In this document: one piece after another, positions 1 to 64,000 of the stretch
Layout: every line of letters begins with the position of its first letter
How positions within the stretch are numbered: the stretch's first letter is position 1
Virus record (IMG/VR): IMGVR_UViG_2866474162_000001
Location: 1 to 64,000 of that record
Reading direction: 5' to 3' (one strand)
DNA: 64,000 bases
From: a virus
Lineage: Duplodnaviria > Caudoviricetes
Translations under genes and position numbers: made by a program
Notes under the pieces: model-generated
What the model was told of the DNA's origin: nothing
Database searches by the model: none
The model's input: the letters and a program-made list of their open reading frames with translations, nothing else

Positions 1-749
1 ATGACCGGAGGTGGTGGCAGGGCCGGCGCGAGGGGAGCCGCCACGAGACGGGGAGGAGCGGGCGGCGGGTTCGCCGGGGCGCTGGCGGCGGGCGCCCAGG
101 GGGAAGCCGGAGCCGGCGTGGCCTGGGGAGCCCATTCCGCGCCCGCCACTGGCAACCCCGACTGCGGGGCGGTCGACCCGTGGGAGGCGGGTGGCGCCGA
201 GCGGGGCGGAGTGGAGGCGGCCGGCGCAGGGGCAGTCGTCGGCGGCTGATGCGGCTGTGGCATGACCGGCATGGGCATCGTCGGACCGGAGAGGGCGCCC
301 GGCTGCGGGGTGGGAGCGGCGGCGGAGCCGCCGAGGTACTCGCGGGCTGTGCGTACCGCGGGGTGGTCCGGACCGAGCACCGCGGGCCCGGCGGTGGCGA
401 CCCGGTAGTAGTTGCGGCGGGCCTCGTGCCGGTTGCCCAACTCCTCCGCGACCCCGGCAAGGTCGAAGCTGAGCGCGAGCATCAGCGGGTCGGCCTCGCC
501 GCGGCGACGTTCACCGGCCGCGTACGCCTCCTCGAGCACCCGTCGGGCGCCGGCCGGATCGTCGGCCTCCCGGTGCAGTCGGGCCAGCATGTGAGCGGCG
601 GCGAGCACATCCGGATGGTCCTCCCCGTACGCCGGTCGGACCGCCGCGATCGCGGCGGCGAGCAGACGGCGGGCGGCGGCCAGATCGCCGGCGGAGCGCA
701 GCGAGAGGGCCTGGTGTTGAGCGGCGGTCAGGGGGGAGGGGTGTGACAC
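1..749 (-). CDS. Tetratricopeptide-repeat protein, host gene (partial, runs off left edge)
   Basis: Hand translation from GTG at 749: MSHPSPLTAAQHQALSLRSAGDLAAARRLL...YGEDHPDVLAAAHMLARLH...LGPDHP; TPR-like GxDHP repeats. Absent from the ORF track because it has no stop in the window. Confidence 0.75.
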   Translation of the reverse strand, partial: MSHPSPLTAAQHQALSLRSAGDLAAARRLLAAAIAAVRPAYGEDHPDVLAAAHMLARLHREADDPAGARRVLEEAYAAGERRRGEADPLMLALSFDLAGVAEELGNRHEARRNYYRVATAGPAVLGPDHPAVRTAREYLGGSAAAPTPQPGALSGPTMPMPVMPQPHQPPTTAPAPAASTPPRSAPPASHGSTAPQSGLPVAGAEWAPQATPAPASPWAPAASAPANPPPAPPRLVAAPLAPALPPPPV

Positions 750-981
750 GTGAGCAATGCTGCCCGGAATGGGTGCCCGCACGCTACCCAGGCCGGCGGA
801 TCCGATTCGGCTCGCCGTGAAGAGCCTCCCTGTGACCGCTCTGAACAGGGTAAACGCGGCGCATGGCCGGCGATGTGCATGATCCATCCGGGCCGTGTAC
901 AGTAATCCCCCGTGCGGCCCACCGGGGCGGCCGAACCGGTGACGAGGTCACCTCGGCCGACAGGGTAGGCTGGACGTGCAG

Positions 982-1068
982 GTCCGGGTGGCGGAATGGC
1001 AGACGCGCTAGCTTGAGGTGCTAGTGCCCGTATAGGGCGTGGGGGTTCAAGTCCCCCCTCGGACACCA
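982..1068 (+). tRNA. tRNA-Leu(GAG), probable prophage integration site
   Basis: GTCCGGG acceptor arm, GGCAGAC D-loop, CTAGC-TTGAGGT-GCTAG anticodon arm, long variable arm, GGGGGTTCAAGTCCCCC T-arm, encoded CCA at 1066-1068. Confidence 0.97.
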
Positions 1069-1089
1069 GTACGAACGACACAGGCTTTG

Positions 1090-1122
1090 GGCCGCTGACC
1101 TGGCAGAACTCAGGTTAGCGGC
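1090..1122. terminator. Hairpin after tRNA-Leu
   Basis: GGCCGCTGACCTG-gcagaact-CAGGTTAGCGGCC inverted repeat. Confidence 0.6.
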
Positions 1123-1149
1123 CTTGATCGTTTTTCGGGCTGTTTGCCG

Positions 1150-1171
1150 CCGTGGGAACACCGTGGGAACA
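1150..1171. repeat. Tandem 11-bp direct repeat, probable integrase arm-type sites
   Basis: CCGTGGGAACA twice (1150-1160, 1161-1171) between the tRNA and the integrase. Confidence 0.55.
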
Positions 1172-1325
1172 CGGGCCCGGACGAGCCCCGCCGCATGACG
1201 CCGCCGGGCCGATCTTGTGCCCGGCGATCGAGACGGTTACGGTCCCACTGTTGCGCATATAGGTGCGTCGGCGGCAGCGCCCGCAGGACACCGGGTCGAG
1301 GCCGCCGCGTTCACGTGGAGGAACG

Positions 1326-2564
1326 GTGGCATCAGTCGAGAAGCGGACGACGAAGGACGGCAAGAGCACTCGGTGGCGGGTGAAGTGGCGCGAGGGCGGC
1401 CGCCGCGAGAACCCGTGGAGCAGCCGCACGTTCGACTACCAGGCCGACGCGAAGCGGTTCAAGACGCTGGTCGAGGTCGTCGGCGAGCGGATGCCGACGC
1501 CGGAGCAGCTGGTCGAGCACGGCTTCGCCGAGCTCCTTCCCGTCGGCGTGGCCGCCCCGGCGCCGGAGCCCGCCGAGCAGGTGCTGACGTTCCGGGCGTA
1601 CGCCGAGGAGTGGCTGGGCCAGCTGGTGAAGCCGCACCCGGAGACGGTGCGCAAGTACCGGGAGCGCTTGGAGAAGCACGTCTTCCCGCGGCTGGGCGAC
1701 CGGCCGATCGCCGAGATCACCCGGCGGGAGATGCGCGAGTGGCAGCAGGCCCTGCGCGACGCCGGCCTCTCGGCGAAGACGATCGCCAACATCCGGGGTG
1801 AGAGCGTGGTGCCGATCTTCAAGGCGGCGTGCCGGCCGGGCGAGGACGGGGAGCCGGCCGTGCGGACGTCGAACCCGATGGACGGGCTGCCGCTGCCCGA
1901 GGGCCCGCGCGCCGAGCGGGACATCCTGGAGAGCCCGGACGAGGCCCGGCTGTTCCTGGAGGCGGCGTACCAGGTGGACCCGGAGGCGGCGGACCTGCTG
2001 CTGTGCAAGCTGTCGACGGGGCTGCGCTGGGGTGAGGTGTCGGCCCTGCCGCCCCGGGCGGTCAACGTCGCCCGCTCCACGGTGTCCATCGTGCAGGTCC
2101 TGCGGAAGGTGAACCGGCGGTGGGTGGTCGAGCCCAAGCCGAAGACGAAGCAGGGTTACCGGGAGGTGCCGCTGACCGCCGCGGTGGCGCGGATGGTCGC
2201 CGAGCGGTGCGCGGCCGCCAGCCGCGAGCCGGGCCGGCAGTTCGTGTTCGTGGCGCCGCGCGGCAACCACTGGCGGTACGAGGACTTCTACACGGACCGG
2301 TGGGTGAAGATCCGCGACCTGGCCCGCGAGAAGGGTCTGCCGCGCCGGATGACGATGCACGGGCTGCGGCACTCGCTGCTGACGCTGCTGGCCACGGAGG
2401 GCGTCGACCTGGCGGCGCTGCGGACGATGGCCGGGCACGCCAGCGTGACGACGACGATGAACGTGTACGTGCACGCGACGCGGCGGCACCACGAGCCGGT
2501 GCGGCAAATCGTCGGGGGCTTCCTCGGCGTCGATGCGTTGGCCACGGGCTCACCCGTCGGGTAG
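1326..2564 (+). CDS. int: Tyrosine recombinase / phage integrase
   Basis: GTG at 1326 after GGAGG; N-terminal arm-binding region (WRVKWREGG), core domain, catalytic TGLRWGE, HGLRHS and GHASVTTTMNVYVH. Confidence 0.95.
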   Translation: MASVEKRTTKDGKSTRWRVKWREGGRRENPWSSRTFDYQADAKRFKTLVEVVGERMPTPEQLVEHGFAELLPVGVAAPAPEPAEQVLTFRAYAEEWLGQLVKPHPETVRKYRERLEKHVFPRLGDRPIAEITRREMREWQQALRDAGLSAKTIANIRGESVVPIFKAACRPGEDGEPAVRTSNPMDGLPLPEGPRAERDILESPDEARLFLEAAYQVDPEAADLLLCKLSTGLRWGEVSALPPRAVNVARSTVSIVQVLRKVNRRWVVEPKPKTKQGYREVPLTAAVARMVAERCAAASREPGRQFVFVAPRGNHWRYEDFYTDRWVKIRDLAREKGLPRRMTMHGLRHSLLTLLATEGVDLAALRTMAGHASVTTTMNVYVHATRRHHEPVRQIVGGFLGVDALATGSPVG

Positions 2565-2581
2565 CGAGGTCCACCCGACAG

Positions 2582-2614
2582 CGAGCGGGCGGCGGGTCAC
2601 CCGCCGCCCGCTCG
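2582..2614. terminator. 15-bp perfect hairpin after integrase
   Basis: CGAGCGGGCGGCGGG-TCA-CCCGCCGCCCGCTCG. Confidence 0.7.
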
Positions 2615-3065
2615 GGCGCCATCGACCGGCGGGCTGCACTGGCATCGGCGGGCAGGCAAACGAGGCGTCGACTGGTCGCCGGGACCGGCGCCTTGAGTGG
2701 CGAGGCGTGCCGAGCAGTGGCTCTTGAAGAACCGTCCATGAGATGCGAGTCTCACTCGCTATGAGCCGCAATGGACACGGGCGCCCACGTCAGCCGAGCG
2801 ACGAAGTCGCGGAACGACGCGAACGGCGCGATGCACGGATCCGCGCCGAACGCACCGAGCTCGCGATGGCGGAGATGGACGACAAGCCGCCGACCGAGGA
2901 CATCGAATTCGGACCCGGTCGTGATACGCGTGCATGGCGCGGAGGATCGCCCGGGCTCGGACGAGGCCGATGACCTGCCCGACGTGGCGCCGTAGCGATC
3001 GGATCGCGGCTACTTAGAGACGTTGTGGCGGCCCAAGGCCGAAGCGATTTCGATGCGTGAGGGGG

Positions 3066-3860
3066 TCAGGGCAGGATCGCGTCGACGTACCCACCGTCGA
3101 CCCGCACCGCACCACCGGTCGTTGCCGAGGACAGCGGTGAGCTGAGATAGGTCACAAGATTGGCGATCTCCTCCGGCTCGATCAATCGCTGCAGCAGCGA
3201 TTGCGGCCGGTGCTGCCTCATGAAAACGCGCTGTGCTTCGTCCCAGGGCAGGTCGCGGTCGACGAGCTGGTAGACGAAGTCCTCCACTCCGCCGGTGTGC
3301 GTGGGCCCCGCGATGACCGAGTTGACCGTAACGCCAGTCCCGGATGCTTCCTTCGCGAACCCTCGGGAAACGGCGAGCAGCGCCGTCTTCGACATGCCGT
3401 AGTGGATCATCTCGGTCGGGATGACGACCGCGGAGTCGCTGGCGATGTACAGGATCCGCCCCCAACCGCGGCTCGACATGCGGGGTAGATGATGCCGGGT
3501 CAGCCTCACGGCGGCGAGGACGTTGACCTCGAAGAACTGGCGCCACTCCGCGTCGGTGATCTCCAATGCGGGGCGCGACTCGAAGATGCCCAGGTTGTTG
3601 ACCAGCACGTCCACGTGAGGCAGCGCTTCGGCCGCCGCCGCGAAGCCCTCGTCGGAAGCGACGTCGGCCACCACCGGCACCAGAGCCGCCTCGGGCAGCT
3701 CCATGCGTAGCTCGTCGATCGCCCGGTTGACGGAATCGGTCGACCGGCCGTTGACGCCGACGCGTGCTCCGGCGGCGGCCAGGCCGCGGACGATGGCGAG
3801 GCCGATGCCCTGCGTGGAGCCGGTCACGAGCGCAGTCCTGCCGGCCAGGTCGATCCTCAC
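3066..3860 (-). CDS. Short-chain dehydrogenase/reductase (cargo)
   Basis: TGSTQGIG Rossmann motif, NNLG, catalytic YGMSK (YxxxK). Confidence 0.95.
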   Translation of the reverse strand: MRIDLAGRTALVTGSTQGIGLAIVRGLAAAGARVGVNGRSTDSVNRAIDELRMELPEAALVPVVADVASDEGFAAAAEALPHVDVLVNNLGIFESRPALEITDAEWRQFFEVNVLAAVRLTRHHLPRMSSRGWGRILYIASDSAVVIPTEMIHYGMSKTALLAVSRGFAKEASGTGVTVNSVIAGPTHTGGVEDFVYQLVDRDLPWDEAQRVFMRQHRPQSLLQRLIEPEEIANLVTYLSSPLSSATTGGAVRVDGGYVDAILP

Positions 3861-4617
3861 AGCTCAAGCGTAGTGGGCGGCCTGCACGGCTCGCACTGGT
3901 TGCGACCGCATCCGACGCCATCGGGATGTGCGAGCCCAGCGAGCACGTCAGGCCAGATAGGTCGCCAACGGTCCAATGGCAGATCAACGCCGTGGCGGCG
4001 TGGCAGGACCAGGAGCGCCTCGGGTGACCTGCCGCGTCTCCTCGACTCGTCGTTCAGGCGCTGACTTCGGCGCACGGATCTCGGCTCTAACGAGCCGAAC
4101 GGAGGAGACGGCATGTGCCGGACATGGCTACCCTTGATCACGGAGCCGGTCGGTTGAACCCGGTGTTGACCCACTGGGCCGTGGTGCTGATTTTCCTTAG
4201 TTTGGCTTGCATCTCAACCCTTGTCTCAGTGTCCGTATCGGCAATGAGTCCTGAGAGCAAGGTGAGCCGGATGGTAGCAACGCCTGTCACCGTTGTTATG
4301 TCTGTCGAAGCGGGTCTGATGACCAACTTGGCAGCGTCAGCACTGGGTTGAGTCGATCGTCTCCACCCCAGTTACCCTTCCGAGTCGTATGGCAATTGGC
4401 AGGCCGGAGATGGCAGGGTGGACACTGTGACTGGACGGGAGATCGCCGAAGTGGGAACCTGCGAGACCTGTCATGATCCAGTTGACTTTACGAACGAGCA
4501 AGCCGTGGCGCACCATACTTTGCGTACCTCAGATGCCGCCTGTGACGCGTGCTGGCACTGCTGGGACAAGCCTCGTTGTTACAGGTGCTTCAACGCCGAC
4601 TGCGAGTGCTCAAACCA

Positions 4618-4953
4618 CTAGATGACCGGGACGTCGGCAAGCACAGAACAAACGTCCCGTTGACGCCCAACCGCGGAGCAGCCCAAGCAGTATGAACGTG
4701 GCACCAAGACCGATCCACCGCGCCCGGACACCACGATGCCAATGAGCGTGTCCATGGTGAGCCATGCGGCCGATTCTGTGGCCACCTCGACACGGCCACA
4801 CGAGACACAGCCCAGCTTCCCCAAGGGATGTCCAGGCGTGGTGGCCACCCATTGCCCGTCGGGGGCATTGCCGATTGGATCGGTTCCAACCATCAAAATC
4901 AGCTGAGCGCTCATCGGCAGAAGCGGATGTAGCCGTATCGCGTCGTCGGCCAT
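4618..4953 (-). CDS. Hypothetical protein with two CxxC motifs
   Basis: ORF MADDAIRL... with CVSC and CLGC; lies in a lower-GC patch. Confidence 0.4.
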   Translation of the reverse strand: MADDAIRLHPLLPMSAQLILMVGTDPIGNAPDGQWVATTPGHPLGKLGCVSCGRVEVATESAAWLTMDTLIGIVVSGRGGSVLVPRSYCLGCSAVGRQRDVCSVLADVPVI

Positions 4954-5188
4954 GAGTTCACCCTCGGTAGCCAGTAAGCCGGGGATCGCGTAGCCCATCA
5001 AGCGGAGTAGGAAGCAGCAGCGGGCGGCGTGCCGGTGGGGTGGGGGCGGCGGCTAACCGCCCGTCGGAGACCGATCCTCCTAGGATGGTCTAGGAGGTGT
5101 GGCGTGGGGCGGGGGCGTCCAACTGCCGGCATCGGGCCGGCACGTCGCCGATGAGTGCGCAGAACGATCTGTCCTGGACGCCCCCACG

Positions 5189-5371
5189 TCAGCGGCGCCC
5201 CGCCAGTGCCGGGCACGCCTGGTAAGCGGCTTCAAGGTCCGCCTCGGTGAAGCGGACCTTGCGGCCGAGGCGGTGGCAGGGGACGCGGCCCTTGGACACC
5301 CAGCGCCGGAGGGTGGTCTCCGCGATGCGAAGCTTCGCCGCGGCCTCGGCGTAGGTGTAGTCCCTGGCCAC
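5189..5371 (-). CDS. xis: Excisionase-like HTH protein
   Basis: 60 aa, YTYAEAAAKLRIAETTLRRWVSKGRVPCHRLGRKVRF; GGAGGAGG RBS. Confidence 0.85.
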   Translation of the reverse strand: MARDYTYAEAAAKLRIAETTLRRWVSKGRVPCHRLGRKVRFTEADLEAAYQACPALAGRR

Positions 5372-5544
5372 CTCGTCCTCCTCCTTCCCTCCGGCACTGG
5401 TGTTGGGTCACTGTAGACCATTGCGGCCCGATAGGTCTACGGTGGGCTACGACAGGCCACGGCGAGAGCGGAAGCCGCCGGCACCTCTCGCTAGCCGCCT
5501 GGTGTACGGCTACGATCTGGCACTGCGCGTGCATGGCACGCGAT

Positions 5545-5617
5545 GCGCTGGAAGTGCTGTTGGCTGGCACGCCGCCGTTCCACGGTGGAGGCCCAGGTTC
5601 GAATCCTGGCCGGCGCT
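5545..5617 (+). tRNA. tRNA-Gly(TCC), non-canonical, CCA not encoded
   Basis: Acceptor GCGCTGG/CCGGCGC, D-stem GTGC/GCAC, anticodon arm CCGCC-GTTCCAC-GGTGG (TCC at 5579-5581), T-arm CCAGG-TTCGAAT-CCTGG, discriminator T5617 followed by CGA. Confidence 0.85.
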
Positions 5618-5651
5618 CGACGCCCGGCCACGGGGGAAGGTGGTGAGCGGC

Positions 5652-6998
5652 GTGTTCCACGGCAGCATCCCGGCTGACCTGCGCTCGATCATCTACGAGC
5701 ACGCGGAGTCCTGGCCGGACACCGACCTGTACGTCGGCTGCTCGGGGAACTTCACGATCGAGCGGACGCTGCACAGCCGGCCCGGCGAGCGCCGGGCGAT
5801 CCACGGCAACGACGTCCAGGCGTACAGCTCGGCGCTCGGCTGGTGGCTGGCCGGCCGGGAGCTGGACTACCGGCTGAAAGACGAGCACCGCGAGGAGCTG
5901 GCCTGGCTGGAGCCGTACTTGGCCACGTCGACGGACACCCTGGCGACGCTGATGCTCGGCACCCGGTTCCTCCAGTACGTCGGCCGGGAGGGCGTCTACT
6001 ACGAGCGGATGGTTCGGGCGACCGTCGGGCAGTTCCCGTCGATGCACGCCAAGACAGTGGGGAAGCTGTCCGCGCTGACGCTGCGGCTGGCCGACTACTA
6101 CTGCGGTGACGTGCGGGACTACCTGCGCGACGTCGTGGCGGCCGACGCGCCGGTGGCGATGTTCCCGCCGTTCTACGCGGGCGACTACGAGCAGCAGTTC
6201 GCCGGGATCGACGAGTTCTTCGACTGGCCGGCGCCGAGCTACGACCTGCTCGACGAGGACGGCAAGGAGGAGATCATCGGCGCGGTGCTCGACCGGCCGC
6301 ACTGGATCCTCGGCCTGCACATCGCCCGCGACGAGCTGCGCCCCTGGCTGCGCGGCGTCGTCCAGACCAGCAACCGCGGCATGCCGATCTACGTGTACGC
6401 CAGCTCGGGCGCGCGGCGCGTGGTCGCGCCCGCCCAGCAGGTCGCGCCGATCCTGCTGCCGAAGATCGGCCCCGGCGAGGACCTCGGCGACCGTATGGCG
6501 ATCCACGTGCTGACGGGCGGCCAGTTCGCGGCCGTGCGGTCGCAGTTCATGAGCAAGACGATCCTGCCCGGCTCCCCGTTGCTCGCCTGCGGCGTCAGCG
6601 TCGACGGGAAGCTCGTCGGCGCGTTCGCGTACCTGCCGCCGAAGTTCGACCCGAGCACCGCCTACCTGATGAGCGACTTCCCCGTGTCGTGGACCCGGTA
6701 CCGGCGGCTGGCGAAGCTGATCGTGATGGCGGCCGCCAGCCGCGAGGCACAGCTGCTGTTGCAGCGGTCCCTGTCGAAGCGGCTGACCGGCTGGTCGACC
6801 ACGGCGTTCACCGACCGACCGAACAGCGCCAAGTACGGACGGGGCATCCCCGGCGTGAAGCTGCAGAAGCGCAGCGATGCGGCCGCCGACGGCATCCACC
6901 GCTACCAGCTCCAGTACGGCGGCCCCCTGGGTAACTGGACCCTGCAAGAGGCGCTGGCGGAGTGGAAGCGCCGCCACGGGAAGGACGAGCGACGATGA
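5652..6998 (+). CDS. N6-adenine-MTase-like domain fused to a GNAT/Mom-like domain (putative DNA modification / antirestriction enzyme)
   Basis: N-terminal DLYVGCSGNFT (motif I-like), GNDV, and MFPPFY (degenerate motif IV); C-terminal GVSVDGKLVGAFAY...YLMSDFPV...RRLAKLIV...TTAFTD pattern resembles a GNAT fold. Start could be 5640, 5643 or 5652. Confidence 0.7.
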   Translation: MFHGSIPADLRSIIYEHAESWPDTDLYVGCSGNFTIERTLHSRPGERRAIHGNDVQAYSSALGWWLAGRELDYRLKDEHREELAWLEPYLATSTDTLATLMLGTRFLQYVGREGVYYERMVRATVGQFPSMHAKTVGKLSALTLRLADYYCGDVRDYLRDVVAADAPVAMFPPFYAGDYEQQFAGIDEFFDWPAPSYDLLDEDGKEEIIGAVLDRPHWILGLHIARDELRPWLRGVVQTSNRGMPIYVYASSGARRVVAPAQQVAPILLPKIGPGEDLGDRMAIHVLTGGQFAAVRSQFMSKTILPGSPLLACGVSVDGKLVGAFAYLPPKFDPSTAYLMSDFPVSWTRYRRLAKLIVMAAASREAQLLLQRSLSKRLTGWSTTAFTDRPNSAKYGRGIPGVKLQKRSDAAADGIHRYQLQYGGPLGNWTLQEALAEWKRRHGKDERR

Positions 6999-7450
6999 GC
7001 GACGAGCACCGCGGCGGCGAGCAGGCCGGCTGCCCGAAGACGCTGTGGGACGGGATGACGCCCCACCAGTGCGACAAGGGCGCCGACACGGGCGTGTGCC
7101 CGACCCACGGGCGGTTCCGGCACGACCAGCGGCCGGCCTCAGCCGACCCGGACAGGCCGTGCCCGCACGACGACCTGCACCTGGACGCCGACGTGCAGCG
7201 GCTGACCGCCTCCGAAGACGACCCCACGGTGGTGGCGTACATCGTGGAGCTCTCGATCCGCTGCCTGAGCTGCCAGGAGCGATTCCGTTGGACGGGCGTG
7301 CCCGCCGGGCTTATGCCGAACCGGCCGGCCTGCTCGCCCGACGAGTTCGTGCTGCACGCGCCGATCCGGCCCGCGAGCGCCGACCCGGACTTCGGGCTCG
7401 GCATCCCCGGGTTCGCCATCCAGTACCGCGAGGGAGGCGGGCAGCGGTGA
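6995..7450 (+). CDS. Cys/His-rich hypothetical protein
   Basis: ATGA overlap with the upstream stop; several C/H clusters including CLSC. Confidence 0.7.
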   Translation: MSDEHRGGEQAGCPKTLWDGMTPHQCDKGADTGVCPTHGRFRHDQRPASADPDRPCPHDDLHLDADVQRLTASEDDPTVVAYIVELSIRCLSCQERFRWTGVPAGLMPNRPACSPDEFVLHAPIRPASADPDFGLGIPGFAIQYREGGGQR

Positions 7451-8388
7451 GCGACGTCGACGAGCTGGCAGGGCCCGCCGACGGCGGCCCGCTGAACCTG
7501 CGCCCCGAGACGGTCGACCCGGCCAGCCTGACGCTGCTGGAAGTCAACGCGCGGTACATGCGCAAGGAGATGTTCGACCGCCTGGTGGCGAACGTCAGGC
7601 GGGACGGAGCGCTGACCAGCACGCCCCTGGTGTGGAACGACACGGCCGGCGGTCGGATGGTCGTGCTGTCCGGCAACCACCGGATCATGGCGGCCCGGGA
7701 GGCCGGCCTGGCGCAGGTCAACGTCATCGTGGTCGACCAGCCGCTGACCCGCGCCCGGCAGGTCGCGTTGCAGCTGTCGCACAACGCGATCGAGGGCGAG
7801 GACGACCCGGCCACGTTGAAGCAGCTGTACGAGGAACTGGACGACGTGGACTGGCGGGCCTACTCGGGCCTGGACGACAAGCAGCTCGACCTGCTCGCGC
7901 AGGTCGACCTGGAGGGCCTGTCCGAGGCGAACCTGGACTTCGCCACGGTGCAGCTGGTGTTCCTGCCGTACGAACTCGAGGCGGCCCGCGCCAGCTTCGA
8001 CGAGGCGCGGAAGCTGACACAGGCCGACGCCCGGTGGCTCGCCGGGTACGGCGACTACGAGGCCACCCTGGACGCCCTCGCGACGGCCCACGGCGCCCAC
8101 AACGTCGGCAACGTAGCCACCGCACTCGGCCTCATCCTCGCGGTGTTCGAGCGGCACCTCGGCGAGCTGCGCGACGGCGTGTGGCTCGACGAGGAGAGCG
8201 GCGAGCCGATCGGGCACGCGCACCGCCTGGTGCCGATCGAGACGGTGCTGGAGACACGCTCCATGCCGGCCGACGCGGCGGCGGTGCTGCACCGCGCCGT
8301 GGACAAGCTGGTCCGTACGGGCGAGGTGCCCGCCGACCAGCGGTGGCGGGCGCTGGAGCTGCTGGCCGCCGACTACCTCGCCGGATGA
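7447..8388 (+). CDS. ParB/Srx-like domain protein
   Basis: GTGA overlap; NARYM...LTSTPLV...VVLSGNHRIMAA ParB N-terminal motif. Confidence 0.85.
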   Translation: MSDVDELAGPADGGPLNLRPETVDPASLTLLEVNARYMRKEMFDRLVANVRRDGALTSTPLVWNDTAGGRMVVLSGNHRIMAAREAGLAQVNVIVVDQPLTRARQVALQLSHNAIEGEDDPATLKQLYEELDDVDWRAYSGLDDKQLDLLAQVDLEGLSEANLDFATVQLVFLPYELEAARASFDEARKLTQADARWLAGYGDYEATLDALATAHGAHNVGNVATALGLILAVFERHLGELRDGVWLDEESGEPIGHAHRLVPIETVLETRSMPADAAAVLHRAVDKLVRTGEVPADQRWRALELLAADYLAG

Positions 8389-8489
8389 GCGGCCGGCTGC
8401 CCCGGTCGACGAAGGCGATCCTCGCGGTCTACCTGGTGCTGATCGTCGGGGGCCTGGCCGCCGGCTGCATCGGGCACTGGCCCTTCTGA
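8385..8489 (+). CDS. 34-aa single-TM peptide
   Basis: ATGA overlap; MSGRLPRSTKAILAVYLVLIVGGLAAGCIGHWPF. Confidence 0.5.
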   Translation: MSGRLPRSTKAILAVYLVLIVGGLAAGCIGHWPF

Positions 8490-8579
8490 GGCCGCACCCC
8501 ACGACCCCCCGGCCGGCAGCCCGCCGGCCGACGATCCGGCCGCAGTGACCCGCTGCGGCCCTACCTCTGGAGGAGCGAG

Positions 8580-8870
8580 ATGACCGGACCCGCCCAGAGC
8601 GGCGAGGACCTGTACGCCGGCCTCGACGAGCGCCAGCGGTACGAGCTGGACCGGCGGTGCGACTACCACCCGCCGAAGAACCTGGAGACGGCCGAGGCGC
8701 ACGCGGCGTGGCGGAAAACGATCAAGGGCGTGATGGCGGAAGCCATGCGCAGCCTGCCCGCCGGCCGCGAGACGTCGATGGTGCTGACCGCATTGGACGA
8801 CGCCCTGATGTACGGCAACGCGGCGATCGCCCGGCCGCCCATGAGCGGGGGACGCAAGGTCGGGCACTGA
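8580..8870 (+). CDS. Acb2/Tad1-like helical-hairpin protein (putative anti-defence)
   Basis: Strong GGAGGAG RBS; RRCDYHPP...LPAGRETSMVLTALDDALMYGNAAIAR resembles the REKSLALTKLEEALMWANAAIAR-type hairpin. Confidence 0.6.
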   Translation: MTGPAQSGEDLYAGLDERQRYELDRRCDYHPPKNLETAEAHAAWRKTIKGVMAEAMRSLPAGRETSMVLTALDDALMYGNAAIARPPMSGGRKVGH

Positions 8871-8926
8871 GACGTGGGCGGCCCGGCGCTGCACCCGTCG
8901 GGCCGCCCGCCTAGCAGCACGAGGAG

Positions 8927-9541
8927 GTGACCATGAGCGAGCCGGAGGTGCTGCCCTGGGACCGGCAGCGCAGCGAGCCCGAGCGGGCGTACGGGTACTT
9001 CGCCCTGTACCGCGACGTGGGCCGCACCCGCACCGTCGCGAAGGTCGCCGAGCAGGTCCACAAATCCCGGGATTACCTCCACAAGCTCGCGACGAAGTGG
9101 CGGTGGGTGCAGCGGGCGCAGGCGTGGGACCGGGAAGAGGACCGGCTGTACGCCGAGAGCCTGGCCGAGCAGCGGCGCGACATGGCCCGCCGGCACGCGC
9201 GGGTGGCGTCGGCGCTGCAAGGGAAGATCGTCGCCCGGTTGCAGACCCTCGACGCGTCGAAGCTGACCCCGGGCGACGTGGCCCGCTGGCTGGAGGTGTC
9301 GACCCGGGTCGAGCGGCTGGCCCTGGGCCTGCCGGACTCCACGACCGCGCACACGGGCCCGGACGGCGGGCCGATCCGCGCCGAGGTCGAGCAGATGAGC
9401 GAGCAGCAGCGCGCCGACTTCTTCCGGGCGCTGATGGCCGAGGCCGCCGCCCGCGCCGGCCAGGCCAACCTGACCGCCGAGCCGGACGATCCGGGCGGCG
9501 ACGACGAGGAGGAGCCCGGTGGGGAGACGGAGCAGGGATGA
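8927..9541 (+). CDS. Probable terminase small subunit (HTH)
   Basis: PWDRQRSE...AYGYFALYRD.G..RTVAKVAEQ HTH, RAQAWD motif; positioned ahead of TerL. Confidence 0.7.
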   Translation: MTMSEPEVLPWDRQRSEPERAYGYFALYRDVGRTRTVAKVAEQVHKSRDYLHKLATKWRWVQRAQAWDREEDRLYAESLAEQRRDMARRHARVASALQGKIVARLQTLDASKLTPGDVARWLEVSTRVERLALGLPDSTTAHTGPDGGPIRAEVEQMSEQQRADFFRALMAEAAARAGQANLTAEPDDPGGDDEEEPGGETEQG

Positions 9542-9674
9542 CGGCGAGGCGTGGATCGCGGTGGAGCTGCGGGTGCCCCGGTGGGCGGCGTGGTGCGCGG
9601 CCGTCGGGCTTCTGCTGATGGGCGCGGCGGCCCTCGGCGGCGTGACCGTGCTGACGTGGGCGGTCGCGCGGTGA
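9519..9674 (+). CDS. Small membrane protein
   Basis: Hand-called from GTG 9519 after GAGGAGGAG: MGRRSRDDGEAWIAVELRVPRWAAWCAAVGLLLMGAAALGGVTVLTWAVAR. Confidence 0.5.
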   Translation: MGRRSRDDGEAWIAVELRVPRWAAWCAAVGLLLMGAAALGGVTVLTWAVAR

Positions 9675-10054
9675 GGCGCGGCCCCCGCTCGCGCAGGTTG
9701 CTGCTCGACCACCGGGCGCCGGTCGCCGCCCGGCCGGCGTACCAGCCGGGCGGGGTGGTGCGCGGCTGGGCGGAGCTGGACGCGAAGCGCCCGCCGCCGG
9801 TGCGCCTCGCCCCGCCGCCGCGGCGGCTGACCGGGGTGCAGCGGCGGACGCTGCAGTTCCGCGCCTGGACGTGGCGGCTGCTGCTCGGCGCGTGGTTCGC
9901 GCTGATGGTGCTGGCGGTGTGGGCCGGGCTGCGCTGGGTCGGCCCAGCGGCCCTCGGCTGCCCGGCGCTGATGCTGGCGGCGCTGCTGGTGCTGGCCTGG
10001 GTTGCGGCCGTCGACCTGCGCCAGCGCGAAGCCGAGATGCGGGCCGGGGACTGA
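9671..10054 (+). CDS. Membrane protein (two C-terminal TM helices)
   Basis: GTGA overlap; hydrophobic C-terminal half. Confidence 0.55.
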   Translation: MRRGPRSRRLLLDHRAPVAARPAYQPGGVVRGWAELDAKRPPPVRLAPPPRRLTGVQRRTLQFRAWTWRLLLGAWFALMVLAVWAGLRWVGPAALGCPALMLAALLVLAWVAAVDLRQREAEMRAGD

Positions 10055-10057
10055 CCG

Positions 10058-11455
10058 ATGCTGCTGGCGTACCCGGACCCGGCGCTGATGACCGACGCCG
10101 AGCTGGCCGCGTACCTGCGCGAGGTGTCGGAGGTCCAGGGCCTCGTCCGGTACGACTGGCCGAGGCACGCGAGGCCGGAGCAGCTGGAGCCCGCCTGGTA
10201 CCGGATCTGGATGCTGCTGGCGGGCCGTGGCTTCGGCAAGACCCGCACCGGGGCGGAGACGGTGCGCACGTGGGCGGGGACCAGGCCGGGCGGGCACTAC
10301 GCGGTGGTCGCGAAGACGCACCGGGAGGTGTTCAACGTCTGCTTCACGGCGCGGCGTGCCGGCCTGCTGGCGGTGATCCCGCCGAAGGAGGTGCGGACGT
10401 TCAACAAGAGCGAGCCGTACCTGGAGCTGACCAACGGGGCGATCATCCGCGGGTTCGGCGCGCAGGACCCCGACGTGCTGCGTGGCTATGACTTCGACGG
10501 CTGTTGGCTCGACGAGTACGCGGCGTGGCCGGTGCAGACGGCGCAGGGCGTGTTCGACATGCTGTGGTTCTGCATGCGCGAGGCGGCGAGCCCGCGCATG
10601 GTCATCTCCACGACCCCGAAGCCGCTGCCGCACGTGAAGAAGCTGCTGGCGCGGTCGAAGAAGCAGCGTGCCCGTTCCCGCCGGCCCCGGGTGGTGGTGA
10701 CCCGCGGCCGGACGCTGGACAACGCGGAGAACCTGTCGCCGGAGGCGCTGGAGGAGCTGCTGGAGCAGTACGGCGGCACCCGGCTGGGCCGGCAGGAGCT
10801 GGACGCCGAGATGCTGTCCGACGTCGACGGCGCGCTGTGGAAGTCGGCGTGGATCGAGGCCGGCCGGTTCGACAAGGACGACGTGCCGCCGCTGGTGCGG
10901 ACGGTCGTGTCGGTCGACCCGGCGGACACGGTGTCGGAGACGAGCGACGAGACGGGCATCGTCGCGGTCGGCCGGGGCGAGGACGGCGAGCACTACGTGC
11001 TGGCGGACCGGAGCATGAAGATCGCCGGCATGGCGGCGGCCCGCCGGATCTGGCAGTGCTACCTGGACGTCGACGCGGACGTGGTGGTGTACGAGGGCTC
11101 CTCGGCGTGGCTGCGGGACATCCTGGTCGACGCGTGGGTGGCCATGCAGAAGGAGGACTTGCTGCCGGGCGGTGACCCGCCGATCGACGTGGTGCAGGCC
11201 CGCCAGTCGAAGCGGGTGCGCGCCGAGCCGGTGGCCGCCCGGTACGAGGTCGACCCGCCGCGCGTGCACCACGTCGGCACGTTCCCGGCGCTGGAGGACC
11301 AGCTGACGACCTGGACGCCGGAGTCGGGCGACTCCCCGGACCGGCTGGACGCCCTGGTGCACGGCGTGACGTACCTGCGGTCGAAGGAGTCCCGGCGTGC
11401 CTTAGTGGCTTCACCCCTCGGCCAACAGGTTCGACCAGCTGCGAGGCCCGGATGA
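10058..11455 (+). CDS. terL: Terminase large subunit
   Basis: Walker A AGRGFGKT, Walker B CWLDEYA, nuclease VSVDPA and PDRLDAL. Confidence 0.95.
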   Translation: MLLAYPDPALMTDAELAAYLREVSEVQGLVRYDWPRHARPEQLEPAWYRIWMLLAGRGFGKTRTGAETVRTWAGTRPGGHYAVVAKTHREVFNVCFTARRAGLLAVIPPKEVRTFNKSEPYLELTNGAIIRGFGAQDPDVLRGYDFDGCWLDEYAAWPVQTAQGVFDMLWFCMREAASPRMVISTTPKPLPHVKKLLARSKKQRARSRRPRVVVTRGRTLDNAENLSPEALEELLEQYGGTRLGRQELDAEMLSDVDGALWKSAWIEAGRFDKDDVPPLVRTVVSVDPADTVSETSDETGIVAVGRGEDGEHYVLADRSMKIAGMAAARRIWQCYLDVDADVVVYEGSSAWLRDILVDAWVAMQKEDLLPGGDPPIDVVQARQSKRVRAEPVAARYEVDPPRVHHVGTFPALEDQLTTWTPESGDSPDRLDALVHGVTYLRSKESRRALVASPLGQQVRPAARPG

Positions 11456-11472
11456 GGTGTAGATCAGATGAG

Positions 11473-12819
11473 CTACTGCCTCAACACCTCGACGCCGGCC
11501 TCCTCGGCCCAGGCGACGATATGGGCCTGCTGGGGCCGATACCAGTAACTGAGGCGGATAGCTCCGTCGGGGGTGAGCGCTGGGACCTCGGGGGCACCGA
11601 ACGCTTGGTACAGATCGCTGGCGAGACGGTAGGTCGCCGCAACGAGCCCGGGTCCGTCGGCGCAGAGATCGTCGATGTCGGCGACAGCGTCAGCGACCGG
11701 TGGCTCGGTCAGGACATGGGTTCCGAGTTCCTCGTTTGGGTCTCCAACGCTGGAGACCAACTTGACCGGGAGGCGCTGCTCGCCCAGGTAGATTGGCGTG
11801 ACCGGCCAGATGGTGGCTCGGACAGTGGCGAGGCCACCAGCGGCTGCCCGGTCGCGTGCGTGGCGGGCAAGGAATCCCAGTGCCGCGCCGACGCCGACGG
11901 TGAGCGACGGGGCGTCCACGAGGTCGTAACGCCCGTCCTGGTCTCCCGACATCCGCCGATCGACCGCTTCGGCGAAGACGCCAGTCCCGTTCTCGTGCAG
12001 TTCGCACGCCCCACGCGAGTACGGCTTGTTCGGTTCGTAGGACGCGGTGCCGACCAGGCAGCGGCGCCGCACTGTGGACCGGGCGAAGCTGGGCACCGGG
12101 ATCCCGAACGCGGCCGGCCGCTGGTTGGCATTGCTCAGCTGGAAAGCGTTCAGGGCAGCGGTGTCGATGGTGAAGCTGCCTGGCAGGTCCGGGACCAGGG
12201 TGACGACCAGGAACATCTCGTCCGTCGAAAGGCGTTGGAGGAAGTCGGCTTCGATGCGGGCGGTCTCCTCGATACGGTCCGTGAATCCGGCGAACCGTGC
12301 CCGGTACGCCTCGGCCACCTCTGCCTCGGACAGCCAGATGGTCTCGGTGCCGATCCGCTTGGGGTAGAGCAGCGACTTGTTCTGGTTGACGTAGGCGTGC
12401 GGTGCTGTCGCCGACTGAGCGATCCAAATGATCAGGAAGCCGGTGCCGGGCCGGTCGGGATCCTCGACCGGGATGATGTCGAAGGTCGGCGTCGGGTGGA
12501 CGTTGGCGACGACGGTCTGTCGGAGCCGGCGCCGCTCGTCGTCGCTGATGGTGACGCCAGTGTCGTTGGCGGCGCGGCCCTGGTTGTCCTCGTCCATGCC
12601 GAGGATCAGGATTCCGCCGTTGGCGTTGGCCAGCGCGCCTACGTCGCCGCAGAGGGCCTTCCTGTCCCGGTCGCTGCTGGTGTAGGTGTCGCGCTTGAAG
12701 TCCAGGTCGGGGCCTTCCGTGGTGTCCGGGATGAGCCCCTTGACCTGCGCATAGGTCAGGGTCTCGTCGATCGGTCCGCCGAGGAGCTGTTCGAGCCTGC
12801 GGTTTCGCAGCGTTGGCAT
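11473..12819 (-). CDS. AlbA_2/Schlafen-domain protein
   Basis: EGPDLDFKRDTY...LCGDVGALANANGGILILGMDED, YPKRIG. Confidence 0.85.
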   Translation of the reverse strand: MPTLRNRRLEQLLGGPIDETLTYAQVKGLIPDTTEGPDLDFKRDTYTSSDRDRKALCGDVGALANANGGILILGMDEDNQGRAANDTGVTISDDERRRLRQTVVANVHPTPTFDIIPVEDPDRPGTGFLIIWIAQSATAPHAYVNQNKSLLYPKRIGTETIWLSEAEVAEAYRARFAGFTDRIEETARIEADFLQRLSTDEMFLVVTLVPDLPGSFTIDTAALNAFQLSNANQRPAAFGIPVPSFARSTVRRRCLVGTASYEPNKPYSRGACELHENGTGVFAEAVDRRMSGDQDGRYDLVDAPSLTVGVGAALGFLARHARDRAAAGGLATVRATIWPVTPIYLGEQRLPVKLVSSVGDPNEELGTHVLTEPPVADAVADIDDLCADGPGLVAATYRLASDLYQAFGAPEVPALTPDGAIRLSYWYRPQQAHIVAWAEEAGVEVLRQ

Positions 12820-12903
12820 GCGCTCGATCGTGGACCGCCCCGCCGTCGAGGAGCAAATCGGCAGGTCAGCAGGTTCCTGATTGGACGCAAGATGATCTTG
12901 AAT

Positions 12904-12922
12904 GATACAATGAATATGTACG
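12904..12922 (+). promoter_or_regulatory. Phage promoter/operator copy 1
   Basis: ATACAATGAATATGTACG (12905-12922), identical to 47500-47517 and 49686-49703; contains TACAAT -10. Confidence 0.75.
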
Positions 12923-12968
12923 ACCCTTGTCGTACCCGCCTGTTCACGTGGAAGAGGAGAGAGCGGAA

Positions 12969-14603
12969 GTGACAGCAGCAGTGAAGGCGCGGCCCCGGGG
13001 CAAGAAGGCCCCCTACCTCGCGCAGATCGACCCGCGGGAGCTGGTCGCGCACCCGACCAACCTCCGCACCCAGCTCGGCGACCTGACCGAGCTGCGCGCC
13101 TCGATCGCCGCGAGCGGCGTTCTGCAGGCGCTGACCGTCGTCCCCGAGGACGGCGGCATGCGGATCGTCGCAGGGCACCGCCGGGCGGCGGCGGCCGTCG
13201 AGGCGATCGAGGCCGGCGAGTGGCCCGACGGCACGCCGCAGACGGTGCCGTGCCTGGTGCGGCCCGACATGGAGGGGATGGCCCCCGCGCAGGTCGTCGC
13301 CATGCTGATCGAGAACGACCAGCGCGCCGACCTGACCGAGAGCGAGCGGGCCGCCGGATACGCGCAGCTGGAGCTGTTCGGCCTGGACGTCGCCGAGATC
13401 GCGCGGCGGACCGGCCGCACGCAGAAGCACGTCAACGCGGCGTTGAAGCTGACGAAGCTCGGCGAGGTCGCCACCGGCGCGGCCGACGCCGGCAAGCTGA
13501 CCCTGGAGGACGTCGCCGAGCTGGAGCAGTTCGAGGACGACCCGAAGGCGATGGAGCGCATCCTCAAGGGCGTCGAGAGCGGCTGGGGCGTCCGGCACCG
13601 CGTGCAGGAGGAGAAGCGCAAGCGCGACGACAAGAGCGCGACCGAGACGCTGACCGAGGAGCTGACGGCGGCCGGCGTCCGGGTGTTGAAGAAGCCGAAG
13701 GACTGGCCGTGGAACTGCGCGATGACCAAGGTCGAGGACCTGACCGACGCCGACGACCAACCGATCGACGTCGAGCAGGTCAAGACGCTGGAGGGGTTCG
13801 GCGCGATCATCGAGGGCTCGTACGGGAACATGCGGGCCGTCATCGTGTGCGAGGACCCCGACGCCCACGGGTACAAGCGCACGAAGTGGACGCAGTACAA
13901 GAGCCCCGCGCAGAAGGTCGCCGAGGAGCTGGCGAAGCGGGAGGCCGAGGAGCGGCGGCAGAAGCTGCTGGACGCCGGTGAGGTGCGCCGCCGGTTCCTC
14001 GTCGAGCGGTGGGGCAGCGCGAAGGCGGCGAAGACGCTGCTGGTCGACGCGATGCGCGCCGCCGTGGTGATGCCGGGCTTCTACGACCGGGCCGAGGAAG
14101 AGCTGGTCGCGGCCCTGGCCGGCGGTGACCCGCGCGACGGGCAGACCGCCGGGATCGACCGGCTGAACCGGCTGCTGGTCGCCCGGTTCGTCGCCGCGCA
14201 CGAGGCCAACACGTCGACCGTGGCGGCCGGGCGGTACTCCAACCGGAACCACCTGGTGCTGCCGTGGTTGAACCGCCTGGTGGCCGAGGGCTACGAGCTG
14301 TCGGAGACCGAGAAGACCTGGCACGCCGAGCTGGTCGAGGAGGAGGAAGAGCGGCAGCGGGCGCTGGAGCAGGAAGAGGCCGAGGCGGCGGCCGAGCTGG
14401 AGTACGACGACGCCGAAGGCTACGTGGAGGACGCCGAGGGTGTGCGGCCGATCGAGGACGTGCAGCTGCCCGAGGGCGACGTCGAGCCGGCGGCCGAGCC
14501 GGACGACGACGCCGACGGCGACGGCGAGCCGCAGGCTGAGACGGACCCGTGCCCGGACGCCGACCTGGACGCGGCCGAGCCCGAGGCCGGCGGCGAGCAG
14601 TGA
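12969..14603 (+). CDS. ParB/Spo0J-like protein with acidic tail
   Basis: IDPRELVAHPTNLR, IVAGHRR, ENDQRADLT motifs, followed by an HTH. Confidence 0.88.
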   Translation: MTAAVKARPRGKKAPYLAQIDPRELVAHPTNLRTQLGDLTELRASIAASGVLQALTVVPEDGGMRIVAGHRRAAAAVEAIEAGEWPDGTPQTVPCLVRPDMEGMAPAQVVAMLIENDQRADLTESERAAGYAQLELFGLDVAEIARRTGRTQKHVNAALKLTKLGEVATGAADAGKLTLEDVAELEQFEDDPKAMERILKGVESGWGVRHRVQEEKRKRDDKSATETLTEELTAAGVRVLKKPKDWPWNCAMTKVEDLTDADDQPIDVEQVKTLEGFGAIIEGSYGNMRAVIVCEDPDAHGYKRTKWTQYKSPAQKVAEELAKREAEERRQKLLDAGEVRRRFLVERWGSAKAAKTLLVDAMRAAVVMPGFYDRAEEELVAALAGGDPRDGQTAGIDRLNRLLVARFVAAHEANTSTVAAGRYSNRNHLVLPWLNRLVAEGYELSETEKTWHAELVEEEEERQRALEQEEAEAAAELEYDDAEGYVEDAEGVRPIEDVQLPEGDVEPAAEPDDDADGDGEPQAETDPCPDADLDAAEPEAGGEQ

Positions 14604-15361
14604 GCGTGACCCCTGCGGGTCGGCCGGAGGCGCGTACCGAGCTGGTGCGCGCCTCCGGCGCCGGCCCGACCGGCAGCGCGGAGACGCCCGTGGACGAGGA
14701 GCTGCTGCGCGGGACCTGCCCGGCCTGCCAGGCGGTGATGGGCGAAGCGCACCGCGACGACTGCGACGTGGCCGAATGCCTGGCCACCGGCCGGAAGCGC
14801 ATATGGTGCCGGGCGCAGCCCGACACCGCAGGCCACGACTGCGGCCGCGCGGACTGGGCCGGCCGGTGGCCGGCGCACGCGGAGGCCCGCGAGTTCGGCT
14901 GGCACGTGCGCTGGGACACCGAGGCGCGGAAGTTCGTGCGCTGCGCCCCCGACGTGGAGGGCTCCGGGCCGGACCTGTCGCGGCTGTACGAGCACGCGCG
15001 GTGGGATCCGGCGGCGCGGCGTTGGGCGCGGCGCCGGGCGGTGCTGTTCTCCCGGGCGGTGCGCGGCGGCCGGGCCACATTGGAGGAGCTGACGAAGCGG
15101 GCGCAGCGGTATTGCGCGGAGCAGGGCTACGAGGTGGTCGGCGAGCACGTCGGCACCCGCGGCTGGCGGGCGGCCGTCGCCGACGTCGACGACGGCAAGG
15201 CCGACGTGGTGGTGGTGCCGGCGCTGGACCGGCTGGGCCTCGGCAAGCAGGTGTTCGAGCGGGTCGCGGCGGTACGCCGTGCCGGCGGCGACATCGCTGG
15301 CCCCGGCGTACAGATCGACGCGGACGGCCGGCTGGTCGCCGGCACGACCGGCGAAAAGTGA
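14600..15361 (+). CDS. Zn-finger-like protein fused to a degenerate resolvase-like domain
   Basis: CPAC...HRDDCDVAEC; C-terminal AVLFSRAV...RYCAEQGYEVVGE...GKADVVVVPALDRLG. Confidence 0.6.
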   Translation: MSVTPAGRPEARTELVRASGAGPTGSAETPVDEELLRGTCPACQAVMGEAHRDDCDVAECLATGRKRIWCRAQPDTAGHDCGRADWAGRWPAHAEAREFGWHVRWDTEARKFVRCAPDVEGSGPDLSRLYEHARWDPAARRWARRRAVLFSRAVRGGRATLEELTKRAQRYCAEQGYEVVGEHVGTRGWRAAVADVDDGKADVVVVPALDRLGLGKQVFERVAAVRRAGGDIAGPGVQIDADGRLVAGTTGEK

Positions 15362-15373
15362 GGAGCGTTCACG

Positions 15374-15670
15374 ATGGAGCGAGAGACGCAGGTCATCCTG
15401 GCGTGCCCGCCGACGAACATCAACGAGCTGCTGGCCGGCATGGGCGTGCCCGAGTACGTGCCGAGCGTCGACCACAGCCTGGCGCAGTGCGCGGACTGCG
15501 GCACGGACATGTGGGTCGGCCCGAACCAGCAGGCGGCGGCGTCCCGGGCGTCGGGCGTGACCCTGCTGCTGTGCATGACGTGCTCGATCGCGGAGACGCA
15601 CCGGCGCAGCGGCCCGGCGGCGCTCGGGCACCTCGGCGGCGGCGGAGGGAGGCCGCGGCTGCCGAGCTAG
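15374..15670 (+). CDS. Small protein with CxxC pairs
   Basis: GAGGAG RBS; CADC and CMTC. Confidence 0.6.
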   Translation: MERETQVILACPPTNINELLAGMGVPEYVPSVDHSLAQCADCGTDMWVGPNQQAAASRASGVTLLLCMTCSIAETHRRSGPAALGHLGGGGGRPRLPS

Positions 15671-15823
15671 TCCGCCAGCCGGACTAGCGAGTGGGGCTAG
15701 TCCGCCGAGCGGACCAACCGGGGCGGGTCACAGCGAGGCCGTGGCCCGCCCTTCGCGTTCTGTCGCCCGCGCGGCTTAGGCTTGCGGGTCGCATTGCAAC
15801 GGCGTCCAAAGAGACGGTGAGCC

Positions 15824-16831
15824 ATGAACGCAGTCATCGACCTCGGCAACGGGGACTCCCTTCAGATGGAGCCAGCCCGCCGCGCCTTTCACCTGTATCC
15901 GGGCGCCGGAGGCGCACAGATCGAGGTGACGCTCAGGATCAGCAAGACGCATGACCTGGCGCCGGGCATCGCGTACCGGGTGAGCGCTCGGATGTACGTC
16001 GAGGACAACATGCGCCGGCAGCGGATGCTGTGCACCCTGGACGCCGCGAACCTCGTCACGCCGCTCGTCCGGGCAGGCGATGTGCAGCTGTCGGGCTTCG
16101 TCACCGACGAGCAGTTGCGCGTCGTCGAGCAGCTGCGCGCAGGCGGGGACCTGTGGGTGAACCTGAAGCTGTCGGTCTCGTCGGTGGAATGGAAGGCGGA
16201 CTCTGAGGCGGCGGACTCGGACTCGGCGGAGCTGATGCTGACCGCGCGGGGGCGCGCCGAGCAGAAGGCGCGTCTGTCGGGTGAGGTGGTGTATCGGTCG
16301 AACGAAGAACCCCGGCTGACCGCGCTGCCGCCGGCGGGAACCAAGGTGGTGTTCGAGCGCCCGTTGCAGAAGCAGCGGACCGGTGACCTGAGGTTTGACA
16401 TCAATGCCGGCGAGTGGGCGGCGCAGATGGCCGCGGTCGAGGCGGGGACCTTCGTCGAGCTGCTGGTGCCGCTGGCTGGCGGCGCGGACTACGCCGGCGC
16501 GGTGGCGCTGCTGCGCGAGGCGCGCGAGTTGTTGCGGGAGGGCAACGTCGACGCGTCGATCGGTCAGGCGCGTAAGGCTCTGGAGCAGGCGCGCAAGGAG
16601 TACGGCACGCAGAAGCTGTACGAGGCCGCGACGAAGAAGTCACCGCGGACTCGGGCCCTCCCGGAGCGCTGGGCGATCATGGTCGAGGACCTGTACTCAA
16701 CGATGAGCGGCGCTGCGCACAACGATGAGGTGACGAAGGAGTTCACCTACTCGCAGGAGGACGGCGCAATGCTGATCACGGCGACGGCGGGGATGCTCAA
16801 GCGGTTGGCCGCTGACCGCCAGACGCTGTAG
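15824..16831 (+). CDS. Hypothetical protein
   Basis: 335-aa ORF with coding-like codon use; beta-rich N-terminus and helical C-terminus. Confidence 0.75.
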   Translation: MNAVIDLGNGDSLQMEPARRAFHLYPGAGGAQIEVTLRISKTHDLAPGIAYRVSARMYVEDNMRRQRMLCTLDAANLVTPLVRAGDVQLSGFVTDEQLRVVEQLRAGGDLWVNLKLSVSSVEWKADSEAADSDSAELMLTARGRAEQKARLSGEVVYRSNEEPRLTALPPAGTKVVFERPLQKQRTGDLRFDINAGEWAAQMAAVEAGTFVELLVPLAGGADYAGAVALLREARELLREGNVDASIGQARKALEQARKEYGTQKLYEAATKKSPRTRALPERWAIMVEDLYSTMSGAAHNDEVTKEFTYSQEDGAMLITATAGMLKRLAADRQTL

Positions 16832-17183
16832 ACGGGTTGCAGTCGGCGCTGACGTCTGGGTCGACTCGGACATCCGGGCACCTGGCGCAGCGCAGCGCCA
16901 GGTGCCCGCCGCACGAGCAGGGCAGCCAGTCGCGCACCGGTCGGGTCGCCGACCCGCCGACGTAGGAGTGCCCGTTGCGGCAGTGCTGCGGCTCGTCGCC
17001 GACCAGCTCGCGCACCCGGCAGTAGGGAAAGGCGACCACGTGCCGGTCGGCGCGGGCCCGCGCGACCAGCTGCCGCAGCTCGGCGGGGGAGTCCACGACG
17101 TGCTCGACGACGGTCACGCCGGCGGGCGAGTTGTCGGCCCGGTCCCAGCGGATCGTGATTTGCCAGCGCGTTCGCCACTCCAC
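16797..17183 (-). CDS. Small Cys-rich protein with upstream SOS box
   Basis: HCRNGH, CSCGGH, CARC motifs. Confidence 0.65.
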   Translation of the reverse strand: MEWRTRWQITIRWDRADNSPAGVTVVEHVVDSPAELRQLVARARADRHVVAFPYCRVRELVGDEPQHCRNGHSYVGGSATRPVRDWLPCSCGGHLALRCARCPDVRVDPDVSADCNPSTASGGQRPTA

Positions 17184-17196
17184 GGGGGCAGGCTAC

Positions 17197-17212
17197 TCGT
17201 ACTACTGTTCGA
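17197..17212 (-). promoter_or_regulatory. Actinobacterial LexA (SOS) box
   Basis: Minus strand TCGAAC-AGTA-GTACGA matches TCGAAC-N4-GNNCGA; 14 bp upstream of the 17183 start. Confidence 0.65.
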
Positions 17213-17472
17213 ATGGAGCGCGAGATCTGTCCTCGCTGTGTGTGCCTCGGACGTGGCTCTTTGGCCTGCGCGGGGACCGCGGTCTGCGAGCCGCCCTGCA
17301 GGGCTGAGACCATCTGTGGGTCGGGCTGGAGGCTGAGACGGGCTCGGGAACGAGCCGATGCCCGTCGCTGGTACTTATTCGTCCACTAACGAAGCATGTC
17401 CTCCGACATGCTCCTCGCCGCATTGAGGTTCCCCCGATAGCGTGGAGGCCAGGCCTTAAGGGATAGAGGGTC

Positions 17473-17772
17473 ATGGCTGAAACGAGACGACGGTTCGACC
17501 GGGAGTTCCGCGAGGGCGCGGTGCGCATCGTGCGGGAGACCGGCAAGCCCATCGCGCAGATCGCCCGGGACCTGGGGATCAACGAGGGCACTCTGGGTAA
17601 CTGGGTCAACCAGGACAAGCGTGCTCGCGGCGAGGCCGCGGCCGGCGGTGGGCTGTCCGAGGACGAGCGTGCCGAGTTGATGCGGCTGCGGAAGGAGAAC
17701 GCCGAGCTGGCGATGGAGCGTGACGTGCTCAAGCGATCCGTGGTCCTGTGGGTCAAGGAGGCGACGAAGTGA
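17473..17772 (+). CDS. IS3 transposase OrfA
   Basis: [19 protein letters not shown] plus leucine zipper ([16 protein letters not shown]). Confidence 0.95.
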
Positions 17773-18659
17773 GCGTGGCAGCGTTCGTGGCTTCCCAGAG
17801 GACCGAGCACGGTGTGCCGCACACGGTGACCTGCCGCGCGTTGGGCCTGTCCGAGTCGTGGTTCTACAAGTGGAAGGATCGGCAGCCCACGCCTGGTCAG
17901 CGTCGGCGGGCCGAGCTCGCCGAGAAGATCCGCGAGGTCTTCGACGCCTCGGGCGGCACCTACGGCTCACCTCGGGTGACCCAGGAGCTGCGGGCGGCCG
18001 GCTGGCGGGTCGGGGAGAACACGGTGGCCCGGTTGATGGCCGAGCTCGGCCTGGCCGGACGCGCACCGAAGCGGCGGCGCGGCCTGACCAGGCAGGGTAA
18101 GCGGCCGGCGGCGCCGGACCTCGTGCGCCGGCAGTTCACCGCACCGGCGCCGAACGTGTTGTGGTGCGGGGACATGACCGAGATCGTGACCGGGGAGGGC
18201 AAGCTGTACCTCGCCACGGTGATCGACCTGTTCTCCCGCCGGCTGCTCGGCTACGCCATGTCCGCCCACCACGACGCCGACCTGGTGGTGGCGTCGCTGC
18301 GCATGGCGACTGCCACTCGTGGTGGCGACGTCGACGGGGTGATCTTCCACTCGGATCGGGGCAGCGAGTACACCTGCGAGGCGTACGAGACCGCCTGCTC
18401 CCGGCTGGGGGTGCTGCAGTCGATGGGCCGCGTCGGTAGCGCGTTGGACAACGCCGCGGCGGAGGCGTTCAACTCCACCATCAAGGTCGAGTACATCCAC
18501 CGGCAGCAGTTCCGCACCCGCGCCGAAGCACGGTTAAAGATCTCGACCTGGATTGTGGACTTCTACAACCTCCGTCGCAGGCACAGCGCCTGCGACGGCA
18601 TGTCACCCATCGACTACGAGCATTTCATGGCCGAGGCCAGGAGGGCCGAAGCCGCTTAA
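17769..18659 (+). CDS. IS3 transposase OrfB (DDE)
   Basis: GTGA overlap; [25 protein letters not shown]. Confidence 0.95.
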
Positions 18660-19480
18660 CGGAGTCCTCCACGATTTCGGGGGATTGACACATCGTTCCA
18701 CGGAATTATTGTGCAGGGTAAACGGACGACGAACAATGCCATAGCGGCTTCGCCCGCGCACTCAGTCGCCTGAGCGCTAAATCCCGCAAGGGAGAAAAAA
18801 GCCGTTACGCTGCCCCCGGCCGCTCCAATGAGCTGCTGGACGAGCGGGCGGCCAACCGGTCTATTAGTGTATTTCACCTGTGCTGCTATTGTCGAGCCCA
18901 AAATGTCCACCCCGCCATCCGGTCCGCTCTCGGTGATGCGGGCGTCGTCAAACCCGAATTGGCGCAGCGCAGACGCGCAGAGGTATTCCGCTTGTTGCCA
19001 CGCGGCAGGCGTTACCCGTGCACCCACATTGCTGTCGAGTGTGATCAAGTGAGCCCTGTGACGGGCCGGCCCGTAATCTTCCTCGGCTTCCTTGACGAGG
19101 AACGGGTCACGATCCCTCCAGTTAAGCCTAGCCGGCAACGCTTTCGCTTTATCTCTGATGTAGTCGACGAGCAGTGGATCCTTGCCCTCACTCTGCTCAC
19201 TCGTCCACTTTTCATCGAAGGGCGACGCCGACCAGACGTCGTTGCGAAAAAGGTAGAACGAACAATCCTGGAGCGGGCTGCGGTAATCGTCATCGCGGTC
19301 GTACGTTGTACAAAGATAGAGAATCGCTTTGCGCTCCTGCGCGCGCTTCGTCTCGGCAATATCTCGTGGCTGACACCGAATTCTCTTGGGAGGGCCGCTG
19401 GCGTGTGACACGACTAGCTCCCAGGATGACAAATCTCGCGCAACTTCAATACGTGCTTCTCTCCGCCGCACCACCATCAC
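18656..19480 (-). CDS. Mrr-like restriction endonuclease domain protein, C-terminus replaced by IS sequence
   Basis: AEYLCASALRQFGF...DGGVDI...AAQVKY; the original tail resumes at 17423-17386. Confidence 0.8.
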   Translation of the reverse strand: MMVVRRREARIEVARDLSSWELVVSHASGPPKRIRCQPRDIAETKRAQERKAILYLCTTYDRDDDYRSPLQDCSFYLFRNDVWSASPFDEKWTSEQSEGKDPLLVDYIRDKAKALPARLNWRDRDPFLVKEAEEDYGPARHRAHLITLDSNVGARVTPAAWQQAEYLCASALRQFGFDDARITESGPDGGVDILGSTIAAQVKYTNRPVGRPLVQQLIGAAGGSVTAFFSLAGFSAQATECAGEAAMALFVVRLPCTIIPWNDVSIPRNRGGLR

Positions 19481-19708
19481 TCGGAGTGGATCGACGTCGT
19501 ATGGATTACGGCCCGGTTTGCGGCGCTTTTTGCGATCTCCGCCAGACAGGTGTCTGCCCTCACGTCTGCCATGTATCGAAAGGTATCTATAGGCATGGTA
19601 CTCGGCTTCTCCTATGCCGCCACTGCCACGGCCGGCCGAACACCGAGCGTGCCTCGTGCCTCACACCGGACCGCCATAAACATTCCTAGGCCCGACCGGT
19701 AGGGACGC

Positions 19709-19742
19709 CCGTCGAGGCTGGGAGCTCTCCCAGCCTCGACGG
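19709..19742. terminator. 16-bp hairpin downstream of the GIY-YIG gene
   Basis: CCGTCGAGGCTGGGAG-CT-CTCCCAGCCTCGACGG. Confidence 0.55.
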
Positions 19743-19802
19743 CCGAGCGAGCAGCTACGTTGAGAGGCGCCTGAGTTTCGGCTGGTCCACGCGAAGCGCC
19801 AG

Positions 19803-20408
19803 TCATCGCTCCACTGGAAGTAACCGAGCCTGTGCCCGTTGCGCAGCACGGAGCGCGGAGAGTTGGCCGTGGAACGAGCCATGGCGGTTCTGGTCGAGGT
19901 TGAGTGGAAGCACCCAGGATCGGATCAGCCCCTCCTCAAGCTTCCACGGCTGATCCGTCGCGGACCACACGACGTGTGCGTGCCGAGACATCCACTCGGT
20001 GAGCCGAGGCTCCCCAACTCGACCAAAGGTCATCCGCTTGCCGCTGCCCACGCGCCGTAAACCGATGCCAAGCTCGTCCGCGAGAAGAGAGCCGAGGGTG
20101 AGCCGCAGAGTCGAGCCCTCGGCGTTGCCGCGATAGTGATACCGGACCCTGCTGCGAATCGTCTGTCGGCTGGCAGCACGTCCGTTCATCGGCGGCGCCT
20201 TCGGCGATATTCCAACGTAGAGCAAGGCAGCCCCATCCCACCTGTGGCAGCCTTCGGTCGGGACACCCGGCGGCGGCGACGTGAAGTACCAGGCGTAAAC
20301 GCCAGCCGACGCAGGTATGGGGCAGCCCCGCCCCCGAACCTCCTCGGCTGAGTAGAGCCGGGCGGGGCGAAGGAGGGCTTCCTCTGGGACCACAGGCAGG
20401 CTGGTCAA
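19803..20408 (-). CDS. GIY-YIG nuclease family protein
   Basis: AGVYAWYF...LLYVGIS...RSRVRYHY...STLRLTL. Confidence 0.85.
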   Translation of the reverse strand: MTSLPVVPEEALLRPARLYSAEEVRGRGCPIPASAGVYAWYFTSPPPGVPTEGCHRWDGAALLYVGISPKAPPMNGRAASRQTIRSRVRYHYRGNAEGSTLRLTLGSLLADELGIGLRRVGSGKRMTFGRVGEPRLTEWMSRHAHVVWSATDQPWKLEEGLIRSWVLPLNLDQNRHGSFHGQLSALRAAQRAQARLLPVER

Positions 20409-20412
20409 AACT

Positions 20413-20631
20413 CTAAAGCTTTCCTTCGTACCAAGGGCCGTACCACCAGGCCCAGTCCCCTGAGACGGCTCCGTCCAGGTCTTGGTCGCGAACGGCCGAC
20501 CTGGCGGCTCGCTTAACCTCGGTAGCGATCGCCTTTAGCCTGCCAGCGGTCACGTTGCCACCGCCGGTGAGGTCGATGAACAGGCGAATCTCCATGCACT
20601 TCGCGGTTGGGTTTTGCTCCTCGCTCGGCAT
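20413..20631 (-). CDS. Small hypothetical protein
   Basis: MPSEEQ...WAWWYGPWYEGKL; ends 5 bp before the GIY-YIG start. Confidence 0.45.
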   Translation of the reverse strand: MPSEEQNPTAKCMEIRLFIDLTGGGNVTAGRLKAIATEVKRAARSAVRDQDLDGAVSGDWAWWYGPWYEGKL

Positions 20632-21080
20632 CGCGGCCTCCCCTTCGTTGCGCAAACTCTGCGAGATCTCTAAGAATTCTCTAAAAGATTCGTGATCATC
20701 ATCATCGGCCGTTCGGACGATGTCGAGCGTCAGTGGTTGGCGTGGCGGGACGGATCGTCTCAGCAGATGTGGCCCCGTCGGTCCTAGTCCAGCTCTCAAG
20801 AGAACGCTGACCTGGGATCCCAACTGAGGTTTCCGTAGGCGGAGCGGGGTCGGGGCAGGTAGGCCGAGGTCGATACTTGATCTCGTAACGTGCAGGCCTC
20901 ACGCATTCGTTGTGGCTGATTTGCGCCCGGTCCCCGCTTCGGCTGTTCGACGATGGCGGGGGAGGAACGAAGCATGAGCGCCGCTCGCAATCTCGAAGGG
21001 TCGGGCTGGAGGGGGTGAGCTCGGACTGGCGGTGGGAGACGTCGCTGGGTGGGCCGGTACTACGCCGGCCTGTCGCCCCG

Positions 21081-22088
21081 ATGCTGGCCGCGCCGGTCGA
21101 CGCGGTGCCCGAGGGTCCGAACCTGGTCTATGAGCCGAAGTGGGATGGGTGGCGGGCGCTCGCCTTCCGGGGAGCCTCCGACGTCTACTTGCAGTCGCGC
21201 GCCGGCAGGAATCTGACGCCGTACTTCCCGGATATCACGCGGGCGGTGCGGGCCTTCGTTCCGCCCGGTGTGGTGCTCGATGGGGAACTGGTCGTCTGGG
21301 AGCGCGGGCGGACGAACTTCGCCCTGCTGCAGCGGCGGGTCACCGCGGGCCGACAGTTGCTGCGCGAGGCCCGTGAGCACCCGGCCTACTACGTCACCTT
21401 CGACCTTCTCGTCGACGCTGGCGGGGAGCCGGTGCTCGACGCGCCGCTGGTCGAGCGTCGGGCGCGGCTGGTGCGGCTGCTCGCCGGCGCCCCGCCGCAG
21501 TTGGCGGTCACCCCGCAGAGCGCCGACCTGTCCGAGGTGAGCGGATGGCTGACCACCTGGACCGCGGCGGGCGTCGAAGGGGTTGTGATCAAACGCGTCG
21601 ACAGCCGGTATGAGCCTGGCCGCCGAGGATGGGCGAAGTTCCGGGCACGTGCCACCACGGAGGCGATCATCGGCGGCGTCACCGGCAGCATCCGCAACCC
21701 CGAGACTGCTCTCCTCGGCCGCTTCGACCGGCGGGGTCGACTGCGATACACCGGCCGCACACACCCGCTGGCCACGCCGCAGCGTCTGGAGCTGGCTTCG
21801 CTGCTCGCGCCGCCACGCCCGACCGACCGCCCTGTTGTCATCCATCCCTGGCCCGATCCGCTCCCGGCTTCCTGGTCCGGCCAGTTCGAGCGGCCCGAGC
21901 CGCTGCGCTACACCCAGGTCGAGCCCACCGTGGTGGCTGACATCGAGGTGGACACGGCCTACGAGCACCACCGGTGGCGTCACCGCGTCCGGTACGCGCG
22001 CCCAAGGCCGGACCTGTCGGTGTACGACGTGCCCCTGATCCTCAACGAGGGTGAAGATCCCTTCTCCGGCCACGCGCGCAGCGCCTGA
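21081..22088 (+). CDS. ATP-dependent DNA ligase (LigC-like)
   Basis: PMLA, YEPKWDGWR adenylation motif, LDGELV, EGVVIK, YEPGRRGWAK. Confidence 0.92.
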   Translation: MLAAPVDAVPEGPNLVYEPKWDGWRALAFRGASDVYLQSRAGRNLTPYFPDITRAVRAFVPPGVVLDGELVVWERGRTNFALLQRRVTAGRQLLREAREHPAYYVTFDLLVDAGGEPVLDAPLVERRARLVRLLAGAPPQLAVTPQSADLSEVSGWLTTWTAAGVEGVVIKRVDSRYEPGRRGWAKFRARATTEAIIGGVTGSIRNPETALLGRFDRRGRLRYTGRTHPLATPQRLELASLLAPPRPTDRPVVIHPWPDPLPASWSGQFERPEPLRYTQVEPTVVADIEVDTAYEHHRWRHRVRYARPRPDLSVYDVPLILNEGEDPFSGHARSA

Positions 22089-22149
22089 GCTTGATCGTCG
22101 CCCCATTGCTCGACAGCCGGCAGGAGCCGGCGTAGGCCTGCGGTTCGGA

Positions 22150-23466
22150 TCAGGCAGCAGGTCGGTCTGATCGAGGGGCCCAGTTGCTGCGGTCGGCCCA
22201 CGCGTCAGCCCCTACCTCGGCCTGAGGAAAAGGAGTTGTGTCGTGGCCGCGAGTGCCGAGGTCGGGGCGCTCCTTCCGTTCCTGCTCGTCGATCTTGATC
22301 AGGTCCGACATGGCTTCGACGTGCAGCCGTTCTGCGTCGAGCAGGTAGGAGATGAAGGTGTGCACCGTGTCGAGCAGGGCCTTCTCCGGATTGCTGCACG
22401 AGGAGAACAGGCCGTTGACGGCTTCGATGTAGCTCTTGAGGGCGCCGATGAGCGTGCCGATGTGCTGGTAGCCGAGGCCGGCGTAGGCGTTGCGCAGGCC
22501 CTCAAGCATGCTGGCGGCCTTCTTGCCCTCCTCGGCCAGCCAGCGTGTCTGGGCTTCGAGCTGTGTGAGATAGGCCGCCGCGCGGTCGGCGTACTGGCTG
22601 AAGGCTTGCGAGGCGCTGCCTTCCCAGTAGAGCTTGAGGTTCTTCAGTTCGCCGTCCATCTCGGCGCGGAGCTCCGCGTAGGTGTTGGCGGCCGAGTGAA
22701 CCAGGTCGGCGCGGTTACGGATGATCTTGGGTGAGGACCGCCAGGCGTGGACCATAAGGTTGGTCAGGGGAAGGCGCTCGCCCGTGCCCAGCTCGATCAG
22801 GATCGCTTCGAGCTGGAGCAGCGTGTCCCGGTACTCGTGGATGAACGTGTCGAGTTGGTCGCCTTCGCCGTTCTCGTAGTAGGTGGTGCGGCCGCCGCTG
22901 AAGCCGAGGTTGTTGCCGTCGGTGCTGCCGATGGTGATCGGTTCCTCGACCTCGCGGGTTCGTGGCAGCTTCTCGTTGCGGGTGGCGCCCAAGCGGTCAT
23001 TGCCATCGGGGATCACCACCACAGGCTGGTCGTCCGGAAGCCTCCTGTCGTGCGGTTGGGCGAGGACGCCGGCTCCGCCGGGGCGGACCCGTACGCTGCC
23101 GCCGTAGCCGTCTCCGAGTGGCAGATAGGGCAGCAGGTCCCGATTCATCACGTCGAAGTTGGTGGCGACGTCCAGCTCGGTGCCCTCGTAGTCCGCCGCG
23201 ATCTGCATGAGCCCGTCGGCCATGCGCTCCATCTCGTTACGGGCAGTGTTCGCCTCGGAGATCCTGCTGCCCAGTGCGGTTGCCCAGTCCCGGTTCAGCT
23301 TCTCCGAGATGCCTTCGAGCGTGCCCCACGCCGCAGCGGGGATAGATCCGACATCGCCGAGGTAGCGCCCGACGGCGCTGTAGGTCACGGCGTCTTCGTA
23401 GCGCTCCACGCCGAAGGCCACCAGGGCCCGCGACTCGACCCGAAGGGCGGACGTGTCCGTGGTCAT
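22150..23466 (-). CDS. WXG100-like (type VII secretion target) protein
   Basis: Helical protein with YWEGSASQAFSQY (WxG). Confidence 0.65.
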   Translation of the reverse strand: MTTDTSALRVESRALVAFGVERYEDAVTYSAVGRYLGDVGSIPAAAWGTLEGISEKLNRDWATALGSRISEANTARNEMERMADGLMQIAADYEGTELDVATNFDVMNRDLLPYLPLGDGYGGSVRVRPGGAGVLAQPHDRRLPDDQPVVVIPDGNDRLGATRNEKLPRTREVEEPITIGSTDGNNLGFSGGRTTYYENGEGDQLDTFIHEYRDTLLQLEAILIELGTGERLPLTNLMVHAWRSSPKIIRNRADLVHSAANTYAELRAEMDGELKNLKLYWEGSASQAFSQYADRAAAYLTQLEAQTRWLAEEGKKAASMLEGLRNAYAGLGYQHIGTLIGALKSYIEAVNGLFSSCSNPEKALLDTVHTFISYLLDAERLHVEAMSDLIKIDEQERKERPDLGTRGHDTTPFPQAEVGADAWADRSNWAPRSDRPAA

Positions 23467-23768
23467 GACTCTTGCCACTCCCCGTGCTGCAACTCGACGG
23501 GCGTGAACGGCTCAGCCCCGACGGGTGAGCCGAAGTAGTCGATGCGAAGCTGGCGGTACTGCCGCCGGTGATCGGCGACCGCGGCAAGGAGCGCCGTGCG
23601 AATCTCGGAAGCCACCTCGTCCGGGCTGCATTGACGCACCATGCCGCGGATGATGACGACATTGATCTCCCCATCGTGGTGCCGGATCACCCGCACCCAC
23701 CGATTGACGGAGACACCTTTGGCCGTGATCCGGCCGACGTCCTCGAAGTAGCGCTCAAGCTTGCCCAC
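23463..23768 (-). CDS. YbaB/EbfC-like small protein
   Basis: Beta-hairpin plus helix (VASEIRTALLAA); overlaps the WXG100 start. Confidence 0.5.
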   Translation of the reverse strand: MGKLERYFEDVGRITAKGVSVNRWVRVIRHHDGEINVVIIRGMVRQCSPDEVASEIRTALLAAVADHRRQYRQLRIDYFGSPVGAEPFTPVELQHGEWQES

Positions 23769-23776
23769 GCGTGCTC

Positions 23777-24346
23777 CTAGTCGCTGGCCTTGAGCGCCAT
23801 CGCGCGGTCGATGATGCGCTGCGCGCTGCTGTTCGCGTACGCGACGACCTGCTCCGGGGGCCGGCTGGAGCTGCTGAACTCTGCGAGGGTGTGCGCGTAG
23901 CGCTCGTCGGAGGCCACGAACACGCCGGCGAAAGCCTTGTCGTTGATCTTCTGCGAACAGGCGCGAGTCACCTTGTACCTAGCGCCGCTCGGATTCGGAA
24001 CTACCTCGCCGTAGCAGGGGCCATCCGTCGCCTTCTTGCGCAGAGCGGCTTCGTCGTCACCTGCGCTGAGATCCAGGACGACCGTGCCCCAGTAAGCCTG
24101 GTCCGCGGACCGAAATCCAAACTCGCACCGGACCAGAGACCTGGTCACCTCACGCGTCGGCTCGGTACGGGTGAGGGTCCAGGAGCCCTCCACGGCGCTC
24201 GGCAGAGCTTCGGCCAAGTCATTGCAGGAGGGAACGACCTGGTCACCAGCTAGGGGCCCCCACCGCCACAGTCCCAAAGAGCCGACGCTCACAAAGACAA
24301 CTCCAGCCAGGATGGCCAGCGGCCTCTTGCTCATCCGGATATTCAC
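23777..24346 (-). CDS. Membrane-anchored exported protein
   Basis: N-terminal TM helix, Cys pairs, DUF3558-like layout. Confidence 0.65.
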   Translation of the reverse strand: MNIRMSKRPLAILAGVVFVSVGSLGLWRWGPLAGDQVVPSCNDLAEALPSAVEGSWTLTRTEPTREVTRSLVRCEFGFRSADQAYWGTVVLDLSAGDDEAALRKKATDGPCYGEVVPNPSGARYKVTRACSQKINDKAFAGVFVASDERYAHTLAEFSSSSRPPEQVVAYANSSAQRIIDRAMALKASD

Positions 24347-24603
24347 CCCTCGGGGCGCCGTTCGTCGCGAGGAAACTCGACTTCCCGCCTCGCCTGTTGT
24401 AAGGACGCCAGTGCCAGCCTGGCCGCTGCCCGCACCTGTCGGGCCAGCGAATCGTCGCTGTGGCGATGCAAGCCCTGAACATGCACCTCCACGTCACCAT
24501 GCGAGGAGGCGATGATCCGGACTGACCGGTCGGGCGAGTGGACGTCCGCCTGCGGGTCGGCAGGCGCTTCGTCGGAATCTGAAGGCCGCGGTCCAGGGAT
24601 CAT
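24343..24603 (-). CDS. YbaB/EbfC-like small protein
   Basis: SPDRSVRIIASSHGDVEV...LARQVRAAAR. Confidence 0.45.
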   Translation of the reverse strand: MIPGPRPSDSDEAPADPQADVHSPDRSVRIIASSHGDVEVHVQGLHRHSDDSLARQVRAAARLALASLQQARREVEFPRDERRPEG

Positions 24604-24755
24604 TGACCGAGGACCTCCCTGGCCTGTCCGGCACCTGCCACCGGGGCCCGAGACCGCCCGATGCGACTGTCGATCCGCGCGCACATGCGGCGACATTACC
24701 AACGACCGTCATCGCTTCGCTGCCCTGAGTAATCGTCAGGAATGGGCCACCCGAG

Positions 24756-24968
24756 CTACTGGTATTGGTAGACCTCGGTGCCATCGAGCCTGCCGGCATG
24801 GAGGTAGACGTGCTCCACCGCAGGCGCGGCAACGTCGCCTGCCCCGACGTATAAGCCAGTCTGAGGCAGCTTGACCACCGCCGGTGGGCTTCCGTCGGCG
24901 GCGACCTCCACGGGCATCAGTCGCCCGTCGACCGGTCCACCGAGAAACCACGCCTCTACTGCCGCCAT
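24756..24968 (-). CDS. Small hypothetical protein
   Basis: WFLGGPVDGRL motif. Confidence 0.55.
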   Translation of the reverse strand: MAAVEAWFLGGPVDGRLMPVEVAADGSPPAVVKLPQTGLYVGAGDVAAPAVEHVYLHAGRLDGTEVYQYQ

Positions 24969-25177
24969 CCGGCCATCATGCCGCTGGCGGTTGGTGGGCA
25001 TGGACAGCGACATCAATCGCCATGGCCGAGCCTCCGCCTCGGCCATGTGCGGGGGAGCAGCTGCGGTTCCCCGGATGCCGGCGCAGCCCGCATTGGCTCA
25101 ACGTCGAGGCGCCGTCGCTGTCAACCGGGTCGTGTTCGGGCGAGCCCTCATCAGGGGCTCAAGGCGCACCTGAGCTG

Positions 25178-25621
25178 CTACGGGCGCAGGCTTCCGCGTG
25201 CTTTCCCGAACAGTGACGCGAGCTCCGGAGTCATCGAGTAGTTGCCGCTTCCGCCTACCGGGCCGTCTTCGAAGCGGAACGGCAGTGAACGGCCGACCTC
25301 GGCGCAGTAGCGGCCCGGCCAGGCCAAGACACCCGCGACCCCGTACTTGCCATTCGGGATGTCCAGGTCGCTCGCGAGCTGCTCGCCCGAGAACGTTTTC
25401 TCAGGCGAGTCGATGAGAACGCCGAACAGGTCCTTGGCGCGTTGGCTGAACTTGGCCCAGACAACCTTGGCGAGTTCCAGGTCGCTGTCCGTGTCCTGCC
25501 AGGCAACCGCGTCCGAGGGGCCGTCCGATACTTCACGGGGCGGCCCGGCGAGCCAGCGACCGAACATCTCGTAGAACTCGGGGATGCGCTCCTCTGGCAC
25601 GAGCACCTTGATCTCTTGCAT
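25178..25621 (-). CDS. wHTH-like hypothetical protein (DUF6416-like)
   Basis: GGAGG RBS; FSGEQLASDLDIPNGKYGVAGVLAWP. Confidence 0.6.
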   Translation of the reverse strand: MQEIKVLVPEERIPEFYEMFGRWLAGPPREVSDGPSDAVAWQDTDSDLELAKVVWAKFSQRAKDLFGVLIDSPEKTFSGEQLASDLDIPNGKYGVAGVLAWPGRYCAEVGRSLPFRFEDGPVGGSGNYSMTPELASLFGKARGSLRP

Positions 25622-25880
25622 CTCTACCTCCAACTTGCTCATTGGACGGAGCCAGGCTATACCTATGTCAGGCATAGGTAAAGACAGGTAGGGGCCAGGC
25701 GCGGGGCCAGCGGAGGGTGGCGGTGCCCTAAGTGGGAGGTCGGCGGGCTTGCCTTGGCGGATCGTTGCGCACCACCGGGGGTGGGTGTTGAGGCAGGGCT
25801 AGGCGGATATGTTCTTGCTCTTCGATCTGTCGGTCTGGCAGAATCTCTGAGTGCAGAGATTACACAGATTAGGGGGAGGT

Positions 25881-26318
25881 ATGCGGCGGATCGAGATCGA
25901 CGACGACGTGTACGCCGAGCTGGAGCGGAACGTCAAGGGCTTCGAGCAGCCGAACGATGTCCTCAGGCGAATGCTCCTAGAGAAGGGCCACTCCACCGCG
26001 GGAAGCCCGGCGGTTCCCAGCCCGGCCGCGCCGTCCATCCCAGGAGCTCTCACCGCCCTCATCGAGAAAGGGTTTGTGAAGCCGGGCGACGCTCTGAGCC
26101 ATGTCCAGGTGCGGAAGGGGCGGCGCTTCGCCGCGACCGTCGAGGCCGACGGCTGGATCAGGACCGAACTCGGCCGATACAAGGAGCCCTCGCCGGCGCT
26201 GGGCAAGCTGGTAGGCACGTCGATCGACGGGTGGGCGTACTGGATTCATGACCCGACGGGGAAGTCCCTTCGACAACTGCGCGCGGAGAGCGGCGCTACC
26301 GGCCGGGGAGGCCGCTGA
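25881..26318 (+). CDS. SeqA-N-like ribbon-helix-helix fused to a RAMA domain
   Basis: MRRIEIDDDVYAEL...PNDVLRRML; LIEKGFVKPGDAL...ADGWI...PSPA...DGWAYW. Confidence 0.75.
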   Translation: MRRIEIDDDVYAELERNVKGFEQPNDVLRRMLLEKGHSTAGSPAVPSPAAPSIPGALTALIEKGFVKPGDALSHVQVRKGRRFAATVEADGWIRTELGRYKEPSPALGKLVGTSIDGWAYWIHDPTGKSLRQLRAESGATGRGGR

Positions 26319-26509
26319 ACCAGTACCGATCGGCTCAGGGCATCGGATGTGGTCGTGCGGGGTGGGCGTAGGCGTAGCTGGTCGTTGGGGTCCCGTCGAT
26401 GTGCCCTGAGCGATCAGTTACCGCCGCGGGCAGCCAGCCGGCAAATGGAGCACTGTCGCGCCCGCTGCTTCAGCAGGCGTTCGGATCAATCATAGGAAGG
26501 AAGCAAGGA

Positions 26510-27544
26510 GTGGCTTCCGTGCCTACGCCGGCCAAGGATCCGCAGCGGGCGGTCATCCAGGCCCTGTACGACCACTTCCGCAGCCATGCTGTGTGGCCGG
26601 AGTTCGATCGCGTAGACCGCCAGCTCTGGCGAACGGCGAAGATTGACGTCGCCCAGGTGGCCGTCAGCATTCCCGAAGTGTTTCTGGTGACGCACGGACC
26701 GCGCGGCGTCGCACCCAGAGGCCACGACATGATGCGGCTTACGCTAGCCGGCATCGAGCGCTGCGACGGAGGCCAGGACGACGTCGAACTCTTCCTCCGC
26801 GCCCTGCGCTGGCTAGCGCGATACGAAGACAAGCATGACCCGGAGCCGGGTGAGACGACAGTGATAGTCACCCGCGCCATGCTCGCCAAGGGCCTCCGCG
26901 TGCCCTTGCGTGAGGCTGGCCGGCTCCGTCGGCTCTTCGAACTGCTCTATTGGGAGCGCTGGGGCGGTGAGGGAAATTCGCGCAATCCCGATATAGACGA
27001 CTGGCGCGTGAAGGTCGGGCGGGATGTCAGGCACTTCTTGCGTGTGAGGAGCGTCGAGGACTTCCTCGAGGCGACAGCGGGCTGGCTCGGGCCTCATGCG
27101 CCCATCGGTGTTGAATCCCGTTCTGAGCCGTCGACGGCCTCCCAGGAGGAAGCAGGCAGCTACATCGATGAGCGCATCTTCGACCTCATCAAGCAGGCAC
27201 ACGGAGGCCGATGGGACTGCACAAAGCTCCTCGTTCTTCTGCGTGAGCTCGATGACAACTACCGTGGCGGCAATGCATACGCAGCGCATGCCTTGCTACG
27301 TGCCCTGCTGGATCACGTGCCACCGCTGTTTGGTCAGTCGTCGTTCGCGCAGGTCGCCAACAACCATCCATGGGGCCGAACCGATGGCAAGTACGTCAAG
27401 CGTCTCGTAGCCTTTCGCGACCAAGCTGACGATGTGATGCACCGCCAGATCGCTAGGATCCCATGTCTGCTGTCCATGGAGGACATGCCGCCCCGTGCCG
27501 TGGTCAACCGCTTCCTGGCGGGTTGCGCGGATCAACTCGGCTGA
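26510..27544 (+). CDS. Putative defence protein (Abi/HEPN-like C-terminus)
   Basis: ELDDNY...LLRALLDHVPPLFG..SFAQVANN; lower GC than the phage genes. Confidence 0.55.
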   Translation: MASVPTPAKDPQRAVIQALYDHFRSHAVWPEFDRVDRQLWRTAKIDVAQVAVSIPEVFLVTHGPRGVAPRGHDMMRLTLAGIERCDGGQDDVELFLRALRWLARYEDKHDPEPGETTVIVTRAMLAKGLRVPLREAGRLRRLFELLYWERWGGEGNSRNPDIDDWRVKVGRDVRHFLRVRSVEDFLEATAGWLGPHAPIGVESRSEPSTASQEEAGSYIDERIFDLIKQAHGGRWDCTKLLVLLRELDDNYRGGNAYAAHALLRALLDHVPPLFGQSSFAQVANNHPWGRTDGKYVKRLVAFRDQADDVMHRQIARIPCLLSMEDMPPRAVVNRFLAGCADQLG

Positions 27545-27786
27545 CGCCCGGATCGATGTTGAAGAGGAGGCGTGAGGCGGCCGGTGGAGTGGAGTCGCCG
27601 GGCAACCACCAGGACCGGGACAGGCGGAGTGCGGAGCCTGGCGGAGAGGCAGGCGTTTGTGGTCGAGGACCTACACGCCGCGCTCAGTGGACCGCACGAC
27701 GGCGAGACGACAAAGGAGGCGGAGGTGATCCCGCGGCATCGGGCGGCGGGGCTGACTTCGCGAGTGACTGCCCATAGGGTGCCCTG

Positions 27787-28371
27787 ATGGCAACCGATGA
27801 CGAGTACCCGGTTCCCGGGGTTGACCAGACTCGCGCGGAGCTGGAGGCGCACGAGGAAGGCCCAGCCGGCTATGGCATGGTGTGGGTCGAGTGCGTGCTG
27901 ACCGGTGACCTGCTTAGCGCGTGGGCGTTGCTGGACGACCCGTTTCGCTTGGCATTGGTGCAGCAGTGGATCTACGCCAACCGGGAGGACGCCGACGTTG
28001 CCCGGTTCGACCGCGACGGCCTGGCGCACGATCTGTCGAGCCCGCAGTGTGTGCAGCATCCGCTATGGCCGCGCGTGCACGACGCGGTGCTTGCCGAGCT
28101 GCGGCGGGATCTGGCCGGATGGGATGCGGACCGGCTCGGCTTTCTGAGCCGGCCCCGCCCGGTCAGTCCAGGCTATGAGGTGGTGGTGCTGGGGCAGGGC
28201 ACAGAGATCAGAGTGATTGATCATTCGCGGCCGATGGTTGCCTACCCGATGCTGATGCATCTGACCGAGCGGGGTTGGCTGATTGCCCGCGCTGGTGCCG
28301 ACACTGCCCCGGTTCCTGGCTGGCCGCCCACCTTCCCGCCCGGCCGGCTCATTACCCGGCTCGACTCCTGA
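27787..28371 (+). CDS. Hypothetical protein
   Basis: 194-aa ORF with coding-like composition. Confidence 0.7.
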   Translation: MATDDEYPVPGVDQTRAELEAHEEGPAGYGMVWVECVLTGDLLSAWALLDDPFRLALVQQWIYANREDADVARFDRDGLAHDLSSPQCVQHPLWPRVHDAVLAELRRDLAGWDADRLGFLSRPRPVSPGYEVVVLGQGTEIRVIDHSRPMVAYPMLMHLTERGWLIARAGADTAPVPGWPPTFPPGRLITRLDS

Positions 28372-28570
28372 CACCGCGACGCCGTGCATAGCCACGCCGG
28401 TCACACCGGCCTCAGCGGGTGCTATGGATGTTCGTCCAAGGGCTGCGGCCGTTGGCCTCGTTGGATGCGGGGTGCGCCGTAGTGGATGGTGTCCACATGG
28501 GGGGGCCAGGGCGTAGCCTCACGTTCGGTTCGTGCTGTATCGGCTAGCGTTGTCTTGAGTTCAGCAGGAG

Positions 28571-31500
28571 TTGTCGTCGACCATGACGAGTGGTGGAAGC
28601 GCAAGGTCTGAGCGTTACCTGTACGAGCGGTTGTCGGAAAAGCTGTTTCAGCAACTGTGCAACGCCCTGCTGGTGTTGCAGTTCCCCGACGTTTCGTGCT
28701 TCCCCGTTGGGCAGAAGGACGGCGGCCGGGACGCGGTGCGCAAGGAAGGCCAGAAGCCTGGGGTGATCTACCAGGTCAAGTGGTCCAAAGACGCGGTCAA
28801 GAACCCGGTGACGTGGCTGGCTGCCACCATCAAGGAAGAGACGAAGAACATCGAGCGTCTCGTGGCCGAGGGTGCGACGGCGTACGTGCTGATGACCTGC
28901 ATCGCGGGCACGAGCGCGCCCGGCACGGGCAGAATGGACAAACTCGACGCGGAGCTCGCCGAGTACTCGAAACAGTTCGGCATCCCGATGACGTGCTGGT
29001 GGCGCGCAGACATCGACGCCCGAGTGGAAAGCGCGCCCCGGGAACTGGTCTGGTCGTTCTCGGAGATGCTGGCCGGCCAAGACGCGGTGCGGTACGTCAT
29101 TGAAGCCGACAAGATCGCCGCACATGAGCAGACTCTCCGCCGGTTGCTGCTCAGTCTGATCGCAACACAATGGGAAGAGGACGCAAAAGTCAAGTTTCGG
29201 CAGGTCGAGATGGACACCTATAACCTCCTCGACCTATATGTGGACGTCGAAGCCGTCCGCATCGCTAAACCCCGGAACGCGGCGCCGAAACCAGCAGTTA
29301 CGACCATCCACATTCCCGATGATGACGACCCTCTGCCGCGTCCTCCAGTGCACCAATATCTCGTCGACGGGACCTTGACGCCCGAGGAGGAGCAGGCGCT
29401 CGGTGGGGCCGCCCAGTACCTCCTCAACGCGACCCAGCCGTTGATCCTCGTGCGCGGCGAGCCAGGCCAGGGCAAGTCGACCCTTGCTCAGTACTTGTGT
29501 CAACTCCACCGTGCAGCCTTCCTGCCTGAAGGGGAGTACTTCGCTGGCCCGCGCCCCAAACGTGCCGTGAGCGCACCGAGGCTTCCGCTGCGAGTTGACC
29601 TGCGTGACTACGCCCGGTGGTGTTCTGGAGAGGATCCATTCGCAGAGGACGAGGCGCGATCGCCGCGCCGACGACGCCCGAGGCCGCAGCCAACGCTTGA
29701 GAAGTTCCTCGCTCACCTGATAGCGGCACGCAGCAACGGCGCTGATGTCGGAGTGGACGCCGTGATCGATGTGATTAGCCGTTTCCCGATGTTGGTCGTC
29801 CTAGATGGGTTGGACGAGGTGGCCCATCAGGACGCCCGGAAACGTATTGTGAGGGAGATCGACGAGTTCGCCGCACGACTGGGTGCCGGCGCAACCGCGC
29901 CGCAATTGATCGTGACCACTCGTCCCAACGCCTCGGGCTTGGCGGAACCTTCTGCCGACAAGTTCGAGACCATCGCGCTCGTCCCGCTCAGTCCCGATCT
30001 GCGCGCCGCCTACCTACGCAAATGGGCTGACGCGCGGGGACTGCGCGGCATGGCCCGCAGAGCGCTGGAGGGAACCTTCCGACACCGATCGATCGAACCT
30101 CACATCGCGCAACTGGCCGATAACCCCATGCAGTTGACAATCCTGCTCTATCTAATTCAAAAGCGCGGGGACTCGGTACCTGATGGACGCACTCAGCTCT
30201 TCCGTGCGTATATGGAGACGTTCCTGGACCGAGAGTCCGAGAAGAGCCGGTCCGTACATGAGCACCGCGACGACCTGGAGGAGGTCACCGCCTACCTCGG
30301 CTGGCACTTGCAGGCCTCCGCCGAGACGGACCCAGCGGCTGGCCGAGTGCCGACGAGGGCGGTCCGTAAGGCCATTTTGAACTACCTGGATGACGTAGAG
30401 AAGGACACGACACTCGTCGACGACCTCTTCACGGCGGTGACTGACCGCGTGTGGGCGTTGACCAGCAAGGTACAAGGCACCTTCGAGTTCGATATCCAGA
30501 CGATGCGCGAGTACTTCGCCGCCTCGTACCTCTGGGGATACGCTGGAGCGGACCTGCGTGGCTTTGACAAATCGACGATCCTGGGAGAACTTGTCCGACG
30601 CGCCTACTGGCTGAACACGTGCCGCTTCTTCGCAGGGTTCGCTAACCCGAACGAACTCTCCGGCCTGGTTGACGTGCTGGAGGAGGAGTTCGATGGACGC
30701 CAACGGCCGATGCAGGTCCGGCTTGCCGCCTGGACTCTGCTACAAGACGGCGTTTTCGCCAGGCAAACACGCGCCCAAAAACGTGCCACAAGGCTATTCG
30801 CTGACGACCTCAGTGTCCGCCTTATCGACGACGCCCTACGCGACAAACGCGCCTTCACCTATCCAAACCGTGCCGTCAGGGCGTTGGCTGAAGATCGCGG
30901 CGCCGGACATCTGGTCTCTCTGCTCTTGGAGAAGACCAAGGCGGACCCGAACCACAACTTAGGCCCAACCCGTATTAGTCTGGCTACACAGATCGGCGCG
31001 GATATCCATGAGTGGTGGTTGCCGCACATGGCCGCGGCTGCGGGTAGCCAAAATGAACTAGCCTGGCTCCGCTGCGGTATACCGTTCCGGGGAGCCGCCC
31101 GCCTGAAGCCGGATGAGGTGGCCCGGCTACGACTCAACTCTACAGAAGCCGCTGAAGTTGCAATCAGTTGCGGCTTGAAGGCCCCCACTGGCTCGCCACT
31201 GGAGCAGAAACTCATCCGCGCCGTCCTTGACGGGCATTGCTCCGAAGCAAGCCTTACGGCTGCCACCGGAGTGGCTGGCGACCTGATCAAGGTGCTCGCG
31301 CCGTGGCGCTTCCTGAGCAGAGCCAGGAAGCACCCAGATGGCGCACACCGAGTGAGCGTCGGTCATCGCTTCGTCGTCGGCATCTCCGACCAGTCCCGCG
31401 AGGTGGCACAGCGTCGCCTACGTGACTACGAACCCAGCTTCGACCGGGTGCTGTCCGCGATGCGGGTCGGCCGAGGCCAAGCCGGAACCACCTCCATGTG

Positions 31501-32329
31501 GAGCGACACCGCGCGGGAGCTCGCCACGCTGTACGGCCCGTGCTGGCTCGCTACCGAGATCGCGGTGATCGGCGCGGCGAGCCCCGACAGCCTCTGGACC
31601 ACAGGTGGCACCATCACCCGAGGTGCAGAACCGTTCGGGCCGGACCCCGACTACGGCAAGCTCCTCCAAGAGTCGCGCTTCAACAGATCCAACGCCGATT
31701 GGTGGAAGCACCATTTCGATACCTACGCTGACGCGCTGTCTCGGGCGAGCTGGTGCCTCGCTCTGATTGCCGTCGCCTCTGAGCCGGTCGTGCTGAGCAA
31801 CCTCGAAAGACTCGATGCGGCAGTGACTGCGATGCCGGCAGAAATGCAACGTGCTCTTAGCCTAAGTTCCAGCCGCCTAGGCGTAGCGCGCCTCGGCAGG
31901 CGCATCCGCCCTGATGTGCTACGGCGTGCTGGCTCCTTCTCCACCCTCACGGCCATGCTCGTCGCGCACCACTCTCTCGAGACCAATCGAAAACTGGACG
32001 AGCTCCAAGGCCTTACTGACCAGCAGCTCGCCGAAATGGGTCGATTCGGTGTCGCCGGTTGGCCCGGCCTGCGCGGGCTTAGCGCACGTATGTTCAAGCT
32101 TCCGTCAGCGGAGCTACTTGACGGCCTTCGTGCTCACGGCCACGATGCTGTAGTTGGCTTGGAAGGGCAGCGGGGGCCTCTGCCTCAATCGCTGCTTTTG
32201 TCGATATTGGAATCACCTGCCGACTACCCGATGGCGTGGGTTCTTGCCGCGGAGCAGCGGGTCGCGTTCAGTTTCCGGGACCGGCCGCTCGCGCAAGTAG
32301 CCGAGGCGTGGTTTCCCAGGCTCGGTTAG
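28571..32329 (+). CDS. REase-like N-terminus + NACHT/STAND NTPase (NLR/Avs-like)
   Basis: FQQLCNALL...KDGGRDA...YQVKW; Walker A GEPGQGKST; Walker B VVLDGLDE; long helical C-terminus. Confidence 0.88.
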   Translation: MSSTMTSGGSARSERYLYERLSEKLFQQLCNALLVLQFPDVSCFPVGQKDGGRDAVRKEGQKPGVIYQVKWSKDAVKNPVTWLAATIKEETKNIERLVAEGATAYVLMTCIAGTSAPGTGRMDKLDAELAEYSKQFGIPMTCWWRADIDARVESAPRELVWSFSEMLAGQDAVRYVIEADKIAAHEQTLRRLLLSLIATQWEEDAKVKFRQVEMDTYNLLDLYVDVEAVRIAKPRNAAPKPAVTTIHIPDDDDPLPRPPVHQYLVDGTLTPEEEQALGGAAQYLLNATQPLILVRGEPGQGKSTLAQYLCQLHRAAFLPEGEYFAGPRPKRAVSAPRLPLRVDLRDYARWCSGEDPFAEDEARSPRRRRPRPQPTLEKFLAHLIAARSNGADVGVDAVIDVISRFPMLVVLDGLDEVAHQDARKRIVREIDEFAARLGAGATAPQLIVTTRPNASGLAEPSADKFETIALVPLSPDLRAAYLRKWADARGLRGMARRALEGTFRHRSIEPHIAQLADNPMQLTILLYLIQKRGDSVPDGRTQLFRAYMETFLDRESEKSRSVHEHRDDLEEVTAYLGWHLQASAETDPAAGRVPTRAVRKAILNYLDDVEKDTTLVDDLFTAVTDRVWALTSKVQGTFEFDIQTMREYFAASYLWGYAGADLRGFDKSTILGELVRRAYWLNTCRFFAGFANPNELSGLVDVLEEEFDGRQRPMQVRLAAWTLLQDGVFARQTRAQKRATRLFADDLSVRLIDDALRDKRAFTYPNRAVRALAEDRGAGHLVSLLLEKTKADPNHNLGPTRISLATQIGADIHEWWLPHMAAAAGSQNELAWLRCGIPFRGAARLKPDEVARLRLNSTEAAEVAISCGLKAPTGSPLEQKLIRAVLDGHCSEASLTAATGVAGDLIKVLAPWRFLSRARKHPDGAHRVSVGHRFVVGISDQSREVAQRRLRDYEPSFDRVLSAMRVGRGQAGTTSMWSDTARELATLYGPCWLATEIAVIGAASPDSLWTTGGTITRGAEPFGPDPDYGKLLQESRFNRSNADWWKHHFDTYADALSRASWCLALIAVASEPVVLSNLERLDAAVTAMPAEMQRALSLSSSRLGVARLGRRIRPDVLRRAGSFSTLTAMLVAHHSLETNRKLDELQGLTDQQLAEMGRFGVAGWPGLRGLSARMFKLPSAELLDGLRAHGHDAVVGLEGQRGPLPQSLLLSILESPADYPMAWVLAAEQRVAFSFRDRPLAQVAEAWFPRLG

Positions 32330-32552
32330 GCAGGACCCATCACGAGCGCCTGGCGCTTGGGGGCACCGGGCGGGGTGACCAGCACAGGTAGAAGGCCAGC
32401 TCACCCGTGCGGCGGATGCGGCGGATGCGCAGCCACGGGTCTCAGCGCGCGGTTTGCAGTACCCGCCGTACCTGCCTCTGCAGTTGGGCGTGCACGTCGA
32501 CATCTTTGGTGCTTGTGGGCGACACACAGGTTGCCGAGACTTCGTGCATTCG

Positions 32553-35500
32553 TCAGTCAACGAGGTAGTGGGCTTCGATGTAGGCGACGGTGGAGTCATA
32601 CGGCTCTCCCACCGGCTTCAGCATGTACCGGCGGAAGACGGCGGCGGTGGCGCGGCGGACGCCTCGGTTGCGAGCGTCTGCGTTGTCCCATGACTGGGCG
32701 AGGGTCCGGGTGACGACCTGGTCGATCTCCTCGGCCAGGTTTCTCTCCGTGACAGTGAGGCCGGACGGTGCGTGGTCGTGGATGATCCGTGACAGGACGC
32801 CTACGTGGTCGTCGTCCAGCACGACGACGGCTTCGTCGGGGTGCTTCTCGGCGTTCACGATGGCGCGGGCGATCCGAAGGGCTTCGGACAGGAACTCCAG
32901 CGCGTCCTGGGCGTTCTGGATGATTCGGTCCCGCAGCAGCCTGATCCGCTCGGCGAGGGCGGTGTACTTCGCGGACCCTGGTTCGACGCCCTTTTCGAGG
33001 GCGGCCTTGATGTGGTCCAGGATCTCCGCCGCGGACGGGGGCGTCTTGTCCTCGCCGTCGTCCTTGCCGGGCTTGGGGCGGACGAGGGACATCAGCTCTT
33101 TGAGGATGGCGATGCCCTGGGCGTCCAGGACGAGGGCTTCCTCCTGGGAGGCGACCACCGAGAAGGAGTGGACGTGGGCGTTGATGATCTCCAGGACCAT
33201 CGGCCCCAGCTCGCCCAGCCGTTCCTTCCTCTCCTCGTCGGAGGACTTCTTGAACAGGGTCGTGTACACGGACCCGAACAGCCCGAAGCCGTCCCGGTAC
33301 TTGGCGACCCGCTTGTCGCTGTTGATGAGCGGGTACAGACGGGCCAGGAGCCGGTAGTCCTTGCTGAACACCTCGGCGGCGCCGGGGTTGGCGTCCAGGA
33401 AGACGTTGATGGCTCGCACGGACTCGTAGCCGTGGACCGTGAGGTCCAGGCCGTCGACGTCCGCGAGGAGGTCTTCGATGCGGGCGAAGGTGGTGCGGAA
33501 CTCGGCGACCAGCTCGGTCAGGTCGGTGACGAACCCGCCGCCCTTCGTGCCTGCCCCTTCAGAGGTCGGGTCGACGACGGCCCGCTGGACCTCTTCGGCC
33601 AGGCCGATGTAGTCCACGACCACACCGGAGGTCTTCACGAATCCGGTCGGGGACACCCAGGTGCGGTTTGGGCGGGTGATCGTTTGGAACAAGGTGTGGG
33701 CCTTCAGCGGCTTGTCCAGGTAGAGGACGCCCTCGTTGGGGGCGTCGAACCCGGTCATCAGCTTCGCGGTCACCACCAGGAAGCACAGCGGGTCGTCCGC
33801 GGTGAGGAACCGCCGCTTCTGTTCCTCCTCTTCGGCCTCCGAGAGGCGGAACGGCCGCATGGCGGGGTCTTCGTCCTTGGAGTCCGAGACGGAGATGTTC
33901 ACCTCGGCGGTGATGCGGTCGTGCTTCCCAACCTCGGCGAGCACCTGTGAGGCCTCGAAGCCGGCCAGCAGCTCGTTGATCTTGTCCGTGTACGCCACGG
34001 CCAGCTCGCGGTTGTAGGCGACGACCTGGGCCTTGAGGCCGTTGCGGTAGGCGCCGGCCAGGTAGTGGTCCACGATGTCCTGGCAAACCGTGTGGATACG
34101 GTCGGGGTTGGCGAACACCGACGTGAGGCGTCCGAACTTGCGGGACAGGGCCTCACGGTCGGGGTCGTCGAGGTCGAAGTCGTCGGCGAACTGGTCGAAC
34201 TCGGCCTGCAACTCCTGGTCGTTCATTTCGAAGGAGACCGGGTGCGGGTCCAGCATGACTGGGACGGTCGCCTCGTCCCGCAGAGACCGGGACACCGAGT
34301 ACCGGTGCAGCACCCTGCCCGGGTCGGTCTCCTCGCCGAAGAGGGCGAAGGTGTCGGTGGCGAGGTTCCTGAGGGGGGTGCCGGTCATGCCGAAGAACTT
34401 CGCGTGCGGCAATGCTGCGCGCATTTGCCCGGCCAGGGACTTCTCTTTGTCGGACTGGGTGCGGTGTGCCTCGTCGACCAGCACGATGATGTTGTCCCGG
34501 GTCGACAGGTTCTTGCCGGCGTCGGCGAACTTGTGGACGGTCGTGGAGATGACGCCGCGCACGTCGTCGGCCAGCAGGGAACGCAACTCCTGGCTGGTGG
34601 CGGGCTGATGGAAGTAGGCGCGTCCCATCGCCGAGGTGAACACCCCGGAGGTCTGCCGGACGAGTTGGGTCCGGTCCGAGAGCAGGATGATCGTGGGCGA
34701 CTCGGTGCGGGTGTCGGCCAGCAGCAGCGAGGCGGCGAACACCATCAGCAGTGTCTTCCCGCTGCCTTGGTGGTGCCAGATCAGGCCCTTTTGGCCGCCG
34801 GCCAGCACTCGCTCGTGGATCAGGTGGGCGGCTTCCATCTGGGGGTAGCGGGGCAGGTACTTCTTGTCCACCCCGCCTCCGGCGGTATCGAAGAGGGCGA
34901 AGTTCGCCAGCATGTCCAGGACGGTCGCCGGGTTGAGCAGCAGCTCCACGGAGCGCTGAACGTCAGCCTGCCCGGACAGGTTCTCGTCGTCGGCGGTGGA
35001 CCGAAACGGCTGCCACAGGTTCAGGGGCGCGCCAACGGCACCGAATCGCAGCTTCAGCCCGTCGGAGGCGACCGCGAAGACGTTGGGGGTGAAGAACCAC
35101 GGGTACTCGGCGGCGTACACGTCGTTGATCTCGCGGGCGGCGTTAGCCCACCCGGACTTCGCGGTCGGTGACTTCACCTCGACCACGACCAGGGGCAGCC
35201 CGTTGACCCAGTACACGAGGTCGAACCGGCGGGAGGTCTTGCCGGGGACGGTGATGGTCACCTCGTCCGAGACGACAAGCGTGTTGGCGGTCGGGTGCTC
35301 GAAGTCGATGATCTTCAGGGTGTGCCACGCGCCGTCGGCGTCCCGGAACTCCTTATGCCCGCGCAGCAGGCGTAGCACCTGCTCGTTGGCCCGCACCAGC
35401 CCGCCTTCAACAGCGTTGACCGTTGCGATGATCTCCTCGACCACCGCGTCCACGTCGAACTTGTCGATCACCCCAGGGTTGAGTCGGACGATGGCGTCCC

Positions 35501-35633
35501 GCAGCTGGCCGGCGACTACCGTCTGCGTCGTCTCACGCGGCAGCGACCTGCCCGCTGTGAAACGCCAGCCCATCGGGAGGGACCACTGGATCATCAGGTT
35601 CTGGAACTCGCGCTCTCGAATGCCCTTCGCCAT
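32553..35633 (-). CDS. hsdR: Type I restriction enzyme R subunit
   Basis: DLVYWVNGLPLVVVEVK, QGSGKT, DEAH, TGFDAP. Confidence 0.95.
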   Translation of the reverse strand: MAKGIREREFQNLMIQWSLPMGWRFTAGRSLPRETTQTVVAGQLRDAIVRLNPGVIDKFDVDAVVEEIIATVNAVEGGLVRANEQVLRLLRGHKEFRDADGAWHTLKIIDFEHPTANTLVVSDEVTITVPGKTSRRFDLVYWVNGLPLVVVEVKSPTAKSGWANAAREINDVYAAEYPWFFTPNVFAVASDGLKLRFGAVGAPLNLWQPFRSTADDENLSGQADVQRSVELLLNPATVLDMLANFALFDTAGGGVDKKYLPRYPQMEAAHLIHERVLAGGQKGLIWHHQGSGKTLLMVFAASLLLADTRTESPTIILLSDRTQLVRQTSGVFTSAMGRAYFHQPATSQELRSLLADDVRGVISTTVHKFADAGKNLSTRDNIIVLVDEAHRTQSDKEKSLAGQMRAALPHAKFFGMTGTPLRNLATDTFALFGEETDPGRVLHRYSVSRSLRDEATVPVMLDPHPVSFEMNDQELQAEFDQFADDFDLDDPDREALSRKFGRLTSVFANPDRIHTVCQDIVDHYLAGAYRNGLKAQVVAYNRELAVAYTDKINELLAGFEASQVLAEVGKHDRITAEVNISVSDSKDEDPAMRPFRLSEAEEEEQKRRFLTADDPLCFLVVTAKLMTGFDAPNEGVLYLDKPLKAHTLFQTITRPNRTWVSPTGFVKTSGVVVDYIGLAEEVQRAVVDPTSEGAGTKGGGFVTDLTELVAEFRTTFARIEDLLADVDGLDLTVHGYESVRAINVFLDANPGAAEVFSKDYRLLARLYPLINSDKRVAKYRDGFGLFGSVYTTLFKKSSDEERKERLGELGPMVLEIINAHVHSFSVVASQEEALVLDAQGIAILKELMSLVRPKPGKDDGEDKTPPSAAEILDHIKAALEKGVEPGSAKYTALAERIRLLRDRIIQNAQDALEFLSEALRIARAIVNAEKHPDEAVVVLDDDHVGVLSRIIHDHAPSGLTVTERNLAEEIDQVVTRTLAQSWDNADARNRGVRRATAAVFRRYMLKPVGEPYDSTVAYIEAHYLVD

Positions 35634-35636
35634 GGC

Positions 35637-36770
35637 TCAGACCTTCCGCTCGGCGGACTCGATGTCGATGGTGCGGTCCAGCAAACCCGAGAGCAGTGCC
35701 ACGCGTGCCTGACGGAGACGTGCCGCCTCAGCACGGAGGGCGGCCACCTGCACGTCCATCGCGTCAGCCATTCCTGAGATGCGCTCCTGCTCATCGCGAG
35801 GCGGCACGGGCATAACGATCTTATTGAGGTTCGCGGCGGAGATGCGAACCACCTTGGTCTCGCTCGTGAACCGGCGCTTCTGGTGCTGAAACAGGGGTGA
35901 AGCGAAGAAGTACGAGACGAACTTTGGGTCAAGATCATGGTGGAAGATGAAACAGTCATCGTGAACCGCCACATCGTCATCACCCAACCAAGCAACAGCC
36001 TTGCCGACGTCCTCGACGTTCTCGCTCGTCCCAGCGATTACCACATCGCCGGGTTGTGCCAGGCGCATCGAGTCGCGGAAGCTCTCGGGCAGGTACGTCA
36101 CCGTGTGTGTAGCCGACGCTCCGTAGTCCGTGTAGATCTGGCCGTAGTGGATGCATCCCAGGCCGGACTGCACATAGTCGCTCTTCACGAACCGGCGGCC
36201 GCGGGTGAGGGTTCCAGCGTTCGACAACGGAGCAGACGACCATCCTTCACCGCCCCGGGTGAGTACGTGTCCCAGAGCAGCGTTACGGACTCGAAGGAGG
36301 CTGTCTGCCTCAGCCTCGAGCGCGGTGATCTGGTCATCGACGGCACCGATGATCTCGACGATCCGCTCCTGCAACGGCACCGGCGGCAAGGCGACACGAA
36401 TCTCGTAAGCCCGGCTGCGGGTCAGACCAGGAACTCCGGTCTGGGTGGCGAGCTCCGTCAGCTTCGCATTGACGAGTAGGTGGTAGGCGAACTCCATTCC
36501 TATCTGGGCGGAGTCCTTGATCAGCACATAGAAGGCGGTGTCGATGGGGGAAAAATCGCCCTCGCTGAAGGTGACGGTCCCTGAGGAACCGGTCCCCTTC
36601 CGTCCAACGATAACGCCGGGTCCCTTCACCATTGCCCGAGAGTGATAACCGACGATGCCGTTGCTCCCGTAAACGGGGAATCCTTGACCGTCCCGAGCGT
36701 TCTCAGGTAGCGGCTTGCCGTACTCAAGGGTCAGCAACTCACCGACGGTCGTCTGCCGCCACTCACTCAT
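35637..36770 (-). CDS. hsdS: Type I specificity subunit
   Basis: Two TRDs separated by PPVPLQERIV / PPRDEQERI conserved helices. Confidence 0.93.
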   Translation of the reverse strand: MSEWRQTTVGELLTLEYGKPLPENARDGQGFPVYGSNGIVGYHSRAMVKGPGVIVGRKGTGSSGTVTFSEGDFSPIDTAFYVLIKDSAQIGMEFAYHLLVNAKLTELATQTGVPGLTRSRAYEIRVALPPVPLQERIVEIIGAVDDQITALEAEADSLLRVRNAALGHVLTRGGEGWSSAPLSNAGTLTRGRRFVKSDYVQSGLGCIHYGQIYTDYGASATHTVTYLPESFRDSMRLAQPGDVVIAGTSENVEDVGKAVAWLGDDDVAVHDDCFIFHHDLDPKFVSYFFASPLFQHQKRRFTSETKVVRISAANLNKIVMPVPPRDEQERISGMADAMDVQVAALRAEAARLRQARVALLSGLLDRTIDIESAERKV

Positions 36771-38336
36771 CGAAGCCGTCGATTCCGGCGGCCGCCAGGG
36801 CGTCGAGCATCCGCTTTTCGGTCTTCTGGCGCTCGGCGCGGGCGAGGTTGTAGGTGTTGATCAGAGTGTCCAGATTCTCCTGCTTTGCGGCGCTCTGCTT
36901 AATGTACCGGCCGATGTTGAGGTCGTACCCGGCCTGAACGATCTCCGTGATGGGGACGAACCGTGCAGCCAGCCCGCCATCGCCATCCGGGTCCGCCGGG
37001 TGCCCGTCTGTGTCGAAGCTCGTGTGGTAGGCGGTCACGACGTCGGCGATGTCTGCGTCGGTGAGGATGTTGCGGTTCTTGGCCTTGGTGAACCGCTTGG
37101 AGGCGTCGATGAACAGCACCCCGTTCTTGCGCTCGTCGGTCTTGGTGCCGGGAGCGCGGAACACGAGGATGCAGGTCGGGATCGTTGTGCTGTAGAAGAG
37201 GTTCGCAGGCAGCCCGATCACGGCTTCCAGGAGGTCGTCGTCCAGGACGCGCTTACGGATCGAACCTTCCTGGCCGCTGCGGAAGAGGACTCCGTGAGGC
37301 AGGACAACGCCAGCGCGCCCCTTCTTCGGGTCCATGCTGGCGATCATGTGCTGCACGAACGCCCAGTCTGCCGCCGACTGCGGCGCGATACCGCCGATGG
37401 CGCGCGGGTCCTTTGTCCAGGGCTTCCACTTCAGGCTGTAGGGCGGATTAGCGACGATCACATCGAACTGCGCGATAGACCCGTCCGGCTTCTTGAAGCG
37501 TGGTCCTTCAGGGTGTCGCCGACCTCGACCTGGAACTGGGTGAGGTTGTGCATGAAGAGGTTCATGCGTGCCACACCCGCGGTGTCCGGTACGGCCTCCT
37601 GCCCGTACAGGCGGAGCGTGTAGCCACGCCCGCCGTGAGTCTTCAGGAGGTTCGCGGAGGCGATGAGCATGCCGCCCGACCCGCAGGTCGGGTCGTACAC
37701 CGACTCGAAGCCCTTCGGGTCTAGGACCTCGACGATCAGCTCGACGACCTCGCGCGGGGTGAAAAACTGGCCGGCGCGGGTGCCGGACCCATCGGAGAAC
37801 CGCTTCAGCAGGTACTCGTACGCCCCACCGAGCACGTCGTGGGACACGTTGCCCTCGTGCATTTTCGGGGTGCGGTCCATCGCCTGCATGACCGCCGCCA
37901 AAACCTCCCCCGACAGCACCTCTTCAGAGGTCCAGGTCATGGACCCGAACAGGCGGGAGAACTTGTCAGGGTTCGCCGTCTCGATTGCTTGCAGGGAGGC
38001 GCGGACCCGCTGGCCGAGGCCGGGCTGGGTGATGGTGGCGAGGATGGACGACCAGGAGGCGCGACGCTGCTGGACGGTGCCGGGGTGGATGAACGGGATC
38101 TCGAACGATTGGTAGTCGCGGTACTCGATCTCGTGGGCTTCCTCGGCGGAGAGGCCGTCCAGGCCCTCGTTGTCGGCCAGGAACTCCTGGTGGTGGTGCT
38201 CCCAGGTGTCCGACAGGTACTTCCAGAACATCAGCGGGAAGACGACCGAGGAGTATTGCGCTTCGGGCATCGCCACGCGCAGCTCGTCGGCGGCGTCCCA
38301 CAACCGGTTCTCGATCTCCTGCTGCGTCACTGCCAT
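36763..38336 (-). pseudogene. hsdM: Type I methyltransferase subunit split by a 1-bp frameshift near 37502
   Basis: ORF 37458-38336 carries GQFFTP and DPTCGSGG; ORF 36763-37461 carries ANPPY; adding one C (one extra G on the + strand) restores DTLKDPRFKKPDGSIAQFDVIVANPPY. Confidence 0.88.
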
Positions 38337-38736
38337 CAGTCGGGGTGTCCTTGTTCGTCAAAGGGTGGCGACCCGAAGGCCGCAGCATTCCTGCTGGCCA
38401 GCCTATTTCGGTCGGGTCCAGCACTTACACGCCGGGCGTGTCCTGCCGGGTGAGGACGCGGGGCGCTTCGCGGCGGCGTGCTTGTAGCCATCCGTGGGGA
38501 CCATCTTGTCGGTATTGGCCCTGCCCCGACCCACCATCAGGTTCCTCCCCGCGTCGGGCCCTGCGGCTGCCGCTCTCGTCGCCATCGGCCGTACGGGAGC
38601 GTCGGCCGATGGGGACGTTACAGCCGCGCCGATGAGATTGCCGCCCCGCGGTCGTCGTTTACGTTGAGCTACTTCGATTTGCGTAAGTTGCGGCAGCGGG
38701 CGACGCGACTGGTATGCGGCCGCATTGCCATTGCTT

Positions 38737-39063
38737 ATGCTCGTATGCGTGACGGGGCTGATCGAGATCGTGGTGATGCTGCTCTTCGTCGCGCGGGTGA
38801 CCCGGCTGATCGTCGCCGACGAGATCACCCGCCGACCCCGGGAAGCCATCGTCCGCCGGCTGCCTGACGGCAGCCCGCTGGCGTACCTGCTGTTCTGCCG
38901 CTGGTGCCTATCGGTGTGGATCGCCACGCCGGCCGCCGCGGCTTGGTGGCTGCTGTCCGACGTCCCCCGCTGGTCCCGCCTGTGGTGGGCGGACGTGCCG
39001 ACCGTCGCGCTGGCCCTGTCCTACGCGACGGGCCTATTGGTGCGCGCCGAGCCGGAGGAGTAG
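38737..39063 (+). CDS. Phage membrane protein (DUF1360-like)
   Basis: RVTRLIVADEI...LLFCRWCLSVW; lies just before the portal. Confidence 0.75.
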   Translation: MLVCVTGLIEIVVMLLFVARVTRLIVADEITRRPREAIVRRLPDGSPLAYLLFCRWCLSVWIATPAAAAWWLLSDVPRWSRLWWADVPTVALALSYATGLLVRAEPEE

Positions 39064-39066
39064 CGG

Positions 39067-40947
39067 ATGGCGTGGTGGGGCACGAAGCCCAACGTCGACA
39101 GCGCGGTCGGCCAGGCGACCGCTGTCGTGGCGTCGGCGGCGAAGATGCGCTACGACTCCAGCGGCAGCCTGCGCAAGGTCAGCAAGCAGCAGTGGCAGGA
39201 CGAGGCGTGGCGGCACTACGAGGAGTGCGGCGAGTTCGCGTTCCTGGTCGACCTGATCGCCAAGGCGATGGGCCGCGCCCGGCTGTACATCACGCAGGTC
39301 GACGACGAGGGCCGTCCGATGGAGACGCCCGACCAGGCGCCGGCCGGCGTCAACGAGACGTTCCTCGGCGGCCCCAGCACCCAGGCCGAGCTGCTGCGCG
39401 ATGCCGGCATTCAGCTCGGCGTGCCCGGCGAGTGCTATCTGATCGGCGAGCCGGAACGCGACGCCGAAGGCAAGGCCACCGACCGGGAACGGTGGTTCAT
39501 CGCGTCGGTGGAGGAGCTGACCGAGCGGGCCGGGAAGTACGTCCTCGACCAGGGCGACGGGGCGCGCGAGCTGGAGTCCGACGAGACGGTCATCGTGCGG
39601 ATCTGGGTGCCGAGCCCCCGCAAGCACGCGCTGCCGTCCAGCCAGGTGCAGTCCAACCGGCGGGTGCTGCGGCTGATCGAGCGGCTGACGCAATACGTCC
39701 AGTCGCAGATCGACTCACGGCTGGCCGGGGCGGGCATTCTGCTGCTGCCCAACGAGCTGAGCTTCGTCGCGCCCGAGCAGGAGGAGGACGCCGAGGACGG
39801 GGTGTCGTCGTTCCTGTCGACGCTTACCGAGGCAATGACCACCGCGGTGAAGGACCGCGACAGCGTGGCCGCCCTCGTCCCGATCGTGGTGCAGGGCCCC
39901 GCCGAGCACCTGGAGAAGGCCCGGCTGCTCAGCTTCGCCACGGAGCTGAGCAGCGCAGTGCCGGCGATGCTGGACGGGGCGATCCGGCGGCTCGCGCTGG
40001 GCCTGGACGCCCCGCCGGAGATGCTGCTCGGCATGACCCAGGCCAACCACTGGGGTGCCTGGATGACCGACGAGGCGACGATCAAGTACCACGTCGAGTC
40101 GAAGCTGGAGCTGTTCTGCGCGGCGCTAACCGAGCAGATGCTGTGGCCGGCGCTGGAAGGCGCGCAGGGCGTGGCCGACCCGCGCCGGTGGATCGTCTGG
40201 TACGACACCAGCGAGCTGACGCAGACGCCGGACAAGGGCGCCGACGCGAAGGACCTGTACGGGCTGGGCGAGCTGTCCGGGGACGCGCTGCGCCGGGAGA
40301 CCGGGTTCGGCGATGGCGACAAGCCGACTGACGAGGAGCGGGAGCTGCGGCGGCTGCTTGAGATCATCCGCACGGTGCCGGCGGCCGGGCCGCTGTTGGT
40401 GACCCGGCTGCTGGAGGTCGCCGGGGTGAGCGTGCAGCTCGACCCGGAGGCGTTGAAGCCGCAGCCGGCCCCCGCCGAGCTGGCCGGCGGAGGCGAGCCG
40501 CCCGCCGACGAGGAGCCGGCGACGGAGCCGCCGCCGCCCGGCGACACCGAGGACCGCGGCCCGCCCGAGCAGAATGCGATCGCCGCCGCGGCGGCCGGGC
40601 CGATGAGTGCGCCGTTCGTCGCCGCGTGCGAGGTGCTGGCGCTGCGGGCGCTGGAGATCGCCGGCAAGCGCGCGCTGGGCCGGGAGAGGTACCGGCACCA
40701 GGGGTTGAAGGCGTGGGAGTACCACACGGTGCGCCCGGCCACGCCGGCGTCGGTGCCCCGGCTCCTCGAGGGAGCGTGGACGGCGGTGCCGGCCGTCGCG
40801 GCGAAGCTCGACGTCGACGACGAGAAGCTGACGGCGGCGCTGACCGCGTACGTCGGCGGGCTGCTCGTCACTGGCGCGCGGCACGACGTCGATGAGCTGC
40901 GCGAGCACCTGGCCGCCACCGTCGCCGGGGAGCTGGTGCCGGCATGA
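39067..40947 (+). CDS. Portal protein
   Basis: 626 aa at the head of the morphogenesis operon; WQDEAWRHY, AIRRLALGLDAPPEML, NHWGAW motifs typical of actinophage portals. Confidence 0.85.
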   Translation: MAWWGTKPNVDSAVGQATAVVASAAKMRYDSSGSLRKVSKQQWQDEAWRHYEECGEFAFLVDLIAKAMGRARLYITQVDDEGRPMETPDQAPAGVNETFLGGPSTQAELLRDAGIQLGVPGECYLIGEPERDAEGKATDRERWFIASVEELTERAGKYVLDQGDGARELESDETVIVRIWVPSPRKHALPSSQVQSNRRVLRLIERLTQYVQSQIDSRLAGAGILLLPNELSFVAPEQEEDAEDGVSSFLSTLTEAMTTAVKDRDSVAALVPIVVQGPAEHLEKARLLSFATELSSAVPAMLDGAIRRLALGLDAPPEMLLGMTQANHWGAWMTDEATIKYHVESKLELFCAALTEQMLWPALEGAQGVADPRRWIVWYDTSELTQTPDKGADAKDLYGLGELSGDALRRETGFGDGDKPTDEERELRRLLEIIRTVPAAGPLLVTRLLEVAGVSVQLDPEALKPQPAPAELAGGGEPPADEEPATEPPPPGDTEDRGPPEQNAIAAAAAGPMSAPFVAACEVLALRALEIAGKRALGRERYRHQGLKAWEYHTVRPATPASVPRLLEGAWTAVPAVAAKLDVDDEKLTAALTAYVGGLLVTGARHDVDELREHLAATVAGELVPA

Positions 40948-41174
40948 GCGTGACGATCCTCGCGCCGGGCCTGGTGGCCGCCCACGGGTACGCCTGCCGG
41001 CGATCCGGGCGCGGGAAGGGCTGCGAGCGGCTGCGGTGGACGATCTGCCGCACCTGCGGATGGTGGGGCGACCTGTGGGAGGGCGACCAGCCGCCGCTGA
41101 CCGACGCCGGCCACGTATGTGACCCGGACGCGGTGGCGCGGCGCAACGAGGCGAGGAGGAGAACCGATGGCTGA
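40944..41174 (+). CDS. Small Zn-binding protein
   Basis: ATGA overlap; CRTC, GHVC. Confidence 0.55.
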   Translation: MSVTILAPGLVAAHGYACRRSGRGKGCERLRWTICRTCGWWGDLWEGDQPPLTDAGHVCDPDAVARRNEARRRTDG

Positions 41175-41394
41175 CCCGGAGAGCGTGACCCTGACCCAGC
41201 TGCGCGAGTGTTTCGCGTCGGTGGGCATCGACCTCGGCGGCGACTTCGTGAAGCTGGAGCTGCACGACGACGTGCTGATCGTCCAGCGGCTCATCCGCAG
41301 CCCGGCCGGCCTGCCGGTGTCCCGCCCCGACGGCGGTGTGCAGGTCCAGGGCGTGCAGGTCGCGGTGGTCCCCGAGCCACCGGCGGGAGGCTGA
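41167..41394 (+). CDS. Small hypothetical phage protein
   Basis: GAGGAG RBS, ATG at 41167. Confidence 0.65.
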   Translation: MADPESVTLTQLRECFASVGIDLGGDFVKLELHDDVLIVQRLIRSPAGLPVSRPDGGVQVQGVQVAVVPEPPAGG

Positions 41395-43588
41395 GCCGGA
41401 CCCGTGGCTGCCGCTGCGCCTCGACCAGGAGGCGCGGGTGGTGGCCGCCGAGCGGCGGATGCTGCGGGCCGCCCGGGCGGCGCTGCGCGCCTGGCTGGCC
41501 GACGCGCGGGCGGTGACGCTGCCGGTCACCGCGGCGGCGCTGCCGCCGGACCCGAGCGCGCTCGCCGGCGCCGGGCAGGCGTGGTTCGAGGCGATGACGG
41601 TGCACCTGCTGCCGGCCGCCGAGCAGACGTTCCTGGCGGGCGTGCGCGACGCGGGCGGCGACCTGGAGCTGCTGCGGGTCGGGCAGATGAAGGACGAGTA
41701 CCTGGCGGCGCTGCCGAACCGGCTGGTCGGCGTGCCCGACAGCGCGTGGCAGCAGGTGACGGGGGCCGTCGCCAAGCTCACCGCCGAGGGTGCGAGCGTG
41801 CCGCGCATCCGCGACGCGATCGAGGCGATCCTGGGCGAGCGGTCGTTGGAGGACCGGGCGGTGACGATCGCCCGGACGGAGACGATCGGCGCGTACAACG
41901 CGGGCACGTTGACCGCGTGGCTGACCGCCGAGGACGTCCTCGACGAGAAGCTGGACAAGGTGTGGGTGGCCACGCACGACGAGCGGACCCGGCACGACCA
42001 CCGGGACGCGGACGGGCAGCGGGTCGCCCTGGACGGCGTGTTCATGGTCGGCGGGGTGCCGATGCGGTACCCGGGCGACCCGGCCGCGCCGCCCGGGCAG
42101 ACGGTGAACTGCCGCTGCACGATGATCGAGGTGGAGGCCGACGAGCCCCTGCCTGTGGTCCCGAAGCACCCGTGGCCCCGGCGTGACCGGGCCACCGGGC
42201 TGGATATCACGGTGACGGCGGCGGCAGCCGCGAAGGGTGGCAAGCAGATGGCGACGTGGAAGGGTGTGCTGGCGCCGCTGGGTGCCAAGTCGGGCGACCG
42301 GCGGATCTTCGCGGCGGACGGTGACTGGTCGTTCCGCGACCTGCCGCTGCCGCTGCGGTGGGCGCGGGAGGACGCCCCCGGGCACGAGGGCGCGGTGACG
42401 ATCGGCCGGATCACGGCCGGCGAGGTGCAGAAGAGCCGGCTGTCCGGGGCGGGCGACTTCATCGACGCGGTGCCGGAGCTGGGCGAGGCCCTGGAGCTGC
42501 TGCGCGCCGGGGTGCTGTTCCCGAGCGTGGACCTGGACGACTTCGAGTTCATGTTCACCGACGAGAAGGGCACCCCGATCGAGGACATGTCCGACGAGGA
42601 GTGGGAAGCCTTCATGGAGGCCGGCGAGGAGCCGTACATCACGGTGACCAAGGGCCGGGTCATGGCGGTGACGCTCGTCGGCACGCAGGCGTTCCCCGAC
42701 GCGAAGCTGGAGCTCGTCGCCGACGAGCCGGCCGACGGCGAGCCCGCAGACGAGGAGCCGAAGGAGGAAGAGGCGGTCGCGGCCTCGGGCGCGGCGGCGA
42801 AGAAGCAGGTCGCGCCGCTGTACCCGCCGCGCGCCTGGTTCGACGACCCGGGCCTGGCCGAGCTGACGCCGATCACCGTCACCGCGGACGGCCGGGTGTT
42901 CGGGCACCTGGCGGACAAGGACTGCCACCTGTCGTTCCTGACCGGCGGGCAGTGCGTGATGCCGCCGGAGGAGGGCGGCTTCGACTGGTTCCACCGGCCG
43001 GAGATCCAGACCGCCGAGGGGGACCTGGTCGCGGTCGGGCACATCACGGCCGGCACCGGGCACGCCGACCTGCAGGCGAGCGCGGCGTCCGCCGTCGCGC
43101 ACTACGACGACACGGGCACGCAGGTGGCAGTGGTCCGGGCCGGCCGGGACGCGCACGGCACGTGGGTGGCCGGGGCGCTGGTGCCGGAGGCGACGGAGGA
43201 GCAGGTGCAGCTGCTGCGCCGTTCGCCGCTGTCGGGGGACTGGCGGTGGATCGGCGGGGCCCGGCAGCTCGTCGCGGCGCTGTGCGTGAACGTCGGCGGG
43301 TTCCCGGTGGTGCGGGGCCGGTCGTCGGGCGGCCGGGCGTACGCGATGGTCGCCTCCGGGTGGGCGGGCTGGAAGCCGTCCGACCCGGACGCCGGCCGGA
43401 GCCGCGAGCTGGGCGCGCTATCTCCGGCGGCGTTCGAGGCGGCGGTGCGCCGCGCCGTGGCGGCCGGCTTCGCGGCCGAGCGGCAGCGGGTGGCCACCGC
43501 GGCGCAGGCGGAGCGGATCGCCGCGACGATCGGGCGGGACCGCAAGGCGCTGGTGGCGGCGATGACCGCCACGGTGCACGGTGAGTAG
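41336..43588 (+). CDS. MuF-like minor head protein fused to a probable capsid maturation protease (start uncertain)
   Basis: ARTETIGAYN, KVWVATHDERTRHDH, NCRC (MuF); second domain begins MATWKGVLAP at 42248. Confidence 0.8.
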   Translation: MCRSRACRSRWSPSHRREAEPDPWLPLRLDQEARVVAAERRMLRAARAALRAWLADARAVTLPVTAAALPPDPSALAGAGQAWFEAMTVHLLPAAEQTFLAGVRDAGGDLELLRVGQMKDEYLAALPNRLVGVPDSAWQQVTGAVAKLTAEGASVPRIRDAIEAILGERSLEDRAVTIARTETIGAYNAGTLTAWLTAEDVLDEKLDKVWVATHDERTRHDHRDADGQRVALDGVFMVGGVPMRYPGDPAAPPGQTVNCRCTMIEVEADEPLPVVPKHPWPRRDRATGLDITVTAAAAAKGGKQMATWKGVLAPLGAKSGDRRIFAADGDWSFRDLPLPLRWAREDAPGHEGAVTIGRITAGEVQKSRLSGAGDFIDAVPELGEALELLRAGVLFPSVDLDDFEFMFTDEKGTPIEDMSDEEWEAFMEAGEEPYITVTKGRVMAVTLVGTQAFPDAKLELVADEPADGEPADEEPKEEEAVAASGAAAKKQVAPLYPPRAWFDDPGLAELTPITVTADGRVFGHLADKDCHLSFLTGGQCVMPPEEGGFDWFHRPEIQTAEGDLVAVGHITAGTGHADLQASAASAVAHYDDTGTQVAVVRAGRDAHGTWVAGALVPEATEEQVQLLRRSPLSGDWRWIGGARQLVAALCVNVGGFPVVRGRSSGGRAYAMVASGWAGWKPSDPDAGRSRELGALSPAAFEAAVRRAVAAGFAAERQRVATAAQAERIAATIGRDRKALVAAMTATVHGE

Positions 43589-43598
43589 GGAGGAAGCG

Positions 43599-43757
43599 AT
43601 GGGCTGCAAGTGCGGCGGGAAGAAGCGGAGCAGCATCATGTTTGTGCTGAGCTACGGGGACGGTCGGCAGGGCGGCGAGTTCGCGTCGAAGACGGACGCG
43701 GAGATCGCCGACGTGAAGAGGGGCGGCGGCGGCACAATCCGACAGGTGCAGAGGTGA
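43599..43757 (+). CDS. Small MGCKCG-type head-region protein (52 aa)
   Basis: Hand-called after GGAGG; below the ORF-track length cutoff. Confidence 0.65.
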   Translation: MGCKCGGKKRSSIMFVLSYGDGRQGGEFASKTDAEIADVKRGGGGTIRQVQR

Positions 43758-43760
43758 CAC

Positions 43761-43784
43761 GGGGCGGTGCTGTTGCACCGCCCC
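43761..43784. terminator. Hairpin between convergent genes
   Basis: GGGGCGGTGC-TGTT-GCACCGCCCC. Confidence 0.6.
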
Positions 43785-43796
43785 GGCACGTTTAAG

Positions 43797-44087
43797 TCAT
43801 GGGCCGCCACCTCCGCTCGGAGGTTCGGCGGGGCCCTCGATGGCCTGCGGCGCACTCGCCGCAGTCGTCACCTCGGGTTGAGCTCGCTGCTCCTGGGCCT
43901 CAGCACTCCCGCTGCTGCCCTCTCGCTGCAATGTGATTTTGATGCGGAACGCAACGGCTTTCCAGTCGATCTCGATGGACCCGCCGTTCTTCTCGACCCG
44001 CCTCACCAGCAGGAACGCGAGAAGAATGAGCAGGATCGGGATCACCAGGGGAGTGACCGCGGCGTACGCGCTCGCGGCGACTCCCAC
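43797..44087 (-). CDS. Small membrane protein (moron, antisense to the head operon)
   Basis: N-terminal TM helix PLVIPILLILLAFLLV. Confidence 0.6.
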   Translation of the reverse strand: MGVAASAYAAVTPLVIPILLILLAFLLVRRVEKNGGSIEIDWKAVAFRIKITLQREGSSGSAEAQEQRAQPEVTTAASAPQAIEGPAEPPSGGGGP

Positions 44088-44421
44088 AGTTGCGGACCTA
44101 GCTGACCGTCATGGGCATGTCCAGAGGCCCACCTTTCGTCGCTCGAAGGGGCTGCCTTGGCAGGGCAGGGGGATTGGCCGGCGATACCTCCCGGGTGAGT
44201 GCTTTGAGTTGTCTATCGGTAGGCGTCGATGGTGAGCTGCGCCCGCCCAGAGCAATGCGCATTCCGGTTCGCAGCCGGGATGCCTTGCATCGCGCCCCCA
44301 TCGTGCAGCGCTCGCAGCCTTGATCGGAACTGGCCGCCGTTGCGTTACGCTGTGCGCTGAACCGCCGATGCTGGCTGCGGGCCGGTCGGGATGAGATCCC
44401 TACCGTGCTGAGGAGCCGACG

Positions 44422-46131
44422 GTGGACTTTCAGATCCCTCCGAGCCTCGACGGGCTCGACCTGGACGCGCTGACCGAGCTGGAGAACCAGGCTGTCGCGG
44501 CGTTCGACGCCCTCCGCGACGACCCGGCCCTCGACGCCGATGGCCTCGCCCGGCTGCGGGAGCTGGCCACCTTCGTCCAGTCCGTGCGTGCTGAGCAGGC
44601 GCGGATCGAGCAGGCGGCCGAGCAGGTCGCCTCCGAGCTGGACGACCTGACCGCGACGGTGCACGGCGCTCCGGAGGGCGGCGATGGCGACGGTGACGAG
44701 GGCGACGGCGGCGAAGCCGAGGAGGAGCCGGCCGAGGAGGAACCGGCCGAGGAGACGCCTGCCGAGGAGCCGGCGGCCGAGGAGCCGGCGCCGCAGCAGC
44801 CGACGCCGGTCGTCGCGTCGCTGGCCCGCCGGGCGGCCCGACGCCAGTCGAAGCCGAAGGTGACCAGCGCCGGCAAGTCGGCGGTCATCAAGGCGGCGGC
44901 CGACGTGCCAAACGTGCCGCACGGTCACGTGTTCTCCTCGGTGTCGGAGGTCGCGTCGGCGTTCGACGACAAGTTCGCCGGCTTCCCCCGTGGGGTGGGA
45001 GTCGCGACCCGCATCAAGCAGAACGTGGCCCGGGTGGAGCTGCCCGTCGACCAGGCGCTCGTCGCCGGGGGCAGGGGCCTGACCGACATGGAGCTGGTGG
45101 ATCTGGCCGCGTCGGAGTCGCGGCTGTCGGGCGGCAACCTCGTCGCGGCCGGCGGTTGGGGTGCCCCGTCGGAGACGCTGTGGGAGCTGTGCGAGGGCCT
45201 GGAGACGACGGAGGGCCTGCTGGACCTTCCGGGCATCACGATCCCCCGCGGCGGCGGTATTAAGGTCCCCGCCAACCTGGACTTCCGCGACCTGTACTCG
45301 GGGATCGGCTTCGTGCAGACCGAGGCCGACAGCACCGCGGGCGTGGAGAAGTCCTCGTACCGGGTGCCGACGGTGAACTGGGCCGAGACGCGCCTCGAGG
45401 TGGACGGGGTGCAGATCGAGCAGGACATCGTGCAGAACGCGGTGTGGCCGGAGCTGACCCGGGACGTGGTGCGGCGGACGCTGACCGCCCACGAGCACAA
45501 GATCAACGCGCGGCTGATCCAGCGGATGGCCGCCGCCCCGGGGCAGTCGACGCAGTTCGCGCTGACCCTCGGCGGCGACGTCGACGGCGACGAGACGACG
45601 ACCGCGCTGCTGGGCGCAATCTCCCTCGCGGCGACGGACTACCGGTACCGGTACCGGCTGGGGCGCCGGCAGCTGCTGGAGTGCGTGGTGCCGCTGTGGC
45701 TGATCGACTGGATCCGGGCGGACATGTCGCGGCGGGCCGGGGTGAACTACCTCGACGTGACCGACGAGCAGATCACGGCGTGGTTCACCCGGAGGCACCT
45801 GCGGCCGCAGTTCGTCTACGACTGGCAGGACGGGTACGCCGACGCGGCCGGCAACGGCTTCGGCGGCACCGCAGCCCCGGGCCAGTGGCCGGGCACGGTG
45901 GACCTGCTGATCTACGCGCCGGGCACGTGGGTGAAGGGCACCAAGCCGATCATCGACCTGTCGGCGGTCTACGACTCGACGAAGCTGAAGGACAACGAGT
46001 ACATCGCGCTGTTCACCGAGCAGGCGACGCTGCTGGTGAAGCGGTGCTTCGTGTCCTACAAGGTGAGCGTGCCGCTGTGCCCGACGGGCGTCACCGGCAG
46101 CACCGTGCCGTTCGACTGCTCGGCGGTCTGA
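44422..46131 (+). CDS. Major capsid protein with scaffold-like N-terminal extension
   Basis: Coiled-coil/acidic N-terminus, GGWGAPSETLWELC, position in the operon. Confidence 0.88.
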   Translation: MDFQIPPSLDGLDLDALTELENQAVAAFDALRDDPALDADGLARLRELATFVQSVRAEQARIEQAAEQVASELDDLTATVHGAPEGGDGDGDEGDGGEAEEEPAEEEPAEETPAEEPAAEEPAPQQPTPVVASLARRAARRQSKPKVTSAGKSAVIKAAADVPNVPHGHVFSSVSEVASAFDDKFAGFPRGVGVATRIKQNVARVELPVDQALVAGGRGLTDMELVDLAASESRLSGGNLVAAGGWGAPSETLWELCEGLETTEGLLDLPGITIPRGGGIKVPANLDFRDLYSGIGFVQTEADSTAGVEKSSYRVPTVNWAETRLEVDGVQIEQDIVQNAVWPELTRDVVRRTLTAHEHKINARLIQRMAAAPGQSTQFALTLGGDVDGDETTTALLGAISLAATDYRYRYRLGRRQLLECVVPLWLIDWIRADMSRRAGVNYLDVTDEQITAWFTRRHLRPQFVYDWQDGYADAAGNGFGGTAAPGQWPGTVDLLIYAPGTWVKGTKPIIDLSAVYDSTKLKDNEYIALFTEQATLLVKRCFVSYKVSVPLCPTGVTGSTVPFDCSAV

Positions 46132-46194
46132 GCTACCCGTTTGACGGGGCCGCGCCCAGCTCGGGCGCGGTCCCCAGCCGTGAGGAGATGACGG

Positions 46195-47022
46195 GTGGCG
46201 CAGCCCCTGATGTATGTGGACGCCCCGGCGACGACGCCGTACCGCTTCGGGCTGTTCGCGGCGGCGGTCGTGGTCGACCCGGCCGACCAGCGCGAGTTCC
46301 AGGCCGGGGTGGAGTGGGAGCCGCAGTGCGTCGACGCGCCCGCGCCGACGAACGCGGCGGCGGCCTCGGACGCGAACCGCGCGGCGATGGCCCTGCCGGA
46401 TGGGGTGCCGAGCGTGAAGTCCGGGGTGATCCGGCTGTACGCCGGCCTGACCGGCCGGTCGGTGGCCCGGCCGGACCTGATCGACCGGGCGCGGCGGGCT
46501 ATGGGCCAGGTCGAGCAGCAGTCGCTGGAGCACTACGTGTGGACCGGCGAGGCCGGCACGGAGGAGTTCCTGGCGGCGGCCGACACGGAGGTGCTGGTCG
46601 GCTCGGACGTGGCGCCGTTGCCGTTGGAGGAGGGCGTCGGCCGGCTGGAGGCGCACATCGCCGACCGGGCCGGGGTGCTCGGCGCGGTGTGGGCTCCACG
46701 GTGGACGGCCGGGTGGTTCGTGGGCAAGGGCCTGACGCGGATCGAGGGTCCGCGCATGGTAGCCCCGCTCGGCGACCCGATCGTGTTCGCGCAGACCAGC
46801 GGCGTCGGGCCGGGTGGCGCCGCGCCGGGCGACGGCGAGGCGTGGCTGTACGCGACGGGGCCGGTGATGGTGCGGCGGTCGGTGGTGTTCCTGCCGAAGC
46901 TGCCGGAGGCCCTGGACCGCAATGACAACGAGGTGTTCGCCGTCGCGGAGCGGTTCTACACGGTGGGGTGGAGCTGCGCGACGGCGGCGGTGAAGGTCAA
47001 GCTGCCGGCCGTGCCGGCGTAG
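46195..47022 (+). CDS. Capsid-associated (decoration/minor capsid) protein
   Basis: Follows the capsid gene; YATGPVMVRRS, AVAERFYTVGWSC. Confidence 0.65.
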   Translation: MAQPLMYVDAPATTPYRFGLFAAAVVVDPADQREFQAGVEWEPQCVDAPAPTNAAAASDANRAAMALPDGVPSVKSGVIRLYAGLTGRSVARPDLIDRARRAMGQVEQQSLEHYVWTGEAGTEEFLAAADTEVLVGSDVAPLPLEEGVGRLEAHIADRAGVLGAVWAPRWTAGWFVGKGLTRIEGPRMVAPLGDPIVFAQTSGVGPGGAAPGDGEAWLYATGPVMVRRSVVFLPKLPEALDRNDNEVFAVAERFYTVGWSCATAAVKVKLPAVPA

Positions 47023-47031
47023 GAGGGTGAC

Positions 47032-47367
47032 ATGCCGCTGTTCTACCCGAAGGACCGCGGGGACGCGCAGGTCCTCGCGAAGCAGCTGCTGGAGGCGGCC
47101 GGCGAGGAGCGCCGCTTCGAGGTGCGGACGACGACGGACGGCCCAGCGGGGTTGGCGTTCGACGTGCCCGACGACGTGGCGGACAAGGTGCTGAGCTCCG
47201 GCGACGGCCGGCAGCGTGTGGAGGCTCCCGTGGAGGCCGAGGCCACCGCGCAGGGCACGTCGGCTGACGCCGGGGCCGACGGGTCCGGGGCGGACGCCGA
47301 GCCGGCGGACGGTTCCTCCCAGCCGCCGGCGAAGGCGTCCCGGTCGTCGCGCAGCTCGCGGAGCTGA
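47032..47367 (+). CDS. Small hypothetical phage protein
   Basis: GGAGG RBS. Confidence 0.7.
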   Translation: MPLFYPKDRGDAQVLAKQLLEAAGEERRFEVRTTTDGPAGLAFDVPDDVADKVLSSGDGRQRVEAPVEAEATAQGTSADAGADGSGADAEPADGSSQPPAKASRSSRSSRS

Positions 47368-47464
47368 CCGGTACCCCTCGCCCTGGGCCGCGCCGCCCCA
47401 CCTGGTCCCTTTCCCGTGCCAGGTGGGGCGGCGCTTGTTGTGTGACTCGCTCCACGGACCAAGG

Positions 47465-47517
47465 CGTACATAAAAGTTGTATGGGGGAGTGAAATTCGCA
47501 TACAATGAATATGTACG
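47465..47517 (+). promoter_or_regulatory. Promoter with two 19-bp operators
   Basis: CGTACA-TAAAAGT-TGTATG (47465-47483) and CATACA-ATGAATA-TGTACG (47499-47517); TTGTAT-N18-TACAAT. Confidence 0.75.
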
Positions 47518-47547
47518 CAACGCGCTACCCCTGCAGGAGGGTTTGAG

Positions 47548-48057
47548 ATGGAGAAGCGGGTCAACGAGCTGGTCGCCGAGTTCGGTGTCGAGGCCGAGGG
47601 TGCCGACCGGTACGGGCTGGTCGCCCAGCTGGCGGCGCGGGTGGCGGAGGCCGAGCGGGAGCTGGAGCGGGCGGGCGCCGAGCTCACCGGGGCGACCGAG
47701 GACGCGATGGTCAGCGCGAAGGCGGGCGACCTGCGCACCGCGGTGCGCGGCGACCTGCTGGCCGCCGTGAGCGACAAGGCGGCGGCGTTCGACGCGGCGC
47801 TGATGAAGGTGGCCGAGCGGCGGACCGCCCTGGCGTACGTCGCCGAGAGCGTGAAGGCCAGCCGGGCGAACTTGAGCAAGCCGATGCGCGCCGGCCGGGG
47901 GAGGCCCGGCCGGCGCGGCCGTTTGAGACGAGGGAGATTCACGTGGAGATCGCCGAGCAGCAGGTCGCAGAGGTTGCCGCAGCGCCGGAGCTGGCCGAGA
48001 AGGACCGGGTGCGCTGGGAGGCCCCGTGGGAGCCGACCGAGCGGACCGGCACCGTGA
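47548..48057 (+). CDS. Helical hypothetical protein (3' end doubtful)
   Basis: GGAGG RBS; the last ~55 codons overlap the next gene and look like non-coding read-through. Confidence 0.55.
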   Translation: MEKRVNELVAEFGVEAEGADRYGLVAQLAARVAEAERELERAGAELTGATEDAMVSAKAGDLRTAVRGDLLAAVSDKAAAFDAALMKVAERRTALAYVAESVKASRANLSKPMRAGRGRPGRRGRLRRGRFTWRSPSSRSQRLPQRRSWPRRTGCAGRPRGSRPSGPAP

Positions 48058-48209
48058 TCCAGGTCCGCGACGGCATGGTGTGGATCCAGCAGGACGACGC
48101 CGACAGCACGTGGGTGACCGCGCGGGAGGTGGCGGCGGTGCGCAAGCGGCTGTGCGGCAGCTGCTTCTGCGAGCTGCCGGCGTCGGGCGTGTGCGGCAAC
48201 TGCTGCTGA
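47943..48209 (+). CDS. Small protein with C-terminal Cys cluster
   Basis: LCGSCFCELPASGVCGNCC. Confidence 0.7.
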   Translation: MEIAEQQVAEVAAAPELAEKDRVRWEAPWEPTERTGTVIQVRDGMVWIQQDDADSTWVTAREVAAVRKRLCGSCFCELPASGVCGNCC

Positions 48210-48239
48210 CCGAGAGAGACGAGAGAGAGGGAGCTGACC

Positions 48240-48521
48240 GTGAGCATCGAGCTGTTGGAGACCGAGCCGACCGCCGACCAGTGGGAGGTCGTCGCGCTGT
48301 CCGAGGTGGAGGACGGCGACGTCCTGTCGTTCGACTTGGCGGCGTTGGCCGAGCGGCGACACGAGAGCGTGCCGCGCGTCGACTGGACGCGGGTGATGGA
48401 GGAGGCCGCCGCCGTGGAGAGCATGGACGAGCTGGGCGAGAGCGTGCGGGTCGACTTCTACGACCTGGCCTACCCGACGGTGGTGGGCGTGCCCGAGATG
48501 CAGGTGTTGCGGCTGGTCTGA
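48240..48521 (+). CDS. Small acidic hypothetical protein
   Basis: Coding-like ORF with RBS. Confidence 0.7.
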   Translation: MSIELLETEPTADQWEVVALSEVEDGDVLSFDLAALAERRHESVPRVDWTRVMEEAAAVESMDELGESVRVDFYDLAYPTVVGVPEMQVLRLV

Positions 48522-48530
48522 GCCGCACCG

Positions 48531-48565
48531 AGCGCCCCCGCAGCCGACGTGGCTGCGGGGGCGCT
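48531..48565. terminator. 15-bp hairpin
   Basis: AGCGCCCCCGCAGCC-GACGT-GGCTGCGGGGGCGCT. Confidence 0.65.
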
Positions 48566-48614
48566 GCCGTTCCCGCCGGCGGGTAGCCGCCGGCAGTTCA
48601 CGTGGAGGAAGAGC

Positions 48615-49616
48615 ATGACGACAACGACGGTGGCCCGGCGCGCGAACGCCGTGCCGTCCGATCCGCGCGAGCACGCGCGGGCGATCGCGGAGGCGGTCGA
48701 CGAGGCGTGGCACAGCCGGTACGGCGGCTCGCGGATCGAGGTGCCGATGTCGGTGGTGGCCGTCCTGGCGGTGCTGGCGCGGGAGGCGCCGGACCCCGAC
48801 CAGCTCGACCGGGTAGGCGAGATGGCGGAGCGCCTGGACCACGAGGGGTTCTGGCTGCTGATCCAGCGGCTGTGGTGCGAGTTCGCGGCGCTGAGGCCCG
48901 ACCTGAACCCGCGGACGAAGCACCTGTGGTCGTGGATCGACGACGAGCCGGACGAGACGACGCAGCGGGCGATCCACGCGGTCGGCCAGGCGGCGTTGCG
49001 GCGCGGGGTGCTCGGCCGGTTCGGGCCGGACGGGTGGGGCGACTACGACCTGCTGGGGGTGCTGCTCCAGCAGATGAAGAGCCACGGCGGGCGGAAGGGC
49101 ATCGGGCAGTTCCTGACGCCGGTGGACGTGACGGAGCTGATGGGCCGGATCGGGGGGCCGAAGGAGGGCGACCGGATCCTGGAGCCGTGCGCCGGCACGG
49201 GCACGATGCTGCTCGGCGCGGCCCGGTCCATGCGGGAGAAGGGCCTCGACCCGACGGCGTGCGAGTGGTGGGCGAACGACCTGGATCCACTCGCGGCGGC
49301 GCTGTGCGCGGTGAACGTGCACCTGTGGGGGCTGGGCTGGCGGGTGGTCGTCGGCTGCGGCGACGGGCTGCTCGACCAGTGGATGCACGAGGCCCTGGAG
49401 CACCGGCAGATCGCGATCGACGAGATGCGGCGGGCGTGGCAGGTGGCCATGCAGATCCGCGCGGTGCGGACGGTGCTGGAGCTGCCGTGGCCGGAGAGCC
49501 CGCTGGAGCGGCACATGCGGAAGGCGCGGCCGAAGCCGCCGCCCCCGCCGCCGCCTGCGCCGGACTCGTCCACGTTCGACGCGGACGCGGTGTTCCGGCA
49601 GGGCCAGCTGTTCTGA
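48615..49616 (+). CDS. HsdM-like N6-methyltransferase homologue lacking motif IV
   Basis: GQFLTP, ILEPCAGTG, NDLD; no [N/D]PP[Y/F]. Confidence 0.8.
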   Translation: MTTTTVARRANAVPSDPREHARAIAEAVDEAWHSRYGGSRIEVPMSVVAVLAVLAREAPDPDQLDRVGEMAERLDHEGFWLLIQRLWCEFAALRPDLNPRTKHLWSWIDDEPDETTQRAIHAVGQAALRRGVLGRFGPDGWGDYDLLGVLLQQMKSHGGRKGIGQFLTPVDVTELMGRIGGPKEGDRILEPCAGTGTMLLGAARSMREKGLDPTACEWWANDLDPLAAALCAVNVHLWGLGWRVVVGCGDGLLDQWMHEALEHRQIAIDEMRRAWQVAMQIRAVRTVLELPWPESPLERHMRKARPKPPPPPPPAPDSSTFDADAVFRQGQLF

Positions 49617-49650
49617 CTGCCGGTTGTGTGACGCGCTACACGGCCCCCCG

Positions 49651-49703
49651 CGTACATAGAACCTGTACGCAGAAGAGTCGATCACATACAATGAATATGT
49701 ACG
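49651..49703 (+). promoter_or_regulatory. Promoter with two 19-bp operators
   Basis: CGTACA-TAGAACC-TGTACG (49651-49669) and CATACA-ATGAATA-TGTACG (49685-49703). Confidence 0.78.
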
Positions 49704-49730
49704 TCCTGCCTTGTTCACGTGGAGGTTGAG

Positions 49731-50147
49731 ATGGCAGAGAGCACGGTGCAGCCCGGCAAGAGCGCCGCGAGCGGCGACGACTGCGGGTGGTTCAGCTGCC
49801 GCGACGAGAACGACTGCTGCAAGCACTGCGGCGCGCACATCGCGGACCCGTGCGACCCGACCTGCAAGCACTACGACGGCGGGCCGGCCGACGAGCGCGA
49901 CGCCAGGCCGGACGAGGAGGAGCCGCCGGTGACCATCATCGTCACGAGCTGGAGCGGCGGGAGCGTGCGGGTGCTGGGGACGCGCGAGGCCCTGGAGGAG
50001 TACGCGGCGGCGAGGGTCGCGTGGCGGTACCGGGAGCAGGTCGTGGAGAAGATGCTCGCCTGGCTGGCCGACGGCGCGCCGTCGCCGTACGCGTACGCGG
50101 CCTGGCACGGCGAGACGGAGTTCTGGTCGGTGGACGCGGCCGCCTAG
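49731..50147 (+). CDS. Cys-rich hypothetical protein
   Basis: Follows the GTTCACGTGGAGG motif. Confidence 0.7.
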   Translation: MAESTVQPGKSAASGDDCGWFSCRDENDCCKHCGAHIADPCDPTCKHYDGGPADERDARPDEEEPPVTIIVTSWSGGSVRVLGTREALEEYAAARVAWRYREQVVEKMLAWLADGAPSPYAYAAWHGETEFWSVDAAA

Positions 50148-50292
50148 TGGCTGCGCAGGCGGGGCTGGGCGGGTGCCCGGCCCCGGTGCGGAGTTCCTAG
50201 CGGGCTCTGGCTGTCAGGTCGCTATTGACGATTGCGGCCGGACAGAGCAAGGTAACTGTCCGAGTAAGACCCGGTTCACGTGGAGGTAAACC

Positions 50293-50841
50293 ATGGGTCT
50301 ACGCGCGCTGGTCGGCACCGAGGGTGCCGACGGTGTGTACCTGGCACGGCACGTGCAGCACGACGGCTGCCCGACGATGGTCGTCCCGGCCCTGTCGGTG
50401 CTGCTGCACGAGCTGTGCGGCCACAGCCCGGAGCGGGCGGCGGCGGTGCTGCTGCAAACCGACTGGTCGCGGCTGTACGCCGTGCCGGGCACCGGGCCGA
50501 CCGGTCACGCGGTCGGCGTGCCGTCCGAGGGCTACCCGGTGCAGACCGGCCGGATCGCCGAGGCCCGCGCGGGCGACCGCGAGTGGGCGTACCTGTTCGG
50601 CGGCCACCGGCTGCACGTCTACCTGGGGGTGTTCCCCGAGCGCGGCCCGAAGCGCTGGGAGGCGTGGGCGTGCTGGTCGCTGCACGAGCTGGGCGACCTG
50701 TCGCAGCTGGACCTGCTGGAGGTCCAGAAGGCGGGCTACGCGGCGCAGTGGCGGGCGTCCGACTACCGCGGCTACATGGAGGCCGTCCGCGAGGCGGCCC
50801 GCGACTCGACCCGCATCCAGCTGATGGAGGCGGGCCGGTGA
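50293..50841 (+). CDS. Hypothetical protein, paralogue A
   Basis: RALVG...HDGCP...WAYLF...LHVY. Confidence 0.75.
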   Translation: MGLRALVGTEGADGVYLARHVQHDGCPTMVVPALSVLLHELCGHSPERAAAVLLQTDWSRLYAVPGTGPTGHAVGVPSEGYPVQTGRIAEARAGDREWAYLFGGHRLHVYLGVFPERGPKRWEAWACWSLHELGDLSQLDLLEVQKAGYAAQWRASDYRGYMEAVREAARDSTRIQLMEAGR

Positions 50842-51344
50842 GGGCGCTGGTGGGGCAGTTTGCCCCGGGCAGCCAGTGGTACCGGGCCCGGCTCGTCGAG
50901 CTGGAGGGCCAGCCCAGCTGGACCCTCGCGCAGATGCGGGCGATGTGGGACCGCAGCTTCCAGCGGAACACGGCGGCGATGGTCGAGGTGCTGATGCACC
51001 GGCACTGGTCGGTGCTGGCGAACACGCACTGGCCGGCGCAGGCGGTGTCCGAGCGGCGGCCCGACTGGACGTACGTCTGCGGCGTCGGGCGCGGCTACAA
51101 GGACGAGATCAGCAGCCCGGCGGCGGTCGGGCTGATGGGCGCCGACCAGCCGTTCGAGGACGAGGGCTGGGCGTACCTGTGGGGGCACAAGCTGGGCGCG
51201 CTGCATGTCTACGCGGCGCACGGCGGCCGGTGGCACCACCTGGCGACGCTGCCCGCCGACGTGTGGGCGGGCCTGACGGAGCAACTGGTGGTCGATGTGG
51301 AGGCCAGGTTCTGCTGGCTGGAGCGAGAGGAGAAGGCGGCGTGA
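50838..51344 (+). CDS. Hypothetical protein, paralogue B
   Basis: GTGA overlap; RALVG...LEGQP...WAYLW...LHVY. Confidence 0.75.
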   Translation: MRALVGQFAPGSQWYRARLVELEGQPSWTLAQMRAMWDRSFQRNTAAMVEVLMHRHWSVLANTHWPAQAVSERRPDWTYVCGVGRGYKDEISSPAAVGLMGADQPFEDEGWAYLWGHKLGALHVYAAHGGRWHHLATLPADVWAGLTEQLVVDVEARFCWLEREEKAA

Positions 51345-51727
51345 CCGTCGAGACGAGGAAGCCGGCGAACCCGACGATCCGGACCGAGGAGTTGCGGCGC
51401 CGGGACGAGGTGCTGCTGTTCGGTCAGCTGGTGGAGATCGCCGACGTGCAGTCGGTCAAGGACTTCCCGAGCTGCGTCAACCTGGTGATCCTGCCGCGCA
51501 ACGGCGGGCAGCCGAGGGAGACGCTGGTGCCTCGGGACATGCTGCTGCTCGGGATGCGGCTGCCCCGGCTGCTGCCGATGCGCTGCCAGGGCTGCGACGG
51601 GCCGATGCAGGTGCCGGTCGACCTGGCGCAGGGCAGGCCGACGCGTGTGGTGTGCGGCCGGTGCCGTGGCCGCATCGTCGAGGGCACGGCGCAGGTGAGG
51701 CCGTCCGCCCCGGTCGGGAGGTACTGA
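51341..51727 (+). CDS. Hypothetical protein with Zn ribbon
   Basis: GTGA overlap; CQGC and CGRC. Confidence 0.65.
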   Translation: MTVETRKPANPTIRTEELRRRDEVLLFGQLVEIADVQSVKDFPSCVNLVILPRNGGQPRETLVPRDMLLLGMRLPRLLPMRCQGCDGPMQVPVDLAQGRPTRVVCGRCRGRIVEGTAQVRPSAPVGRY

Positions 51728-52011
51728 TGGAGAACGTGCTGGCGGCCCTGATGGCCGACAACGACGCCGACCGGGAGAATTTCCTGAACCGGGAGGTGCT
51801 GCGGCACGCGGTGATGCGGCAGATCACCTGCGAGCGGACGGGCCAGGTCCTCGACGTCCGCACGGCGGTGATGGTGACGTGGATCCGGGGCGACAACCGG
51901 AGCGCCGTGGTGGTGACCGGTGAGGCCTGGGACGAGGTTGGCGAGAGCGTGCGGGCCAAGGTCGCGGAGCTCGGCGCGGAGCTGGAGGTGATCGACGGCC
52001 GGCAGCTGTAA
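51727..52011 (+). CDS. Hypothetical protein
   Basis: TGATG overlap; ITCERTGQVLD. Confidence 0.7.
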   Translation: MENVLAALMADNDADRENFLNREVLRHAVMRQITCERTGQVLDVRTAVMVTWIRGDNRSAVVVTGEAWDEVGESVRAKVAELGAELEVIDGRQL

Positions 52012-52097
52012 CCGGCCGAGCTGCGAAAGCCGCCAGCCGTTGGCAGTATCGGGGCCGTGCCTTCGGGCACGGCCCCGTTCACTGTGGAGGCAGAACT

Positions 52098-52478
52098 ATG
52101 GAGCCGTTGGCGCAGTTCGAGAGCCATGTCGCAGGACGAAACGCGCGGGTGAGGATCTGGCCCGACCGGATCGAGTGGAGCAAGCCGGGACGCACGACGG
52201 TGGCGAACGTGCTGCTGGTGATCCTGGCGGTCTACACGGTGGCGCTGTCGCTGCTGATCCCGGCGTGCCGCCCCCGGTTCAAGGAGCAGGGCCGGCAGAT
52301 GCTCGCCATGCGGGCGGTGCAGTCGGTGGCGTCCCAGCGGGACGGCCTGCACACGGCGGTGGCGGTGGTGGCCGGCGCGACGACGATCGCGTTCCGGGTG
52401 CCGCACGGCCAGGCCGAGCAGATCGAAACGCTGATCCGCGACCTGGTGCTGGGCAACCACCCGGCGGCGCAGAAGTAG
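52098..52478 (+). CDS. Membrane-associated PH-like protein
   Basis: One TM helix within a beta-rich fold. Confidence 0.65.
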   Translation: MEPLAQFESHVAGRNARVRIWPDRIEWSKPGRTTVANVLLVILAVYTVALSLLIPACRPRFKEQGRQMLAMRAVQSVASQRDGLHTAVAVVAGATTIAFRVPHGQAEQIETLIRDLVLGNHPAAQK

Positions 52479-52604
52479 CGGCCGCCAGCTCGTCAACGAG
52501 GGCGCTGTGTCCCACCCGGGGCCAGCGCCCTCTCGGCTACGCTGGCGGGGTATTCGCCGCTGGCTGCGGGCCGGGCATGGACCTTCGCTGTTGAGGGATG
52601 CCTG

Positions 52605-53549
52605 ATGACCGCAGTGTGCGACACCCCGGTGAAGGGGAAGATGCTCCGGGCCACGAAGCTCGGGGTGTGCGGTGACCCGATCGTGGGCGCCGGAGGATGG
52701 CCGGTCCACGTCACGTCGAAGGGCTTCGTGAGCGTCGAGTACGCGGCCGAGGTCGACGACGGCGAGGAGATCGACCAGAAGGACGCCAACGGGGATCCGC
52801 TGGTCTACGAGCCGGCCCGGCGGCGGATCAAGCTGTACAACGTGACGGTCACCTGCGGGCGGGTCGACCCGGAGCTGTACACGCTGTTCACCGGGATGCC
52901 TGTGGTGCTCGACGAGGACGGCAACGCGACCGGCATGAGGGTCACGTCGGCGGTGAACCTCGACTCGGCGGTGGCGCTGGAGGTGTGGTCGGGCACGCAG
53001 CTGAAGAAGTGCGTGGCCGGGGCGATCCAGCGGCCGAGGTTCGGGTACTTCCTGCTCCCGCAGATCATCGACGGGCAGGTCGGGGACTTCACGATCGAGA
53101 ACGGGGCGGCGAGCTTCACGCTGACCGGCAAGGCGATCGAGAACCCGGGCTGGGGTGTCGGGCCGTACGACGTCTACCTGCGCAAGGCGGGCGTCGAGGC
53201 GCTGATGGACCCGATGGGCGACCAGGACCTGCTGCACCTCGACTGGACGTACCTGCCGCCGCCGGCGCCGACGTGCGGCCTGACCGCGCGGCCGCCGGAC
53301 GGCACGGTGGTGGCGGACCCGACGGACGCGACGAACATGACGGCGCAGTTCACCGCGACGTACGTGCCGGCCGCGCCGAACGAGGCGTTCTCGGTGGATT
53401 GGGGCGACGGGGCGTCGTCGGCCGGGCCGGCGGCGGACGCGACGGTCAGCCACCAGTACGCGGCCGCCGGCACGTACCTCATCACGGTCACGCACACGGC
53501 GAGCGGCGCTCAGCGGTTCAAGTCGTTCGTCGCCCCGGCCGGCGGCTGA
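52605..53549 (+). CDS. Major tail protein with C-terminal PKD/Ig-like domain
   Basis: RATKLGVCG, FTIENGAASFTLTG, WGVGPYDV; VDWGDG...HQYAAAGTYLITVT. Confidence 0.88.
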   Translation: MTAVCDTPVKGKMLRATKLGVCGDPIVGAGGWPVHVTSKGFVSVEYAAEVDDGEEIDQKDANGDPLVYEPARRRIKLYNVTVTCGRVDPELYTLFTGMPVVLDEDGNATGMRVTSAVNLDSAVALEVWSGTQLKKCVAGAIQRPRFGYFLLPQIIDGQVGDFTIENGAASFTLTGKAIENPGWGVGPYDVYLRKAGVEALMDPMGDQDLLHLDWTYLPPPAPTCGLTARPPDGTVVADPTDATNMTAQFTATYVPAAPNEAFSVDWGDGASSAGPAADATVSHQYAAAGTYLITVTHTASGAQRFKSFVAPAGG

Positions 53550-53556
53550 GGCGGCG

Positions 53557-54339
53557 GTGGCGCAGCCGGCGCGGATCGGCCCGTGCGACTGGCCGCTGAA
53601 CACGGCGTACTGCAAGGGCTGGGACCAGCACGACGAGGCGGTCCGGAAGGCGGCCACGGATCTCGCGACGGAGGTCCTGTGGGCGCTGTCCGGCCGCCGG
53701 TTCGGCGTGTGCTCCTCGACGGTGCGGCCGGTGCGGCGCGGCGACGGCGAGGCGTGGCGGCGGTGGGAGTCGTGGCTGGACCTGCCGTACGGCGGCAGCT
53801 TCGCGGTGACGTTTTGCGGCTGCCAGGTGGGGGCGTGCGCGTGCGGGCCGGTCGGGCGGGAGCTGAGCCTGCCCGGCCCGATCCACGCGGTAACCCGGGT
53901 TGTCATCGACGGCCAGGAGCTGCCGGCCGAGGCGTACGTGGTCTACGACCGGCGGTGGCTGGCGCGGATCGACGGCGGCACCTGGCCGGCCCGGCAGGAC
54001 CTGACGAAGGCGGACGACCAGCTGGGCGCGTGGGCGGTCACCTACGAGCGGGGCGTGCCGGTGCCGGGCGGCGGGATGGTGGCGGCCGGCGCGTACGCCT
54101 GCGAGGTGGCGAAGGCGATGGTCGCCGACACGACGTGCCGGCTGCCGAGGCGTGTGCAGTCGCTGGTGCGCCAAGGCGTGCAGCAGCGGTTCGTCGACCC
54201 GGCGCAGCTCGCCCGGGACGGCATGACCGGGCTGCCCGAGGTCGACCAGTGGCTGCGGGTGGTGAACCCGAACCGGCTGCCCCGCGACACGGTGGTGTGG
54301 TCGCCGGACCTGGACCGTGGACGAAGGAGGACATCGTGA
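53557..54339 (+). CDS. Head-tail adaptor
   Basis: LWALSGRRFG, LPRRVQSLVRQGV, TGLPEVDQWL. Confidence 0.75.
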   Translation: MAQPARIGPCDWPLNTAYCKGWDQHDEAVRKAATDLATEVLWALSGRRFGVCSSTVRPVRRGDGEAWRRWESWLDLPYGGSFAVTFCGCQVGACACGPVGRELSLPGPIHAVTRVVIDGQELPAEAYVVYDRRWLARIDGGTWPARQDLTKADDQLGAWAVTYERGVPVPGGGMVAAGAYACEVAKAMVADTTCRLPRRVQSLVRQGVQQRFVDPAQLARDGMTGLPEVDQWLRVVNPNRLPRDTVVWSPDLDRGRRRTS

Positions 54340-54878
54340 CCGAGCCGGTGGTGGAGCCGCAGGACGACGTGGCGTGGCCGGTGGCGGTGAAGCTGCGCGA
54401 GCTGATCGGCGGCGCGCTGGACGGGGCGCTCGGCGGCACGCCCGCCGTGGTGGCGGTGGTGCCCGGCCGGGACGTGGCGATCGACTCGTGCTGCGAAGGC
54501 CAGGCGTGGGTGCGGATCGTGCGGACGTACCCGGTGCTGCCGGAGGAGTTCCCCGGCGGGCGGGGCACGCCGCTCGATGAGGGCGCGGACCCGGGGGCGT
54601 TCTGGGCGGTGGAGCTGGGCGCGGGCACCGCCCGGTGCGCGCCGAGCCCCGACGACGCCGGGAACCCGCCGACGGCGGAACAGCTCGAGCGCAGCGCGGC
54701 GGAGCTGGCCGACGACGCCGGCCGGATCCGCCGGACGGTCCTGTGCGAGCTGCAGAAGCCCCCGCAGGTCGAGTCGGTGTGGATCGGGGAGCAGTCCAGC
54801 GTCGGCCCGTCCGGCGGCTGCGTCGGCCAGGAGGTCCTGGTCGCGGTGATGACCAACGTGTGCGTGTGCGAGGAGTGA
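54336..54878 (+). CDS. Probable tail terminator / neck protein
   Basis: CCEGQAWVRIV, GPSGGCVG; position in the tail operon. Confidence 0.6.
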   Translation: MTEPVVEPQDDVAWPVAVKLRELIGGALDGALGGTPAVVAVVPGRDVAIDSCCEGQAWVRIVRTYPVLPEEFPGGRGTPLDEGADPGAFWAVELGAGTARCAPSPDDAGNPPTAEQLERSAAELADDAGRIRRTVLCELQKPPQVESVWIGEQSSVGPSGGCVGQEVLVAVMTNVCVCEE

Positions 54879-54883
54879 GGGCG

Positions 54884-55138
54884 ATGCGCAAGGGCCAGAA
54901 GGTGACGGTGCGGGCGCTGACGGCGATGCCTGGCGTGCCGGACGGGTCGGTGCAGCACGTCGAGTGGGGGCCGCGGCTGGCCACGCTCGTGGAGGCCGGC
55001 CGGTACGAGGTGCTGGAGGGCGAGGAGGCCGAGCGGGCGGCCACCGCGGACCTGGAGCCGCCGGACGCCAGCCAGCCGACCCCGGCGCCGACAACGGACG
55101 CCGACGGCGACGGCAAGACGCGGAGAGCGCGCCGCTGA
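54884..55138 (+). CDS. Small hypothetical phage protein
   Basis: ATG at 54884 after GAGG. Confidence 0.6.
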   Translation: MRKGQKVTVRALTAMPGVPDGSVQHVEWGPRLATLVEAGRYEVLEGEEAERAATADLEPPDASQPTPAPTTDADGDGKTRRARR

Positions 55139-55569
55139 TGGCGGTGGTGGTCCGGGCGCGCGTCGACCTGTTCGCCGGCGAGATGCGCCAGCTGCTCACC
55201 GGCTCGACCGGGCAGGTGGTGTCGTTCATCCGCAGCGTCACCCGGAAGGTGCGGACCCGGGCGGTGCTCAAGTGCCCGGTGGACACCGGCCGGTTGCGGG
55301 CGGCGCACCGCGAGGAGGTCGGCGTGCGGGCGGGCCATGTGTACGGGTTCGTGGAGAACGACGTCGAGTACGCGGCGGCCGTGCACGACGGCACCGGCGC
55401 GCACGTCATCCGGCCCCGGCGGCCGGGCGGGATGCTGCGGTTCGAGACGGGCGGCCAGGTGGTGTTCACGACGCTGGTGAACCACCCGGGGACAAGGCCG
55501 CAGCCGTGGCTGCGGGAGGCGATGGAAGAGGTGGCGGGCCCGGAGGGGTTCCGGCTCGTCCACAGGTAG
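55138..55569 (+). CDS. HK97-gp10-like neck/tail-completion protein
   Basis: CPVDTGRLR, YAAAVHDGT, VNHPGTRPQPWL. Confidence 0.85.
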   Translation: MAVVVRARVDLFAGEMRQLLTGSTGQVVSFIRSVTRKVRTRAVLKCPVDTGRLRAAHREEVGVRAGHVYGFVENDVEYAAAVHDGTGAHVIRPRRPGGMLRFETGGQVVFTTLVNHPGTRPQPWLREAMEEVAGPEGFRLVHR

Positions 55570-55581
55570 GGAGGAAGCAGG

Positions 55582-55932
55582 ATGCGGGAGTTCACGACCA
55601 GCGCCAACGTGGCGAAGCAGGACGGCGGCGAGAAGAAGCTGCCGGACGTGCCCTTCAAGCTGGACGGGGTGGAGATGGTGTGCCGGGCGCCGAAGGACGC
55701 TCAGCTGGCGTACCTGATGGCGGCGGCCTCGTCGAGCCGCACGGAGGCCGACCAGGTGGCGGCGGTGCTCGACTTCTTCGAGCAGACGCTGGACCGAAAG
55801 AGCCTGGCGGTGTTCCGGAAGCGGCTGCTGAACACGGAGGACGAGTTCGACTTCACCGACGCCATGGGGATCTTCACGCACGTGTGCGAGGAGTGGTCCG
55901 GCCGCCCTATTGGGTCGGGCAGCGCCTCCTGA
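55582..55932 (+). CDS. Tail assembly chaperone (G)
   Basis: GGAGG RBS; position; overlapping -1-frame partner ORF. Confidence 0.8.
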   Translation: MREFTTSANVAKQDGGEKKLPDVPFKLDGVEMVCRAPKDAQLAYLMAAASSSRTEADQVAAVLDFFEQTLDRKSLAVFRKRLLNTEDEFDFTDAMGIFTHVCEEWSGRPIGSGSAS

Positions 55933-56222
55933 CCCTGGCGGTCAAGCGCTGGCCCGAGTTCCACGGGACGCTGCTGATGCGGACCGGCCGGGAGCCGCTG
56001 GACTTGCCGCTGCCGTCGCTGCTGGACGTGATCTACGCCTGGTGGGTGGAGGGCGGCACGGAGAAGGACGTGGCGAAGTTTCAGCAGCAGCTGGAGTCGC
56101 CGCCGGTCGACGCGGAACTGGATGGTCGCGAGGAATGGTCCGACGAGGCGACCGACGAGAGCTTCGCCCGGGCGCTCTCAGACAGGCGCGTCCGCCGGGT
56201 CGAGCACCGGCATCAGTGGTAG
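55903..56222 (+). CDS. Tail assembly chaperone frameshift extension (T)
   Basis: -1 frame PYWVGQRLLTLAVKRWPEFHG...LLDVIYAWW; no independent RBS seen. Confidence 0.7.
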
Positions 56223-57226
56223 ACGAGCCGGTCAATCGCCTCTGTCACGGTCCCGTACGCCTCCTGGTCCAGGCCCTCCGGCAGGAACTGCACCATGTCC
56301 GGCAGCGGCTGCTGCCCGCCGCCAGCAATCTGCGCCAGACGGCCGTTCGGCGACCGTCCCCGCTGATGCGTCACCCTGACCAGCCCGAATGCCTGCAACG
56401 TGCGGTGCGCCTCGTACGTCTCCGGCCCGATCCCGAGCATCCGGGACCGCACCCCCGCCGGCAGGATGAAACCCTCCGGGTCCCGCTTGTGCATGAACGC
56501 GGCCATGAGCAGAAACGCCAGCTCGGCGTCGGTGAGCACGCTGATCCAGCCGCGGGTGAACAGCCCCGTCGGCAGCACGAATGTATTCGCGTCCTGGTAC
56601 GCCGGCACGGTGTACGGCACGTTCGACCCCGGCTGCCCGTGCTCGACGAGCAACTCGAACCCGCGCTGCTTGTTGCGCGCGTCGTCCCAATGCGGGAACG
56701 TCACCAGCCCATGGCGGCCCAGCGCGCCGAGGGCCGTGGCCAGGTGCCGGCGGTGCTTGTCTTGCCGCGTCATCGCCGTCTGGCCGTCGAGGGCGTCCTC
56801 GGCGCCGCTGGCGAACAGATCTGTCCAGGCGATCTGCCCGGCGCCGGCGTGCGACAACGGCCGGGTGTTCGGGCCCGGCTGCTTACCGTCGTCGGTACGG
56901 GTCTGCACCTCGAACAGCGCGGTCAGCAGCAGCCGCAGCGCCACGCCCTTGCGGCCCATGATCCGCGTTGCCGGCGGCCGGTCCGCCGGGGCGAGCCCGC
57001 GCCGGTCCGAGCCCTCCGCCGGCGCGGTGAGGCAAACGAACCCGTTGCGCACTCGTACCCCGTCGTTGCCCTTGATCGTGTACGCGGTCCGCGCCAGGGC
57101 GCGCAGGTTGCGCATCGCGTCCGCGACCGACATCTCCATCGAGGGCTTGTACAACCGTTCCAGTCGGTCGACCAGACGCAGCCGGTCGGGCTCGGCCGGG
57201 ATCCAGGAAAGATCGACTCGGCTCAT
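56213..57226 (-). CDS. Hypothetical protein with tandem wHTH-like repeats
   Basis: ALRLLLTALF...ALGAL...GLV and LPTGLFTRGW...AELAFLL...TLQAFGLV. Confidence 0.7.
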   Translation of the reverse strand: MSRVDLSWIPAEPDRLRLVDRLERLYKPSMEMSVADAMRNLRALARTAYTIKGNDGVRVRNGFVCLTAPAEGSDRRGLAPADRPPATRIMGRKGVALRLLLTALFEVQTRTDDGKQPGPNTRPLSHAGAGQIAWTDLFASGAEDALDGQTAMTRQDKHRRHLATALGALGRHGLVTFPHWDDARNKQRGFELLVEHGQPGSNVPYTVPAYQDANTFVLPTGLFTRGWISVLTDAELAFLLMAAFMHKRDPEGFILPAGVRSRMLGIGPETYEAHRTLQAFGLVRVTHQRGRSPNGRLAQIAGGGQQPLPDMVQFLPEGLDQEAYGTVTEAIDRLVYH

Positions 57227-57471
57227 CACGGCCAATCTAGACGCTGCTGAATGAACGTTTTTGACCGACCTTGACGCAGATTCGCGGCAAAGGTCGGTCA
57301 GAAGCGTATTGAGCATACCTCAAGATCGACTTTACGGCCCGCCCCGACTCGCCATCATGGAACCCGGGCACCCCGCCGGCACCCAGCCGGCCCAAGGCTG
57401 CCCCACCCCGAACGCGCGGCCACCGGCCCACCCGCACACGCGGGCGGCCTCCGGAGGCACCCGGAGGCCGC

Positions 57472-57900
57472 GTGAACGGAGCCCTCCCACCTTGGACAAG
57501 CAGAGGAGCAACCGTGAAGCACACCATACGGCGCACCCAGCGCCCGCGGCCAGACGCCACCACCACCGGGCCTACCCAGGCGCCCGCCCGGAACACCGCG
57601 CCGGCACCCGCCCGCACGCCTGTTCGGCGCAACCGCCACCACCGCACCAACGGCCGGGTCACCAGGCAGGACATCGCGCAGAACGCCGGCCGGGAGAACG
57701 GGCGGGAAGTCGGCCAGCCAGCCAACCAGCCCGTCAACGAACCCGCCACCCGCGAGAAGCCCGGCCTGCCCCTGCGCTGGGCCGTCATCGGCCTCGCCGC
57801 CCTCCTCGCCGGTACCGTCGGCTACCTCTTCGGCGGCCCCATCGCCGCCATCACCACGGCTGCGGCCGTCGCCGTCGCCGCCCATCGCCTCCTCGACTAA
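57472..57900 (+). CDS. Small protein with C-terminal TM hairpin
   Basis: WAVIGLAALLAGTVGYLFGGPIAAI; start probably near 57514. Confidence 0.55.
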   Translation: MNGALPPWTSRGATVKHTIRRTQRPRPDATTTGPTQAPARNTAPAPARTPVRRNRHHRTNGRVTRQDIAQNAGRENGREVGQPANQPVNEPATREKPGLPLRWAVIGLAALLAGTVGYLFGGPIAAITTAAAVAVAAHRLLD

Positions 57901-58063
57901 CCACCGAGCCGGAATAAGACGCGAACACGAAGGGAGGCCGGCAGGCCACACAGCCACCGGCCTCCCAAACCAGGCACACCGACCAGCGCAACGATCCAGG
58001 CCGAACAACCTGCTGAGCACTCTGGTCGATCAGCGGACACACCGCCGCCGACATCTGCGGCAT

Positions 58064-58378
58064 TTAGCTGCGGAAGCCGTCGCCCCGGAACAGGGTGCTG
58101 CCGGGCTCACGCCGGGGCATCGGCGGCGGCACCTCGCCATCCGGCGCCGCCGCCAGGAACGGCAGGTACCTGCGGAGGAAGTCGTCGACGCCGGGGATCG
58201 CGAGGACGCGGGTCACCGCGGCGGCGACGGCGAGGGCCTGGGCGACGAGAGGCGCGGCCTCGATGCCGGCGGCGACGGCGATGGTCGGCAGCAGCGACAG
58301 CAGTGCGACGACAGCTGCGAAGATCGTGCGGGCGACGGCCCGCCACGGGTAGCGGGTCTGCGTGGTGCTGGCGGTCAC
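58064..58378 (-). CDS. Holin
   Basis: TQTRYPWRAVARTIF plus two TM helices; downstream of the endolysin. Confidence 0.8.
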   Translation of the reverse strand: MTASTTQTRYPWRAVARTIFAAVVALLSLLPTIAVAAGIEAAPLVAQALAVAAAVTRVLAIPGVDDFLRRYLPFLAAAPDGEVPPPMPRREPGSTLFRGDGFRS

Positions 58379-58767
58379 GGGAGCTTCCCTCCTAGTTGCT
58401 GGATGAGGGCCTTGAGCTGGACGTTCTCGATGAGGAGCTTGTCCCGCTCGGCGGCCAGTGTTTGCCGAGCGGCCAGCTCGGCGCGGAGCTGCGCGACCTC
58501 GGCCTTAGTGATGGCCAGCTCCTCGTGGAGCTGGTGAATGGTCAGGTTGGCCGCCGCCATCTGCGTCTCGGCGAGGCTGAGCTTCGTCTCGGCCCCGGAG
58601 AGCTGGGCGTCCATGCGGCCGAGCAGCCGCTCGGCGATCTGCGTCTCGTAGTCGGCGAGGCTGGTGCGCTCCTTGCGCCGCCCGAGGATCGCCGTGAGCA
58701 CGCGGTCGACGACGGCGCCCGCGATCGACCCGCCGCCGACGAGCGCGGCGATGAGCACGGGCTCCAT
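58375..58767 (-). CDS. Membrane-anchored coiled-coil lysis accessory protein
   Basis: N-terminal TM helix and heptad repeats. Confidence 0.7.
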   Translation of the reverse strand: MEPVLIAALVGGGSIAGAVVDRVLTAILGRRKERTSLADYETQIAERLLGRMDAQLSGAETKLSLAETQMAAANLTIHQLHEELAITKAEVAQLRAELAARQTLAAERDKLLIENVQLKALIQQLGGKLP

Positions 58768-58777
58768 CGTCGCCGCC

Positions 58778-59632
58778 TCAGGTGACCGGGTTCTTGAAGG
58801 CGGCGTCCCAGGTGGCGACGGCGATCAGCCCGTCGACGCGCAGCCGCTGGTCGCGCTGGAACGCTTCGGCGAGGGCCTTGTACTCGGGGCCGTAGATGCC
58901 GTCGTTGCCGGCGCCGCCGAGCCACGTCTTGCCCTTGCCGATCGACCAGCCTCGGCGGTCGAGCTGGGTGGCCCACTCGCGCAGCCACGCCCGGTCGGTG
59001 CGGCCCTTGAAGTAGCGCTCGTACTTGCCGGAGACGCTGTAGTCGGGGCCGGACGCCGGGCCGAAGTACCAGCTGGCGGGCAACGGGAAGGCGATCGGCG
59101 TGCCGGGCGCGGGCTTCCCGGCGGCCGGCGGCTTGGCCGGCGCGGGCGTGGATCCGCCGACGATGGGCAGGCCGGCGTGCAGCCAGGCGTAGATCTCGTC
59201 GCCGGGGCAGGAGGTGTTCCCGCGGTCGCGGTGGCCGAGCAGTTGGAGCCGCTTGCCCTTGCGGTCGTTGGCTTGCTCGTAGAGCCATTTGAAGGCGCGG
59301 CGGGCGGCGTCGGAGACGTCCTGGCGGCCGGGCTGGTCCTTGCCGATGATGCAGACGCCGATGGCCTCGGTGTTGTGGCCGGAGCAGTGGGCGCCGAGCG
59401 TCGTCCACCCGCGGCCCTCGTAGATGACGCCGCTGATGGAGTTGATGAGGAAGTTGTAGCCGATGTCCGCCCAGCCCTTGACCCGCATGTGGTAGTCCTG
59501 GATCTGGCGCGGGGTTTGCGTCGCCGTCGCGGCGGAGTAGTGGCCCATGAAGACGGTCCGCTTCGACCAGGGCACGGTCGAGCGGGACTCGGGTGGGCGG
59601 GCGCCCCATTCGGCGCGGCTGATGATGTCCAC
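58778..59632 (-). CDS. Endolysin: PGRP-type N-acetylmuramoyl-L-alanine amidase + PG-binding domain
   Basis: IISRAEWGA, WADIGYNFLI, YEGRGW, GAHCSGHN, HRD..TSCPG; FQRDQRLRVDG. Confidence 0.93.
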   Translation of the reverse strand: MDIISRAEWGARPPESRSTVPWSKRTVFMGHYSAATATQTPRQIQDYHMRVKGWADIGYNFLINSISGVIYEGRGWTTLGAHCSGHNTEAIGVCIIGKDQPGRQDVSDAARRAFKWLYEQANDRKGKRLQLLGHRDRGNTSCPGDEIYAWLHAGLPIVGGSTPAPAKPPAAGKPAPGTPIAFPLPASWYFGPASGPDYSVSGKYERYFKGRTDRAWLREWATQLDRRGWSIGKGKTWLGGAGNDGIYGPEYKALAEAFQRDQRLRVDGLIAVATWDAAFKNPVT

Positions 59633-59915
59633 TGGTTGTCCTCCCGGCAGCAGTGATCGTCTGTCGGGGGACAGCGGCTCTACGGTAGCGGCCCGGGGTG
59701 ACTGGCGCGGGTCGGCTGGGAGGTGGGCGGGCGCGCCGGTTGCTGTCCTGGGACGGCGCGCCCGCCCGGGTGAGCGGATCCGGGCTGCCGCCGCACCAGT
59801 TGGAGGACAGCCGGTCCGCTCGCCGCGCGACGAGCACGGGGGGAACCGCGTCGCGCGGTGGTTCAGGCCCGCCGGTCACCGCGTGGACTGCGCGGGTGCG
59901 GTGACCGGCGGGGGT

Positions 59916-60242
59916 CTACATGCGCCAGGTGTAGGTGACGTCGGCCTCGGTGGGGCCGATGACGACCTTGGCGAGCAGCATCTCCAGCACGGACTGGCGG
60001 TAGGCGAGCTGGACGTCGGTGAGGGTGGCTCGTCGTTCGGCGGCGCTCCAGGTCTTCGACTCGATGGCGGCGGCGTCGATGAGCTGCTTGTGGCAGCCGA
60101 GCCCGCACTTGTAGTTGCGCTGCGGGGCGTGGGTCTGCTGCTCCTCGTCGAACTCGGTGGTGTTGACGGGCACGAGGCGCAGGTCGCAGCGCCAGCAGTG
60201 GAGCAGCAGGCGCAGCAGGTACGGGTCGGCGCTGGCGGCCAT
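59916..60242 (-). CDS. Stand-alone recombinase-type zinc-ribbon protein
   Basis: LLRLLLHCWRC...YKCGLGC...IDAAAIE. Confidence 0.65.
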   Translation of the reverse strand: MAASADPYLLRLLLHCWRCDLRLVPVNTTEFDEEQQTHAPQRNYKCGLGCHKQLIDAAAIESKTWSAAERRATLTDVQLAYRQSVLEMLLAKVVIGPTEADVTYTWRM

Positions 60243-60265
60243 GCGGGACCGCGGCGTCGGTGGCC

Positions 60266-60670
60266 TCACCACGGTCCGTGCGCCGGGGGGCGGCGGTATT
60301 CACCCCCCGCCTGCCCCCCGGCCAGTGCCGGCCGGGCCACGCCGGGTGCTGACGCGACGCCCGTCGGGTTTGCCGGCCACTGCGCCGCCCCGGCACCCCC
60401 TGCGGGGACGGCGGACGGAACGGGCCGCTCGTGCCACGGTTTCGGCGCGGCGTCGGCGGCCGTGACCGACGACGGCTCGACCCCTGCCGCCTCGATCACC
60501 CGGGATGCGTTGGAGCGGCACCGGCAGCCGAGCTGCCCGCAGGAGCAGACACCGTTCGGTCCGGGCCGGTGGCGCAGGTAGCTGTCGACGGCGGCGCGGT
60601 AGAGCACGCTGCCGGGCAGGGTAGTGATGACGTCGGCGCGCATCCGGGTCGCGGTGCGGAGGCGGCTCAC
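60266..60670 (-). CDS. Small Cys-containing hypothetical protein
   Basis: GTG at 60670 overlapping the upstream stop; RHRPGPNGVCSCG. Confidence 0.5.
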   Translation of the reverse strand: MSRLRTATRMRADVITTLPGSVLYRAAVDSYLRHRPGPNGVCSCGQLGCRCRSNASRVIEAAGVEPSSVTAADAAPKPWHERPVPSAVPAGGAGAAQWPANPTGVASAPGVARPALAGGQAGGEYRRPPAHGPW

Positions 60671-61110
60671 CGGCGGCCTCCCTTGCCGCGGAGCCGCTGG
60701 GCGGGGGTGGTGAGCAGCCCGGTGTCCGGCCAGATGATCTCGGTCGGCGCGTTCCAGTCGGGCTGGTCGGTGTTGCGCGGAGGGGCCGGGGTTGCCGGGT
60801 CCGCCGGCCCCTCCGGGTTCAGGGCACCGTTGGCCCACTGTACGGCGGTGCAGGGGAACGGCGAGCTGCACCAGGTGCAGCGGCGGTGGACCTTGACCTT
60901 GGGCGGCCAGGCCCGCACCTCGATCTGCGACGAGCCGGGCAGATGGATGGCGAGGACGTAGCCGGCGAAGGCTTCGCGGTGGTCCCGGCCGGTGAAGACG
61001 ATGTAGCCCTCGTGGGGGACGAGCTCGCCCGGCGGCGGCGGTGGGACGTCGCCGGCAACCAGCGTGGACGGTGGTGGTGCCGCGTGTGGCATGTGTCCTG
61101 ACTGGACCAT
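60667..61110 (-). CDS. Hypothetical protein
   Basis: HLPG...CTWCSSPFPCTAVQWA. Confidence 0.6.
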   Translation of the reverse strand: MVQSGHMPHAAPPPSTLVAGDVPPPPPGELVPHEGYIVFTGRDHREAFAGYVLAIHLPGSSQIEVRAWPPKVKVHRRCTWCSSPFPCTAVQWANGALNPEGPADPATPAPPRNTDQPDWNAPTEIIWPDTGLLTTPAQRLRGKGGRR

Positions 61111-61318
61111 GAGCTGCCCCCAGGGGTGCGGTTCTCGATGGTGGTCGGTTGCCGCACAGTGCCGTTCCGGCACCGTGCTGTTTAGCACGGTGCCAGCATG
61201 GCACGGAGCCGGTCTATGTCACAAGGGGAACCCGGAAGTTGACTCGGCGTGTCGGTCGTGGACGTGGCGAGGGGCCGGCACCGTGCGGTGCCGGCCCCTC
61301 TCTGGGTGCTGCGGTCGG

Positions 61319-61525
61319 TCAGGCCAGGTCGAACTGGCCGTTCCTCGCGCCGGCGATGAACGCGGTCCAGCCGGCGCTGTTGAAGGTCAGGACGGGGCCA
61401 GAGCGGTCCTTGCTGTCGCGGACCAGCATGGTGCTGCCGTCAACGGCGTCGGACACCTCGACGCAGTTCTGGCCTCCATCGGACTTGGTGGACTTCCGCC
61501 AGGGGCGGAAGGCGAGATCACTCAT
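61319..61525 (-). CDS. DUF397 protein
   Basis: WRKSTKS...NCVEV...VRDSK..GPVLTF...W.AFI. Confidence 0.95.
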   Translation of the reverse strand: MSDLAFRPWRKSTKSDGGQNCVEVSDAVDGSTMLVRDSKDRSGPVLTFNSAGWTAFIAGARNGQFDLA

Positions 61526-61539
61526 GGTGACTCCCTGGG

Positions 61540-62409
61540 TCAGGCGTCGGCGGCCACCAGGTCGGCCGCCTTCTGGATGAGGTCCGCGCTGGCCTCGGGG
61601 GACAGCGCGGCGTCACGCAGCTGGTCGAACAGCCGCGCGTACCGCTGCGCCTCCTGGGCCTCGGTGACCAGCAGGTCGGTCGTCACGGTGTCGACGGCGA
61701 CCAGCGTCAGGTCCTCGGGGTCCGGGTAGGCGTACAGAGAGAACGGCGAGCGTGGGACGTACCCGCGTCCCAGCCGGGCGTCAACCGGCAGTATGCGGAC
61801 GCTGACGTTCTCCCTGGTCGTGGCCAGATCGAGCAGGTGGTGCAGCTGCTCCCGCATGACGGCGGGCGGCACGGGCAGCCGCTCGATCGCCTGCGGTTCC
61901 AGCACGACGTCGTACTCCGACCCGTCGGGGCCGGAAACCTGGAGCTGCCGGCGCATCCGGCCGGCGACGGTGCCGCTGAGGTCGAAGTCGGCTCCGTCGT
62001 CGAGCGCGACCTGGCCCCGGTGGCGGGCGTACGCCTCGGTCTGGAGCAGGCCGGGCAGCAGCGAGTTCTGGTACTCGCGGATCGCGCGGGCGCCGGCCTC
62101 GATGTCGGCGGTGCGGGCCTGCCGGTCGCCCATGGCGGCGTACTTGGCCTCGGTCCACCAGCCCTTGGCCAGGCCATCCCGGGCGACCCGCTGGAGCGCC
62201 CGGTAGCGGTCATCGCTTTCGGGCAGCAGCACGTCGAGGATCCGCAGGATCGTGTCGAGCGGCCGACGTTCGCCGTTCTCCACCTTCGACACCGCGGTGC
62301 GGTCCAGGCCGGCCTCGCGGCCGAGCACCGCGCCGGTCATGCCGGACGCCTCCCGCAGCTCGCGGATGGCGCGCCCGAGACGAAGACGTCGGGCAAGGGG
62401 GCTGATCAC
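61540..62409 (-). CDS. XRE-family HTH + DUF5753 regulator
   Basis: RRLRLGRAIRELREASG HTH; LPGLLQTEAYA. Confidence 0.93.
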   Translation of the reverse strand: MISPLARRLRLGRAIRELREASGMTGAVLGREAGLDRTAVSKVENGERRPLDTILRILDVLLPESDDRYRALQRVARDGLAKGWWTEAKYAAMGDRQARTADIEAGARAIREYQNSLLPGLLQTEAYARHRGQVALDDGADFDLSGTVAGRMRRQLQVSGPDGSEYDVVLEPQAIERLPVPPAVMREQLHHLLDLATTRENVSVRILPVDARLGRGYVPRSPFSLYAYPDPEDLTLVAVDTVTTDLLVTEAQEAQRYARLFDQLRDAALSPEASADLIQKAADLVAADA

Positions 62410-62639
62410 GTGTGCTGCACCTCCGGGCGTTGGCACCGTGCCAGGTTGGCACGCGGCCTGCCGTGAGGGTACGCGGCGACGGAAGCGGGCGGTATGCGTG
62501 AGGCTTTCGGCTGGCCTGGCGTGGTGGCTACGCTGTGCGGCAAGACTCGGCGCGCGGGACGGGTCGGGCTCGCTGGATGAGCGCCCGCGAAGGGCTCCGG
62601 TTGCGTCACCGGAGCCCTTCGTCTGTCCGCGTAGCTATC

Positions 62640-62664
62640 CGGTCGCAGTAGACGACTGCGACCG
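62640..62664. promoter_or_regulatory. Inverted repeat upstream of the tape measure gene
   Basis: CGGTCGCAGT-AGACG-ACTGCGACCG. Confidence 0.4.
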
Positions 62665-62688
62665 TCGAAACTGGCCTACGCTGGGTGC

Positions 62689-64000
62689 GTGGCGCTGGGG
62701 CGTGCGTACATCGAGATCATCGGCGACGTAAAGAAGTTCGCGCCGGACCTGAAACGCGGGCTGAAGTCGGCGCTGAAGATCGGCGCGCTGAGCGGGGTGG
62801 CCGTCCAAGCGACGGGCAGCCTGGTCACCCTGGCCGGTGCGCTGGCGCAGGTCAGCGGCGCGGCGTTCGCCGTACCCGCCGCGGCAGGTGTCTACGGTGC
62901 GGCGATGGGCGCGCTGAAGATCGCGACGGCGGGCTTCGGCGACGCGATGAGCGCGGTCGTCGAGGGTGACGCGAAGGCGTTCGAGAAGGCGCTGGAGAAC
63001 CTGTCGCCGCAGGCGCAGAAGCTGGCCCGCGAGTTCAAGGCGGTGGGTCCGGCGATCGAGGGCCTCCGCACGGCGACGCAGGACGCGTTCGCCGCGCCGA
63101 TGGTCGGGCAGATCCAGGCAACCGCCTCGGTGCTGGCGGGGCCGCTGCGCACCGGCCTGGCCGGCGTCGCCGCCGAGTACGGCAACGTGGCGCGGCGGGC
63201 GCTGGAGTTCGCCCGGGAGGGCGCCACCGTGTCGGTGCTGCGCGGGGTGCTGATGAGCGCGCGGGAGGCGGTGGCGAACCTCGGCGTGGCGGTCGGGCCG
63301 GTGCTGGCCGGGTTCCGCGACCTGGCCGTGGTGGGCCTCCCTACGGTGAGCCAGCTGTCCACCGTGGCCGGCGGGCTAGGCGCGAAGTTCGGCGCGTGGC
63401 TCTCGGCGATGGCGCAGAGCGGCGCGGCCACGGCGGCGATCGAGACGGCGCTGGGCGTCCTGCGGCAGCTCGGGCAGATCGCGACGAACGTCGGTGCGAT
63501 CCTCAGCTCGGTCTTCCAGGCGGCCAGTGCGTCGGCCGGCGGCGGGCTGCTCGGGACGCTGACGACGCTGACCGGCACGCTGCGGGAGTTCTTCGCGTCG
63601 GCGGAGGGTAGCGCGGCGCTGACCGGGATCTTCGAGACGCTGGGCGCACTCGCGTCGGGCTTGAAGCCGGTCATCGGGGGGCTGCTCAGCGCCATCGGGC
63701 AGACGCTGGTGCCGGCGCTCATGCCGATCGCGCAGGCGCTGATCCCGGGGTTGCAGGCCCTCGTCCCGGCGCTGGCCCCAATCGGTCAGGTGATCGCGTC
63801 GATAGCCCTGGCCATCGCCCCACTCCTGCCGGTCGTCGGCCAGCTCATCGCGATGCTGGTCGGGCCGCTGGCGCAGGCGCTTGGCGCGCTGGGCCCGCTG
63901 CTCGGCCCGATCGTGTCCGCGCTCGGGCCGGTACTGCTCCAGATCGGTCAGACGCTCACCGCGGTCCTCGCCCCGATCGCCGGGCTCCTCGCCGACCTGT
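62689..64000 (+). CDS. Tape measure protein (partial, runs off right edge)
   Basis: Hand translation from GTG 62689: MALGRAYIEIIGDVKKFAPDLKRGL...LENLSPQAQKLAREF; open frame to 64000 with Ala/Gly/Leu-rich helical repeats. Confidence 0.88.
   Translation, partial: MALGRAYIEIIGDVKKFAPDLKRGLKSALKIGALSGVAVQATGSLVTLAGALAQVSGAAFAVPAAAGVYGAAMGALKIATAGFGDAMSAVVEGDAKAFEKALENLSPQAQKLAREFKAVGPAIEGLRTATQDAFAAPMVGQIQATASVLAGPLRTGLAGVAAEYGNVARRALEFAREGATVSVLRGVLMSAREAVANLGVAVGPVLAGFRDLAVVGLPTVSQLSTVAGGLGAKFGAWLSAMAQSGAATAAIETALGVLRQLGQIATNVGAILSSVFQAASASAGGGLLGTLTTLTGTLREFFASAEGSAALTGIFETLGALASGLKPVIGGLLSAIGQTLVPALMPIAQALIPGLQALVPALAPIGQVIASIALAIAPLLPVVGQLIAMLVGPLAQALGALGPLLGPIVSALGPVLLQIGQTLTAVLAPIAGLLADL

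Follow-up and report, generated by a model that had tools for sequence, protein, structure and literature searches.

A phage module of tRNA-Gly, a Dam-like/GNAT fusion gene and a ParB-like gene: a candidate for glycyl-tRNA-dependent modification of DNA adenine

Introduction

The closest described system is the Mom protein of phage Mu, which moves glycine from Gly-tRNAGly to the N6 of a flipped adenine in double-stranded DNA (Silva et al., Nat Commun 2026, PMC13219725), a donor that the original prediction for the locus described here had named correctly. This N6-adenine acylation is post-replicative and constitutes an anti-restriction mark, and an HTH-like insertion in Mom (Mu residues about 175-209) is needed for activity; FemX is likewise a GNAT-fold aminoacyl-tRNA transferase (PMC13219725). 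The fusion enzyme presented here resembles Mom in being a phage protein with a GNAT core and a putative DNA-binding addition, yet it belongs to a different Pfam family and has no sequence or profile relation to it. Where Mom carries the HTH-like insertion, the fusion enzyme lacks it and has a Dam-like domain fused instead; and whereas Mom acts alone with the host tRNA, the fusion enzyme is paired obligately with a ParB-like protein and, in most loci, with an apparently non-decoding tRNA of the module's own.

The FemX/FemAB peptidyl-transferases use non-proteinogenic tRNA-Gly isoacceptors of Staphylococcus, in which charging identity is kept while changes in the D-loop GG and the T-stem keep these dedicated tRNAs off translation. 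The GNAT fold, the dedicated tRNA-Gly and the passage of an aminoacyl group from tRNA to a non-ribosomal acceptor are shared with the role that we propose for the module; in contrast, the acceptor of FemX/FemAB is a peptidoglycan precursor, their genes are cellular and they have neither a methylase-fold domain nor a ParB partner. Dam, T4 Dam and DpnM (D12-class) show the same motif order and the same motif IV PP core as the N-terminal domain of the fusion enzyme, but their motif is (D/N)PPY, whereas the domain described here has F at the D/N position, does not match PF02086 and invariably carries a fused GNAT domain. Finally, fusions of ParB with methyltransferases in phages, and proteins with a ParB-like nuclease domain encoded by the terminase genes (phrog_498 and phrog_620, for example), combine a ParB/Srx N-terminal domain and a GxxR-type motif (here SGNHR) with a DNA-modifying enzyme; unlike these, the ParB of the module is a separate, family-specific protein (phrog_7405).

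Here we describe a module from a Micromonospora prophage, contained in a window of 64,000 nucleotides (the whole stretch of DNA that was analysed), which consists of a tRNA-Gly gene, a Dam-like/GNAT fusion gene, a Cys/His-rich ORF and a ParB-like gene, and for which our literature search found no publication. The reading that we favour, with reasonable though by no means complete confidence, is that the fusion enzymes form a new family which modifies DNA adenine in a Gly-tRNA-dependent manner and has a donor tRNA reserved for it.

Layout of the module

The module lies on the plus strand just 5' of the terminase genes and heads the packaging operon. ARAGORN places the tRNA-Gly(UCC) (anticodon tcc) at 5545-5618, and the fusion gene (451 aa; phrog_7858) follows at 5643-6998. 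Its product matches PF22555 with 354.5 bits (E 4.7e-106) and PF22559 with 197.3 bits (E 2e-58), against a cut-off of 27, and the domains stand in the expected order. Three GTG codons, at 5640, 5643 and 5652, could start the reading frame; they lie 21, 24 and 33 nt past the end of the tRNA, with a ribosome-binding stretch, GGGGGAAGG, ahead of them at 5631-5639; the start at 5652 yields a 448-aa ORF, and the 451-aa version beginning at 5643 was adopted in our analysis. The Cys/His-rich ORF (151 aa, 6995-7450) begins with an ATG at 6995 that overlaps the TGA of the fusion gene at 6996-6998 (ATGA), and the ParB-like gene (313 aa, 7447-8388) begins with a GTG at 7447 that overlaps the TGA of the Cys/His-rich ORF at 7448-7450. 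Both ARAGORN and the frames thus reproduce the anatomy initially proposed: the tRNA-Gly, the fusion ORF with its DLYVGCSG and FPPFY motifs, and the translationally coupled Cys/His-rich and ParB-like genes.

Recurrence among homologues

Homologous loci, 173 in all and 34-97% identical, were found in actinobacterial genomes, one plasmid, cultured Mycobacterium and Gordonia phages and viral contigs; these loci are related and were pooled from several collections without de-replication, so that counts among them do not represent independent events. The fusion-protein family comprises 847 clusters at 50% identity, and PF22555 and PF22559 are both present in all homologues listed. A Gly-type tRNA occurs within the module in 131/173 loci, down to 34% identity and with cultured phages included, and in 120 of the 173 it lies directly 5' on the same strand; the co-occurrence of tRNA-Gly with homologues, which had been set as a test of the original prediction, is therefore strongly borne out. 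In Mycobacterium phage Taptic the module tRNA-Gly is already annotated, and in Gordonia phages Soos and Clawz the tRNA was detected only with our own covariance model. Across the homologous loci we saw no tRNA of another amino-acid type; the module tRNA is always a single Gly tRNA, never part of a tRNA array.

The placement of the tRNA differs by locus (upstream, in tandem pairs, on the opposite strand or downstream of ParB), and each of the two deep branches in the enzyme tree includes loci that carry it, which argues for function rather than frozen synteny. In 36 of the 173 loci, one clade of 13 among them, no tRNA lies within about 3 kb, and in these phages it is dispensable or located elsewhere.

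The ParB-like gene, which had been expected to be a recurrent partner, lies directly 3' of the fusion gene in 129/130 loci (the first 130 of the 173), making it essentially an obligate partner of the fusion enzyme. The Cys/His-rich gene lies outside the conserved kit: tblastn recovered it from no more than 7 loci, all from close Micromonospora, and gave one further, partial match. It had no Pfam, PHROG or NCBIfam match, and in the Atlas it groups with viral hypothetical proteins only. The conserved kit therefore has three parts (tRNA, fusion enzyme and ParB-like gene), and the Cys/His-rich ORF is accessory, inserted where the fusion gene and the ParB-like gene otherwise adjoin.

The assignment of the ParB-like protein to the ParB/Srx fold rests on PHROG profiles (phrog_7405, 5e-70; phrog_620, 2.3e-15), the Pfam ParB_N score of 22.2 bits being under the 26.3 cut-off; its Atlas clusters are ParB/Srx at 0.98. 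Invariant motifs in the alignment are SGNHR, QLSHN, G-x-DD and Y-x-x-LDD, and the protein also has a C-terminal part of about 200 aa.

A tRNA that keeps its charging identity

The bacterial glycyl-tRNA synthetase (GlyRS) identity set consists of the first three acceptor pairs (G1-C72, C2-G71 and G3-C70), U73, C35 and C36, all of which are present in the window tRNA and in the host's three tRNA-Gly isoacceptors. The host genes (GCC, UCC and CCC) lie elsewhere in the genome, and the window tRNA, in which CCA is not encoded, differs in sequence from the host tRNA-Gly(UCC) on contig C25; the module tRNA-Gly is phage-borne and extra to the host set. It departs from the elongator norm only in that positions 32 and 38 form a Watson-Crick pair (G32-C38) and that the tertiary pair 8-14 is swapped (A8-U14), and is otherwise fairly canonical, with U33, GG and TTCGAAT all retained.

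The pattern of constraint becomes visible across the family of 85 distinct tRNA sequences, in which cloverleaf pairing is found in 95.8% of cells (shuffles give 69%) and double changes number 375. Pairs 1-72, 2-71 and 3-70, U73 and C36 are each present in all 85 copies, and C35 in 83 of them. Position 34, in turn, is U in 61 copies, A in 12, C in 11 and G in 1, and the family retains U33 in 71/85, a purine at 37 in 66/85, the D-loop GG in 38/85 and U55 in 62/85, as compared with 58/59 (U33), 59/59 (purine 37) and 57/59 (GG) in a control of 59 host tRNAs. A Watson-Crick 32-38 pair, covarying as C-G, G-C and U-A, closes the loop in 77/85 module copies versus 14/61 host tRNAs; the tertiary pair 8-14 is preserved through a swap from U-A to A-U, and malformed anticodon loops occur. 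At the level of the family, the canonical elongator features (U33, purine 37, open 32-38, G18G19, T54-U55-C56 and a selected anticodon) are not upheld. Judged by these patterns, the module tRNAs look chargeable yet unfit for decoding. Since GlyRS identity is kept while the decoding features have decayed, the tRNA can be regarded as a putative private pool of activated glycine, in agreement with the suggestion that the phage encodes its own glycyl donor; the glycine that it carries is probably destined for phage DNA and not for the ribosome.

An unlikely alternative, albeit the one that survives best, is that this is an ordinary phage tRNA, serving codon supply or replacing a nuclease-sensitive host tRNA with a resistant one, that is tied to the module by inherited gene order, the enzyme then being an acyl-CoA-dependent or DNA-binding anti-restriction protein. 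Phage tRNAs with altered anticodon loops evade host anticodon nucleases, and the odd loops of the family may stem from such an escape; moreover, the toxins FaRel2 and TacT act on tRNA-Gly. The nearly canonical window copy, the clades devoid of the tRNA and the NCBI family name of the fusion protein, 'putative antirestriction adenine methyltransferase', can be read in the same way. Against this, GGA makes up 6.0-6.6% of glycine codons in the prophage and 5.3% in the host; this codon is not enriched, and a need for codon supply is therefore absent. Further, position 34 includes A and C, some loops are malformed, and a tRNA with 32-38 closed and U33, G18G19 and U55 lost should decode poorly; a lone Gly tRNA outside any array, whose linkage is kept despite its moved position, is likewise hard to reconcile with this alternative.

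The fusion enzyme

The C-terminal domain (aa 283-446; 6489-6980) was recognized by Pfam and by its model, which has a pLDDT of 93 and a pTM of 0.90 and aligns with GNAT structures at Z values of 10-11.8, so that the GNAT fold first suspected from the sequence stands. The alignments contain no glycine in the beta4-alpha3 loop, the usual site of the GNAT R/Q-x-x-G-x-G/A CoA-pyrophosphate loop, which again speaks against an ordinary tRNA beside an acyl-CoA-dependent enzyme. Invariant residues are S344-D345-F346, K358, T386-T387-A388-F389, S395, K397, Y398 and R400.

Mom is among the top structural matches: its chain 8bv8_B (PDB 8bv8) aligned with Z 10.9 and rmsd 2.9 over 139 residues in one structural search and ranked 3 among 48,161 chains in another (Z 10.8, rmsd 3.0, 140 aligned), scores that tie, within 1 Z, with those of ordinary acetyl-CoA GNATs. 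The comparison with Mom that had been drawn originally thus holds for the GNAT fold and fails for the family. PF25680 matches Mu Mom but is not recognized in the fusion protein, whose C-domain is PF22559; BLASTP between the two gave an E of 10; and hhalign gave a probability of 0.4% for the family profile against Mom and of 2.7% against a 25-sequence Mom profile, with an alignment that covers the beta2-beta3 hairpin only (the catalytic residues of Mom are R111, S124, D149 and R151). The HTH-like insertion is absent from the C-domain model, in which strands 131-136 and 146-153 are just 9 residues apart. Membership of the C-domain in the Mom family is ruled out by the Pfam assignments, the 2.7% hhalign result and the missing insertion.

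The AlphaFold model of the whole fusion protein has a pLDDT of 87. In VIA-align, its N-terminal domain (aa 5-275; 5655-6467) best matches E. coli Dam (2g1p; Z 12.6, rmsd 4.7, 191 residues aligned), followed closely by T4 Dam (1yfj; Z 12.1, rmsd 4.8, 192 aligned) and DpnM (2dpm; Z 11.7, rmsd 5.2, 204 aligned), which, together with PF22555, substantiates the methylase likeness noted at the outset. The DLYVGCSG motif spans aa 28-35 and the glycine loop VGCSGN aa 31-36; little or no variation is seen at G32-C-S-G35-N, D57 and D156, and with the conserved adenosine-pocket residues G32, S34, G35, D57 and D156 the domain may still bind SAM.

The N-terminal domain resembles tRNA methyltransferases nearly as closely, TrmN (3tma; Z 12.1, rmsd 3.4, 152 aligned) and Trm14 both scoring within 1 Z of Dam. 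The tRNA might accordingly be the substrate rather than the donor, being methylated or acetylated by the methylase-fold/GNAT protein in the manner of TrmN, Trm14 or TmcA, or, once glycylated, acetylated in the manner of TacT; GNATs that act on tRNA, such as TacT, are known, and the tight adjacency of the genes would suit an enzyme-substrate pair equally well. We nonetheless regard this possibility as improbable, more so than that of an ordinary tRNA. Alignments to the Dam family extend over about 190-210 residues and take in the target-recognition part, versus about 150 for the tRNA methylases, and the catalytic D/N is absent; the ParB/Srx protein, an obligate partner of DNA type, and the place of the module beside the terminase indicate DNA; and a tRNA that serves translation and has a dedicated modifier should not lose U33 and G18G19 or close 32-38.

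The state of motif IV bears on the suggestion that the enzyme might further methylate its target. The variant FPPFY occupies aa 174-178 (6162-6176), and hhalign puts FPPF onto the DPPY of Dam. In the 28 sequences of alignment A1, which reach down to 52% identity, the catalytic D/N is replaced in every case by F (Y in one sequence); the family form is FPPF(Y/F/W), with P175 and P176 nearly invariant down to 32% identity, and inteins in homologues are inserted one residue past the motif. Because FPPF stands in place of the catalytic D/N motif, methyl transfer appears unlikely. If the protein instead made plain m6A, as an active SAM-dependent methyltransferase of DNA adenine whose motif IV is odd, and if the GNAT domain and the tRNA were unrelated to catalysis, this would account for the Dam fold, for the methyltransferase names in databases and for a glycine loop, D57 and D156 that are invariant at the SAM ribose/adenine positions of class I methyltransferases. 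This reading is nevertheless very unlikely: to our knowledge no active N6-adenine methylase carries FPPF, the fusion protein gave no match to the Pfam D12-methylase family PF02086 at E 0.1 or below, and neither the GNAT fusion nor the tRNA would find an explanation. Rather than a methylase, the N-terminal domain is probably a module for recognition and base flipping.

The least probable reading, a tRNA-like element that is never aminoacylated and acts as an RNA processing, regulatory or recombination signal for the operon, draws on its location 24 nt before the start codon, where its removal would shorten the mRNA leader, and on the use of tRNA genes as attachment sites by many actinophages, but processing needs a tRNA-like shape only, whereas here the GlyRS identity set is kept while the rest covaries, the integrase adjoins a tRNA-Leu instead, and the sequence is unlike the host tRNA-Gly genes.

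A proposed mechanism

For glycyl-tRNA-dependent modification of DNA adenine we envisage the following course, in which charging, donor role, target atom, product and anti-restriction effect are what we infer from the patterns above. The phage tRNA-Gly would be transcribed with the operon and then excised, CCA would be added where it is not encoded, and the host glycyl-tRNA synthetase would charge the tRNA, whose anticodon arm and tertiary core may have drifted from ribosomal needs in serving as that private pool. The Dam-like domain, having kept the methylase fold, the target-recognition part and a presumed adenosine-binding pocket and lost the catalytic D/N, probably binds phage double-stranded DNA and flips out the target adenine. 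The GNAT domain, devoid of the glycine-containing CoA loop, probably accepts the glycyl-A76 end of the tRNA and passes glycine to the adenine N6, like Mom; in Mu, N6-glycyl-dA rearranges to N6-carbamoylmethyl-dA. The ParB/Srx-fold protein probably loads or spreads the enzyme on phage DNA or acts on the adduct. If this is true, virion DNA would be resistant to host restriction enzymes.

Genomic setting

A host tRNA-Leu(GAG) (982-1068, plus strand; ARAGORN) and a tyrosine integrase gene (1263-2564, plus strand; PF00589, 1.9e-19) lie about 4.5 kb from the module tRNA-Gly, and the region 982-2564 is likely the left prophage end (attL); the tRNA-Gly is therefore not the attachment site. The same tRNA-Leu is found 3.5-5.8 kb 5' of the module in related Micromonospora loci. 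Divergent from the tRNA-Gly, an excisionase-like HTH gene occupies 5189-5371 on the minus strand (PF12728, 2.5e-13; phrog_1840).

Downstream, all on the plus strand, the terminase small subunit (8927-9541; phrog_6299, 8.9e-25) and large subunit (10058-11455; PF03237, 1.6e-15) are encoded. A 27-kb insert separates the terminase from the portal genes, and the source prophage may be defective. Between the module and the terminase genes lies a gene for a small Acb2/Tad1-hairpin-like protein (8580-8870; PF24729, E 1.2e-10; phrog_1454), which is restricted to 14 Micromonosporaceae loci and stands outside the conserved kit.

Linkage of a glycine tRNA to the fusion enzyme gene

The tRNA-Gly(UCC) at 5545-5618, one of two tRNAs that ARAGORN recognizes in the window, ends 24 nt before the gene of the 451-aa fusion enzyme (5643-6998, with alternative GTG starts at 5640 and 5652), whose start is preceded by a GGGGGAAGG stretch. 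The ATG of a 151-aa Cys/His-rich ORF (6995-7450) overlaps the enzyme stop, the GTG start of a 313-aa ParB-like gene at 7447 overlaps the stop of that ORF in turn, and an excisionase-like HTH gene (5189-5371, minus strand) diverges from the tRNA. All the details of the locus on which the original prediction was built, namely the tRNA, the enzyme gene and the coupled Cys/His-rich and ParB-like genes, are present.

That prediction had set in advance, as a test of itself, whether a tRNA-Gly also stands beside homologues of the enzyme. We compiled 173 loci, comprising 47 species-representative genomic loci of 60-97% identity (Micromonospora, Actinoplanes, Nonomuraea, Streptomyces, Kitasatospora, Nocardiopsis and others, including one Streptomyces plasmid), 3 loci of cultured phages and 123 viral-contig loci that reach down to 33-34% identity. 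For 98 of the first 130 loci ARAGORN already placed a Gly-type tRNA just upstream and in the same orientation, and a covariance model built on 85 distinct module copies added 18 tRNAs beyond ARAGORN and Rfam, those of both Gordonia phages included, such divergent copies having escaped ARAGORN and Rfam at its gathering threshold. (An RF00005 search of the phage records overlooked even the module tRNA of Mycobacterium phage Taptic, which its depositors had annotated, and was disregarded.) The tRNA lies directly upstream of the enzyme gene in 120 of the 173 loci, further upstream in 5 and downstream in 6, mostly right after the ParB-like gene; 36 loci have no tRNA within about 3 kb and 5 insufficient flank, counts that are not independent, since the loci are relatives drawn from collections that were not de-replicated. 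No tRNA for another amino acid was detected in the module.

On a FastTree phylogeny of 151 distinct enzymes the tRNA is found in both deep branches, with at least 14 state changes; it accompanies 58 of the 59 rows of the window's actinobacterial clade and is missing from one clade of 13. In one branch (loci L150, L159, L160, L162 and L127) a Gly-type tRNA stands just 3' of the ParB-like gene, and two loci (L093 and L124) carry tandem tRNA pairs whose copies differ at position 34. The changes of position, the tandem duplications and the persistence of the tRNA at 34% protein identity argue for selection acting on its linkage to the enzyme. In phages of the 36 loci without one, a private tRNA is either dispensable or encoded elsewhere. 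ARAGORN also predicts an 89-nt minus-strand 'tRNA-Arg(cct)' in two Micromonospora loci (L002:8851-8939 and L003:8845-8933), within coding sequence 3' of the ParB-like gene, which is probably a false positive.

A tRNA probably suited to charging rather than decoding

Host tRNA-Gly genes read GCC, UCC and CCC, and the prophage copy differs from them in sequence. Cloverleaf pairing is satisfied in 95.8% of cells across the 85 copies, as against 69% after shuffling and about 40% when slid, with 375 double changes and compensation in 17 of 21 pairs; moreover, the 8-14 tertiary pair is kept through a U-A to A-U swap in 16 copies, the window's among them, which indicates that the L-shape of the tRNA is under selection. 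G1-C72, C2-G71, G3-C70, U73 and C36 are invariant and C35 varies only twice; these acceptor pairs, together with U73, C35 and C36, make up what we take to be the identity set of bacterial GlyRS, and the host glycine isoacceptors share the same set.

Position 34, by contrast with these fixed positions, is U in 61 copies, A in 12, C in 11 and G in 1. U33 is present in 71 of the 85 module tRNAs, a purine at position 37 in 66, the D-loop GG in 38 and U55 in 62, as compared with 58, 59 and 57 of 59 host tRNAs for the first three of these features, so that judging by sequence the features required by the ribosome are relaxed in module tRNAs. Some have anticodon loops of 6 or 8 nt. ARAGORN reports the anticodons 'tcca', 'tc', 'cc' and 'gc' for copies at L035:5723-5796 and L061:2723-2796 and at loci L046/L092, L071, L083 and L102; functional four-base or two-base decoding by such odd-loop tRNAs is unlikely. 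Bases 32 and 38 are Watson-Crick complementary in 77 of 85 copies versus 14 of 61 host tRNAs, and they covary (C-G 64, G-C 9, U-A 3, A-U 1); this pair would reduce the anticodon loop to five bases, with C35 and C36 still exposed. The window's copy is among the more canonical, having U33, GG and TTCGAAT, and deviates in G32-C38 and A8-U14.

Codon supply was considered as a role for the tRNA and rejected, given that GGA is not enriched in the prophage (6.0-6.6% of glycine codons versus 5.3% in the host). Fixed glycine identity, relaxed decoding features and the lack of GGA enrichment together suggest a tRNA that can be charged and does not decode; module tRNAs look as if selected for folding and glycylation.

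A Dam-like domain with an altered catalytic motif

The fusion enzyme belongs to a family of 847 clusters at 50% identity (E <=1e-3) that NCBI and UniProt name 'putative antirestriction adenine methyltransferase'. Its residues 5-275 match PF22555, 'Phage DNA adenine methylase-like domain 1' (E 4.7e-106); no NCBIfam model matches the protein, and PDB sequence searches with the protein and with the family profile gave matches at chance level only. Literature searches by the Pfam names, the NCBI name and the combination of tRNA, ParB and methylase found no description of the module.

In the AlphaFold model computed from 28 sequences (pLDDT 87), the N-terminal domain finds its best structural match in E. 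coli Dam (Z 12.6, rmsd 4.7, 191 residues), followed by T4 Dam (Z 12.1, rmsd 4.8, 192 residues) and DpnM (Z 11.7, rmsd 5.2, 204 residues). Generic Rossmann methylases of similar Z share only about 150 residues with it, so the longer Dam alignments include the Dam target-recognition part. The methylase-like domain that had been predicted stands as far as the fold is concerned; methyl transfer by it is unlikely. Motif IV reads FPPF(Y/F/W) throughout an alignment of 28 family members of at least 52% identity, one of which has Y for the first F, its PP is nearly invariant down to 32% identity, and FPPF falls on the DPPY of Dam in a weak hhalign alignment (the profile comparison with E. coli Dam is not significant, though sensible in register). 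By these alignments the catalytic D/N is thus lost family-wide, and with such a motif IV the fusion enzyme is not a Dam methylase.

The motif likely matters. Inteins usually reside at functionally critical sites, and in several family members of about 700 aa (P0096, P0028, P0039 and others) an intein of the Hint type lies one residue past FPPF(Y/F), beginning with Cys and followed by a C-extein that restarts with S-G-D-Y-E. Also invariant are D57 and D156, which follow strands 2 and 3 respectively, and the glycine loop G32-C-S-G35-N, so an adenosine-binding pocket may persist in the domain.

The GNAT domain and its relation to Mom

Residues 283-446 match PF22559, 'Phage GNAT-like domain' (E 2e-58), and modelled alone the domain reaches pLDDT 93 and pTM 0.90; the predicted structure is a GNAT fold, as had been read from the C-terminus. 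The likeness to Mom that had been proposed is borne out for the fold. Mom (8bv8_B) ranks 4th among the 1000 best Foldseek chains (Z 10.9, rmsd 2.9, 139 aligned residues) and 3rd of 48,161 representative chains in an unbiased scan (Z 10.8, rmsd 3.0, 140 aligned), but ordinary acetyltransferases come within 1 Z of that score, which confirms the GNAT fold and not a special kinship with Mom. The match came from the domain-only model, Mom being absent from the top 50 of Foldseek when the full-length model is used. BLASTP and two profile comparisons between Mom and the fusion enzyme were negative, and the families are separate (PF25680 for Mom, PF22559 for the C-terminal domain), so the fusion enzyme lies outside the Mom family. 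The beta4-alpha3 loop of GNATs is normally the R/Q-x-x-G-x-G/A loop that binds the CoA pyrophosphate; here it reads DFPVSWTRYRRLAKL, without glycine. Among viral proteins, the one that the domain matches best in structure is an 'amidoligase' fusion of 695 aa (E 5.7e-14), and a search for stand-alone, naturally split GNAT forms returned only fragments of close relatives.

To our knowledge, Mom is the sole enzyme known so far to attach an amino acid carried by a tRNA to DNA. In dsDNA it flips an adenine and loads its N6 with glycine taken from Gly-tRNAGly, in agreement with the original prediction, and the adduct rearranges to N6-carbamoylmethyl-dA (PMC13219725). Its HTH-like insertion, which is essential and thought to hold DNA (PMC13219725), has no counterpart in the model of the C-terminal domain. 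Hypermodification of adenine by a tRNA-dependent phage GNAT is of a kind already known from the work on Mom; the module is new in its fused Dam-like domain, its obligate ParB/Srx partner and its dedicated tRNA, read from its sequence as non-decoding, none of which Mom has. Mom borrows a host tRNA, whereas the module usually brings its own tRNA-Gly, for which the closest analogy is the non-proteinogenic tRNA-Gly of the staphylococcal Fem transferases.

The ParB-like partner

Downstream of the enzyme gene, 129 of 130 loci have a full-length homologue of the ParB-like gene, at 37-95% identity. The N-terminal domain of its product is of the ParB/Srx type, with SGNHR, QLSHN, G-x-DD and Y-x-x-LDD as invariant motifs, and some 200 further residues follow to which no fold was assigned. 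Of the two coupled genes that the original prediction listed, this one proves a near-constant partner; the Cys/His-rich ORF, which has no family match, is restricted to 7 close Micromonospora loci. Elsewhere in Micromonospora, relatives carry another insert at that site or lack one.

Proposed mechanism and alternatives

The most economical reading, which we regard as somewhat probable, is that the module performs the chemistry of Mom in a different chassis. The Dam-like domain would recognize the sequence and flip the base, the GNAT domain would transfer the acyl group from glycyl-A76, the dedicated tRNA would donate glycine without competing with translation, and ParB would load or spread the enzyme on DNA soon to be packaged. 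A bolder version, which we think improbable, starts from the fact that SAM and glycyl-A76 are both an adenosine bearing an amino acid: the pocket of the Dam fold (glycine loop, D57, D156) would bind glycyl-A76 instead of SAM and the methyltransferase fold itself would catalyze aminoacyl transfer to an adenine held by FPPF, with the GNAT domain docking the tRNA or acting next on the adduct, while ParB would spread the enzyme along phage DNA.

Several alternatives have to be weighed against Mom-like chemistry. The tRNA could be the substrate of the fusion enzyme, it could be an ordinary or defence-evading phage tRNA tied to the enzyme by synteny alone, or the enzyme could be a real m6A methylase; each fails to account jointly for the glycine identity, the decay of decoding features, the dead motif IV and the obligate partner of a DNA-acting type. 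The same holds for the tRNA as a processing or recombination signal.

Should transfer of glycine to DNA be true, placing a tRNA-borne amino acid on DNA would be a widespread strategy in actinobacterial and many uncultured phages, having also arisen in a GNAT family that is unrelated to Mom and fused to a disabled Dam fold. Phages could then retain a tRNA purely as a metabolic cofactor, one whose sequence separates features of charging from those of decoding; some orphan single tRNA genes of phages would be accounted for, and hundreds of genes now called 'antirestriction adenine methyltransferase' or 'hypothetical' would be reassigned. The predicted adduct could be readable by sequencing and may block restriction enzymes, which is relevant to phage engineering in Mycobacterium, Gordonia and Streptomyces; carriers of the module include cultured phages, among them Taptic and Jeon of Mycobacterium and Clawz and Soos of Gordonia. 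If the pocket does bind glycyl-A76 and the fold catalyzes the transfer, a methylase fold would for the first time have been turned into an aminoacyl-tRNA-dependent DNA transferase, and the donor tRNA would have left the genetic code.

Prophage context

The window's DNA is actinobacterial and high in GC, and the nearest homologous loci come from Micromonospora. A tRNA-Leu(GAG) called by ARAGORN (982-1068) is adjoined by a tyrosine integrase (1263-2564, PF00589), and this arrangement, together with the layout of phage genes, identifies the element as a prophage integrated at tRNA-Leu, with the tRNA-Gly about 4.5 kb inside; since the integrase sits by tRNA-Leu, tRNA-Gly was rejected as the attachment site. 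The window contains no attR, that is, no second tRNA-Leu 3' end, and the prophage extends beyond its end. A scan for sigma-70 promoters and terminators, ill-suited to actinobacteria, found none. A 67-aa Cys-rich ORF with several CxxC motifs and zero family matches (4418-4621) lies within a lower-GC stretch running from the integrase region to the excisionase-like gene.

The ParB-like gene is followed by a 96-aa Acb2/Tad1-hairpin-like gene (8580-8870, PF24729, E 1.2e-10) and by those of the small and large terminase subunits. The Acb2-like gene, whose product is possibly a cyclic-nucleotide sponge against CBASS or Thoeris, is found only in 14 Micromonosporaceae loci and is, like the Cys/His-rich ORF, outside the core of the module. 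Portal, head and tail genes lie at 39-54 kb, beyond some 27 kb of lower GC content (0.63-0.69; 11473-38900) that separate the large terminase subunit from the portal gene. This block contains a Schlafen/AlbA_2 gene (11473-12819, minus strand), a second ParB with an HTH domain (12927-14603), an IS (rve) transposase (17748-18659), a 1252-aa NACHT ATPase (28571-32329), a helicase-like protein (32553-35633, minus strand), an Mrr-type endonuclease, a GIY-YIG protein, an ATP-dependent DNA ligase and a WXG100-domain protein. The block resembles a defence or mobile island that has entered the packaging operon, on which account the prophage may be defective.

Follow-up and report, generated by a model that had tools for sequence, protein, structure and literature searches.

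A phage-borne tRNA-Gly linked to a Dam-like/GNAT fusion gene is a candidate glycyl donor for DNA adenine modification

The tRNA gene and its operon

The window (i.e., the whole stretch of 64,000 nt that was analyzed, positions 1 to 64,000 of IMG/VR record IMGVR_UViG_2866474162_000001) contains a prophage in which a tRNA gene is followed, in this order, by genes for a Dam-like/GNAT fusion enzyme, a small Cys/His protein, and a ParB-like protein, and then by the terminase genes. The features of the locus are as follows.

5511..5516 (+): -10-like box TACGAT (TACnAT in relatives), approximately 29 nt upstream of the tRNA 5' end
5545..5617 (+): tRNA-Gly(UCC), 73 nt, placed by ARAGORN, Rfam, family alignment, and fold
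5618..5620 (+): 3' trailer CGA in the sequence; CCA is not encoded
5643..6998 (+): two-domain enzyme; GTG start at 5643, or at 5652, with the ribosome-binding site GGGGGAAGG ahead
6995..7450 (+): small Cys/His-rich ORF, 151 aa (7 Cys and 7 His), with coding-like GC3
7447..8388 (+): ParB-like (ParB_N-type) protein, weak ParB_N match (E = 1.9e-4)
8580-8870: Acb2/Tad1-hairpin protein, an anti-defense neighborhood of the operon

ARAGORN called a tRNA-Gly(UCC) at 5545-5618 on the plus strand, and the Rfam tRNA model RF00005 matched 5545-5617 (46 bits; E = 1.3e-6). The cloverleaf is the minimum-free-energy fold (-35.9 kcal/mol). It has the acceptor stem GCGCUGG/CCGGCGC (pairs G1-C72, C2-G71, and G3-C70), U73 at 5617, A8 at 5552, U14 at 5558, a 7-nt anticodon loop at 5577-5583 (G32-U33-U34-C35-C36-A37-C38), a 4-nt variable loop, and the T stem CCAGG/CCUGG (C49-G65, C50-G64, and A51-U63), while a GG D-loop and a UUCGAAU T-loop provide a canonical D/T-loop elbow. 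Under a covariance model of the tRNA family described below, this copy scored 78.6 bits and the next best match in the host genome 50.4 bits; thus, the match is beyond chance. An earlier note on this tRNA had listed its glycine identity positions, A51-U63, A8/U14, G32, and CGA in place of CCA, and every one of these features is present. The last of them is uninformative as an oddity, given that just 16 of the host's 51 clean tRNA genes and 27 of 56 members of the tRNA family encode CCA. Since the window gene does not encode CCA, the tRNA would need to acquire it post-transcriptionally.

The tRNA heads an operon and is not a stray decoder. The motif ACGGCTACnAT is conserved in ten aligned Micromonospora/Actinoplanes loci whose surrounding upstream DNA is divergent, and the TACGAT box at 5511..5516 is a candidate promoter of the tRNA-enzyme operon; a generic sigma-70/terminator scan of 5150-5750 returned neither a promoter nor a terminator. 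The enzyme matches two Pfam families, PF22555 (N-terminal, Dam-like; E = 7e-106) and PF22559 (C-terminal, GNAT-like; E = 3e-58). An ATGA overlap joins its stop codon to the start of the small Cys/His ORF, which is limited to Micromonospora-type loci and had zero Pfam or PHROG matches, and a GTGA overlap joins that ORF to the ParB-like one. In 67 of 68 related loci, tblastn placed an orthologue of the ParB-like gene as the next gene after the enzyme, and its homologues in phages Soos, Clawz, and Argie are annotated as "ParB-like nuclease domain protein."

Conservation of the tRNA and of its linkage to the enzyme

We aligned 55 distinct homologous copies of the tRNA. The helices were paired in 97.8% of the alignment cells (versus approximately 40% with the partners slid), and compensatory changes occurred in 16 of the 21 cloverleaf pairs, a count reached in 0 of 500 shuffles. 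Covariation across homologous loci was a check that the earlier note had proposed, and the cloverleaf does covary. Five elements (i.e., G1-C72, C2-G71, U73, C35, and C36) were invariant in all 55 copies, while G3-C70 was kept in 54 and C50-G64 in 53. The alignment demonstrates purifying selection on the cloverleaf and on the GlyRS identity set of the family, and the claim of selection rather than decay holds: the identity set is invariant with a single exception at G3, and the helices covary.

Two of the listed features read differently within the family. Positions 32 and 38 are C32-G38 in 42 copies and G32-C38 in 9, an alternation that points to a potential, covarying sixth pair of the anticodon stem; G32 is present as described but, facing C38, is not an isolated oddity. 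The 8/14 state is clade specific, with A8/U14 in 13 distinct copies, U8/A14 in 13, and A/A, U/U, or U/C in further clades, so the family as a whole does not retain an 8-14 pair. The 8/14 swap, which had been offered as an argument for selection, is weak by itself, and we dropped it as family-wide proof.

The odd positions A8 and G32 and the unencoded CCA might suggest a decaying pseudogene or an attachment-site relic. We regard this as so improbable that it is negligible, since the 16 compensatory pairs and the invariant identity set effectively refute it and CCA-less genes are normal in the host genome; moreover, the tRNA-Gly is internal to the prophage, and the integrase adjoins a different tRNA (tRNA-Leu, 982-1068). 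A search for a second tRNA-Leu 3' end (25-mer, up to 3 mismatches) found none, and attR was not located; likewise, there were no exact repeats of at least 16 nt shared with 881-1300.

The GlyRS identity set (i.e., G1-C72, C2-G71, G3-C70, U73, C35, and C36) is complete in the window tRNA. In standard tRNA geometry, C35 and C36 lie approximately 75 Å from the acceptor end. The earlier note had spoken of the bacterial GlyRS set; its positions are all intact, but the GlyRS of the host is a dimeric alpha2 enzyme and differs in type from that of E. coli. The Thermus alpha2 set, which adds C50-G64, G10, and U16, is also complete. The conserved positions match identity elements of tRNA-Gly reported previously (PMC9976931 and PMC7826273). 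On the basis of these elements, the window tRNA looks chargeable by the host GlyRS.

In about 80 related loci, which span Micromonospora and Streptomyces prophages, Mycobacterium and Gordonia phages, and metagenomes, the enzyme gene is nearly always closely preceded by a homologous tRNA. Of 68 related loci, 52 had a tRNA-Gly called by ARAGORN in this position, and a covariance model (R1) placed the tRNA upstream in 66 of 69 loci, 61 of these 66 tRNAs being 8 to 207 nt from the enzyme match. The large apparent distance in three loci (L020, L063, and L065) is due to an intein inside the enzyme gene, and another locus (L045) has two tRNA copies, 4 and 6 kb upstream. Of six additional viral loci (36 to 67% identity), five carry one to three tRNA copies, and the tRNA is also present in three of four unrelated metagenome contexts. 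The linkage holds among enzymes of 97% to about 36% identity and in different phyla. A full-length Kutzneria homologue of the enzyme (L017 = L061) has no private tRNA nearby; therefore, host tRNA-Gly may also serve the enzyme. The system is widespread among phages, its enzymes forming about 1,000 clusters at 50% identity, and the PF22555+PF22559 gene is unannotated in several deposited phage genomes (e.g., Gordonia phages Soos and Clawz).

Predicted behavior of the tRNA in translation and features of the enzyme

According to a published T-stem model (Table 2 of PMC3239215), whose calibration used the EF-Tu of E. coli and of Thermus, the host EF-Tu being actinobacterial, the predicted EF-Tu binding energy is -9.2 kcal/mol for the window tRNA and -9.2 to -9.8 kcal/mol for its family. 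All four canonical host tRNA-Gly scored -11.2 kcal/mol (i.e., 2.0 kcal/mol tighter), which is the tightest value in the host genome and is common to one tRNA-Asp. The nonproteinogenic (NP) tRNA-Gly of Staphylococcus scored about -9.6 kcal/mol in the same model, the window tRNA being weaker, and scores of -9.2 to -9.6 kcal/mol are ordinary among the other host tRNAs. The window tRNA lacks the high-affinity elongator T stem typical of bacterial tRNA-Gly (G49-U65, C/U50-G/A64, and G51-C63; mean, about -10.8 kcal/mol). The weak T stem with A51-U63 that had been claimed for this tRNA is thereby supported, the pair being present and the model predicting weaker binding for it than for the tRNA-Gly of the host.

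The window copy is among the less deviant members of the family. It has every universal decoding feature (i.e., U33, a 7-nt loop, a suitable wobble base, T54-U55-C56, and G18G19), and given these features and its UUCGAAU loop it could to some degree still decode GGA/GGG. Of the 55 copies, 46 have U at position 34, 5 have A, and 4 have C; the only host tRNA with A34 is tRNA-Arg(ACG). Six of the 55 copies have a base other than U at position 33 (with G33 or A33 in distant relatives), the T-loop has UGC in place of UUC (U55 to G) in 17, and the D-loop is without GG in 37; one relative has a 6-nt anticodon loop, and 8-nt loops are also found among the relatives. Thus, the decoding features drift across the family while C35/C36 and the identity set stay.

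Codon supplementation was rejected as a role, since GGA accounts for only 4.1% of the Gly codons in the prophage genes and 3.2% of those in the host (with a slight bias possible because the host ORF set was chosen by a GC3 filter). More generally, the tRNA may be an ordinary phage decoder of GGA/GGG in lytic growth whose linkage to the enzyme is merely inherited. The standard loop with U33, the canonical elbow, and the Rfam score of this copy would suit such a decoder, as would the facts that tRNAs are common in actinophages and that the copy in phage Argie is annotated as tRNA-Gly. We consider it very unlikely nonetheless: no Gly codon is rarer than GGA in either the prophage or the host, a canonical tRNA-Gly(UCC) is already encoded by the host, every host tRNA-Gly has a tighter predicted hold on EF-Tu, and close relatives shift to ACC/CCC anticodons or drop U33 with C35/C36 kept. 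That the linkage persists among enzymes with as little as about 36% identity, and in different phyla, also speaks against mere inheritance.

A second alternative is that the tRNA is a counter-defense spare or decoy against toxins that hit tRNA-Gly (TacT-like enzymes, the toxSAS FaRel2, or anticodon nucleases). Toxins specific to tRNA-Gly acceptor stems exist, changed anticodon loops could escape nucleases, and the Acb2/Tad1-hairpin protein at 8580-8870 gives the operon an anti-defense neighborhood. A replacement tRNA, however, must serve the ribosome, with which the weak T stem, A34/C34, the lost U33/U55, and the 6- and 8-nt loops conflict; a decoy should mimic the host acceptor stem, from which the window tRNA differs at positions 4 to 7, and it needs no strict link to one enzyme family in almost all of the loci. 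We judge this alternative to be improbable.

The predicted model of the enzyme resembles the Dam family (E. coli Dam, T4 Dam, and DpnM) in the fold of its N-terminal 250 residues (Z, 9.5 to 10.6). Approximately residues 4 to 256 match E. coli Dam (2ore_D, Z = 10.6; 1yfl_A, Z = 10.5), and the domain matches 2dpm with Z = 9.5. The catalytic motif IV of Dam-type N6-adenine methyltransferases is (D/N/S)PP(Y/F/W). The enzyme shares the PPF loop at this site but puts Phe first: F174-P175-P176-F177, standing where DPPY would be, is invariant in 23 aligned homologues, none of which has Asp, Asn, or Ser at the first residue. Methyl transfer to N6 by this domain is therefore unlikely. The family also conserves a motif I-like VGCSGN and an N56-D57 pair, so that SAM or adenosine binding stays possible and the domain may retain an adenosine-binding pocket.

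Residues 279 to 431 of the model match GNATs (Z, 8.4 to 10.5), including the phage Mu protein Mom (8bv8_A; Z = 9.4; rmsd, 3.9 Å; 142 residues aligned), which is structurally no closer than generic acetyltransferases (Foldseek and VIA-align). Known aminoacyl transferases that depend on tRNA have the GNAT fold. The enzyme falls outside the Mom family PF25680, which Mu Mom itself matches; a comparison of the enzyme-family profile with Mom by hhalign gave a probability of 0.3% (i.e., no homology detected), and the enzyme sequence had zero matches among solved structures at E values up to 1. We dropped kinship of the GNAT domain with Mom on the basis of the null profile comparison and the rank of Mom among generic GNATs.

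The coupling of tRNA and enzyme could also mean that the tRNA is a substrate, cofactor, or regulator of the enzyme rather than the source of an aminoacyl group for DNA. The GNAT domain might be a TacT-like enzyme that acetylates Gly-tRNA, the Dam-like pocket might bind or modify a tRNA adenine, or the tRNA might be a scaffold or activator. TacT-type GNAT toxins read Gly-tRNAGly via U73 and G71 (PMC9976931), both of which are invariant here, and the acceptor sequence G1-C2-G3-C4 is conserved beyond known GlyRS needs. The conserved motif I leaves room for a surviving adenosine pocket, and synteny suits any functional coupling without requiring donation. However, the Dam fold with its DNA methyltransferase-type PPF loop, the conserved ParB-like partner, and the site just ahead of the terminase genes all indicate DNA, while the invariant C35/C36, distant from the acceptor end, are best explained by a need for GlyRS charging. 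A phage would also gain little from acetylating its own tRNA. This alternative is unlikely in our view, although it retains some weight.

A proposed donor role and its precedents

The reading that we prefer, and consider moderately probable on the basis of sequence and analogy, is that the tRNA is a private glycyl donor for a Mom-like modification of DNA adenine. The tRNA would be transcribed at the head of the operon together with the Dam-like/GNAT enzyme and cut from the transcript, after which it would gain CCA and be glycylated by the host dimeric GlyRS, as expected from its intact glycine identity set. With the T-stem pairs C49-G65, C50-G64, and A51-U63, it would belong to the weakest EF-Tu-binding class, and glycine itself is weakly bound; given both, most of the Gly-tRNA would escape EF-Tu and the ribosome and remain at the disposal of the neighboring enzyme. 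If that enzyme works as Mom and the Fem transferases do, transfer of the glycyl group would fall to its GNAT domain, while the Dam-like domain, probably disabled catalytically (FPPF, not DPPY), would hold the DNA and flip out the adenine to be modified. N6-glycyl-dA would result, probably rearranging to N6-carbamoylmethyl-dA, and the modification would fall on phage DNA just ahead of packaging, with the ParB-like protein possibly serving as an activator or targeting factor. The core of the earlier note (i.e., that this is a chargeable donor tRNA, tuned away from EF-Tu and the ribosome under selection) is supported within the reach of sequence analysis; we infer the expression, charging, EF-Tu evasion, glycyl transfer, DNA target, and product of the tRNA/enzyme system. 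A literature search covering few subscription journals found nothing on the names PF22555/PF22559 or on phage nonproteinogenic tRNA-Gly.

The closest likeness on the tRNA side is to the staphylococcal NP1-3 tRNA-Gly, which are likewise extra tRNA-Gly(UCC) with the GlyRS identity elements kept and a weak EF-Tu T stem including A51-U63 (PMC7826273). Like many relatives of the window tRNA, they have UGC for UUC in the T-loop and a D-loop without GG, and they serve GNAT-fold aminoacyl-transferases (Fem: FmhB, FemA, and FemB), as the window tRNA is linked to a GNAT-fold enzyme. This nonproteinogenic lineage has been reported in staphylococci only (PMC7826273). In contrast to the chromosomal NP1-3, the window tRNA is phage borne, has an actinobacterial host, and belongs to a separate lineage, so the likeness is functional and not by descent. 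The 49-65 and 50-64 pairs are C-G/C-G here and A-U/U-A in the NP tRNAs; the NP1-3 T-loop has TGC or TGT (no pseudouridine-55), while the window copy has UUC and keeps GG. The acceptor also differs, being lipid II for the NP1-3 partners and, presumably, DNA for the Dam-like/GNAT fusion.

On the enzyme side, Mom is a Gly-tRNAGly-dependent GNAT that hypermodifies N6 of dA in double-stranded DNA and protects it from restriction (PMC13219725), and it is the only precedent for a charged tRNA-Gly as the donor in DNA adenine modification. Both enzymes are phage encoded with a GNAT fold, and the target adenine of Mom has been modeled as flipped out (8bv8). Mom, however, is a single 241-aa GNAT with an HTH-like DNA-binding insertion, whereas the GNAT domain here is fused to a putatively disabled Dam-like domain; Mom accepts every tRNA-Gly isoacceptor of the host and comes without a dedicated tRNA, whereas the window enzyme is accompanied by genes for a private tRNA and a ParB-like protein. 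The last feature recalls the phage thymine dioxygenases, postreplicative DNA-base modifiers that require a ParB-like protein for activation (PMC13229309): a ParB-like gene stands beside the modifier (putative here) in both cases, although the enzyme class and target base differ. The fuller statement, that a host-charged orthogonal tRNA kept off EF-Tu and the ribosome feeds a Dam-fold/GNAT enzyme aminoacylating phage DNA adenines before packaging, which would make the tRNA the first nonproteinogenic one encoded by a virus and would give tRNA-dependent DNA modification a second, separate origin, seems to us about evenly balanced between right and wrong.

To our knowledge, phage tRNAs are nearly always read as codon-usage helpers or as spares against tRNA-cutting defenses. 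If the donor role is true, a third role would be added, in which a phage tRNA is selected for charging and not for decoding and delivers its amino acid to a DNA-modifying enzyme. In annotation, a tRNA-Gly that a PF22555+PF22559 gene follows directly should be left out of the count of decoders. Dedicated nonproteinogenic tRNAs, for which cell wall synthesis in Staphylococcus is the only known case, would reach viruses, and the tRNA and enzyme would form a natural pair orthogonal to translation. Additionally, Mom and the Dam-like/GNAT family would represent at least two separate origins of tRNA-dependent DNA modification.

The tRNA-Gly gene and its prophage context

ARAGORN identified two tRNA genes in the window (i.e., tRNA-Leu[GAG] and tRNA-Gly[UCC]). 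The tRNA-Gly matched the Rfam tRNA model (46 bits; E 1.3e-6), has the cloverleaf as its minimum-free-energy fold, and is located within a prophage.

Features of the prophage in the window (strand where recorded)
982-1068, tRNA-Leu(GAG)
1263-2564, tyrosine integrase, adjoining tRNA-Leu
5189-5371, minus strand, excisionase-type HTH gene
5545-5618, plus strand, tRNA-Gly(UCC)
5643-6998, plus strand, enzyme with DAM-like-phage1 (PF22555; Pfam E 7e-106) and GNAT-phage-like (PF22559; Pfam E 3e-58) domains
6995-7450, plus strand, Cys/His-rich ORF, 151 aa (7 Cys, 7 His)
7447-8388, ParB-like gene
8580-8870, plus strand, Acb2/Tad1-hairpin protein, 96 aa (PF24729; E 1.2e-10)
8927-9541, small terminase
10058-11455, large terminase
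11500-38600, lower-GC block, containing a resolvase-like ORF and the next eight features
12927-14603, ParB-like partition protein
17724-18659, transposase
20889-22088, ATP-dependent DNA ligase
22150-23511, WXG100-domain protein
28559-32329, NACHT NTPase
32553-35636, type I R-M HsdR
35637-36860, type I R-M HsdS
37458-38357, type I R-M HsdM, short ORF
39064-40947, portal
44395-46131, major head protein

The 451-aa enzyme gene begins 25 nt 3' of the tRNA-Gly on the same strand and is followed by two translationally coupled genes (the Cys/His-rich ORF and then the ParB-like gene). About 29 nt before the tRNA-Gly lies a TACnAT box that is kept in Micromonospora and Actinoplanes relatives amid otherwise divergent DNA, and this conservation suggests that the tRNA-Gly may be the first element of the transcript. 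The 151-aa ORF, for which no family match was found, is present in the window and in close Micromonospora relatives; at most other loci, the ParB-like match directly follows the enzyme. The Acb2/Tad1-hairpin protein, whose gene separates the ParB-like gene from the small terminase, is a candidate anti-CBASS/anti-Thoeris nucleotide sponge.

The tRNA-Leu directly upstream of the integrase is the likely integration site. The rest of the window yielded no att repeat matching it, meaning that the distal end of the prophage either lies beyond the window or has only a short core. The lower-GC block (approximately 27 kb, between the large terminase and portal genes) looks like a defense or cargo island inserted in the packaging module, and it may have disrupted the prophage.

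Linkage of the tRNA to the enzyme

Enzyme homologues were drawn from deposited phages (Gordonia phages Soos and Clawz, Mycobacterium phage Argie, and others), IMG/VR, and GTDB genomes (Micromonospora, Actinoplanes, Streptomyces, Nonomuraea, Kitasatospora, Nocardiopsis, Kutzneria, and other genera). A tRNA-Gly was located by ARAGORN immediately upstream of the enzyme in 52 of the 68 loci, and a covariance model built from these tRNAs (R1) detected the private tRNA in 66 of 69 sources, the window counted. The distance from the tRNA end to the enzyme match is 8 to 207 nt in 61 of the 66; an apparent distance of 1.3 kb at three loci (L020, L063, and L065) is due to an intein within the enzyme gene. 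Locus L045, initially negative, has one copy 4 kb and another 6 kb upstream (G001:C4 255410-255480 and 257474-257544), and the Kutzneria locus (L017, identical to L061) is the only one without a linked private tRNA. Among more distant enzymes (36 to 67% identity), one to three tRNA copies occur at 5 of 6 further IMG/VR loci, and a Gly-type tRNA lies upstream in 3 of 4 metagenome contexts, including a contig of 43% G+C. Of the 68 related loci, 67 have a ParB-like gene downstream of the enzyme.

In GenBank, only the private tRNA of Argie is annotated; those of Soos (L001 3827-3897) and Clawz (L002 3829-3899) lie ahead of the enzyme gene inside an unannotated gap of 170 nt. These two tRNAs were missed by ARAGORN, score 45 to 48 bits with the family covariance model, encode CCA, and have an 8-nt nonconsensus T-loop (UAACCAAU/UAACCACU); the anticodon loop of the Soos tRNA is CCCCCGG (C33, anticodon CCC). 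At some loci, two or three tandem copies precede the enzyme gene (e.g., L076 and L077, about 2100-2470, where G33 replaces U33 in the two higher-scoring copies shown).

Conserved and drifting positions of the tRNA

The window tRNA-Gly reads G1-C72, C2-G71, G3-C70, and U73 at the acceptor end, A8 and U14, G32-U33-U34-C35-C36-A37-C38 in the anticodon loop, and C49-G65, C50-G64, and A51-U63 in the T stem, with a 4-nt variable loop and a CGA trailer; every feature listed in the earlier note is thus present. The CGA in place of CCA, which that note also listed, carries no information, since a CCA end is part of only 16 of the 51 clean tRNA genes in the host.

In a model-based alignment of 55 distinct tRNA sequences, standard pairs occupy 97.8% of the pair cells versus 38 to 44% with partners slid, a percentage inflated by fitting the alignment to the model, although the slide control and a MAFFT alignment agree in the picture. 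Changes on both sides were found in 16 of 21 pairs, a count reached by 0 of 500 shuffles, so that the proposed check by covariation across homologous loci favored a maintained structure. That the private tRNA is a relic fits these data poorly, and we regard it as extremely improbable. At one locus (L064; Streptomyces sasae), the enzyme gene (2501-3837) is frameshifted with two stops in the matched frame. The tRNA at that locus (2422-2493) is mismatched at A3·C70, contains one additional T-stem base, and, at 54.7 bits, scores lower with the model than the tRNA of any other actinobacterial genome locus; joint decay of the two genes or sequencing error may be the cause.

G1-C72, C2-G71, U73, C35, and C36 are invariant across the 55 sequences, G3-C70 is kept in 54, and C50-G64 is kept in 53. 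The conserved positions are the glycine identity set known for E. coli and Thermus (PMC9976931) and S. aureus (PMC7826273). The host GlyRS is of the dimeric alpha2 type; that of Thermus additionally uses C50-G64, G10, and U16 (PMC9976931), all found in the window tRNA-Gly. Recognition of U73 and G71 of Gly-tRNAGly by TacT-type GNATs (PMC9976931) would also suit a tRNA that is a substrate or regulator of the enzyme, which we consider unlikely.

Other positions drift. Position 34 is U in 46 sequences, A in 5 (A34 occurs in the host genome only in tRNA-Arg[ACG]), and C in 4; U33 is substituted in 6 copies, the T-loop has UGC for UUC in 17 (besides the 8-nt loops of the Gordonia phages), and the D-loop GG is absent from 37. 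Distant relatives have G33, A33, or a 6-nt loop, yet retain C35, C36, and U73. G32, listed in the earlier note, faces C38 as half of a covarying potential sixth stem pair (C32-G38 in 42 copies; G32-C38 in 9). The A8/U14 swap, taken earlier as a sign of selection, is typical of the Micromonospora clade, and a Streptomyces clade has U8/A14; however, other clades have nonpairing combinations. Since its relatives deviate more at decoding positions, the window tRNA-Gly is among the more canonical family members, and the argument for a nonribosomal role comes chiefly from its T stem and from features of its relatives.

Predicted EF-Tu binding and the possible role of the enzyme

Rietmeyer et al. described proteogenic S. 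aureus tRNA-Gly with G49-U65, C/U50-G/A64, and G51-C63, and nonproteogenic tRNA-Gly, weak in EF-Tu binding, with A49-U65, U50-A64, A51-U63, and a TGC or TGT T-loop. The window tRNA-Gly shares A51-U63 with the latter but has C-G at both 49-65 and 50-64, where the latter has A-U and U-A. All four canonical host tRNA-Gly (GCC twice, UCC, and CCC) share the acceptor-stem sequence GCGG(A/G)(C/U)G, and their T stem reads GCGGG/CCCGU. With the additive Schrader and Uhlenbeck table (PMC3239215), the predicted affinities are -11.2 kcal/mol for these four (the tightest in the genome, tied with one tRNA-Asp), -9.2 for the window tRNA-Gly, -9.2 to -9.8 for the 53 of 55 family members scorable by the model, and about -9.6 for the staphylococcal nonproteogenic tRNAs; glycine itself contributes little to EF-Tu binding. 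The 2 kcal/mol gap predicts roughly 30-fold weaker binding in a model whose calibration used EF-Tu of E. coli and Thermus, in line with the earlier description of A51-U63 as a weak-binding pair.

GGA is the rarest Gly codon (4.1% of Gly codons in prophage genes; 3.2% in host genes), and the host already encodes a canonical UCC isoacceptor. An ordinary decoder fits the data poorly and is very improbable; slightly less so, in our estimation, is a counterdefense spare for a targeted host tRNA-Gly.

In an AlphaFold2 model of the enzyme (mean pLDDT, 75.6), residues 4 to 256 match Dam-family DNA adenine methyltransferases (2ore, Z 10.6; 1yfl, Z 10.5; 2dpm, Z 9.5), and residues 279 to 431 match GNAT acyltransferases (Z 8.4 to 10.5), including Mu Mom (8bv8; Z 9.4). 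No sequence similarity to Mom and no solved structure matching by sequence were found. FPPF stands in all 23 aligned homologues where motif IV, (D/N/S)PP(Y/F/W), would be expected, a replacement that in N6-methyltransferases speaks against methyl transfer and fits an adenine-binding pocket; the Dam-like domain is thus probably not a methyltransferase, and such a pocket would be compatible with it. Several homologues carry an intein directly after FPPF(F/Y), with a Cys start and a His-Asn plus Ser/Thr end, and inteins typically occupy functionally critical sites. The intein-bearing enzymes (L020, L063, and L065; P0003, P0007, P0012, P0020, and P0038) are approximately 600 to 720 aa long, with an intein of approximately 250 aa; P0127 has an HNH-containing insert at another site. 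At E values up to 1e-3, the family has 1,058 representatives; nearly all of the best 150 matches listed retain the fused 430- to 480-aa architecture.

Mom moves glycine from Gly-tRNAGly onto adenine N6 in double-stranded DNA, and the adduct then rearranges to N6-carbamoylmethyl-dA (Silva et al.; PMC13219725). Aminoacyl-tRNAs are also used by other GNAT-fold proteins (Fem transferases, MprF, PacB, and L/F-transferase), and other phage DNA-base modifiers are activated by ParB-like proteins (PMC13229309). Full-text literature searches for a phage-encoded nonproteinogenic tRNA found none and returned Mom and Staphylococcus tRNA work; those for PF22555/PF22559 found nothing.

Starting from the observed conserved, linked, and identity-preserving tRNA, we infer that host GlyRS would charge it, that EF-Tu would largely ignore the charged form, and that the GNAT domain would receive the glycine as a flipped adenine is presented by the disabled Dam-like domain. 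Coupling of the reaction to DNA bound for packaging would come from the ParB-like protein and from the location before the terminase genes. Whereas Mom can use every host isoacceptor and contacts DNA via an HTH-like insertion (PMC13219725), the window operon encodes a private tRNA-Gly and its enzyme has a Dam-like domain. The best-supported reading of our analysis is that the operon may be an elaboration of the Mom strategy that arose independently.
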